Source: Amoebidium appalachense
Taxonomy: Eukaryota; Protista; Ichthyosporea
Reading direction: 5' to 3'
Length of the DNA stretch: 64,000 nucleotides
Assembly: GCA_963693365.1 (NCBI GenBank)
Contig: CAVNZM010000002.1
Location: 15,595,615 to 15,659,614 of the forward strand
Part shown: positions 1 to 64,000 of the stretch, one piece after another
Layout: the number at the start of each line of letters is the position of its first letter
Position numbering within the stretch: position 1 is the first letter of the stretch
The notes under the pieces: generated by a model
The model's database searches: none
Told to the model about the DNA's origin: nothing
Seen by the model: only the letters and a program-made list of their open reading frames with translations
Program-made: the position numbers and the translations under genes

Positions 1-1488
1 AGTGACGGACCGGGGGATGGAGCCTCGGACGTACCTCACAGTCGGTGATGAAGTACAGTCCATCGTTGCCGGTGAGAGAACACACGATGTTGCCACCACG
101 AGTGTAGAGGTAGGAGGGGAATTCATCCTCATCATCGAGGACTGGTGGGCAAGAAGACCCGACTTGGAGGCCATGGAGGGGGAAATCAGGAAGGCTGGGG
201 AGTCGGGCACATAGTGTGTTGAGGCTGAGAACCGATGTAACTCCGTTGTAGTTGACGGCCAGGTTGATGATGCCACGGTGATGAGCAGTGACAATGCCGA
301 GGCCGTGGACTTCGGTCGGGGGGCACGGCTCGAGGGTGGAGAAGTACTCCTTGACGGGGCACACATGGACGTTGGAGGCCGAGTCCCAGCAGGGGTCCAT
401 GGGGAGGGAAGCCGTGGTTGAGACGAGGGCAAAATGCACCTCTTTGCCAGTCTTGGAGCTGGCACGGTGACGACGGGTAAAGGAGCAGCCAGGTTTGTCA
501 CACTGAGTGACAGATGGTTCTCGTGGCAATAAGCACAGTCGAGGGAGCCAGTGGTCACGGTCTTGGCACGGAGTTGGCTGTGATGACGGTTACCCCCTTT
601 ACGTGGGGGGTAGGGTGACCGGGAACGGGGACCGGGGGAACGGGACCGGGAGTAATCACGGTCGACGGAGGGGGATCTATCATTGGGACGACCACGGGGG
701 TGACGGGAGACGGAGCTGTCACGTCGGGGGATCCGGTGACGGAGGTCGTCCTTGGGAAGGACACGGCTTTGCAGGGCACGTGCTGTACGGACGGAGGAGG
801 AAGACCCGGACCCAGAGTCGATGAGACCTTCACGGATCTCTGCAGCTCGGATGTTACTGATGAGGCGGTTGTAGGTGTCGTAGCTGATGTGACGACGGAA
901 GTAATCGGCAATCATGGCCTGGATGTCGGAACAAACCAGCTTAGGGTTCTTCTTGAGGTGGATGAAGAAGTTGTCAACCATGGTCTTGTGGGGGATGGGC
1001 TCATCGAGGATGTGCAGGGTAGTGCACAGACGGCGTGCCATGGTGAGGTAAGCCGTGACGGTCTTGAAGTCCTTGAGTTCACGCTCATGGTAGTCGAGGA
1101 GGATTTGACGAGCACGATCTTCACGTTCAGCCGCATAGGTCATACGGAGGTTGTGGAAAGCTTGGGCAGGTGACACATCATCGTGGATTTGACCAGAGTT
1201 ATACAGCTCATCATTGGAAACGAGTTGAGTAAACATCTGTTCAAGGAAGTTGGAAGCCTCGGTGTAGGCCTCCTCAGTGTCATAGCCATGCCACTCGTTC
1301 TCGTTGGAAGGATCGACCCACTCGGGGGCCTTGATGACGGGCACTAACTTGGCCGCGACTGTGGTACGCAGGTACCAGAAGATGACGGGTTCCCACTCAT
1401 AATAGGTGGGACGTTTGCCGGACTTCTTGTCCGTGGTGTCCTCCCCTTTCCAGGGGGTGAGGTTGAGGTACGCGGGCTTCTCCGACAT
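1..1488 (-). mobile_element. Ty1/copia gag-protease region (frameshifted, runs off window)
   Basis: Manual translation from ATG 1488 (MSEKPAYLNLTPWKGED...) gives a Gag-like ORF, an RS-rich linker, a zinc knuckle (CAYCHENH..TQC) and the copia protease signature CWDSASNVHVCPVKEYF...YVPDSPAFLIS. Frameshifts near ~512 and ~215. Confidence 0.88.
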
Positions 1489-1593
1489 GTTGATTGATCA
1501 GTCAGACGGTGCGCGGGAGAGGAATCAGATCGGTATTCAAATTTGAATAGTTTCGATTGCAGCGAGAAAATGTGTTGCAAGAGCGTGCGAAAA

Positions 1594-1606
1594 TGGGCCT
1601 TTAACC
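1594..1606 (-). other. Primer-binding site of the copia element (half-tRNA type)
   Basis: Minus strand reads ...CAACA|GGTTAAAGGCCCA, resembling the GGTTATGGGCCCA internal tRNA-iMet PBS of Drosophila copia. Confidence 0.6.
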
Positions 1607-2356
1607 TGTTGTTTTGCACGGGTCTAAGGGAGCAGAGTGCACAGACGTGTCATGTAAAACACGATTAACACAATAAAGAGACGGCAATCGGAGTTGTTCA
1701 CGACACATGAAAGTTTTCAAACAACAGCTGACCTTTTATTGTGCTCTCGGGTCTTTTTGTACTTGCAACTTATCATCTTATCTCAACTAAAAGAAGAGAA
1801 CCATCGGTTCTATCAGATGATAGAAAAACACATTCCAACAGAGCATATGCATTCCAACTTCCGACATAACTGAAACTGAGAAACTCTTACTTAAATAATT
1901 TAAGTAATTATTCATCTTGTCACTATTAATACACATATATATTTATACTCGTCTCTATAAAGAAACTCATTTAAATACATATATTTCCTAATAGTCGACA
2001 CTCTAAAAGTGAAGACACGTTACGATAAACCGAATTCCATACATATCTATTGTGTCCAATCATAACACATATATTAATAGACAGGAATGCACAACACGAT
2101 CTATAGATGTACTCCCTCGCGTCTATTGGTGAGTCATCTTATTGTGAACTAAAACTAAGCCACTTTGAACTAAAACAAAGACAATGCATATAGCTAGCCA
2201 ATCACGCTACTTCTCAGATAAACTTGAACAAGATAAAACAGAGGAGAGCAAATACAGATAAAATACAATAAGTTCTATCAGGCAAGAGAGCCAGGTGTGC
2301 ACAGATCTACAGATATCTGTGCACACAGAAACAAGGGAGAGAGAGACTCGGAGATA

Positions 2357-2389
<33 letters not shown>

Positions 2390-2536
2390 GAGAGAGAGAG
2401 AGAAAGAAAAGTGAAAAAGGGAGAGAGGGGAGAGAGCACAAAGAAGGAGAGCAGACACGAATACAAACAAAGCTAAGACACATACATACTTCAAGACTCT
2501 TGCTGTCCTACGTAGACTAAGTGACGTATTCCAACA
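1607..2536 (-). repeat. Putative 5' LTR of the copia element (outer end uncertain)
   Basis: Inner end TGTTG at 1607 abuts the PBS. Outer end is either 1726 (8-bp inverted repeat TGTTGTTT/AAACAACA) or 2536 (minus strand starts TGTTGGAATA). The second LTR lies outside the window. Confidence 0.45.
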
Positions 2537-2922
2537 CCCTCCCCCCCCCCCCCCCCCCTCTCCTCCCAGGGCACGTAGGGCTAGGTCGAACAAAACATGC
2601 ATACTGCAAAGCCCCTCTCCTCCCCCCCCCCGGCCCCACCCCCCACCCCACCCACCCACCCCATGGCAATGTCTCTCTCTCCTCCTCCCCTCACTCTTCT
2701 TCCTTCACCCCCACGCCCCATTCCCCCCTCACCCACCTTCTCTCTTTCCCTCATCGAAAGTTGCTGATTCTGAACGGCATGTCTTGACAATGTCACAAAC
2801 TTCAAGTTTTCAAGTTCCTTGGAATGAACCACTCGCCTTGGATCGTGAATGTACACGAGTCCCCCCCCCCCCCCTGTCCCCCTCCCTCCCTCCCTCCCTC
2901 CCCACCACCACCACCACTACCA

Positions 2923-2974
<52 letters not shown>

Positions 2975-2977
2975 TGG

Positions 2978-3069
<92 letters not shown>

Positions 3070-3551
3070 AACACACACACACACAACGCGCCGGCGCGTG
3101 CACCACGAGCACCAACATCACAACCACCACCACCACCACCACCACCACAAACAAATAGCCATATGACAAACAATCAGCATCACGAATCTTGCAACCAGAC
3201 TGACTGAAAGTCTTTACATATGGGGGCTCTCTCTCCCCATCTCCGATCGAAAGCCAGCCACCCACCTTGGTACTGGTGTGAACCCGCTATGGGGGATTAC
3301 TAAATTCGTCCCCTCATCGAGGGTAACCCCTGAGCGCTAGCAAGGGAATTTTGTGTTTAGAATTAGTCTAAGAATTGGACAGCGGGTGCACTGGAGCTTT
3401 TTGTGTCCATCCATACGCTCGCCCCAGCACCACGTGTGTTTAAGTGTGCATATTTGTCAGCATATTGTGCGCGACAGTGTCTGCGTCCCTGTGAGTGTGT
3501 ATGCGTGCGTTCAATGTGTGCACGTGTGAGTTTTTTTTTTTGGTGGTGGTG

Positions 3552-3582
<31 letters not shown>

Positions 3583-3695
3583 GGGGGGGGAGGCAAGGGG
3601 TGGCTGGATGTCACGTCCGTGCCGTGCAGTGTATGCCCACTTGTGTGTGTGTATGCACGGTGGGTGGGTGGGTGGGTCGTCTGCTTGCTATGGAG

Positions 3696-3732
<37 letters not shown>

Positions 3733-4284
3733 AAGTTCCTCCCCCTAACACTCACGCACACACAACGTTAACCACACACCCCCATCCCATCAATCCCAGC
3801 CATCTGCTCTACTAAGTTCAAGTAAATCAGCACTCGGTATGTATTAAGTAAGTAAGTACTAGTACTTGCTCTGATCTGAATGTCACATGATGTCCGAACA
3901 CCGAGGTTGAGTCGAGGTAATAAATAAATAATGCCCGGGTTCAAACTTAATATCTGTTCATTGCTTTCAGACCATTCTTGTCAGAACCTGCTTGCGCATG
4001 CACTAGCGCTAGCTGCGAATTATCACATCACAAGTTTCACTGATTTACTATAAAACGACTCAGTGCACACTTCAAGCTTGCTTTCCGAGGCTTCCAGGTC
4101 ATGACTTGAAAAACTGTAAACCAGGAGCAAACGTTTGGGGGAGCTCGAGACAGGAGACCGGGGAGGGGAAGAGGGGTGTGGCCGTGTGTGGGGGGTGGAG
4201 AATAGGGGGAGGGGGGGGGGGGGGGCCGGGGGGGGGCCCGGGGGGGGGGGGGGGGGGGGGGGGCAGAGTTGAAGGAGGAGGGCT

Positions 4285-4328
<44 letters not shown>

Positions 4329-5913
4329 GAGAAACGCACATTCTTCCGCATGCAACATACACACCGATATTCAACATACACCTCATATGCAATGTCAACG
4401 GACCGTGCATGTGCAGCATAGGACAGTATCTTCCGTAGCCTACTAAATACTACTGCCACTGTGACAGAAACTCTGCAGCTCTGCAACGTGCAGTACACAG
4501 GCAGGGGCGGCAAGTGGTCACTTTGACAACACCCGTTTTTAGGTGTGCCACGTGTACCCATATATATAGGCTCCTGCTGTGCTCATGCATATAAATCTAA
4601 ATTATTGAACGTGCAAAGCACGCTATAATGCATAGATCTGTTGGTGGCTCTATGATCATTGATCTCTATGATCATTATTCTGAAGTTAAAAAAAAAACAA
4701 AAAAAAACGACATGGAATGGCCATCTGCGAAAGCCACACTGATTGGCCCGAGCATCGCCCAATCACACCACCCACGTAAGGCTCGAGCCTTCCAATTTCA
4801 AAGTAAATAACGGCAAAAGTTACATGTAGAAGGCATCAATTTTTTGAATAATAAATTATTTCTCTAAACGCACATCAGCAAGCGTTACTAAATGCTAAAA
4901 GTTTGTAAATTTCTATGCAAAACTTTCGTTTCAAATTTTGCCGCGTTCCCCCGTTCGGCGAGGGCCGGCCCCCGGCCGGCCGCGGGCGGCGGGCGGCCCG
5001 GCCCCCCATGTTGCATCCCCCTCCGAATCGGGGAGTCTTTCACATATTTACCAGTGCACCACATATATCCCATCACATACTAACAAAATATCTTTCTTCT
5101 AGCTAGTAAGTGCTGTCGCTACATATCAATCATTTACAACACATACTAAACATAAAACAGATAAATAAATAAAAAAAATTCCGTGCCTGAAAGAGTATTC
5201 GACTCCAAATGGCCTGTTTTGTAGGTGGTTTCTTTTTAGATAATGCTTTCCGTGGCTCTAACGGGAGACATACCTACAACGGAGCTGACGCGTCATCAGC
5301 TGTGTGCATTTGATTGGTGTAGATCTTTAAAATATCCATAACCGAACTTCACCAAAGTTCACACATTTGTTTCCACTGTATTACAGTGTAGTCGTTTGAA
5401 TAGACTCCATTAGTATATTATGTAAGCAATAAGTGAAAAATATTAATTCAAAAATACTAATAGCGCTCTAGATTGAGCCGTCAAGCTATTCAGCTGGCCG
5501 TATCGCCAAATTTCGCATTGACACCAGCTGATAAACGCTCCGTCGGATTGGACACCAATCACGACCGTCTATGTGAAGAAAGCACTGGCCGTGGTTCAGC
5601 ACGCCAATTGGATGGCCCTAACGTTTCCTATAGATTATAGCAGAAGCGACCAGACGTTTGCTGCAGAACAGTGACTCTGAGTCTCGCAATAAAGCGGGCA
5701 GAGAAAACCGCACTGCGGTTAGTCATGCCATAGGAAAATCAAAGGGCTTACCACCATAAGCATTTCTAACATGCAAGGGTTGTAACAGGCAAGCCTACAC
5801 TTGTAACTGAATAATACCCAGATATATTCTGCGAATACGTGACGAAATATTGTTCTCCACCAGCATCCTGAAAGCAATGAACTAGGAACTACAATTTTTA
5901 CAAAACGCACAGC

Positions 5914-6390
5914 ATGTTTGAAAAGCCGCTCCTCGTCCAGAAGGTCGAAGGTTTTAAATCCAACAAAAATATGTCTCAATTGGCTTTCTGCTCGCTGATT
6001 ATGCAGCCAGTCGATCCGGTAGTGCGTTGCAGCACACCGGTGTACCTAGCCGAGCCCATGGACGTCAGCAGCCCAAGCAGCCCGCAGGAGGGTTCTACAG
6101 GTCCAAAGCACGTTTCGTTTAATGCAGACATAAGCATTGTTCCTACCTACCCAGCGTTTCATGAAGGTGACGACATGAGCTTTGATGACGAAGTGTGTTC
6201 TGCAAACGGGGAGGAGTACCTCGAGTGTGTGTACGATCGTCGTGGTGATGACAAGGTGAACGAGTGGACTGCTCCCGATAAGCTACAAGGAGTGTGGAAT
6301 GAGATTTATGCCCTACGGTGCGAGCTGTTTCCTAACGGTGTTTATTTCGGTGACCAGCAGCTGAGAAAGTCTGCCTTAGCCTTTTTCTAG
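5914..6390 (+). CDS. Small Phactr/Bni4-like PP1-regulatory protein
   Basis: Intronless 158-aa non-repetitive ORF containing KHVSF (RVxF) - ISIVPTY - YDRR - helix NEIYALRCEL, the same order as the C-terminal PP1-binding module of Phactr/Bni4. Start codon uncertain. Confidence 0.6.
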   Translation: MFEKPLLVQKVEGFKSNKNMSQLAFCSLIMQPVDPVVRCSTPVYLAEPMDVSSPSSPQEGSTGPKHVSFNADISIVPTYPAFHEGDDMSFDDEVCSANGEEYLECVYDRRGDDKVNEWTAPDKLQGVWNEIYALRCELFPNGVYFGDQQLRKSALAFF

Positions 6391-7945
6391 TAATTAGTAG
6401 GTGTATAGCTTGCTGATTAAGCGCTATGCAAATGTTGAAATGCGCGAATGACAACGGGAGGCACGTACCTTGAGCACGACCCGTAAAAGAAACATGAAAA
6501 CTATCCTGTTGTATAGTAAACTCCAATGTGTACTCGTAGCTACGGCGATATTCAAAAACGTATAATAGTCAGTATTTAGGCCATAAAGCTGTTAGTTTAT
6601 CTGCTTTCGTGCTTGTTTTTCTACCTCCAAAAAAAAGGCGCCGTGGCAGTTGTGGCACTGGCTGCCCAATTTTTTTGACTTTAAATATAGATATTTAAAG
6701 ATCTCACGGATACTTATACACAGTCCACCACATCCTGCACTCAAGTCATTTCCCGTGCTTTTTCCTTTCCCCTCCCCTTCTCCCCCTCTTACCTTCCATA
6801 TGTTAAAAGGGGAAAAAAAAGAGGATGAAGGAAGTTAAGGGATGAAGAGTGATGGTTTGGGTCCGTTTGTGGAAAGGATTACGCTTGTAACGGATATTTT
6901 CTTTTGCTGGCAAAAACGTGTGTACTGCACTCAATCCCTCCTCTCTGCACCTGGCAAGCTAAATGTGTGACCGTCCCCGTCAATAAGAATCTATCTTCTT
7001 CTCTTTCCTTGCGAGCCACACGTAATAATATTCATGGGATACAAGCACACACAACCATAACTTCACAAAACCGTACAAGTGCAATCCCACTGAACGAGTT
7101 GATGCGCCACCAGTCACCATTGATCATAACCGGGCTCAAACACATAGCTGGCCTGTGTTGAAGTAGACGATTTTCCTGCCGTTGGACGTAAAGCAACAAA
7201 CAACGTGCAGGCCAGGACAAAGTTTCGTGCACATTCGAGTGCCAAGATAGTCGCAAAAATACTGCAGCTATGGATCTGGTATATGTCGTCTTGCCATGGC
7301 CATGGGCACTTAACCCAGACAAAAGAATTGCTCATCCTGATTTATTAGCAGGCATTCTACGTGCCATATGCATGGGCTAGTTTTTACAGCTTGTTGGCGC
7401 GACTCTCCCTACTTCCCAAATTCCGTGACCAATGCACATGAGTTTGTGTATCAGTCACAGACCAGACATCGTTTACATAGGTGGATCCGGATAGCTTGGC
7501 CCTGGGATCCCTTTCCAGCATGGCCCCTCTTAAGTAGCAGAGCAAGGCTGGCATTAGTAGTAGCCTCCGGTGGGGCAAGCATGTATTTGCTTTGTGTGCG
7601 TGTGTTGCAAGTGTCCGTGCTAATATAGCGTTGCTCTGCAAGCCGCCTACACGTAGCAATAATATACTTGCAGTGTCGTGAGATATTCAGGGACTATCTC
7701 GCATGTGCATAATTCAGCGTTTTACAACCAAAAAAAAAAAGACAAGAAACAAGAACACCCTGTGATCATGTTTATGTCTGCTTTCTCGCTTTCTGAATAC
7801 CAACTGACTATCGAACCCGAAAACTAATGAATCCCCTTGATAATCATGGTTTGCTTTTATCTTTTATGGCGGGCTGTGTGTGTGACACAAGCGGTGCGTG
7901 TCTGTGTGTTTGGGATGGGGTAGGGTGGGGTAGGTGGGTGGAGGC

Positions 7946-8375
7946 CCCAACCACATCGGCAGAGCCAACTTGCTTCGAGGAGAATCATTCTGCAAAATTT
8001 AAGAGCAGAGTTATTCTGCTAAAAGCAGAAATATACTGCTGAGTTCAGAATTATTCAGCAAAAGCAGAATTATTTGGCGTGGCATAAAAGCAGAAGTATT
8101 CGATAAACAGAAGAACTATTCTGCGAAAGCAGAATCATTCTGCTAAAAAAATTAATTATTCTGCCAGTGAGGCAAGTTTATCCTGCTGCCGGGAGCAGAA
8201 TGATTCTGTTTTGTGCGGACTAATTCTGCTAAAAGAAGAATAAATCTGCTAAAAGCAGAGTGAGTGTGCTAAAAGCAGAATGATTCTGGTTTTTGCAGAG
8301 TGACTTAGCAGAATCATCCTGCTTTACGCAGAATAATTCTGCTCGGAGCAAGTTGACTCTGCCGATATGGTTGGG
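7946..8375. mobile_element. MITE, CACTA/EnSpm-like, copy 1
   Basis: ~29-bp TIRs CCCAACCA(C/T)ATCGGCAGAG(C/T)CAACTTGCT; interior made of AAAAGCAGAAT/ATTCTGC subrepeats in both orientations. Confidence 0.8.
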
Positions 8376-8518
8376 TCCTTGGGTGGGTTGGGTGTCACAA
8401 GCCTTAGTGTGTGCGTGCGTGCGTGAGTGTGTGCGTGTGTGTGTGCATGCATGTGTGCGTACGTGCGTGCGTGGTGTGTGTGTGCGTGTGCGTGTGTGTG
8501 TGTGCGCGCGCGCGCGTT

Positions 8519-8581
<63 letters not shown>

Positions 8582-9045
8582 GAGGGGGAGGGGAACTGAG
8601 CATCTGGCGCCGTATGATGTAGCAAGCCAAGTGAAGCCGCATATTCATGCAATTCAGCTGCAAATATTCCTGAATAAATTGGAATACCGTACCAAAAAGG
8701 ATTCAATATGCTATGCTTTTGAGTCCGAGAGTGGGTGAGGGTGTTTGCGCAACCTCTCTCTCTCTCTCTCTCTCTTTCTCTCCCCCCCCCCCCCCCCCCC
8801 CCCTCTCTCTCTCCATTCTGTGTGTGTTTGGGGGGGGGGGGGGGGGGGGGGGGAGGTGGGGGGCTTAGGTACCCGGTGGGTCATGACCAAATAAGTCACT
8901 GTGACCTTGCGTCTGATTGGACAAAACACGGTCCGATGACGTATAATCAGGGCCGGGGGTAATGATTCGATGCCCGAGCAACTGATATGCCGGTAATTAA
9001 AAAAGAGGGGCCGTCAGACCCTACGGTAGCTGTATAGTGCCCCCC

Positions 9046-9093
<48 letters not shown>

Positions 9094-10279
9094 AAAAAAA
9101 AAAAAAAAAAACTTGAAAAACACATGTTAAGTACAGGGTTCACACACACATATTGTGATGGTTATATCGTTAATTAAAGTTTTCATGTTTTTATTTTGAT
9201 GGTACATGTTATTAAATACTGTGCTTTTTTGGTAGTTTATGTAAGCGATCTCCCTATACCTACGTAAACTGCGGAGGCTTCCGTCGTATACCGACCTATC
9301 TCTGTGGGGGCATGTGTGCGCGTGCCTCGTGGCAATCGTACATCTATGGAATCCCCCCCCCCCCCCCCCCCCCTTATGCGTAGTGTGTCTGGGCAATATG
9401 ATGTATGGGGTGGTCATAACAGGTACTTTGATGATAACTGTGGCAATCGCGTGTGCACGTGCACAAGCGGTTTTTTCGCTAACGTGACCGCAATACAAAG
9501 CCCTGTCATACTACTAAAATAGTTGACTCTCACGCTTCATTCTTACAGCTTAGATGTAATTGAGACGTGCACGCAACTTTTGCCTGTGTGTAGGTGAACT
9601 TGTACTACGGGTGTGTGCATGTACACTGTTTGCGTGCGTGCTTGGGCATGCCTTCGGAGAGAGAGGGGGGGGGGGGGGGAGGGGAGGGGGGGGGAGGGCC
9701 CGGGAGGGGTGGGGGGGTTTAGGGTAGGTGGGTGGGTGGAGGGGAGGGGGGTAGAAGGAGGGAGGGACCGGGTTTGAATACAGAGTGCCGTGAAACCACA
9801 CATAAAGAGTATGCATAGTATTAATTGTACGCAGAGCCCACTCTCTCTCTCACTCTTCTTTTTTTCAAGCGCTTTTCCTTGAGGAAAAAAGTGCCAGCTC
9901 AAAAAAGGTCGCTAGAATCATGCACAAGTGCATTTATTGGGTATTACGTTATGTGTATATGTGACTCAGATTATTGTTTTGCCAGGCAATACACACTCCC
10001 GCATATCTGGTATAATAATGATAATAAATGGTTATCTATGTACATCGCCATCCTTGCATGCACAGTTACCAATACGGCAACCTAAACCTAAGCCGCATGC
10101 AACTTCCCAACTGCGCCACCTGTCATAACCCGCACATTCTAACCATATATGGTTATTTTAATCATCATAACTTATGCATACACAGAAATGCTACACTGTC
10201 ATTTAAGGCTTGTTTTGCCCAAATTGCAGCATTACACCTAGTACCAAAAATAGCATTTCCAAATATGGGAATTCTATTT

Positions 10280-11130
10280 TTAGCAGTTCTTGACCTCCTC
10301 CAGCTCGACCAGTACACCGCCGCAGTCCTTCGGGTGGAGGAACACCACCGGGTTACCGTGCGCACCTGAGGGCACAAAGATAAGTACTAATTGCACAGCA
10401 CATGCACACAGCACTAATGGCACAGCACATGCACGCAGTACTGATTGCACAGGACATATGCACACAGTACTTGTGTAGTTCAATGGAAAGAAAAAGGGTT
10501 ACATGGTGCACAATGCGGGCAGTGTTTTTGCACACGGTACTTACTTAAATGTGTAGTTGTATATGTGATGTGGGTAGAAACTGCACATTGACATCGTACT
10601 TGAAGCATATGCACGCAGAAGTGTATGCATGTCCGTGTGCAAGTGCATGATTACTGTCCCCCCCCCCCCCCCCCCCCCCCCCCTTTCCCGCCCTCTCCAA
10701 AAAAAATGGGGGAAAAGAGGGGGGGGGGGGGCAATGCATGCATGCAATATCTGACATGCACGCAGGAATGTGTGTCACAGTGCTGGATTTGTACTTGGTT
10801 GCACGGTGCGCACACCCATAAAAACATATCAACTTGCAAACACACGTAGTCGCACACAGTATCCATAAGGATACATCGCCAGCACACACACACAAACACA
10901 CACACAGAACACACACACCCCGAGTCCCAGGCACTCTCCGTGCACAAACAACTGCACACATGAATACACTAACAGCATTCCAGCATGTCAAGCGCGTGCA
11001 GACACACCCACACCCACAGAGACAAAGCTAGTGCATGCGTCTTTGTACACGTACAGCCTTAATCCTCATTGTGCACGTGGCTATTGAAGCCCCCCCCCTC
11101 CCCCCCCCTTCTCATCTCCAAACAAACAAG

Positions 11131-11164
<34 letters not shown>

Positions 11165-11180
11165 AAAAGAAAGAAAGAAA

Positions 11181-11220
<40 letters not shown>

Positions 11221-11766
11221 AAGAAAAAAGACGAATCAGAAAACAGACAGACAAAAACCCCTACCGATCTTGGGCTCCTTAGCCAGCAGGCGGATGTTCT
11301 TCTCCTTCAGGTCGTTCATGGACTTGTGGATGTCGTTGGTCTAAAGAGCCAATCAGAAGGGTCAATTTTTGCTCACTCTGAGTCACTCAGGCACTGATAT
11401 CGTGATGGTTGTTAGGCTTAAAGACACTACCAAAGAGGGAGAGGTGGGATGACAAACAGATAGGGAGATTGTTGGAGAGTTACAGTGGGCAGTGTGTGTG
11501 TGTGAGTGTGTTGGGTACTTGGGTGTTGGTTTCTTTTTCTTTCCTTCGTTCTTTTTTTTTGTGGTGGTGGTGGTGGTGGCGGTGTGGGTGTGTGTGGGTG
11601 TGTGTGTGTGTGTGTGTCTGGGGGGGGGGGGGGGGGGGGGGGAGGGAAAGAAACAAAGAAGGAAAGAAAGGGAGGGAAGCAACCCTACAGGCACCGACCA
11701 TGTCTGGGCTCGCAACCGCCACCCCCTAGATACATAGGTGCTTTTGCGTGCTCGTGTACTGGTTTT

Positions 11767-11803
<37 letters not shown>

Positions 11804-12234
11804 CCCACCCACACACACACACACACACCTGTACACCCTATATAGAGTCACATCCCGCGTCCGACACACCCATCATCTGACCAAAACCCTGCATGAGCCC
11901 CCTTGTGTGTAGCCAAGCATCCCCCCCTCCCCCCTTCTCTCCTCCATGCCTTAGGGGTGTGTGTGTTGTTGGGGGGGGGGGGGGGGGATCCCCACTCACT
12001 AATCTGAAAACCTTTTTACCAGAAACCATGCGGTTTCACCTACAAAAATCGCGTGTGTGGACAACGTGAAAATAATCAGCCGCAGCCTTCACGCACATGC
12101 ACACATGCACACGCACACACAAGAGAACGAGAAACAGAGAGTGAGACAGAGGGAGAGGGTGGGGGGAACGGGTTAGACCTCGTTATAGAGTAGGAACACA
12201 CACATTCAGAACGGACAACACAATGCAGAAGAGG

Positions 12235-12265
<31 letters not shown>

Positions 12266-13710
12266 ACGTGAGAAGTGCACGGAAGAGACAAAAAGTGCCC
12301 ATGTACGCACACCACACAGTATTGCACGTGTTTTCCCGCACCAGCCAAGCACGTGCTTAGTCACGTGACTAACCTCCAGGCACACGTGGTGGATGCCGCC
12401 CTCTGGGTTCTTCTTCAGAAAGTTCTCGATGGGGCTCTTGTCGCCGAACGGGTGGATGAGCTCGATCTTGGCACCAATGCCCATCTCCACGAACACGGTG
12501 TACACTCCGTGCTCGGGCTGGGGCTGCAACGTGTACGTGTGTGTGTGTGGGGGGGGGGGGGGGGGGGGAGGGGGTGAATGCCTTAATGTATGTGAAGGTG
12601 TGTGTGTATGGGTTTGTATGTGCTCATGTGTTTTTATTGGACGATTGCAAAGGCATGTGTATGCATGTGCGCTTGTGTGTACGTGCATGTGTGGTGAGTG
12701 TGTGAGTGTGTGAGTGTGAGTGTGTGTCTGTCTGTCTGAGTGCAACATGTGCAAATCACATGCATGTTGAGAATGGATGTGGGGCAAATAGCGGGCTCCA
12801 ATATTGGGACAAACAAACCACCCCCTTCCGCCGAAAATGTACCCCCCCTCCCCCCCCCGCACACACACAAACCCCCAAACATAATTTCTCAAAAACACCC
12901 ACCCCTCGACTCCGTTTGCCGGTTAAGACCCCTTTACCCCCCCCCCCCCCCCCCCTCCCAAACACACACACACACACATTATTCTTCAGACCTCCTTTCT
13001 CCGTGATTGCAAAAAAGCACACACCCACACAGACCCCAACACTCAAAAACACACACATGAAACATGGCAGAAGGGAGAAAGTATATTTGTAAGTGGTGAA
13101 TGAATGAGTGTAATGACTCTCCTGCTCCCTCCCCGCCCCCCTCCCCCCGCCCCCCCCTCACCACGACAACCCCCCCCCCCCCCAAACACCCGTACGCTCT
13201 AATAAACACTTGTCCATAGCATATTCACCTTAGACTATGCGGGTGTTTGTGCGTGAAGTACGTGATAATGTGCATGCGGCATGTCCCCCGCCGGGGAGGC
13301 TCCCCCCCTCCCCCTCCCCCATACCAACCTGCATGCCACTCATTTCGACGACCACACCAAGCACAAAGGCACAGACACATGCACCATACACACACACACA
13401 CACCGCATCCCATCACACACCACATACCAGCCCCATTCCACACACGCATACATACCACGGGCTCGGAGACCTTAGCGCCCAGCACATCCCTGTAGAGGCT
13501 CATGGACTTGGGCAGGTCGGGCACCGCAATGGCCACATGGTTGAGCTTGCCCAGCTTCCACAGCTTCTGTGGCACTGTGGCCTGGGGGGGGGGGGGGGGG
13601 GGGGGGAAGGGGGAGGGGTTAGAAGTGGTGTACTTGATAAAGAAGGGAGTGATACTGATACAAGAATATAATATAGCACCTGTTGGGAAGTGTGTGTGTG
13701 CTGCGTGTGT

Positions 13711-13741
<31 letters not shown>

Positions 13742-14010
13742 GGGAGGAGGAGGGGTAGAATGCAAAACATTGGTATGAGTCCAATAATTACACAATGAGA
13801 GGAGGGATGCACCAAACATGCACAAGCAAAAAATGGAAGTAAGCAAACAGTAGTAACACGTGGTACTCAACGTATGCAGAACCATCCTCATGGGGGGGGG
13901 GGGGGGGGGGGGGGGGGGTGGGTGTGTGGGTGGGGGGAGGTTAGAGTAAGACACACATAATGAACTCACGAGAGAAACCCTAAAACATGTTGAGAAAGGT
14001 GTGTGTGTGC

Positions 14011-14042
<32 letters not shown>

Positions 14043-14759
14043 CGGGTGTTCCTGTTGGTGCACAGTGAACAGAACATGGTGCACAGAAAAAAGATGGAAA
14101 TATGTTACAGGGTGTGCAATGGCATGTAAACACAAACATGCTAGTTGCAACACGTGCAGAGATTCGTTTGGGTAAGAAAAGAGAGGAGAGGCCGGGAAAA
14201 GATGGGAGCATAGTACCAGTTGGGATAGGATGCGTGGAAGAGGAAGGAGAAAGAATAGAAGGGGGAGGGAAGGGGGACCGGGGGGGGGGGGGGGGGGGGG
14301 GGGGGGAGGGGGGAGGTGTGTGTGTGTGTGTGTATGTGTGTGTGTGTGTGCGTGAGGTAGACCGTAGGTAAGGTAAAGTCATGACCAAAAACTTCATTCG
14401 GAAAGTATGCAAATTAAGCAGATGCAAATGCAATCTCAAGAGCACACCCAAGCACAAACGGGACGGTGGGAGGGTGGGTGGGTGTGTGTGTGGGGGGGGG
14501 GGGTTCGAGTACCCAATAAGCAGCACAAAGAATAATCACACGGCACGGTGCATACAACACACAGACTCAAGGAGAAATGCTAGAGGAGAAAATCCACAGC
14601 ACGTAAGCCGAGGCTAACGTGGGTTGGTTGTGGGGAGTAGTGTTGGGGGACAATGGGGGGAGTCAAAAAGAGGAAGAGGGGATGGGGGAATGGGAGGGGC
14701 GGGCGGAGGGAGGGGGCCGGGAGGGGGGGAGGTGAGGGAAGCGTCGGTGGCGGCGGGCA

Positions 14760-14807
<48 letters not shown>

Positions 14808-15171
14808 CAGGACGGGGGGAGATAGAGAGAGAGTGGGGGGCGGGGGGGGGGGGGGGGGGGGAGAAAGAGAGCAAGTGATAGAGGGCGAAGACGGGGAGAA
14901 GGTTTCGTAAGTGTTGGGTGCCTGTGCGGCTCAAACACTTTGCAGGAAAGTGGAACAAGATAGCTGAGGTTTGAGAATAGGCACAGGGAAGAACACGCTA
15001 AGTGATGCAAAGGTTGTATCCACGGAGGCAGGACCGGGGGTTGGGGGGAAGGGGAGGAAGGTTAACAATAAGGGGAGGGGAGGCCCCAGGGGGGGGGGGG
15101 GGAGGGGGGGGGGAACTTACCCCAGCAGCAGCCACGAAGGTGCGGCGCTGGATAGCAGCACTAGCCAGGGG

Positions 15172-15212
<41 letters not shown>

Positions 15213-15701
15213 TGTGTGTGTGTGTGAAGTCGCCATGTGTTACAAATTGGCAAAATTCCACGACCACAATCATTCTGCAAACGCGGTCCATCGGCCTACT
15301 ATATAGTTAGACATACTGTATCGTCCCTACCCAAACATGGATATCCGTCTGTACCACCTTCTACAGGCAGCCCCTGCCCGACGGCGACCTTTGAAGTACA
15401 TGTTCAACATTTGATGTTCAGGTAGCTAATTAGGAATGAGCGTAGATGTCACTCCGCCTGCACACACCCAGCACAACCCGACTCCATCGCCTCCCCAGCC
15501 CCCCAGCCCCCCAGCCCCCCAGCCCCCCCCTTCCCCCCTCTCCGGGCCCACGTCCTCCACTTCGCCATTTCCATTCGTACTACGAAACCCACTAAACTAC
15601 AAGCCATAACCTATAGCTAAATAACTGTCAAGTAAAAGCAATGGCCCTTTATCTATCGTGTAACTTACGGAGAAAGTGCAGGCGGCGATGCGAAGAGCCA
15701 T
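10280..15701 (-). CDS. MCEE: Methylmalonyl-CoA epimerase, mitochondrial (6 exons)
   Basis: Exons 15669-15701, 15121-15171, 13456-13581, 12374-12523, 11265-11340, 10280-10365, all GT-AG and phase-consistent. Motifs LNHVAIAV, PEHGV, IELIHP, GGIHHVCLE, GAHGNPVVFLHPKDCGGVLVELE; Arg/Ala-rich presequence. Confidence 0.95.
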
Positions 15702-15780
15702 TGTGAACGTTTTGGTGCCAAACGAAAATATGGCCTGTGTGCTGGTGGTGTGCGCGCCGGTGCAGACGAGACGGTCGCGC

Positions 15781-15900
15781 TTTATATAGTGATCCAAAGG
15801 TTTTGCTCAGCCAATCAGATGCGTGCACTCGCAATAAATGGCAGTTTTAGGCCAATAGGAGTAAAGATGTGACGTCACAATGACGACGAGCCAGTGATTG
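15781..15900 (-). promoter_or_regulatory. MCEE proximal promoter (divergent with START gene)
   Basis: TATATAAA on the minus strand at 15781-15788, CCAAT boxes near 15811 and 15852, TGACGTCA (CRE) at 15871-15878. Confidence 0.5.
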
Positions 15901-15958
15901 TGTGCGCAGGCCGCAGGAGTTCGTGATTCTGAGTTGACCCTCCGCGGTGTTCAGAGGA

Positions 15959-16000
<42 letters not shown>

Positions 16001-17342
16001 GAAGAGAGGTTATGTGTGTTTGTGTTTTTGCCCGCGTGTTTTTTGTGCATGTTTGTGCTTCTTCTTTTTGTGTGTATGTTTCACACGCGGAGGGGGGAGA
16101 GGGGGGAGGCTGGGGGGGAGGGCAGGGGGGCAAGTCACAGTGCACGCATAGCCACTTGATGAGGCCACTAATGGTAGACACTTGCAGGTAAAACGCGGGG
16201 TGGGGGTGGGGAGGGGATTGGCAAGGCGTGTGCCTGACGTGTTCCGGGGAGCGCTCCTGCAGACGAAGGCAGCTCGTAAACGCGCAGGCATGTATGCATG
16301 TGTAAGGGCACATGGTCTTATCACTATGAAAATGTGCGGGAAGAGGGGTTGGGGGGGAGGAGGGGAGGAGGTACTTCTGCGCAGGTAGAGTCTCAACGAA
16401 TATGAGTGAGATAAGTTGTGGAAGCTTACGGTGACCCCAACAGATTAGCAACCGTTATGTATATGGTCAGCCAGGGTCAAAGAGGGGTGAGAGTATAACG
16501 ATATGTGGATGTGCGCCTCTGTTTGGCCTCGGGGAGAGCTAGGGCAAATAGAGCTTTCAATGTTACAGATCTGTCACTACAGTACTATGATCTTCCAGGC
16601 GATACGTTTTGCAGGAGCATCTAGAGAAGGGAAAAATGGATAAATGATGGTGCTCAAGTGCACTGCACATCAGGTAGCTGTTTGAGTGCAAGACCATATC
16701 TGTCCATATTTAGTCCACGTGCAACTATGTGTGCCTTAGTCAGCAGCCACTCGTTTCTCTTCCCATTTTCAATTTCATCGATGAACTTCAGAAAACCTAA
16801 ACGATCTCTGGCCAAGTTGGCTCATGCATATGTTCGGGCCTAACTTCCGCAGAACTGCAGTAATCGGTACCGCGCGTCTCGCGTCGTAGGTTGAAAAGTC
16901 CCCTAGGGACTCATGAACATGCCTAGGCCAGTGAGGCAGATCTATACGGGCCCGTATAAATGCTTTTATATGGTTGAGAGAGTACCTTTTTGCACGTCCT
17001 GCACTGAGGCATTATAGCCTACCCGCCCCACTGCAGCTGCGGCATGATCCCGAGGTTTCCACATTTACCAATATACGATTGGATAAGGGTCACGCATATA
17101 TATAGGCGAGTGTCTATTGTTTCCAGATCTATTTCGCCAAGATGAAAATGAACACAGGATGCCTTCTTGGAAGACTATGGCTTGAAGGGCTACATAACGA
17201 GTGTATAAAGGGAGGCAGGAAAACACATTCATTCATATTTTGTACAGTTTGTTTTTCACGGTCTGAATTTGTGTATATTGTCCACTGTAACGGTAACGAG
17301 TTGGTATCAACTCTTTACCGTTGTTTGTTTGCAACTGCGAGA

Positions 17343-18110
17343 ATGACTGACCAAACCGGATCGCAGCTCCAAAACATCAGTGATGCATTTGTCACACAAC
17401 TACTAGGCTATATGGCTTTATCTTCTAAAGAAGGAGGAGGCGAAAAGCTTGGGGGAGGCTCGTGGAAGAAGGTGGAAACTCACGACGGAGTAGAATGTCA
17501 CGCTAAGCAAGTGAAAGGGACATATGCACAGGCTTTTAGACTGGAGACCACGTGTAAGGTGTGTGTTCGAAACCCTTTTGCATGTGAGCGTACGTGTGTG
17601 CGTGTACCTGCGTGCGTGCATGTACGTACGCGCTTGTGTGCATGCGTCGGCGCGCTTACTGGCTCGTGCTTCCCTTTTGATTTACTTGGGTTTGCTCGTG
17701 TGTGCTTGTGCCCCTGCCACGATGCGTGTGCGCGGGTGTGCATGTGTAACGGTGTGCACAACTGTGTCTCCACATCGGCTGATGATTGTATAGGGGAACG
17801 GACTGCCCCACAACGGCTGGTGGTTATGCGGGCTTTAATACCTATTGTATGAGCCTACGTGTGTCACTATGACACACACAAACTCAGCCTCACTTCAATC
17901 TTAACACGCACACTCCTGCGCACACAGCACACACACACCCGCACACCTTGCGCTCCTGGGAGCGGGGTTCCGGATCCTGATTTCTGTTCTTTCAGATGTC
18001 GTGAATCAGATTCTTTACTGCGGATAACCCAAAACATTTGGACACTTGGCCCACAAGTTCAAACTTTTTTCTTTAACACAAAATACACACACGCACACTT
18101 AAGCACACAT

Positions 18111-18153
<43 letters not shown>

Positions 18154-19328
18154 CCCGCCCCCTTCACCCCTTTCATCCCCATGTTGTCCTATGATGCCTG
18201 CCCATCGTGAGTCGAGCACATGACATCCTCCTCCCCCCCCCCCCCCCCCCTTCCCCCCTCCCCCCACCCCCCTCCCCCACCCCAACCCCCGTGTCCCTTG
18301 CAACTTCTGTGGTAAAGTAATGGGCCATTCTCTTGCATCCTTCCCCGTTGCTAGATTGCTGTTTTCTTTCCATCCTTTCATATATCAGAGTTGTACCGAA
18401 ATTCCTTTACCCTTCCCCCCCCCCCCCCTCCCCTCCCCCTTGTTCAGGCCATCCTCCTCCCCTCCCCTCCTCTCCCCACCCGCCCCAAAAAAAACAAGCA
18501 CCCACATCCCTTACTCTCCTCAGTATATCCTCTCCCCCCACCTGCGCAAACAATTGCTTCCTGTCCATTCTTTCAACGGACATAGACTGTCCCGCACATC
18601 TAACCACACCGCTTGTTCACCCATCTACCCATCCATAAATAAAAGCTTCCCCCTCCCCCTCCCCTCCCCACACACACATGCACACACACACACACGAACA
18701 CACACGCAGTGTTCCATGTCCTCACTTATCGACATTTTGGGACCCCGCCTTGTCTCAAGACACAAAGAGTGGAACGACACGTTTCAGGAAGGCCGTGTTG
18801 TGATTGGTGAAGCCAAGGAGAATGAGGGAGAGCAGGTTGACTTTATGTCCTATAAGGCAGGCCCTCTTGCCTTGAGGGATTTTTTGGTGGGGAGGAGGGT
18901 AATAAAAAAGGATGATGGCACTGTTTTGTTTGTGGATAAATCTGTGGAACACCCGTAAGAGCACCCCCCCTCTTCCCCCCCCCCCCCCCCCCCTCCCCCT
19001 TCTTCCCTACCCCCTTGCTTCCATGTAAAAAAAATAGGGAGACAAATCACTCATGACCAACAAGAAGCAAGGGCTGATATAGTGACAGTGGTTTCTGAGC
19101 GCACTGGTGTTGGTTGTGAGTTCATCCATTCTGTCTGAACGTTTGGTGGCCTCCGTTCACTATTGACACCATGACTAATGGAATAGGTGTGTGTATGGCA
19201 TGGTTCTACCATATCACCGATTCTAGCTACCCTCCCTCCCTCCCCCCCCCCCCCCAAAAAAAAAAAAAAAAAAAAATCAAAAAGAAGAAATCATGTGCGC
19301 GGGGGACGCACACTAGGGAGAGCACCTT

Positions 19329-19385
<57 letters not shown>

Positions 19386-20605
19386 CCTCCCCCTCCCCCC
19401 TCCCTCCTCCCTATACCCTCCGACCCACCCCTGCTTTCCAATCTCCTTGTTCCTCGAAAAGTATGTTCTCTCCCTCCAACTCCAACACATGAATCCACCC
19501 ACGCACGATAGATTTACACACAAACACACACGCACAGCCACAAAGGCGTCTCAAAAGCACCACCTCTCCTCACCTCCCCTTTCATGCTCTCCCCCTCTTT
19601 GCTTCCTGCGTTAAGCCTCCTCATTAGCCAGCCCCCCTCCCCCCCCCCCCTCCCTCTCTCTCTCTCTTTCTCTCTCGCTCCCCCCCCCCCCTCCCTACGT
19701 CCTCCCCACCCCCCCCCCCCCCTCCCTCCCGATGGTTTCTCACTTCCCGTGACCTTCTTCTCCGGTGGATTCATTTCGCTTTCTTTATCTTTCCTCCCTC
19801 CCCCCCCCTCCCCCCCCCAATACATTCCCCCCTCCCCCCGCCAAATAAATGGCGCGGGCCTGACCCCCGGCCTCTCTCTCGCTTACCTGGCTTACTCTCA
19901 CTCACACTCTCTCTTTCTTCCCCCCACCCCTTCCCCCGTCTCTGCCTGTTTAGCCCCCCCCCCCTTTCCCGGCCCTCCCCTCGCCCGGCTGCTGCCCCTT
20001 CATCCCTCGTCTCTTCTTCTCTCTCTCTCCCTTCTCTCTCTCTCTCCTATACAAGCTTTCTTTCTTCTTCTTATGTTCGCTCCACACACACACCCCCTTC
20101 CCCCCCTCCCCTCCCCCTTTGCCTCCCTCCCAAACACACACACACAGACATCTCCAATTCTAGATGTGAATGTTTCCTTGACCTCTGACCCATATACGTG
20201 CAGGGCTCAACTGCATCGGCCTGGTGCTATACGTAGCAATCTTCTGTTCAGTGTGCGGCAGCTACAGCCCCAGAGTGACGGCACAGTCAGGCTCACATAC
20301 ATGAATGCGGTGAGCAGTCAGACATCTCCCCCCTCTTCCCCCCCCCTCCCCCTCTCCCCCCCCCCCCCCCCCCCCCTCCGCCCCCTCCGTTTAGCCAGGT
20401 GTGACGAAATGCACTTTTGATTAGGGAGAATTTAAAAGCGATGTGGCACCCGGCTGCACAGGTACGCACAGCTTATTGTGTTGAACATACAGACTACCCC
20501 AGGCCCGCTACCCTCCCCCCCTCCCCCCCTCTCCCTGAACACATGTTCGCTCGTACACACACACATACAACGTGTGGCACACACATACATGTGCGCGCAC
20601 ACACA

Positions 20606-20692
<87 letters not shown>

Positions 20693-20996
20693 TCACTCAC
20701 TCACACTCACACTCAAGAGTTCAGAAAACATTGAAAAACGACATTAGCCTGGCCAGCCCTTGACCCCTGCACCTGCACCTGCATAGACACCGATAAATTT
20801 TCACACCCTATCCCTCTATTTCACTTCATCGAGACCTCTTGTTTTTTAAAGTTTTTAATCTGGCCAAGCTGTTAACTAACTATTGCACCCCTACCCCTGT
20901 ATGTGCCTCGCGCACAAAATAATTATTGTAAACGCACCTTTTCGCAAGTGAACACACATGCTCATACGCTCACATACACCGTGGGAGCACACCGAT

Positions 20997-21034
<38 letters not shown>

Positions 21035-21043
21035 TACGCACGC

Positions 21044-21125
<82 letters not shown>

Positions 21126-21252
21126 CGAGCTCGGTGGTTGGGTACCAGCATGGCTGACCAATCGGCTGAACCCAAAAGTCAGCATTGAGGAAATCCAACA
21201 CATTAAGAGAATGTGTGAGAGGGATACGGCGCAAGAGGCCGGCAACCAATAG
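17343..21252 (+). CDS. START (StAR-related lipid transfer) domain protein (4 exons)
   Basis: Exons 17343-17558, 18710-18954, 20204-20309, 21124-21252, phase-consistent. START hallmarks: [28 protein letters not shown]. Confidence 0.9.
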
Positions 21253-21623
21253 GAATAGCTACGATGACATCATGATGGTGTATGTGGTTTATGCAGTAAA
21301 TTTCATGATATCAGTGAATTGCATGCAACCTAAAAATATTGTCGTGTGACCAACAGCATTTAGATAACATGGTGGAGACTCAGGCGGCATTTCGAAGAAT
21401 ACCGATGTAGGCACACCAGTTGCCGCTTAGTCTACCGTCACGGTAAACACAACTAGTAAGATTAATAAAAAGAATACTGAAAAGTATAGACACATGCCTC
21501 TCATTAAGGGCAGGACTCAATGTTTTTCTGAAACACGGTTCTTTCTAAGGGGAAGGTGGTGATGGCCGTGTGACAGGCGGTACGCACGCGTGGCGGGTGG
21601 GTGAGTGGTTGCATGTGTGTGTG

Positions 21624-21674
<51 letters not shown>

Positions 21675-21732
21675 CGTGTGTGCGTGTGTGCGCGCACGCA
21701 TGTGCGCGTGTGTACGTGTTTTTTTTTTGTTT

Positions 21733-21786
<54 letters not shown>

Positions 21787-22637
21787 GGGAGAAGTTGTAA
21801 GGGGAGGGGGGCAGGGAATATCCTTTTTGTTATCCCAAAAAATATATGTAAGGTGCCGTTGTGCTAATATTAGGTGCCACCACCAGACCAACGTTGGTTG
21901 CATCCTTCAATCTAAAGTAAGTAAAGTAGAACCTGAAGTCGACATGAACCGTAGTACATATTATTACATAGGGAGGTAAGGTGTTTTTTTTGGGTAGGGG
22001 GTTTTTTTTGCACGGACCGACCCGTCCTGAGCTGTCCAACCGTTATCTGTCACTAAGAAAATCATACAGTAATTAAACAGATTGTTGTAAATGCCTGGAA
22101 TATAAGATTGCATGTAAATGCCATGGCCGGCCTGCTGTTGATCATAGGGTCACGGTCGGACCACATCACGGTACATATACATATGCATGTACATGTGAAC
22201 TACGACGTCCACAAGCTTTTCGATGTGCAACGAGTCGTGGTATTGATGTAATTACCAGAATTACTCTTATCACTACGTAGCTACAGTAACTACATCAGTT
22301 ATTTCGCAAGAGAAAAAATATAGTGAATAGTCCCTCCCATCTGCGCGTTTTGGCAGACAAAGAAATGGCCAAGTGGTACTGCACTCACCGTGCACAAGAC
22401 ACTTCATGACACTGCTGTGCACGTGGCACGTGCACGTGAATCGAAAGGCATGTTCCAACTCGTTTTTGTGTATTGAGTGCCGACCTCGCACATATAGCTG
22501 ACATGCAAGAACGTATACGCACTGCTGAGTGAGATCGCGTACTTACAGGCACACAGATCTGCGCACCCGGGCCCACCCCGGCCCCCCGCCCACACACACA
22601 CACGCACGCACACAATCTACCGCGGCACACGTGTCAA

Positions 22638-23643
22638 GGGGGTTTACGCTGTTTACTCGAGGCAAAGAGTGACCAGTCTCAGGTATGGGGGGGTTTTGCT
22701 CGTAATATCCCCTCAGCGGTATATCATGATCACGTACATAGATGTCGGGTGATGACTATATATCAGGGTTTACTTTCTCTACGAGGCACCATAAAGACTA
22801 AGAAAAAAAATTCTTTTGACTCGGTTTTATTGATCCGTTGATGAAGGCAACGTGCAGCCACAGGCTACATAACCACCAATGGAACTGAAAAAGCCAAAGC
22901 TACGAAATAAAAATAAAGCGACAAGTGACAAAGGACACCAGCGGGCAAAACCTTAAGTGTACGTGTATGCGTGAAACTAGTTTGCTCCAACTAGTCATAT
23001 GCATCGATGTTGACCAGACCACACTCTGCAAGAAGACATCATTACTGCTGCTTCCCAACAGGCCCCCCTCAAAACCTACCGAGGCACAGCAAGCAAGTCA
23101 GCCTCTAAAAGAGCAATGCAGACTAAATCTGAGCTAAAAAACAATCCCAACGGGCCCGGCCCCTAGATAACCCGGAGAAACTGCATCTAGCTCTCTGATA
23201 TCGATAAGGTGGCCTAGTTGTGGCAGGACACACAGAAAAACACGATTACAGAATGCATGCAAACCCGGTCATTGCCATACGACTGGAGGCTAAGGACTGG
23301 CAGTCACTTGGAAAGCTCCCCGACGACCGAGTAGCCGCCCATCCACTCACGCAGCGCAGAAGTAGCTGAAGAAGTTGCAGCAGCCCACCGCCAATAGGTC
23401 GCGTAGAAGCTTAGCGTAGAAGTTACCATAGTTGCAGTGGGCCGCCAGGCGTTGAAGAAGCCACTTCTCAAGCGAGAAACTCCGCGGAAGGGAGATGCCC
23501 CCACACTCTCACAGCAGTAGGAATACACCACGCCACACCACACACACGCTGCCATGGTGAAGAATCAATTAGTTGGGGTTCCCCGTTTTTTTTTTGTTTT
23601 TTTTTTTGTTTTGTTTTTTTTTGTTTTTTTTTTGTTTTTTTTT
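22638..23643. repeat. Unclassified interspersed repeat, long copy
   Basis: 22638-22800 and 23561-23600 match 45852-46079. Ends in AATTAGTTGGGGTTCCCCG plus poly-T; flanks ACGTGTCAA/ACGTGTAAA look like an imperfect TSD. Confidence 0.65.
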
Positions 23644-23971
23644 ACGTGTAAAGCAACGCGCACAGAAGTCCTGGGAATGATTGGTTCGGAACGCATCAGG
23701 ACCCACTTGATTGGTTGCGGTCGTTGTATGCAAAAGACGATAGATGATTGGTGTTAAGTAAGCGCGGAATGTCATTAAATTAGATGACAACGTGATCGAT
23801 TGGCTCGATATCTGCCACCCGTTCTGCCGTTGGCTATCTTGCGTCCGGTAGGCTATATAAAGCGGGCATGTGCCGTTGCAACGGCCAAGATACGCAAAAC
23901 AAACGAGCAAACAAAAAGGGTTTCTCTGTGTGCAGGTTGGCAAGGTAGATCAAGCCAGAAAACAGCAAAAA

Positions 23972-25162
23972 ATGGCGAATGCTTTCTCTCTCACAGTAGC
24001 TTTAGCGGCAGCTCTGCTTTTCACGGCAGGGGCCTCGCCTTTGCCACACGGTCGCGTTGCCCGTGCAGACGCAACAGCACCAAGCTGCACCGTGTCTAGT
24101 GGCACGTACTCGTACACAGACACGTTTCTGACCAAGCGCTCAAAAGCGGTAGAACTAGGGGCACAATGGAAGGCAGTGGAGGGTGTCAAAAACTACGAGC
24201 TTTGCTGGGATAACATGTTTAGCACGAGAATAGGTGGTGACACTCTAAGTGAAACGGTATGTGTGCTCGTTGGTGGCACAACATACAACAACGGGGGTTT
24301 GCGCTTGTACGGCTACCCAACGGGAGGAAGGCCTATTGATGTTCGCGTGCGCCCAGAGAATTGCACAGGCCCGTTTACGTCTCTCATCATTTCCAAAAAG
24401 CCAATTGGGAAGGTGTTCTGCAACCAAGCAACCCAGACAACACAGCTAATAGATCCGGCAAGCGTCAAGGTGGTTACTACGGTCACGGGTAGAAAGGCAC
24501 AGTCGAAGGTTACGTGGCAAGCGGAGAATGGCAAACCGATTACCGAATCGGTGGAAGCATGCTTGGTCCAGGTGCCGGGATATGGCACGGAGTTGTGGAC
24601 GTGCCGAAATGCCCAACCAGGAGCCACGTCTTTCAACTTCACGACGGATCTTAAAGACGAGACAACATACCTACGTGGTTCTGTTCGAGTGAGCAGCCAA
24701 TGCAGCGAATTTGTCGACGGTGAAGAGGATGTAGCGGTCAAGCCCTTTATGTATGTGCCCTTCCCTAACAAATTCCTCGGCCCAAAGGAGATGATTAACG
24801 GCACATGTTTGGTGACGGTAGGAACAAAAGCAGCGCTTCAGTATGGCGCCTGCAACTCAACTAACGTGGTTAAGGTAACGGGTGACGTCTACATCACGGA
24901 TGAGAACGCAACCACCAAAGATGGAAAGTGCATTGCTGCAGTTAAGGGCGCCGATGGCAAGTTTAGCGCCGTTTTGGCTGCGTGCAAGCAGGGAGATGTC
25001 ATGCAGGCGTGGGCGCCTTACGAGGGGAATAACTATATCGAGGGGCAGAAGCAGGTGAGGAATGCAGGGGCCGAGATACCAAACAAGGTGGGGACCAATA
25101 GCCAGTGTCTGGACTTTAGCGCAAAGCCTGGCACCCCGCCGGTGCTGAAAACGTGTGCTTAG
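23972..25162 (+). CDS. Secreted Cys-rich beta-rich protein, probable C-terminal ricin-B lectin region
   Basis: Intronless; signal peptide MANAFSLTVALAAALLFTAGA; TATATAAA at ~23854; C-terminal GKCI...LAAC...MQAW...QCLD pattern. Confidence 0.8.
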   Translation: MANAFSLTVALAAALLFTAGASPLPHGRVARADATAPSCTVSSGTYSYTDTFLTKRSKAVELGAQWKAVEGVKNYELCWDNMFSTRIGGDTLSETVCVLVGGTTYNNGGLRLYGYPTGGRPIDVRVRPENCTGPFTSLIISKKPIGKVFCNQATQTTQLIDPASVKVVTTVTGRKAQSKVTWQAENGKPITESVEACLVQVPGYGTELWTCRNAQPGATSFNFTTDLKDETTYLRGSVRVSSQCSEFVDGEEDVAVKPFMYVPFPNKFLGPKEMINGTCLVTVGTKAALQYGACNSTNVVKVTGDVYITDENATTKDGKCIAAVKGADGKFSAVLAACKQGDVMQAWAPYEGNNYIEGQKQVRNAGAEIPNKVGTNSQCLDFSAKPGTPPVLKTCA

Positions 25163-25263
25163 GTTCGTGCTGTGTCAAATCTGCGTGTCATGTCATGTGT
25201 ATAAAGGAAGTGGCAACCGTTTTGGGCTTGGTTCTTTTCCTTTCTTTTGATTTCCCCCCCCCC

Positions 25264-25299
<36 letters not shown>

Positions 25300-26213
25300 G
25301 AAGCCCCGGCATGGGCCAATGACAAAACATGGAGGCTGAGCCTTAACATGAACTTTTCCCTCTGAAGCCCAGCACCATCTGTATTGTTCTGTGATCAAAG
25401 TATTGTATAGGTTGTTGCACTTTGCTATTCCTTAATTTTGTTGTCGAAATATGTAAATGAAGTCTATAGCACTTTTGCTGTTTCTCATGTAAATTTCTTT
25501 AGCAAACTTATGTGTAAGTAATTGCCAGGCCAGTAGGTTATCATAGATCATGTGTAAACACGTGTTTGTATGGTGCACAAACGCACACTGGTTGTGATAT
25601 GCACCAAGTAAATAATTATTTGAACGAGCCCGCCAATACACAGTGGCTTACGGACACGGTGCTGTAAAGGCGTGCACCCAAAACAGTGAACCACGTGCAC
25701 TTCCACACGTGTCTTTTTAGGCTTTGGGAACGGGTGCAGGGTGGGTGGGTGGGTGGGTGAGGGGAAGGGGCAGTAGTAACTATTGAGGTCCCTCTAGTAA
25801 TCCCTCCCTTATCCGGGGGGGGGGGGGGGGGGGAGCACCTGCTCGAGGCGGTGGCGGGCCTTTCTCTGTCTCGCTCCCCCCCACCCCAAAGCTACTGCAG
25901 CCCCCCTCCCCCACCCTCTCCCCACCACCACTTAACAATTAGTCCTTCCCTCCATTTTGACACATCTTGTTTGATTGGGGCAGAGCCATCGTGATCAACA
26001 TGTGTGTGCGTCTGCACAAGTTGTGTGCCATACGGTGTGGGTGAGCAGGTGTGTCCGTTCTGTGGGTGTGTTTGACTGCAATGCCGCACGTGTGTGCGCC
26101 ACATGATACATTGGGCACTTCAGGCTAGGAAGTAGAAGCAACAAGATATTCCTAATGTGCACGATTACATGTACATGGCATTGTGCAAGCACGGTGTGAG
26201 AAAGAGGGTGTTT

Positions 26214-26251
<38 letters not shown>

Positions 26252-26664
26252 GTGCGTGTGTGCGTGCGTGCGTGCCTGTGTGCATGCGTGCATGTGTGTG
26301 TGTTGTGTGTGTCAGTGGCCATGGGTGAAACCGTGTGCCTCCAGTTCCACTTGTCTGTGTGTGCTACCCTATGTTTTTGTAAATGCGCTTATGATTAGCA
26401 TCTGCCTAGGGCTGTCTTCTTACGTAAATATGGCGCAGATGTGCATGTTTCTTCCGTGATATGTGTATGTGAGTATTTATCCGATAGATGGTACATGTGT
26501 GCCAGAGAAATTAGGGGGCTTGGTGAGGTGGTGAAGGGGAGAGCGAGAGAGAGATGGGGCAGGTGGGCAGTAAAAGCGGGGGAAGGGGGGGATCGGATAT
26601 GGAGTATGTATGGGGAGTAAGAGAAAAAAAGGAAGATTTGTGTGTGTGTGCCTGCGTACGCATA

Positions 26665-26709
<45 letters not shown>

Positions 26710-27365
26710 CACGTGACGGTCTTCATTGAAATTAAGGTGATGTCCAACATCATATACACACCGTCTTTATTCATTAGTCACATTGGTGTGTGGGTTCCAC
26801 CCTGGGTGGTGGTGGGCCAGAGAATCTCGGGGGACTCACCTGCTCGGAGGCGCATGGGTGACGGGTCCCCCTTCCCCCCCTCCCCCCCTCGGCCCCTCCC
26901 GCTCCCCCTCCCCCCTCCCTTCCCCTTCACCAGCCAGCGGAGGGGGGTGGAGGGGGGGGTCCACCCGAGCAATGGGGGCGCGCGGGGGGAGGGGGGTGGA
27001 GGGGAAGGAAAGGGGGGGAAGGGGGGGGGGGGGGGAGGGGGGGGGGGATGGGGAGAGAGTCACCTACCCGTCCAGTTCCCCCCTCCCCCCCCCCCCTCCC
27101 CCCCTCCCCCCCCCCCCCCCCCATCTTACTACTACCCCCCTCGGAGTCCCCGTTTCAAATTTAGTCGAAAAAACCCAAATACACAAGGGTTGTGGATGCC
27201 AACATGCACTGTGCATGCATACACAGCCCCTGGAAGTACACCCCTGATATGTGCACATGTCGTGCGCAAGTTTGTCAATAAATGTCGATTTTTTTTTCTT
27301 TTTTCCCTTATTTTTTTCTTTTCTTTTTTTTTTCCCGTGTTGCCCTTCCCCCACCTACTACTACC

Positions 27366-27404
<39 letters not shown>

Positions 27405-27444
27405 CACACAGACACACACACACACACACACACACATGCACGCG

Positions 27445-27487
<43 letters not shown>

Positions 27488-27575
27488 ACACACATACACA
27501 CACACCGTGAGAAACACACACAGACACACAGACACACACACACACACACACCATTACACACATACCGTCCCTCAG

Positions 27576-27615
<40 letters not shown>

Positions 27616-27649
27616 GTGACACACACACACACACACGCACACACACACA

Positions 27650-27690
<41 letters not shown>

Positions 27691-27736
27691 ATTACACACA
27701 AACCGTCCCTCAGTCACACACACACACACACGCACG

Positions 27737-27788
<52 letters not shown>

Positions 27789-28692
27789 CCATTACACACA
27801 AACCGTTCCTCAGTGACACACAGACACTCGCTCACACCACCAGCCGCTAAATCGAGCCCAGTGGAAGATTTTTCTTCATTGTTAATGTTTCATTTTCACC
27901 ACCGGCACACACACGCACACACGCCTACATATGGACATGTGCGCATCCGGACTCGAGGTAAGTAAAGCGCGTAATGAGAGCAACCTTAACGAGAGGGGGA
28001 AACAAGGAGCTCGGGAGAGAGAGAGGGGCGGGGCCTGGGGGCGGCACGCGGGGGGGGGGGGGGGGGGGGGGGGGCATATCGGCATTTCGGACTGGCGGAA
28101 TTTGTACGATATTATCACCCCCCCAAATGCGCTTTTTGGTCATAAAACATGTATTTCCTGAAAATAATGATAGTTTTACTATGTTGTTTTTTAGAAATAA
28201 GTCCTACAGGCAGCGCTGCAGCCAAAACAGTTAGCCTTCGCCGAGGTGAAAAAATTACTAACCTTTTATGGTTTGCCACTAGCCAAGAATGGCGCGAAAG
28301 AAACTGGCTATCTTTGATTTAATTGGGTAACACCTACCATCATCTTGTCGGCCCCGGGGGGGAAGGGGGGGAGGGGGGGGGGGGGGGGGGGGAAGAATTT
28401 GGCGACGGATTTTTTGGGGAAAGGGGAGAGCAGAAAGGACTATCTGGCGTTATCTGGCGCATGGATAAACTTAAGTACGGGTTATCCGTTTGCAAATCAT
28501 GAGGTGAGGGCAGACAGTATGCACGGGGCGCACGGGGACGCGCTCTCTCAAAAGAGCAGGGAAAGATGTAAACACACCATTGAGGCCACGATGGCATAAA
28601 ATGTCCGCATAGGTTGTACTTGTTTTTTTTTTCTTGTTTTTTTTTGTTTGGTGTTCATCGTGGTGGTGACACGGCAACCCAGTCCACCAGCG

Positions 28693-28728
<36 letters not shown>

Positions 28729-29403
28729 GAAGGGGAGGGGAGGGGGGGAGAAGGGGAGGGGGAGGGGGGAGGAAGGGAGGGGGGAGGGGAGGGGCAGTGC
28801 TTAGGCTAGAACACTAAATTAATGACTACTGGTTCGTAATTAAATGAGTTAAAATAAAGAAAACGAATCCTCAAACTAGTACTACTGAGATTAGACAGCT
28901 ACAGTAGCTTAGCCTACAGTGCTATAACTGCCGTACGGCTTGCAATATGAAATGACGTCACACTGTTTTACCCTATATGGTACAGTAGTAAATATTTTGA
29001 CGTTATTTCAGATTGAATACCATCGGGTCACTCAGCTTGGGGACAGTGTGACAGGGACTCGTTGGGTCTTTGGAGGGAGTAGGGGGTCCCTGGGGGAAGG
29101 GGGGGGGGGGGGGGGGGGGGGAAGGGGGGGGGGGGGGGAAGGGGGTGGGGGGGAGGGGAGGGGGAGGGGGGAAGGGGACTCGAGCAGGTGTGGCGTAACC
29201 TGCCAAAAAAATGTTTTGGGGTTTTGGCTCGGTAAACCAATTAGGGTCGCGGTGTTTTGCTTCCTGTATTGTTGAAGCGAGTCAACAAGAAAGTATATGG
29301 ACAACATAAGAGAAATTGAGTCTCGGTGTGCATTCACTTACCAATTTGGCCATGGAGGATATCACTCGCGTCCGCGCGCGCATCGTGCACCACACACCAC
29401 AAA

Positions 29404-29500
<97 letters not shown>

Positions 29501-29798
29501 GCACCTGTAGGGACTGCTCTTTTTCATTTCAATATTCTTCTCTACCCTCCCCCTCTCCCCCCTCCCCCTCCCCCCCTCCCTCCCCCCCCCCCCACCACGG
29601 TCACCCACTACACCTACCCGGGCCCCACCCATCCTTCGGCTACCGGTCTTTTCCACCTCTCTCTTCGCTTATGCCTCTCTCAGCTTCCTCTCACACCTCA
29701 TATTATGCCACCTCTCCTTGAGACGTTTAAATCTCTTCTACAAAACTATGTATATTAGTCCACTTCTCACGCTCCCTATCATTATACACACACAATGC

Positions 29799-30135
29799 CC
29801 CAACCACATCGGCCGGGTCAGCTTGCTCCGGGCAGCCTGATTCTTCCGCAAAAAAGTTGTCTGCTAAAGGCAGAGTTATTTTGCAAAACGCAAAGCATTC
29901 TGAAAAGCAGAGATCTTAGGCAAAAGCATTATTATTCTTCTAAAGCAGAATTAAAAAGGTTTCTAAACGCTTCTTGTGGAGAAAATCTGCGCAGCATGCT
30001 TTTTCATAATGTGATTCTGCTTTTGCAGGATAACTCTGCTTTTGCAGAATAATTCTTCGCAGTGCAGAATAATTCTGCTTTTAGCAGAATAATGTATTAT
30101 CCTCTGAGCAAGTTGACTCTGCCGATGTGGTTGGG
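29799..30135. mobile_element. MITE, CACTA/EnSpm-like, copy 2
   Basis: Same TIRs and AGCAGAAT subrepeats as 7946-8375; flanked by TGC on both sides (3-bp TSD). Confidence 0.8.
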
Positions 30136-30401
30136 TGCGCACTCACACACACACTTACATGTACATGTTGTAGTCCATGTAAGGTACGTACAGTCACGCC
30201 TGTTTGTTCTATCTAAAGGTATGTTTATCGTAGGCGATATCGATGGCGCAAACATAGATAGGGAATGCGCAAACATCTTAGTATGAAGTTATGAAACCAC
30301 CATCATGGCATTTTCAAGCGTCATGCATGGTCATCGTGTGTTTAGTGGAGGATGTCTAAGCATGTCGGCTGGCAATTGCAAAATCATGATGACAAAAGTC
30401 A

Positions 30402-30437
<36 letters not shown>

Positions 30438-30450
30438 GGGGACGGGAGAG

Positions 30451-30682
<232 letters not shown>

Positions 30683-30892
30683 ACCGCACGAGCTAATTAT
30701 TATTAGCAGCGGGGGAACCGTTCGTTCATGTATCTGCAGTTGCCAGCGCTGTTTTGGGCTGCCAGTGCACTTGTACAACTGGCTGCAATATTAAGAGACT
30801 GTTTTGCTACTGAAGGAGGGGGGGGGAAAGGGGAGCTCGGGAAATTTGTAGGTCGGGGATCGAACACCAGTCCCCCAAATGTTTTGGTGGGA

Positions 30893-30961
<69 letters not shown>

Positions 30962-31162
30962 CATGAGGGTTGTTCTATCGGGGTAGTTTCAACATACAAC
31001 ATAGGCGGTGCATTAGTACTAAAAATTGTACACCGTGGAGCTTGAGCTCACCGCCAGCCGGGATATTCATACAAGACGGAACAAATTTATTATCGTAAGG
31101 AATGCAGCATGCATATTTTGACCATATATGGTCACGGTGAGCCACTACAATTTACAAGTAGG

Positions 31163-31474
31163 CAGGGTTCGAAGGACGGTGGAGCCCATTAACGGAAGTC
31201 GAAATCCCGTTTCGGAAAACCTCTTCGAAAATCGGAATGCTCCGTCGGAGCAGGCCCACCAAAAATCGTAATCATCGCGCATCAGTAAACTAGGGCATGC
31301 TTATTTGTGCCTATATTGCACCAAAATGTAATTATAATGCATACTCAAAAACCCCTGTGGTTATTAGAGGCCTTCCTGGTGTTGGCAGTTGAAGCTTTGA
31401 AGGAATAAAAGGGAAATATGAAGTGCATTAATGCACAATATATATGTACATTTTGTCTCCGTATTTAATAATAT

Positions 31475-31529
<55 letters not shown>

Positions 31530-31822
31530 GTGAGTTGAGGCAGCAACATGGGAAGCTCAGGCAGAAATCGAATGTTTGGGGGGGGGGCCGGGAGAGGTGG
31601 GGGGGGGGGGAGGGGGGGGGGGGGGAAGAAAATCAGGTTGGGTGGTTGTGTCTGTGTTTGCGTGTGTGTGAGTATTTTTCTTTGCAATTGTGTGTGTGTG
31701 TGTGTGGTGGGTATGTATGCACGGTTTGTGTGTCTGTGTGTATGTGTACAGGTGTGGGTGTGTGTATTTGTGTCAGCGGTAATCGGTGTGTGTGTCTATG
31801 TTGTGTGCATGTGTGCACATGT

Positions 31823-31873
<51 letters not shown>

Positions 31874-32061
31874 CATGACATTGTGTGCATGTGTGTGTGT
31901 GTTTTGCGTCAACGGTTATGGGGTGCGTGTATGTATGTACAGTGTGTGTATGTATGTGTGTGTGTGTGCTGTGTGGTGTGTATGTATGCAGGGTGTGTGT
32001 GTCTGTGTATGTGTGTGTACATGCCAGTGTGGGTGTGTGTGTTTGTACCAACAATTTCTTG

Positions 32062-32096
<35 letters not shown>

Positions 32097-32147
32097 GCCA
32101 CGGAGTGTGTGTGCGTGCGCCGTGTACATGGTGTGTGTGTGCAGTGT

Positions 32148-32186
<39 letters not shown>

Positions 32187-32845
32187 TGTTTGTGTGTGTA
32201 TGTGGGTGGGTGGGTGCATAGCATGTGATTGTACAGGGTGGATGCATGTGCACGTTTGTAATACAGTTATCATGATCTGAGATATTATGTGCCTGTGCAC
32301 GTGTACTAGCCTAGGTCACATGATTGTGTGGTGTCACGGCTGTGTATGTATGTGCATGTGCGTCTTTGAACGGAACACAGTGGTGCACAGTGTGTGTATC
32401 GCCTGCCATTGAAGACGCGTGCCACTGATCGTGATACACGTGGCACCTGCACCTGGTGGCCGTCGACTCTGAGCATCTAGATCCATTCCATGTTTAGGCC
32501 TTCCTGGGGGGAATGGGGGGGGGGGGGGGGGAGGGGGGAGTACTAGTAGGGGGGGGGGGGGGGGAAGGATCCGCCTGAGAGGGGGGGGGGGGGAGGGGTG
32601 AGGCCGGAGCGGCGGTGGGGGGAGAAGGAGGGGCAGCACTGGTGGAGGGAACGGTGGGCAGCGGAGGAGGGGGGAATGGGGTTCGATTTCTGGGGGTGGG
32701 GGAGTTTTGAAGTGGAGGCCGGCCTATATACAGTGATATACATATGTCGATATGCGCAGGCATGTGCATTGTATGCTCATGTGGCCATGCATGGCTATGA
32801 TGCATATGTGGTGTCACGGCTGTGTGTGTGTGAATTTGTGTGTGG

Positions 32846-32884
<39 letters not shown>

Positions 32885-33072
32885 TGGGTGTGTGCATAAA
32901 TGTGTTTGGTGTGACAACATGTACATGTGCTAGCTGGCGCTGTAGTCAGGGTCTGCCATTGAACATTCTACAGGGACAGGGAGACACGTACGTACGTGTG
33001 CAGCTTGTGTGGGTGGTGTATGCCCCGTGTATGATGAGACCTGCGAAGTCATGAGAAGCTTCCCCCCGGGGG

Positions 33073-33111
<39 letters not shown>

Positions 33112-33202
33112 CTCGCACGTTCCGATTCGGCCGGGACGATTTTCGGAACTGTGTTTTCAAATATCGGAAATTCCGATTTTTTTTTCGTAACTTCGAACCC
33201 TG
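31163..33202 (+). mobile_element. Non-autonomous hAT transposon, copy 1
   Basis: 12-bp TIR CAGGGTTCGAAG/CTTCGAACCCTG; 8-bp TSD CAAGTAGG; homologous to 45172-49648. Confidence 0.92.
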
Positions 33203-33662
33203 CAAGTAGGCGGCCGGCTAAAACCAAAAAAAAGCCAGGCGCGCCGTAGGCCCGTAGCCTCGCCCCAGTCCTCATATGAGGACCCGTAATAATAATAAGG
33301 CTAATATATGTCCACTTACCACAGTGTAGAAACATTTATGTTTTGGTTTTCTGATTCCCCGCGGGTTATGCATAAACGGGAGTTGAATATAGAAGGTTCG
33401 AACTCGATGCGCGCTGTGCAGTTGTGACGCGATATCGACATTGTACAAACTGATGGATCGTGTTGAGCTATCGCGTAATACTGCTAAGGCCTGCACGTTC
33501 TAAGTTCATTTCATTTTTACATAAAGGTCTATGAGTCCGAATGAGGCGCATAGATAGAAAGAAAGGAAAGAGAAAGCGAGAGAGTCTCGGTACATGGTCA
33601 AATATCGAATTCCGCTACGTCACAGTAACGTCACCCTGTCTCTGCTGCATCGGGCATCCGCC

Positions 33663-33701
<39 letters not shown>

Positions 33702-34238
33702 CGGCCGGGACAAACAGAACCGTTGAATATTTTTTTGGCCCGGGTTTATTCGGGTCCCCGCGTTAGGTGGTATCACTCATCACTGAATATGCCCAAAAAT
33801 AAATAACCCAGCATCATCGATATGCATATATATACTGGGCTTGCTGAAATATATGATGTACCTGTAATAAAAGAAATAACGTTAACAGACCATGGCAAGA
33901 TACTGCTACTCACTTTCGGCATCAATGTCTTGCATGCCATGGGGTGATGTTCCTCAGGCGTACGCACGGCTCGTAAACGTAGTATCTTACAACGTCTGTT
34001 TGTCCCGAGCCAAGGGCCAAATTTAGACTAATATTAGGCTCAATGAAACCCTGAAAGCCTTAAGTCGAACGTTTGGGCATATAAAAGGACGCGTTTTGCT
34101 CACCATCACACACTCAAGGGCTCCTGCCTGCGCCCTTAGTAAGTTTACGACGTTTTTGACTACCCCCCGTCCTCAAAACCCGCCAGTCTACGCAGCTACA
34201 GCAACCGAAATAATCCACGTAGATACCCACACGCCACC

Positions 34239-34739
34239 ATGCGCCCCTGCTTCGCCGTCCTTGCCATTGTGGCCATGTGCGTCTCCATGGCAACGGCCAT
34301 GAACCACCGTATGATTGAGGCCAAACTGGCCGAGCTGAAGGAGGAAATTGAAATCATCGCCGATGAGCTCAAGTATGGAGATGACGAACGTGTTCACTCC
34401 AAACACCACAAGTCCATGAACACGGCAGAGGTCGGGTACAAGGACGCTACCGTGAAGATGGGAGGTGATAATGGCGAACTTCAGTTTGTACCCAGTTCAG
34501 TTACAATAAAGGCGGGAGAGTCAGTCATTTGGGTTAACAATCAGGGGTTTCCTCACAACATTGTTTTCGACGAAGACCAAGTTCCCGATGGGGTGAATGC
34601 CGATGCCCTAAGCCATGAAGATTACTTCAACGGACCGGGTGAAAGGTGGAGCATGAAGTTCGACCGCCCGGGCACCTACGTATACTTTTGTGAGCCTCAC
34701 CAGGGTGCTGGCATGGTCGCCAGAATCATAGTCCATTAA
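34239..34739 (+). CDS. petE: Plastocyanin (chlorophyte-type) with secretory signal peptide
   Basis: Mature domain DATVKMGGDNGEL...NNQGFPHNIVFDED...YFCEPHQGAGM with all four type-1 Cu ligands (His, Cys, His, Met); intronless; TATAAAA at ~34080. Confidence 0.93.
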   Translation: MRPCFAVLAIVAMCVSMATAMNHRMIEAKLAELKEEIEIIADELKYGDDERVHSKHHKSMNTAEVGYKDATVKMGGDNGELQFVPSSVTIKAGESVIWVNNQGFPHNIVFDEDQVPDGVNADALSHEDYFNGPGERWSMKFDRPGTYVYFCEPHQGAGMVARIIVH

Positions 34740-35769
34740 GCACATACACATCGGGGCTAACTATTGCAAAGGCATGTCTGGAACCTAGAGCGGCAGCGCT
34801 TTGCACGTGTGACCGCATTAATGAATATTCATAAGTGTTGGTATCCTGCATGGCACTAATGTGTCACGTTAGTGACTGTACTGCCGCTCTTTGTTTCAGG
34901 TAGTGTTAACTTGCTGATGGTGTGTGTTTTGTGTGTATGCGGCTAATAGGTCTGCAAGAGTGTTTGTACCAGATCTGCTTAAAAGTTGCATGCCCCAAAT
35001 GTATGGGCTTGTATACCCGTGACGCCTTACGCCGTGTCGATAAGTATTAGTACTGCTGATACGCATTACACTATATCGGTAAACCGTTGAGCCGGCTCAC
35101 TAGGAATCAATATATATGGGAGTGAAGTTTATAAACCTGTGCCGGCCAAGTAGGAACATATTAGCTGTATGTGCATGATGACGTATGCCATGGATGCTTA
35201 ATAAAGGGGGGATCTCCACAATCCAGACCCTTCCACTTGCACCTCCGTGCAGCCCAACGTGGCTGTTCCGTGAACAGTCCGGAAAGCACTCTGTGTACAT
35301 CCCACGCAATGCGACGAATACAAGTCACAACGAAGAACACGCAATGCGACGAATACAAGTGAACGAAGAACAAGTGTGTTCTAACTGTCCACTAGAGAAT
35401 CCTAACACCCGTGTGCCCGCAAACCACACAACGGCACAATTAATTTTAATTTCCCCCTCAAGCTCCGTTAAAGGGGGTTTCTTTTAGGCCGGTTAGTTGC
35501 CCCCATTCCAGCACATCCGGGTACGGCAAGCCATTTGTTCATCTTACGAATCATGATAAGAACAATACTTTATAATTATTATTCCCTTCTTGATTTCTTT
35601 TTTTTCTCTTTTCTTTCTCTTTTTGTTGTATTATGGCGCATGTGTACCTTGCTGCCGGCAAAACGAAGGTGCGCAGCTGATGCGCAGCACGCCGGTCATA
35701 TAGCTAGAATTCCCTCTGACCCGACCCAGCCCTAAAGTCTAAAAGAAACCTCCTTTCGAAACGACATCG

Positions 35770-35800
<31 letters not shown>

Positions 35801-36579
35801 AGCACAGTCACCCCAGCCGATCCCCACCCACCCGATCCACATTCGTAACTTCAATTAGACCCCCCCCCCCTCCCCCCCCCTCCCTTCCTTCCCGTTTACG
35901 ACGGGGGGCCTCCCAGAAGCCTCCGGATCTATCCGAGTCGATAATGCCTTTCCTTAGTTGGGCCACTCGCTTTGTTATCAATTAATATTATATAATATTT
36001 AACCCCTCCCCCCCCCCCCCCCCCTCCCTCCTCCCCACGCCGTGACACACACACACACACAGTGTCACACGCACCATCACCACCCTACCCAGACACCCAC
36101 CCACTCCTTCCTACTTGAAGTCTCCCCTTTCCGAGTCCCGCCATCCCCCCAACCCGTGGGACCTTTTTCCAGGGTGGGTGGGAACAAGTGTTATTATTAC
36201 CATGATATGTTTGCGCCCACTGCCAGGCAGCCGCGCACTGTATGGCCGAGTCCCAAAATTACTGTGCAATTGGGTCACATAATATACATGCACTACATAA
36301 GTCTTGGCTGTGGGCCGGCCATGAGAGCGAAAGGTCACTACGGGGGCGTGCATCCAGTATAACATACCTCGAAGTGTGCATACAACACCGACTCCTTTTT
36401 CTTGATTGTTTGGGTAGAAAGAAGTTACAAGGTTTTAAATCGGTTTGATTTTACCGGGAGGCCATAATGAAAACTGGTTTGTTGTTGTTTTTTGCCCGTT
36501 TCTTCGGTTTTCAACTCGGGACTGTGTGTGTGTGTGTTGGGGGGGGGGGGGGGGGGGGGGAGGGGAGGGGGGGGGAGAG

Positions 36580-36672
<93 letters not shown>

Positions 36673-37535
36673 GAGAGGAGGGGGAGGGGGGCGGGGGGGG
36701 AGGAGGGAGGAGAGGGGAGGTGTCACGGTGTGGGGGTGGAAGGGGCTCCGGAAAGGAGGGGGAGGCGTTTGGATAGAAATTGGCTTGGGTTGCCTTTAGT
36801 TGGATGGGTGGGGAGGAGGGGAGGGGGGGGGGGGAAGAGAGAGGGGGTTGTCACGGTGTGGGGAGGGTTGGGGGGGGGGAGGGGGGAGGGGAGGCTACGT
36901 AAGTGTGCCACGGCCGCGGCTGACCTGCACACATCGTACACACGCACACACGCGCACGCGTACACACACACACACTCTCTCTCTCATGCACACACACACA
37001 CACATACACACACAACCGATTCAACCATAACTTATGTAACCCTCCGTGCAGCCCCAGCCGGTCATGGGTTAAAGGGGGAGAGGGGGCAGGGGGGCGGGGG
37101 AGAGGGTTGGAGGGGAAGAGGGGGAGGAGGGGGCCCCCGGGGGGGGGGGGGGGGGGGGGGGAGGGGGGGGGGGAGGGGGGAGGGGAGGGGGGGAGGGGAG
37201 GGGAGGGGGAGGGGGAGGGGGAGGGGAGGGGGGTCGATTTACAATCGTAATAGGTTAAGGGTTGCATAGATTTGGATTGTAGAGGCGCCTGCTATACGCA
37301 GGTGAAAACATCTTCCGTCCGTATCCCTCCATAAAAACCCCTTCTTAGGTGTTCTTCCTAGCATGATCCTTCAGTAATCCCACCTTTTGTGTGCATGCAA
37401 CCGCGCACGCCCCCACCACCCCCCCCCTCTCCCCACGCACGCACACACCTCTCTAGCACCACCACCACACAGAGACACACCCACGCTCGTGACACACCTG
37501 CATGCACATGTGCAGCCGTGCCCTTGCTCGCTCGT

Positions 37536-37576
<41 letters not shown>

Positions 37577-37674
37577 GGAAAATGTACATGCATATGCAAA
37601 AACACATACACACGTGCCTTCTCCCCCCCCCCTCACACACACACACGTACACAACACACACACACACACACACG

Positions 37675-37711
<37 letters not shown>

Positions 37712-38230
37712 ACACAACAGAACTTAGTCCGGCTATCACAGGTGCAAATTTGAAGAGGGTTTGTTCCACATACACCACAGCAAACATGAAACGTGAAAAT
37801 AATGGCAAAAACACCGGAAATATTCAGAAAAGGGCCGAACCCCCTTGATGAGCACCATGGCCCGGACGACACGAAGAAATCCGTTCGTGGAATGATTCTT
37901 GTTCAAAAGAGAAAAGGCAAAAGCAAACCTGCAAAACACACAGCCTGACCAAGACCTGACCAAGACCTGCAAAACCTTCAAGATTTGTTTATAAATTAGT
38001 TCACTTTATTTCGTAATAGCGTAATGTACACAAAAGCCAATCACACTAAAAGGACTGTCACACACCAAACACTCTTTCACATCAGCGAAAACATTTATCT
38101 ACAAAAACCTTTACATGCCGGCATACCATGATAATCGGGCTAATTCTAATTATAAAAATTGTACAATTGTTGTTCAGAAGTTTTATCTAATAGCTATCAC
38201 TTTAATATCATGCATGCTTTGTTTTTCTTC

Positions 38231-38323
38231 CTATTTCTTTGCAGGCCACTTGTCCATCACACCGATGTGGCTGGTGCCGATGTTGCCGATGAGGAGTTTG
38301 TCCCCGTGGGGGGTCACAGACGT

Positions 38324-38356
<33 letters not shown>

Positions 38357-39020
38357 CAGAGAGAGGGAAAGAGATAGAGAGGGGGAAAGGGGAGAGGGGG
38401 GGGGGGGAGGGAGATAGAGAGGACGGGGGGGGGGGGGGGAGACTCAGAGAGAAGGGAGAGAGAGAGCGAGAAAAAGATTGTGAGTGTGTGTGAGTAAGAG
38501 AGTGTGTGTTCGTGTGTGCGTGTTTGTGCGAGTGTGAGTGTGGGCACGAGTGTGTGCGTGCACCCACCTTTTTTTCCTAAGGAAATGGAAGCAGTGGACA
38601 ATTTTTTCTTTTTTTCCTTCTTGCTTTTTCTTTTTTATGTGTGTGTGGGTTTGTGTGAATGCGTGGGGGGGGAAAGAGGGGGGGGGAGGGGGCGAATGCA
38701 TGTGTCGTGACACAAGACATAAAACACAAGTCAGACAGAAATGGACCACGGAGGGGATGTTTTGTTGATGTTTGGAGGACGGGATGGAGGGCAGGGGGTC
38801 GGGGGGGGTGGGGTGGGATGGTTGGGTGGGTGGGAGGGGAGGGGGGGGATTAAATACATGTTTGAAAAGTGTGCCATGGGGGTCCTGCAGGGTTCGAATC
38901 AATTTGCCATCCGCCGAGTAGTGGAGGATCAGGCCGTAATCGGTCGTGGGGATGGACGCCCAACCGGAGATGGTGATCATCTGTGTGTGTGCGTGTGCGT
39001 GCGTGTGTGTGTGTGTGTGT

Positions 39021-39051
<31 letters not shown>

Positions 39052-40699
39052 CGTGTGTGTGTGTGTGTTGGCGCGCGGGGCGGGGGGGGGGGGGGGGGGG
39101 GGGGGGGGGTAAGTAATCGTTACAGGCTAAGAAGTACACACGAGACGGTGGTCATTGCAATGCACATGCTGCAAAACCGCACACAAAGAGTGTGCATCAT
39201 GAGTAGAGCCCATTTTTAGGGCGGCCCAGTAAATACACAGTACCCAATTTCCGACCCATTCACTCCAAAAGCCCAGCTCAGATTCTGCTTCACTTGAATG
39301 TGCTACCCGCCCAGATGAACCGAAGGGGTAGGGTTGGGGGCGGTGGTGGTGGGGTGGGAGGGGAGAAGGGCAGGTTTGGTCATTGCATAGAACGATATAA
39401 TAAGGGAAACATTAAAACACATACCGCATGCAATAATATGCAGACATAAGAACGCAAAAAGATAGCATGTATGAGAATGTGTGTTGGTATGTGTACGACT
39501 CGTGGATGAATGTATGCCAACTTGCTAATCGGCGCGCACGTGCGCGCGCGCGCGCGCGTGTGTGTGTGTGCTCGTGTCTCGTAACCACGTTGTCGCAGCC
39601 ATGAAAGGGCTTATATAGGCACATGTGTGCACCCATAGTCGTTTTAAGTTTGCTCCGTTTTACTTCTGCCTGTGGCGTGTCTTATATCCGTATCTGTCAC
39701 TCCTCCGCCTTTTATTAACACTTCACCTTCCCTTCCTTTTACTTGTTTTCTACTTTTTGTTTTCACGCGCAGGAGAGGAAGATGGACTAATTAGGGGACC
39801 GGGGGGATGGGAGGGGGAAAAGGTGTTGGAGGGGAGCGGGCAGGGGGGGGGGGGGGGGGGTTGTTGCATACGAAGTTCTGGACTTGTGTCTGCAGGGCAG
39901 GATACTGCCAGCCACACACAGCCTTCATGAGGGGGGTCACCAGTGTGTAAATGGCCACATACACACTGCCATCCGTAGCGTCAACCTTAACTCCATCAGG
40001 TGTGCCCGGCAGCCCCTCAACACTGTGGCCAATCAGAAGGGTGAGAATAAAGCCAAATATGGACATGATCTAAAGGAAATTAATGATAGGTCGACATAAC
40101 GTGATGAAGTGTGGATCAAGATGATTTGACGAAGTGTAGGTGTTATCTGTGAAACCAGGGTTGATCTGATGATACCGACTTCATTTAGCCATGTTGCCAT
40201 GCGTTGTCTCTGTGTGTGGCTCATAAGCATATACGGGTGGCTCACAATTAGATAGACAATAATGCAAATACGAAAGTTTAGATAGACAATAATGCAAGTA
40301 CGAAAATTTAGATAGACAATAATGTATTTAGAAACTTTAGTAAGAAGAATGGAAATCATGCATAATGATAGCTCGTTTGTCTCATTCTCTTCTCCTCCCT
40401 GCTCCCTGTATCACACATTTCTCCATACAAAATCCTGTAACAGCAAGCTCAATGTGCTTCTTCAAGCACCAATCAAAGAACACCACTTCCATATATGGTA
40501 CTCACAATATATCCGTTTTTCCCGCCTTTGGCCCTTTCAGCCAATGGCGTGAGACCCGAAAAGCGCCGGTTTCAGCCACCAATACTGCGTCCTGATTGGC
40601 TGTAAGGGTCACCCCGTTGGCAAAGTAGAGCCCCGTGGCAAGCACAGACGTAGACAGGGTGCTGGGGTCATACGCTGTGTGTGTGTGTGTGTGCGTGTG

Positions 40700-40778
<79 letters not shown>

Positions 40779-40781
40779 CGG

Positions 40782-40819
<38 letters not shown>

Positions 40820-41291
40820 TGTCTATATGTGCATACGTGGTGCATGTGTGTGTGTGCATGTGAGTGTGCGTGTATCACAGAGTGTGTTAGCAATCACAGT
40901 GCACATGCGCAAGGACAGAGAGAGAGGGGGGGGGGGGGGGTTTGAATAGAAATACGGCACTAAGTACATATACACGATAGAAGCATGGTGCAGAACACAT
41001 GCAAAGGCAAAATATTCAAGTATGCAACATCAGCAATGCGCACAGTATGCGTCATAAGCAGAGCCCATCCTCAGGGAGGCCCCGGGCGACAGTGAAACAC
41101 GGACCAACAACTAGGGATGAGCGATCACCATAGGGTCATGCAAGTGCTAGCACATCTTCATATGCTTATATTCACGTGTGTGTGCGGGTGGGTGCGTAAA
41201 ATGTAAATGGAATGGTGTGTGCCCTTGGTGTTATTGAAATTTGTGTGTGTGCGTGGTCGTTGACGCAGTAGTAGGTGGGGAGCTCCCCCCC

Positions 41292-41322
<31 letters not shown>

Positions 41323-41393
41323 AAAAACTCCGCCTCTCGCGTCCCCTTCCATTCTCTCTCCCCTGCCCCCCCCTCCACCCCCCCCTTCCCCCC

Positions 41394-41439
<46 letters not shown>

Positions 41440-41694
41440 TCTCTTCCCCTCCCTCCCCCCCCCCCTCCCCCCCCTCCCCCCAGCACCTCTCTTAACCATA
41501 CCCACAAAAACATCCACACAGCAATATTTGATCATCCAAGGCACCATATAGCCTCCCTGCTATACTGAAAAACGTTTTAACCCAAGATGTAAACCTAACC
41601 CCCCATCAATGTCCCATTCACTTACTCTCACCACAGCTATAGTCAGAGAAGCCTATGCCATCCCCCCTCCCCACTCCCCTCTCCTTCCGGACTT

Positions 41695-41735
<41 letters not shown>

Positions 41736-42086
41736 ACCACCACCACCACCGGATAATAAAAAAAACAGGAAGAAAGAGCAAGAAAGGGAAAGAAACTAAA
41801 TAACTGCTCTGCTCCCTCAGGTACCTGCCTCACTCAATCCCCCTCCCCTCCCCCCCCCCCCCAAAAAAAAAATAAAAAATAAAATAAAAAAAAGATTAAA
41901 TCAAAAAGATCAAAAGCGGGAAAGAAAAAAAGAAAAGAAAAAGAAAGGAAAAGGGAAAGATCTACAAACGCGGCATTCACATCAGACCCAACCCTTGCAC
42001 TCACCCAGTAGTCTGCCTGAAGCCACACCACTTGTGAAATCCACCTTGGCCGTGTACACAATGTCTGTGAAGCGTCACATGTCAGC

Positions 42087-42121
<35 letters not shown>

Positions 42122-42290
42122 TTCCCCAAGAAAAAAAAAGAAAAAGAAAAAGAAAAAGAAAAGAAAAGGAAAAAAAAAACAAAAACCGACAGACAGACAC
42201 ATGCACAACCATCCCCTTCTCCGCCCCACACCTCTCCCACAAACACTCCTTTTTTCAGGCTGCCTCCACACAGGCTTCACTCCTCGCTCC

Positions 42291-42325
<35 letters not shown>

Positions 42326-43239
42326 CACACACAGGCACACACACACACAATTCCCACTTTTCTATTTTCCTTTCACGATAGTTCAGGACTGCTCGTTTAA
42401 AGTAACGACGGAGCCCCTGGGCGGGCACTCGGGGGGCGGGGGGAGGGGGGGGGAAGCGATGATCCTAGTTTGGTTTTTGTTCTTTCCTCTTTTGGGGGGT
42501 GATGATGGTGACAGTGGTGGGATTGGAGGGGTTCTATCATATAAGTTTATTTGGATGCAAACTCTTCTTAGTGATATGAACCACCTGCGCAACACAACCT
42601 TTGCCACAACTTATCCTTGCATTCGTCGTATACACCCAGAAAATCCACATGACACAATAGGCAGAAATTCAAACAAGGTGAACAATACAAAAGCAAATAA
42701 ACATTGAAAAGAAGCCTCCCCCGTCTCCCCCTCCCCCCCCCCCCCCCCCCTCCCTCCCCCCCCGTGCCGTCACTCACCGAGGTTGTTGTGAAAATCCACA
42801 GGCACCCTAATAGCCGATGCATCGCTGAAATAAATTTTGCCGTCCTCTGCAATGGTGATGTCATCGGCATAGTTGATTGGCTGCCCGCCTGCCTGGGCCG
42901 CCAACACGGTGACCTGACGGGTTGTCTTGTCGACCTTTACTAGGCCCTTCTGACACTCGGCTAGAATCAGGTCCCCGTTCTGTGTGTGTACGTGTACGTG
43001 TATGTACGTATGTACGTGTGCGTGCCACCAGGGGGGGGGGGGGGGGGGAGGTACGTGTGTGTGTACGTGTGTGTGTGTGTGCATGTGTACGTGATTGTGT
43101 GCGTCACAAAAAGTGTGTTCGTGTTGTGTTGTGTGTGTCACTGTGTGTGTGTCACTGTGTGTGTGTCACTGTGTGTGTGTTTGTGTTTGCGTGTGTGTGT
43201 GTGTTTGTGTTGTGTTGTGTGTGTGTGTCACTGTGTGTC

Positions 43240-43275
<36 letters not shown>

Positions 43276-44919
43276 TCTGTCATACACACATGTGCACACA
43301 GTGGGCAACATGATGCAGGCTGGGCAGGGGTTGCTGAGACACAGCAAGTAAATGCACGAGTACACAGTTAGCCGGTGCATTGGGCAGTCAGTCCAATTCG
43401 CATGTAGGCTCCAATGAACAAAGCAAAAGGGGAAAAAAAAATAAAAATACTCATTCTCTCCCTCCCTCCCCCTCCCTTCCTCTTTTCCCTCCCAACCCTC
43501 CCCCCTAGATCTTCCCTCCTGACCTACCTCCCTCTCTTTCCCTCCGTCTCTCCCCGGATATCCCCCCCCCCCCCCCCTCTCCCCCCCCCCCCCCCCCCCC
43601 CCCCCCCAAAAAAAAAGAAAAGAAAGAAAAAAAAACAAAAAAAACGACCTCCTCCTTACCCCCCCCCCCCCCCCCCCCCCCTCTCCTCCTACCACAAAAA
43701 GAACAACAAAAGAAAGGCAAAGAAAGAAAAGCAACACCGATTATCCCTCCGCATCGCACCCCTTCCCCCCGTCCACCACCACCATTAGCAACACACACAC
43801 ATACATACGCACAGACACACACACATACACACACACACACACACATACACACGCACGCACACACACATACATACACGTATACACACAACCCGTCTTCCCC
43901 CATCCCCCCACCACCCCACCCCTCTCCCCGTCAACTCTCCTCCTTCTTCCCCCTCCCCCCACCCCCCACCCCCCACCCCCCTCACACACACACACACCCA
44001 CCTTGTCGAAGGCGCCACCCAAAGCCCTTCCACCCACATAGGCCCACAGGCCCACACTGCCGTTGGGGTGCACCGTCACAACTGACCCATCATGGCGGCA
44101 CGTCAGCAGGGTCTCCCCGTCAGGTGCCACAATAACGGTCTCGGGGCTTTGTAGCTGCCCCTCTCCAAACGTCTGGCTGTAAAGGGAACGAGATAGGGTT
44201 ACGAAGGAGAAAAGACGGAATGTGTAGAAAGGATGGTGGTTAGGGACCGGGAGAAGAGTGATGGGGGGAGGTGGAGTAGTGCGGGGAACTTACGGTACGA
44301 CAGAAATAGCGAAAAGTAGGAGTTGAGAGAGAGCTGTAATGAGAGGGAAAGAACGCGGGCCACCGCGGTGAGGGGCCTGGGGAGGAGGACAACAAATCGG
44401 CAAGGGGAGGGTAAAAAAGGTAACCTAATAATTAGTGTTTTCTGGTGTTCTCTTAAATAAGATCACGCGAGAGCAGAAGGACGCACGAAGCAGGAAGAAC
44501 GGTTGTGCTCTTGGAAAACAGTGAGCACGCATGTAAACACACCAGTGAGGTCACGACGGTAGAATTCCCGCACAGATGTTTTCATGAAATTGCTCGGTGG
44601 CGTGGCTTGACACCAACGTAATATATGGTGATGCAAGGTCTAAACGATCACACGATAGAGCAAAAAAAAAAAAAAAAGTATAAGAAGTCAACGTCAGTTT
44701 TTGTTCTGCCCACTTCCATGCAGCACTGCATACCGCGTACGCACAAACATAACTATGGCAGGGGGGCACATACGCGCGTAACAGGTCGTTGTTTGGCGCA
44801 AATTCTCCCTCCAGCTCTGCATATTTGAAGCAGGGCTTTGGCACGGATGGCACGTCGTTCGTGCCCAGCAAGAAGCCCAGCCAGGCAGCCAGACCGCCCA
44901 CAGCGTACAATGCTAACAT
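38231..44919 (-). CDS. Strictosidine synthase-like / APMAP family beta-propeller protein (8 exons)
   Basis: Exons 44774-44919, 44002-44176, 42778-42979, 42005-42064, 40506-40674, 39872-40022, 38858-38980, 38231-38326, phase-consistent. Motifs [43 protein letters not shown]; N-terminal anchor. Confidence 0.92.
40248..40326. repeat. 30-bp tandem repeat (~2.6 copies), intronic
   Basis: TTAGATAGACAATAATGCAA(A/G)TACGAAA unit repeated. Confidence 0.85.
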
Positions 44920-45450
44920 GGTGTGGCCGCGGATATATGGGTACGGAGAGCGAGTAAAGAGGGGTGAGCACGTAGGCCCAACTTCTACTTGACACTTTTA
45001 CAACAGTGAACAGGCAGACAACAGGTTCGCGGCGCTGTTTTTGAAAATTTTGTGTGAGGGAACGATGCTATTGGCTCATGCACCTCAAGAATTTTCATTA
45101 GTTACCAGTCTGTTTGTTTTAACCATATATGGTCATCGTGAGCCACCGTCCAGGTCCGTCCTGGACACGGACAGGGTTCGAAGGACGGTGGAGCCCATTA
45201 ACGGAAGTCGAAATCCCGTTTCGGAAAGCCTCTTCGAAAATCGGAATGCTCCGTCGGAGCAAGCCCATCAAAAATCGTAATCGTCGCGCATAAGTAAACT
45301 TGAGTACTTGTACTTGAGTTGGTTAACAATGTGAGAATAATCCCAATTAATAACTTGAGTTGGTTAACATTGTGAGAATAATCTTAATTAGTAATGCAAC
45401 AAGTGAACGTGGCTTCTCTGGTGTGAATGTCCTTAAGACTTCTCTCAAAG

Positions 45451-46047
45451 CACGTAGGGGGCCCCCCGGCAGATTCGGCCTTCTTCCACAACCGGGCCGT
45501 TTGGTTGGCTGGCGCGGGGCCGGGGTTACGTAAGGCGGTGGGGTCGGGGGAGGCCAGACCACGATATGGAGGTTTGGGGGGAGGCCTGCGCAGGGCCTTA
45601 CGTAAGCCTTACGTAAGGCGGTCAGGCGGGGGCGGGCGCTAGGTAGAGCACGATACGGAAGGCGTGGGTCTGGGGAGGTTTATGTGGCGAATCGGGCTGC
45701 GCGGTTGTGAAACTTGCGCTAATGACGTCGTCAGTAGGGAACCAGTCAGATTCTTCGGTCGTGGAAGTTGCAGAAGTGGCCTCGTGAGCCGTGATAGTGA
45801 ACCAGTCGGAGGGCCCGGTTGTGAAAGTTAGCTAATGAGCGTTAATTACACGGGGATTTACGCTGTTTACTCGAGGCAAAGAGAACCAGTCTCAGGTATG
45901 GGGGGGGGGGTTTTGCTCGGAATATCCCCTCAGCGGTATATCATGATCACGTACATAGATGTCGGGTGGTGACTATATATCAGGGTTTACTTTCTCTACG
46001 AGACACCATCAAGACTACAAGGAGAAATCAATTAGTTGGGGTTCCCC

Positions 46048-46083
<36 letters not shown>

Positions 46084-46115
46084 GGGCTCCCCTCGGGACA
46101 CTCGGTATCAGCTGG

Positions 46116-46170
<55 letters not shown>

Positions 46171-47586
46171 TGTGTGTGTGTGCGCGTGCGCTATAATTTT
46201 GTAGTGATGTGTTTCTCAAGCCAATCAATACATCTAATAAACAGGTCGTAGTTACGCGTGTTTAGTATAAAATCAAGGATGTTGTAATTTACAGGTAGGC
46301 TATCTTTCTGGGTGTCTGTTGTGAATGTGACGTGTGTGTGTTGCGGTATTATGTGGTCTATCAAACTACATTTGGCGATACATGACCGGTTAAACTGGTG
46401 TGTGTGTGTGTTGTTTGGGCATGCAAATGATGCCACCTTATACTTATTAGATCTCCACTGTATAGCACGTGTACAGTAAAAGCGTGGTAATTGATCAATA
46501 ATACCATCAGCTAGAGAAAGACCAGTTCTACAGGAAGGTAATATGTATTTAGGTGTTATACACTTGCGAGTGCCATATTTGGCAATATGGTTGAGGCGGT
46601 CAGTATATATAAAACGAGACATAAGGCTTAATTACACCTGTAGCTTGCACAACCGGGCGATACCATTGGGTAGTGGTTTGAAGTTTTATGATTGGATAAA
46701 AACCATTCAATCCTTTTGGCGGGTATATATAAACGTAGATCTGGGGGTAGTATATAATGCAGCAACACGATATTTGACGCTCAGTTTTTATAATGCCGCC
46801 GAAGCGAAGCAGAGCAAAGCAGAAGAAAGTTGTACAGCCTCCTTGTGGTACTAGTGAATATGCAGTTGCGAGCATAAGCCTGAACATAACCAATGCGGGT
46901 GGGAATGTGCGATACCATTTGGTAGGCCTTTTGAATGAAATGGTTGGGTAGGAATCACGGTATTTGTCTTAGCGGCTAGTGGAGAGGTATAAAAAGGGTG
47001 AACACGATATCGTCGATCACTTTGTGACGCAGCGCGGTGTGGAGCAGGGTACTCAGAAGAAAGCTGTCTGGAGCGAGCCTTTTTCTTGTTAGTACTGCAT
47101 AACAGTCAAACTCGAGTGTGGATATCTTTGAACACGAGTAGGAGGTTTCCTTTTTGTCGAAGTACTGTTTGTTGTTTTTTTGACAAATAGTATGTTAAGA
47201 TAGTCGCAGAAGTTCTTTCTTTTTACAATTTTTTTATTGCGGACTGCGGCTCAGAGGAGCTGTCAATGTTAGGCACCTCATAGAATTATGGTCGGATCAT
47301 TTTTCGAAGCTTGGTGAACATGAATTATTGGCGGCAACTGATCTGAGTGCGAGGTGATGGCGCTTCAAGCTGAGATTGGTCAGGGCCGGAATCGGATCCC
47401 TGACAGGTGCATTGTGGGTCGAAAGACGTAGGGCTACCTTTCGTAAAAACGGTTTTTTGCAGTTTCCTTATATGGCTAATCGGATCGAACCGGATTCGAT
47501 CTGGACCAATCATAAATACCCCTTGGCAGAGTTTCTCGTTACGACACGTAGGGCTACCTTTCACGTAGGGCTACCTTTCACGTAGG
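45451..47586 (+). mobile_element. Non-autonomous Replitron-type element
   Basis: Bounded by the direct repeat CACGTAGG (45451-45458, 47579-47586). 45453-45851, 46628-46910 and 47426-47575 are inverted copies of parts of 49760-51760; keeps only ~39 codons of the Rep ORF (ATG 46793). Confidence 0.85.
45852..46627. mobile_element. Unclassified insertion with 10-bp TSD
   Basis: TTAATTACAC is duplicated at 45842-45851 and 46628-46637 but single in the intact copy (~51357-51366). Begins with the 22638-family repeat; no TIRs. Confidence 0.8.
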
Positions 47587-48288
47587 ACAACACAGACAGT
47601 GCACAATCAGCTCATGATAGCCATGAATGGGCCGGATATAGAGGCAGATGTGAAGCACGTGAAAGCTGAGCTTTATTTTCAGAAAGAAATGGCTAAGAAA
47701 TTAGTTAAAGAGGGCAAACTGAAAGGGTTAACTGTAGAAGGGGCCAAGGAGCAGCTGGAAAAAGCTCAGGTGGCCGAGGCAGCAGCCCAAAAGAAGGCTC
47801 TGGCAGATTTCCTGGCTTTTGACTGGAACAGGGTGCACAATGTGTATATTGCCAACCCTTTCAAATAAATTGGATCTCTGACAACACACCAGCACCTAGT
47901 AACCGTCAAGTAGTCTCCCTTGTTTTCATTTAAAAATTCTGGGGGAGGGGAGGGGAGGGAGGGAGGGGGTGGGGGGGGGGGGGGGGGGGGGGGGGGGAGG
48001 TGAGTTTAGGCAGCAACATGGGAAGCCCAGGCAGAAATCGAATGTTTGGGGGGGGAGGGGAGGGGGGGGGGGGGGGGGAAAGAAAATCACGTTGGGTGGT
48101 TCAGAAGTTGTGTTTGTGTTTGTGTGTGTGTGTGTATTTTTCTTTGCAATTGCGTGTGTGTGTGTGGTGGGTATGTATGCACGGTGTGTGTGTCTGTGTG
48201 TATGTGTACACGTGTGGGTGTGTGTATTTATTTGTGTCAGCGGTAATCGGTGTGTGTGTGTCTATGTTGTGTGTATGTGTGCACATGT

Positions 48289-48319
<31 letters not shown>

Positions 48320-48533
48320 CTTGTGTGTGTGTGTGTGCATGACATTGTGTGCGTGTGTGTGTGTGTTTTGTGTCAACAGTTATGGTGTGTGTGTATGTAT
48401 CACGGTACAGTGTGTGTATGTATGTGTGTGTGTGTGCAGTGTGGTGTGTATGTATGCAGGGTGTGTGTGTTTGTGCCATGATGTGTGTGTACATGCCAGT
48501 GTGGGTGTGTGTGTTTGTGCCAACGGTTTCTTG

Positions 48534-48568
<35 letters not shown>

Positions 48569-49520
48569 GCCACGGGTTGTGTGTGCTTGCGCCGTGTACA
48601 TGGTTTGTGTGTGCAGTGTAAGTGTGTGTGTGTGCGTGTGTGTGTGTGTGTGTTTGTGTGTGTGTGGGTGAGTGGGTGCATAGCATGTGATTGTACAGGG
48701 TAGATGCATGTGCACGTTTGAAATAAAGTTATCATGATCTGAGATAGTATGTGCCTGTGCACGCGTACTAGCCTAGGTCACATGTGTGGTGTCACGGCTG
48801 TGTATGTGGGGTGCATGTGTGCCTTTGAACGGAACACAGTGGTGCACAGTGTGTGTATTGCCTGCCATTTAAGACGCGTGCCACTGATCGTTGATACACG
48901 TGGCACCTGCACCTGGTGGCCGTCGACTCTGAGCATCTAGATCCATTCCATGTTTAGGCCTTCCTGGGGGGGAAGGGGGGGGGGGGGGAGGGTACTAGGG
49001 GGGGGGGGGGGGATCCGCCTGAGAGGGGGGGGCCGGGGGGGGAGGGTTGAGGCCGGAGCGGCGGTGGGGGAGAAGGAGGGGCAGCACTGGTGGAGGGAAC
49101 GGTGGGCAGCGGAGGAGGGGGAGAATGGGGTTCGATTTCTGGGGGGGGGAAGTTTTGAAGTGGAGGCCGGCCTATATATACATGCGCAGGCATATGCATT
49201 GTATGTTCATGTGGCCATGCATGGCTATGATGCATATGTGGTGTCACGGCTGTGTGTGTTTAAATGTGTGTGTGTGTGTGTCTGTGTGTGTGTGTGTGTG
49301 TGTGCGCGCGTGGGTGTGTGCATAAATGTGTTTGGTGTTACAACATGTACATGTGCAGGGCTGGCGCTCTAGTCAGGGTCTGCATGCCATTGAACATTCT
49401 ACAGGGACAGGGAGACACGTACGTACGTGTGCAGCTTGTGTGGGTGGTGTATGCCCCGTGTATGATGATACCTGCGAAGTCATGAGAAGCTTCTCCCCGG
49501 GGGCGGGGCGGGGCGGGGGG

Positions 49521-49584
<64 letters not shown>

Positions 49585-49759
49585 CTCTCAGGCGTTCCGA
49601 TTCGGCCGGGACGATTTTCGGAACTGTGTTTTCAAACTTCGAACCCTGGACACGGAGTCTCTAGATGGCCGTGGTCCTGGACCACTGAGTCTGGATTGGC
49701 CATGCCACTGCCCACTCGTGCACGCCGTGCACGGTCCCTGCTCCAAGGCTTTGTACCCG

Positions 49760-51762
49760 TAGCCCTACGGAAAGGTAGCCCTACGTGTAGTAGAGGAAAA
49801 CTTTGTCCACGGATATTTATGATTGGTCCAGATCGAATCCGGTTCGATCGGATTGCCCATATAAGGAAACTGCAAAAAACCGTTTTACGGAAAGGTAGCC
49901 CTACGTGTTTTGCCCTGCCATGACCCTGCAAGCCAATCCAAAACTAAAGCTACACAATACTGCATCTACATCAGTTACCACCCCGCTCAGCGTACAACAC
50001 CGGATCAATACATCAGCTGCCTGCCAAAAAGTCTGAAAACACGTTCTAATGTTATCAGTATAACTAATGCCTACTACGCATGCAATTGTTAACAAATGTG
50101 TCACTGTTCGTGATCGTTGTCTGACCAATCCATTGGTTCACTCCCAGAGTCTTCTTGCACGTTGGCGAAAATATGTCCATCTCGTTCTACAAAATCCTCC
50201 TGTTGCTGGCAATCGTGAGGATGATAGTGCACGCCCGGTCCAAAACGATAACGATACTTCGCCGTGATATCACTTGGCGGTATCCATTGCGTGTCCTGAA
50301 CCACATCCATTTTTCTCTGTCTCCGAACGTCGGCACAGTACCTCATGACGTCCCGATAAGTTCCATGTGTGTTTCTCGCCGCTTCCAACAAGGACTCATA
50401 CGCATAGTATACGCACTGCGACCCCCCATGATCAAAAAACATCCGAACCACATCTTCCCTCGTTACTGTGTATGGACGGTGGATGGTTTGCCATCCCAAA
50501 ATTCCCAACCTCTCGGCATCAAATGCTTTTCCATACCCAGCTGTCATCATTTCTCCACTGACAGCGAATCGACCAGACTGCAGCATGAGCCATAGAACTT
50601 CTGGCAATGGCGGGCACTGGACCGGCCACATATAGTAATGATAGAACCCATACGCAAGTTTCAAGATAGATTTCCTGGAAATGATCTGCTTCCCTTCTGT
50701 CCAATCTTTCTTGTGGATTGCATATTTTGCATTGGCGCGATTCACTTCGTCATCTGACACGTCCAACAGAAACAATCTGAAATCTGGATCTCCCGTATCT
50801 TTCGCAACATAGGCGATCATCTGCTCAAATGTTTGCCCGCCTGTCTCATTCAATCGCTTGGCACTTATCCGCATTGAAATATTTTCATCATCCTCTGGCG
50901 GATTAATATAACTCTTCAACTCTTTCTTCAGAGTACTAACACCTTTCCTGCCACCAGGGATCCGAATTTTCCACACAGCCTGAACATGCAAATTACCCGC
51001 ACTTTTCCCCCGCTCCAACGCAGTAGCTCCCTTCACAGCAAATTGCCTCGCAAAATTACACGCATGATCGTACCACACTGCGGGCACATTCCCACCCGCA
51101 TTGGTTATGTTCAGGCTTATGCTCGCAACTGCATATTCACTAGTACCACAAGGAGGCTGTACAACTTTCTTCTGCTTTGCTCTGCTTCGCTTCGGCGGCA
51201 TTGTAAAAACTGAGCGTCAAATATCGTGTTGCTGCATTATATACTACCGCCAGATCTACGTTTATATATACCCGCCAAAAGAATTGAATGGTTTTTATCC
51301 AATTATACAACTTCAAACCACTACCCAATGGTATCGCCCGGTTGTGCAAGCTACAGGTGTAATTAACGCTCATTAGCTAACTTTCACAACCGGGCCCTCC
51401 GACTGGTTCACTATCACGGCTCACGAGGCCACTTCTGCAACTTCCACGACCGAAGAATCTGACTGGTCCCCTACTGACGACGTCATTAGCGCAAGTTTCA
51501 CAACCGCGCAACCCGATTCGCCACATAAACCTCCCCAGACCCACGCCTTCCGTATCGTGCTCTACCTAGCGCCCGCCGCCGCCTGACCGCCCTACGTAAG
51601 GCTTACGTAAGGCCCTGCGCAGGCCTCCCCCCAAACCTCCATATCGTGGTCTGGCCCCCCCCGACCCCACCGCCTTACGTAACCCCGGCCCCGCGCCAGC
51701 CAACCAAACGGCCCGGTTGTGGAAGAAGGCCGAATCTGCCGGGGGGCCCCCTACGCCCTACG
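49760..51762 (-). mobile_element. Putatively autonomous Replitron-type HUH transposon
   Basis: CGTAGGG direct repeats at both ends, no TIRs, single Rep ORF; ends defined by homology to 45451-47586 (to within about 10 bp). Confidence 0.85.
50101..51201 (-). CDS. Replitron HUH (Rep, Y1) transposase, 366 aa
   Basis: Motif I-like ISLNI, motif II ALERG..GNLHVQ (HUQ), motif III MIAYVAKD (single YxxK); no helicase/Walker A; basic NLS-like N-terminus. Confidence 0.85.
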   Translation of the reverse strand: MPPKRSRAKQKKVVQPPCGTSEYAVASISLNITNAGGNVPAVWYDHACNFARQFAVKGATALERGKSAGNLHVQAVWKIRIPGGRKGVSTLKKELKSYINPPEDDENISMRISAKRLNETGGQTFEQMIAYVAKDTGDPDFRLFLLDVSDDEVNRANAKYAIHKKDWTEGKQIISRKSILKLAYGFYHYYMWPVQCPPLPEVLWLMLQSGRFAVSGEMMTAGYGKAFDAERLGILGWQTIHRPYTVTREDVVRMFFDHGGSQCVYYAYESLLEAARNTHGTYRDVMRYCADVRRQRKMDVVQDTQWIPPSDITAKYRYRFGPGVHYHPHDCQQQEDFVERDGHIFANVQEDSGSEPMDWSDNDHEQ

Positions 51763-52109
51763 CGGTAAGTGGCCGGGGCGGCCCACGACGCTGCGGGACG
51801 TCTCCGGCGGGGTCCTTCTGGCTGTAATGACCAAATGTAATGACTAATCGAAATGCTTTTTATAATGACTTTATTGATGTGCTCATATAAGGTGAAAAGG
51901 CGAGATATCGCAGATATCCCGGGATAAAGAAAAAACCGCTCATGAAAAGAAGATATCGGCCAAAAAAAATACACAGTGCTTTAGATACATAACATCGTAA
52001 TGCATAGTACTATATGTATAGCACAACTGATAGGAGTCAGCTCGGGAAGGATAGGTTCAGAAATAAAGTTGCAAACTTTGAGAAAGGAGACAGCTGCAAG
52101 AATTCGAAC

Positions 52110-52421
52110 AAAAAAAAAAAAAAAAAAAAAGAAGAAGAAGAAGAAGAAGAAGAAGAAGAAGAAGAAGAAGAAGAAGCTCAGATGTAGAAAGAAGCTCAGG
52201 TGTAAACTAACTGGGAGGAGATCACAAGAGAGAGAAAAAACTTTCCGGAATAGCCAAGGCATCCGATCCTTGACTACCCCGGTTGGAGTTAGCTTAGAGG
52301 GCCATTGCCATAGTTCTGCACCCAGGCGAGTCCCATCAGGGCATCCGATCCCCAATTCGCTACATCCCGGGATTCGAACCAGGTGCCTCCTGCGCGTCGG
52401 AGGCCGCTCGGCCACAGCGGC
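52110..52421 (-). mobile_element. tRNA-derived SINE
   Basis: Pol III A box TGGCCGAGCGG (52414-52404) and B box GGTTCGAATCC (52380-52370), a unique body, then a (TTC)n/poly-T tail; no full cloverleaf, no clear TSD. Confidence 0.65.
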
Positions 52422-52754
52422 TCCTCGTAAATCTAGATCCGATTACACGCGATCGAACTTTGTCTAATATAGTGACTGTCGCCTGCAACATACAAGCAGG
52501 GTGACAGCACTCAAAAGCTGCCACCTACATACTGAGATCTACATTGTAGATGGCTCCTTAACATTCAGCGAACCGTTTGGACCTCTATCGAACCGTCGAG
52601 GCGCCGCGACAGAAAGCATGCACGCGGTCGCGAGAGTTTAAGGAAAACCCGCCTGCAGCGAACGTAAAGTTCATCGCAGCGCGTGCACACCGTCAGTACG
52701 TGTGAGACTCAAAAGGTCCCTGCATATGCTACCACCTACTGAGGCGGTGTCTCC

Positions 52755-52787
<33 letters not shown>

Positions 52788-54406
52788 CTTAAAGCCGCCT
52801 GAGTAGATGTTAAAACGTCGCACGTGCGGCAACACGTCAGTACGTGTTAGCTGCATATGCGGCAGGCTGCCAGTGAGCATCCGTGCACGTGTGTTCATAG
52901 GCTTCGCATATATACCCGCACGTTTACCGTTGCGATAATTGGAGACGTATGCCGTATTTATGCGCCTATGTACCACTTACATAGGTGCACTTACCAGTTG
53001 TAAATATACATGGCTTGCATTTATGGCTCACGTTGGCTTCGCGGTCATGACCATATAATGGTTTATATAGGCGACGCGTCTAATAACTGCATCATCGTGA
53101 GGGGATTAAATGGGGCGAATTCGGATCCGGAAGGAGAGAGTCTGGGAGAGAGAGGTAACGATGACTGAGAAGCCGAAGTATTCGTTCGATTCCTCTGCAG
53201 GCAAGTTTCTCCTGGCAGATTTTGGCCCAAGTCACGTTAACGTTCAAGTCCCGGGCTCCCAACCGACTTGTACAACAAGGCATCGGCCAGCATCGGCTAC
53301 GAATCGAACGAACTGTGTGCCGGTGGTATGATGATACACAGAAAAATTAACACAGAATAAGCCTTAAGCGAGTTTGAATGGCCTCAAGACACTAGCTAGT
53401 ATGCAAAGGGCACCTATGTGTCTTATTGTACAGTTCCATCATCCTTGAGAATTGATGTCAGGCAACCTAATCGTGCACACTGGATGCCAAATAAATACAC
53501 CGGATGCCAAATAAATACACCTGTAGCTAGATTAATTATTAAGTGCTGGAAGCTGGAGCTCCCGCTTTGTGAATAAGCCAGCGTCTGTGTCCAGTGTTGT
53601 TATAGTTGCTTCTAAGTTTTTGAGCTAACAATGATGCATGTGTGGTATGATTTCAGCAGGTGTGGTATGATTTCAGTCATGTGTAGCATGCGTTTCTAGC
53701 ATTCGGCGGTATCATGAGTCATATGTGGCTACCAGGCCGGTCAATAAAAGAAGTAAAGCTGCATAATTCAGGGAGAAAAGTGATGTAGACACCGGCATTT
53801 ATTTATTTCTGCTGACTCATGGTCACACATTCATCATCCCATAGCACGACTACCTGGTAAAGCACAGGAAGCTCAGGAGGGAAAGGGAGCAAAACATTTG
53901 AAAAGAAAGTCAGCTGTGCACATAAGTGCTCATTGACAAATCATACCCCCTTAAGGTCCAGAACGGAGATTTTTTTGAATCCACTGGTTCAACTTGGCCC
54001 CATCTTGGTACCCAGTCTGCCCCTTCGGCCGGGCGTAGTCACTAGTAGAATACAAAAGCAAGGGTGAAACTAATTAAATCGGATATAATAGATGTAAATC
54101 GGAAATAACATGTTATTAAGGTTTTCAAGGCGGCCCCGGTCCTGTCTTCCTTCTTTTAAAAGTATAAAAACAAGTTACTCAGGCATCATTCAACCATTCA
54201 TACCTTGGCCTTACCTTGGCCTTCAAAGCATAGTATTACAACTATTCATTCTGTTAGACTACCACTTACATAAACCCTTCTCATTATATTTATGATCAGG
54301 AGATAGACTAGACACAAATGCATGTGCCCGGCATCTGGCAGAATGACCAAGAGCTACCTAGAGCCCCCCCTTTCTTTCTTTCTTTCTTTCTTTTCTTTTT
54401 TTCCTT

Positions 54407-54439
<33 letters not shown>

Positions 54440-54567
54440 CGCGCGCGCGCGTGTGTGAGGGGGGGGAGGGAAGGTCTTCTTTTAGGGGGGAAGGGGGGCA
54501 GGTCTTTTTATTTGGGGAGAATGTGTGTGTGTGTGTTGGGGGGGGGGGGGGGGGGGGGGGGGGTCCA

Positions 54568-63409
<8,842 letters not shown>

Positions 63410-64000
63410 GTTTCTAGCCCGACAGGAGGGAAACGATGCTGTTTGAGCAGGACTTATAGGAGGCCTTGTCTTTGAGTCGAACAGTCAGCTGGGATGTCTA
63501 TATTAGTCTTTTGTTTAGTCTAAAGTGGCTGTTGTTGATTTTTAAGTTTCAGTGCTCTGACCGAGACTTGCTCTACGTCAGGCAGGTATGTGACGTCAGC
63601 AAGATAAGACTCTTGATATCTCGGCCATCTAGAGACTCGAGTCTCTAGCCGTGGCGTTTCGCGCCTTTTCCCCTGAGCAAGGTGTCCGACAAAGCTCGAC
63701 ATGCTATCTGTTTTGTTCTGCTGTATCTAGGTTTTCTGAAACACTGTGCACGTGTCAGTTATCTCTCTGCCTTGCACATAAGTAGGCTCGTTTGCGTTAT
63801 TTGCTGGCGGAATTTCCAAAATGCCTGCTTGTGCAGCCCTATGGATGCTTACGTTCGTGCACCAAACAATCATCTGTCTGTGTTCCTGCCGAGCGCAAAC
63901 CAGCCACAATCAAGTTCATCGAATGAAGGGGTTGAAAATGCTCGTAAGGCACGATTTCGCACGAGAAAAGGAGTTTTTGGCTGTTTTTGGCAGAGATGAA

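Follow-up and report, generated by a model that had tools for sequence, protein, structure and literature searches.

In this work, we analysed a stretch of 64,000 nt of DNA (hereafter the window), in which two copies of one transposable element lie 2.2 kb apart, between different flanks and in opposite orientations. Copy 1 (about 49760..51755, minus strand) is a full-length autonomous Replitron of ~2.0 kb, with an intact ORF and both ends common to copy 2; the sequence shared by the two copies spans 49759-51755. As the initial annotation had it, this ~2-kb element is devoid of terminal inverted repeats: no pair links its two ends among the 25 longest of the 380 inverted pairs.

Read in gene orientation, copy 1 begins with the left terminal direct repeat CGTAGGG (51749..51755, minus strand), where the alignment with copy 2 ends and whose first four bases are perhaps target-derived, as CGTA is retained in the empty form of copy 2. 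An extra CGTAGGG unit (51756..51762, minus strand), possibly a duplication or filler, lies outside this common left end and is absent from copy 2. CGTAGG is found at both ends of each copy and CGTAGGG begins each; the short direct repeats initially assigned to both ends were borne out as CGTAGG.

The right end consists of tandem CGTAGGGCTAC(CTTTC) units with a 16-nt spacing (49759..49788, minus strand; direct-repeat families D10 and D11). A palindrome with a 7-bp core stem and a 5-nt loop (49831..49849), identical in both copies, precedes it, and an internal 23-bp exact repeat of the right-end unit (49886..49908, minus strand; D10), located 120 nt inside, bounds a repeat-hairpin-repeat module. 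The order of this module is the 23-bp repeat, the palindrome and then, 120 nt on, the tandem CGTAGGGCTACCTTTC(A) units. In gene orientation, CGTAGG starts at 51762, 51755, 51596, 49905, 49785 and 49769; copy 1 has two such starts in its tandem right end, where copy 2 has three (47547, 47564 and 47581). Ten of the 14 CCCTACG/CGTAGGG sites of the window fall inside the two copies, which together measure ~4.1 kb. The palindrome region folds in both copies with an energy no better than that of shuffled sequences (z -0.55 and 0.15), and the same holds for folding of the left end. A search of viral contigs with the pattern of the palindrome retrieved nothing, and Rfam yielded no match in 44800-52600.

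Copy 2 (45453..47586, plus strand), which the initial annotation had overlooked, is a non-autonomous derivative recognised by alignment with copy 1, i.e. the left end, the first 39 codons of the ORF, an unrelated filler and the right-end module. Over the common left 672 nt, 662 positions are identical to copy 1, and the right-end module shows 85 % identity. The filler (46911..47403, plus strand, ~490 nt) is unrelated to copy 1, has no other match in the window and is contiguous with the element in contigs of sequencing runs X12 and X14. Copy 2 is interrupted by a very abundant host repeat of 776 nt (45852..46627), flanked by a 10-bp duplication, TTAATTACAC, and recognised from the sequence and from read-set contigs. 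Without this insert, copy 2 measures 1348 nt and is contiguous in run X12 (contig 11); the corresponding joint, 45841 to 46628, was found in four of the four runs compared.

Some features of the repeats around copy 2 were also recorded. The 776-nt repeat has no terminal inverted repeats, reaches a summed contig depth in the hundreds of thousands in run X1 and forms joints turning back on themselves; it had no Rfam match, and no tRNA was found in the window. In run X9, loose ends formed by its termini also turn up at 49991 and 51735, and it has therefore entered Replitron copies more than once. The right flank of copy 2, multicopy in X1, contains a 99-aa open frame (47569-47865, plus strand) that has no Pfam match. 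A GT-rich repeat of 1.7 kb is present in two copies (31463-33161 and 47928-49636) that are 87 % identical.

Identification of the transposase

The ORF of copy 1 (50101..51201, minus strand) is intronless and encodes 366 aa with no internal stop, as originally described. Its residues 38-160 matched the Pfam family Replitron_HUH (PF21859) with 69 bits, the cut-off being 28.5 (E 6.4e-19). The Y1 HUH (Rep) domain (50722..51126, minus strand), supported by this profile, by conservation counts and by fold matches, comprises motif I (SLNI), E63, motif II (HVQ) and motif III (AYVAKD). The HUQ and single-tyrosine YxxKD motifs already noted in the initial annotation correspond to H72-V73-Q74 and Y131-V-A-K134-D135, and G65 follows E63. 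G65, H72, Q74 and K134 are invariant in all 80 rows of the alignment. In motif I, the serine and both hydrophobic positions are retained; the position occupied here by N carries T in 65 of the 79 homologues and N in one of them. In motif III, Y131 and K134 are present and A130 stands where 78 of 79 homologues have G.

A second, helical and putatively oligomerising Replitron domain covers residues 178-258 (50428..50670, minus strand). Replitron_C (PF21860) reached 21.2 bits over residues 182-256, below its cut-off of 27, and a profile built from 79 homologues picked by likeness to the query, the query itself being left out, gave 71.4 bits over residues 178-258 (200 shuffles scored 4.2 or less).

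A profile search of 1.84 billion representatives returned 282 proteins at an E-value of 0.001 or better. The best homologue shows 34 % identity over residues 18-258, none being higher among the 150 matches listed, and the best 40 of these 150, which were scanned, all passed the Replitron_HUH cut-off. In a word-based protein search, the single ORF protein retrieved none of 1320 candidates and an alignment query only two proteins. No related locus was found in the viral or metagenome contigs scanned. The predicted structure has a mean pLDDT of 80.1, with a tail (residues 299-366) below 50. Its four best fold matches among 48,161 chains are circovirus and nanovirus Reps (Z 9.5, 8.8, 8.2 and 8.1), the top one being the circovirus Rep 7kii (Z 9.5, rmsd 3.6, 99 residues aligned); Foldseek with the same model gave nothing at an E-value of 0.001 or better.

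The ORF contains no Walker A pattern and matches no Pfam helicase family, as had been proposed, nor does it match the Helitron, IS91/ISCR or IS200/IS605 families in Pfam at E-values up to 1. Profile, homologue and fold evidence together identify it as a Replitron transposase, which upholds the initial identification. According to the available part of one preprint (10.64898/2026.09.22.753402), archaeal replicons also give Replitron_HUH profile matches, so that this profile alone would be insufficient; here the second domain and the termini concur. Two other memberships were considered and rejected: Helitrons, i.e. a Y2 Rep fused to an SF1B helicase, on account of the single tyrosine motif, the size of 366 aa and the lack of a helicase; and CRESS-DNA viruses or pCRESS, whose HUH fold matches but whose SF3 helicase is missing here.

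Copy survey in sequencing runs

The survey of copies was carried out on the contigs of sequencing runs rather than on a whole assembly, and seven different runs were compared in detail. Part of the element was detected in 20 of the 24 listed runs and half or more of it in 11. In run X1, two ORF contigs of 530 and 383 nt differ from copy 1 at 0 and 1 positions at a depth of 176, to be compared with 45.6 for a nearby host exon contig and 706 for a contig of the copy 2 type. These ratios roughly suggest about four near-identical full copies and about 15 deleted ones, as ratios of depth and not copy numbers. Runs X1 and X2 give identical contig bounds and are possibly not independent.

Additionally, a diverged subfamily with ~86 % DNA identity was found over 50101-51128 in runs X1 and X13, and chiefly this subfamily in X13. 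In X1, it has a depth of 48.8 and 95 differences in ~674 nt; it carries a 2-nt insertion in the frame, and small insertions likely break the latter. In shorter derivatives, the left part is fused directly to the right module, either from 49911 to 51341 (X2 and X13) or, at the coordinates of copy 2, from 45848 to 47377 (X14 and X15). Among the joints listed, none led from the right end back to the left one; contigs lose rare forms, and this result therefore carries no information on circles. The right module is much deeper than the ORF in read-set contigs. Contigs from other loci begin or end at the right-end repeats, including the internal 23-bp repeat; at copy 2, the starts listed are 47426 or 47546, a single base ahead of a repeat, and the stop listed is 47584, and a different right flank starts just past CGTA at 47584 in three of four runs. 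The recent activity initially suggested is supported by the 662 of 672 positions shared with the second copy and by the near-identical collapsed contigs, from which the element is likely to have spread recently, as judged from sequence comparison.

Empty sites

An empty counterpart of copy 2 is provided by an 816-nt contig of run X12, in which 17 other letters stand between 45456 and 47590 and the element is missing. It matches copy 2 through CACGTA, i.e. four bases into the left repeat; ~9 nt of it have no counterpart in filled copy 2, and it shows 12 differences and 4 gaps in 285 nt. CGTA occurs at 0.0023 of the positions of the window. Among the four empty forms of copy 1 with known letters, CGTA is present at the junction on the gene strand in two and absent in two; two further joints, for which the letters between are not known, match the element's own right unit. 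Because both flanks are repetitive, what is seen here may be paralogous host repeat copies instead of genuine pre-insertion alleles. Since the empty form of copy 2 retains CGTA, the target may supply part of the direct repeat. The simplest reading of these two loci is that the target may resemble the core of the repeat.

Host genes and phylogenetic placement

Among the neighbouring genes initially annotated, ELP4 was confirmed (PAXNEB, 33.2 bits for a Pfam cut-off of 28), as was MCEE. The Phactr/Bni4-type assignment was not: the ORF concerned (5881-6390, plus strand) has no Pfam match and gives a weak PP1-binding Atlas lead (0.81). Its KHVSF and YDRR pattern is one that we take to recall a PP1-binding module.

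Four exons of the host MCEE gene were located by homology (10285..13581, minus strand), the N-terminal part not being located; they have GT-AG borders and make up 144 codons with no stop. Among 139 matches of one of these exons, the best named one is CFRG1096T1, and all named eukaryotic MCEE matches belong to Amorphea. CFRG identifiers stand for Creolimax fragrantissima, as given in the available part of PMC6981761. A one-residue insertion occurs in three of 121 sequences (the window, Creolimax and one further protein); of the remaining sequences, 116 lack any insertion there, one carries two extra residues and one was unscored.

In a tree of 39 rows, made of the named matches and the top other ones without P0152 (which reads through an intron), the window is sister to Creolimax (99/74). 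With the 20 named rows and the sparse columns dropped, this grouping reached 99/95. Grouping with fungi (p-AU 0.034) or with two animals (p-AU 0.041) was rejected, and grouping with Dictyostelium or bacteria was not (p-AU 0.061 each); the set held no named algal or stramenopile sequence. This short gene tree and the insertion in common point, with high probability, to an ichthyosporean relative of animals, narrowing the unicellular opisthokont host proposed initially.

A plastocyanin-like gene (34239-34739, plus strand; PF00127, 113 bits) encodes a hydrophobic N-terminal leader followed by a short helical spacer. It consists of a single open frame, the genome being intron-rich, and lies closest to bacterial clusters in the Atlas, although the taxa given by that tool are not evidence of transfer. 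In a likely non-photosynthetic host, it is possibly a transferred gene for a secreted copper protein.

Other genes were observed in the window. A long open frame at 1-1497 (minus strand) resembles the start of a retrotransposon gag-pol, with a weak Pol_BBD match in an overlapping frame (2-589, E 0.0028). At 23972-25162 (plus strand), a single-frame protein combines a hydrophobic leader with a ricin-type lectin domain that scored weakly, below cut-off (E 0.00024). An intron-rich strictosidine-synthase-like gene (~38200-44800, minus strand) and a gene with a START domain (~18700-21250, plus strand) were also recognised.

Phylogeny of the transposase

A tree was inferred for 80 Replitron proteins, i.e. 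that of the window and 79 of the 150 listed matches chosen for covering the conserved region, the named Replitrons of the founding paper lying outside this set. The protein of the window sits on an end branch of 0.92 and groups with two unnamed proteins (97/85) in an analysis whose bootstrap was not settled. Taxon names were available for four of the 29 homologues looked up, and all four are green algae. With at most 34 % identity among the matches listed, there is no close donor; recent horizontal transfer is thus unsupported, and an acquisition would be old or from an unsampled lineage. GC3 was rejected as evidence of transfer: it is 0.49 in the Rep gene versus 0.86-0.90 in two MCEE exons, but 0.58-0.62 in other genes of the window.

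Discussion

Taken together, our results are best explained by an intact Replitron accompanied by a deleted partner, in a host that is likely ichthyosporean, with likely copy-and-paste transposition through single-strand nicking at the CGTAGG end repeats, and we consider this overall reading probable. By analogy with HUH chemistry and with Replitron-1, the metal-binding site formed by E63, H72 and Q74, together with the single Tyr131, would nick the gene-sense strand at the left repeat, and the strand would be displaced by host replication or by a host helicase. Past the palindrome, copying would end at one or another of the tandem repeats of the right end, and such a variable stop would account for the differing numbers of units in the copies. 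The second tyrosine could be supplied by several subunits. The strand would then be joined into a host site already reading CGTA, in which case the target would have contributed part of the apparent left direct repeat. Derivatives that are deleted but retain both ends, perhaps even the repeat-hairpin-repeat module alone, could be moved in trans.

A bolder version of this scenario, which we put forward tentatively, is that the first Replitron family in Amorphea has recently been active in a close relative of animals, that it inserts by strand exchange into CGTA sites mimicking its own nick motif, its terminal direct repeats being partly target-derived, and that the 160-nt right-end module is mobile as a mini-element.

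Other explanations bear on the host and on the nature of the locus. The host might be a protist that is photosynthetic or related to algae, where Replitrons would come as no surprise; the plastocyanin-like gene, the green algal origin of all four taxon-named homologues among the 29 looked up and the MCEE tree devoid of named algae would fit this. We consider it unlikely, given the position of MCEE as sister to Creolimax with an insertion in common, the restriction of its named eukaryotic matches to Amorphea, and a plastocyanin-like gene that is one open frame among intron-rich genes with bacterial nearest clusters. The CRESS Reps among the best fold matches could be taken to mean that the element is an endogenous fragment of a CRESS virus, a misassembly or contamination from an alga, and no listed contig spans it as a whole. 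Such an origin is nevertheless very improbable: two copies with differing flanks occur in one window, one of which a very abundant host repeat has entered, flanked by a clean duplication of 10 bp; parts of the element occur in 20 of 24 listed runs; and the element has neither a helicase nor a relative in viral contigs.

With an ichthyosporean as the preferred host, the element would most likely go back to an old transfer, its source being an algal or protist lineage so far unsampled. Replitrons could instead be ancestral to Amorphea, vertically inherited here and lost from animals and fungi, so that no horizontal transfer would be needed. The end branch of 0.92, the best identity of 33-34 % and the sister relationship to only two unnamed proteins (97/85) would suit such descent, as does the ancient origin with mostly vertical descent that Craig favours in the available text of PMC10288648. 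The same source reports, in its available portions, that the complete set of eukaryotic assemblies at NCBI in June 2021 was searched, with no animal, fungal or other opisthokont host listed, so that vertical descent would require many losses; we hold it to be possible though somewhat doubtful. The end repeats, for their part, could belong entirely to the element, with an unspecific target, and the CGTA of the empty forms could be due to chance or be a relic of earlier insertion and loss. Only two loci were looked at, one joint of copy 1 (49768 to 51765, side 25) agrees with the right-end unit of the element itself and might be such a relic, and most Replitron families have no obvious target according to Craig (PMC10288648, as far as available). 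Set against this are the match of the copy 2 empty form four bases into the repeat, CGTA occurring at only 0.0023 of positions, and the insertion of Replitron-1 after RG described in the accessible part of PMC10288648, which seems to resemble the end of its TAAAGG repeat. A wholly element-encoded repeat is quite possible; a partly target-derived one is the reading that we retain.

If confirmed, the occurrence of a Replitron family in an opisthokont would mean either that these elements existed near the eukaryote root and were lost from animals and fungi, or that they passed from one supergroup to another. The element is compact, intronless, near-identical in multiple copies, accompanied by deleted partners and different from sample to sample, which makes it a practical system for studying the nick site, the target and a possible circular intermediate. 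In addition, the terminal direct repeats, by which Replitrons are distinguished from other HUH transposons, could be explained along the lines of the CGTA observation, and this explanation can be tested.

Comparison with known systems

Published Replitron hosts, as listed in the available text of PMC10288648, are green plants and algae (Archaeplastida), stramenopiles, cryptophytes and haptophytes; neither "opisthokont" nor "ichthyospor-" appears in the text and supplements of that paper, as far as these are available. This founding paper is the only one mentioning PF21859 in the literature searched. In the ichthyosporean genome paper PMC11244446, the available text contains no Helitron, HUH or rolling-circle term, and these terms and Replitron are absent from the supplements searched. 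No report of an opisthokont or holozoan Replitron was found in the open literature searched; subscription papers, bioRxiv supplements and repeat libraries such as Dfam could contain the family.

The element shares with Replitrons (PF21859, PF21860 and PMC10288648, available parts) a Y1 Rep with HUQ, an upstream Glu and YxxK, a second domain of ~90 aa, for which multimer formation is a hypothesis of that paper, and the lack of a helicase. It also shares the 2-4 kb size range, the short terminal direct repeats, the right-end palindrome and non-autonomous partners outnumbering full copies, as they are described in the same available parts. It differs from the Replitrons covered there by its likely opisthokont host, by an identity of at most 34 % to the homologues found, by SLNI and AYxxK instead of SUTU and GYxxK, and by tandem right-end units of 16-17 nt with an internal repeat 120 nt inside. 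Unlike Replitron-1, for which RG with variable duplications is given in what is available of PMC10288648, it has an apparent CGTA target overlapping the repeat.

With Rep proteins from CRESS-DNA viruses (circovirus 7kii and 8h56, nanovirus 6h8o), it has in common the HUH fold (Z 8.2-9.5 over 95-99 residues) and, following the accessible text of PMC10288648, the single tyrosine and HUQ. It departs from these viruses in having no SF3 helicase, no capsid gene seen, 12-19 % identity and the form of a linear, integrated, multicopy element with terminal repeats. Helitrons, IS91/ISCR and IS200/IS605 are likewise HUH transposons without terminal inverted repeats, with a hairpin near an end and orientation-specific targets (PMC10288648, available text), but the present element has neither a Y2 motif nor an SF1B helicase, and terminal direct repeats are undescribed for those groups in the same text. 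The element is therefore of a known kind, a Replitron, and what is new is likely the supergroup of its host, together with the hint that part of its terminal repeat may be derived from the target.
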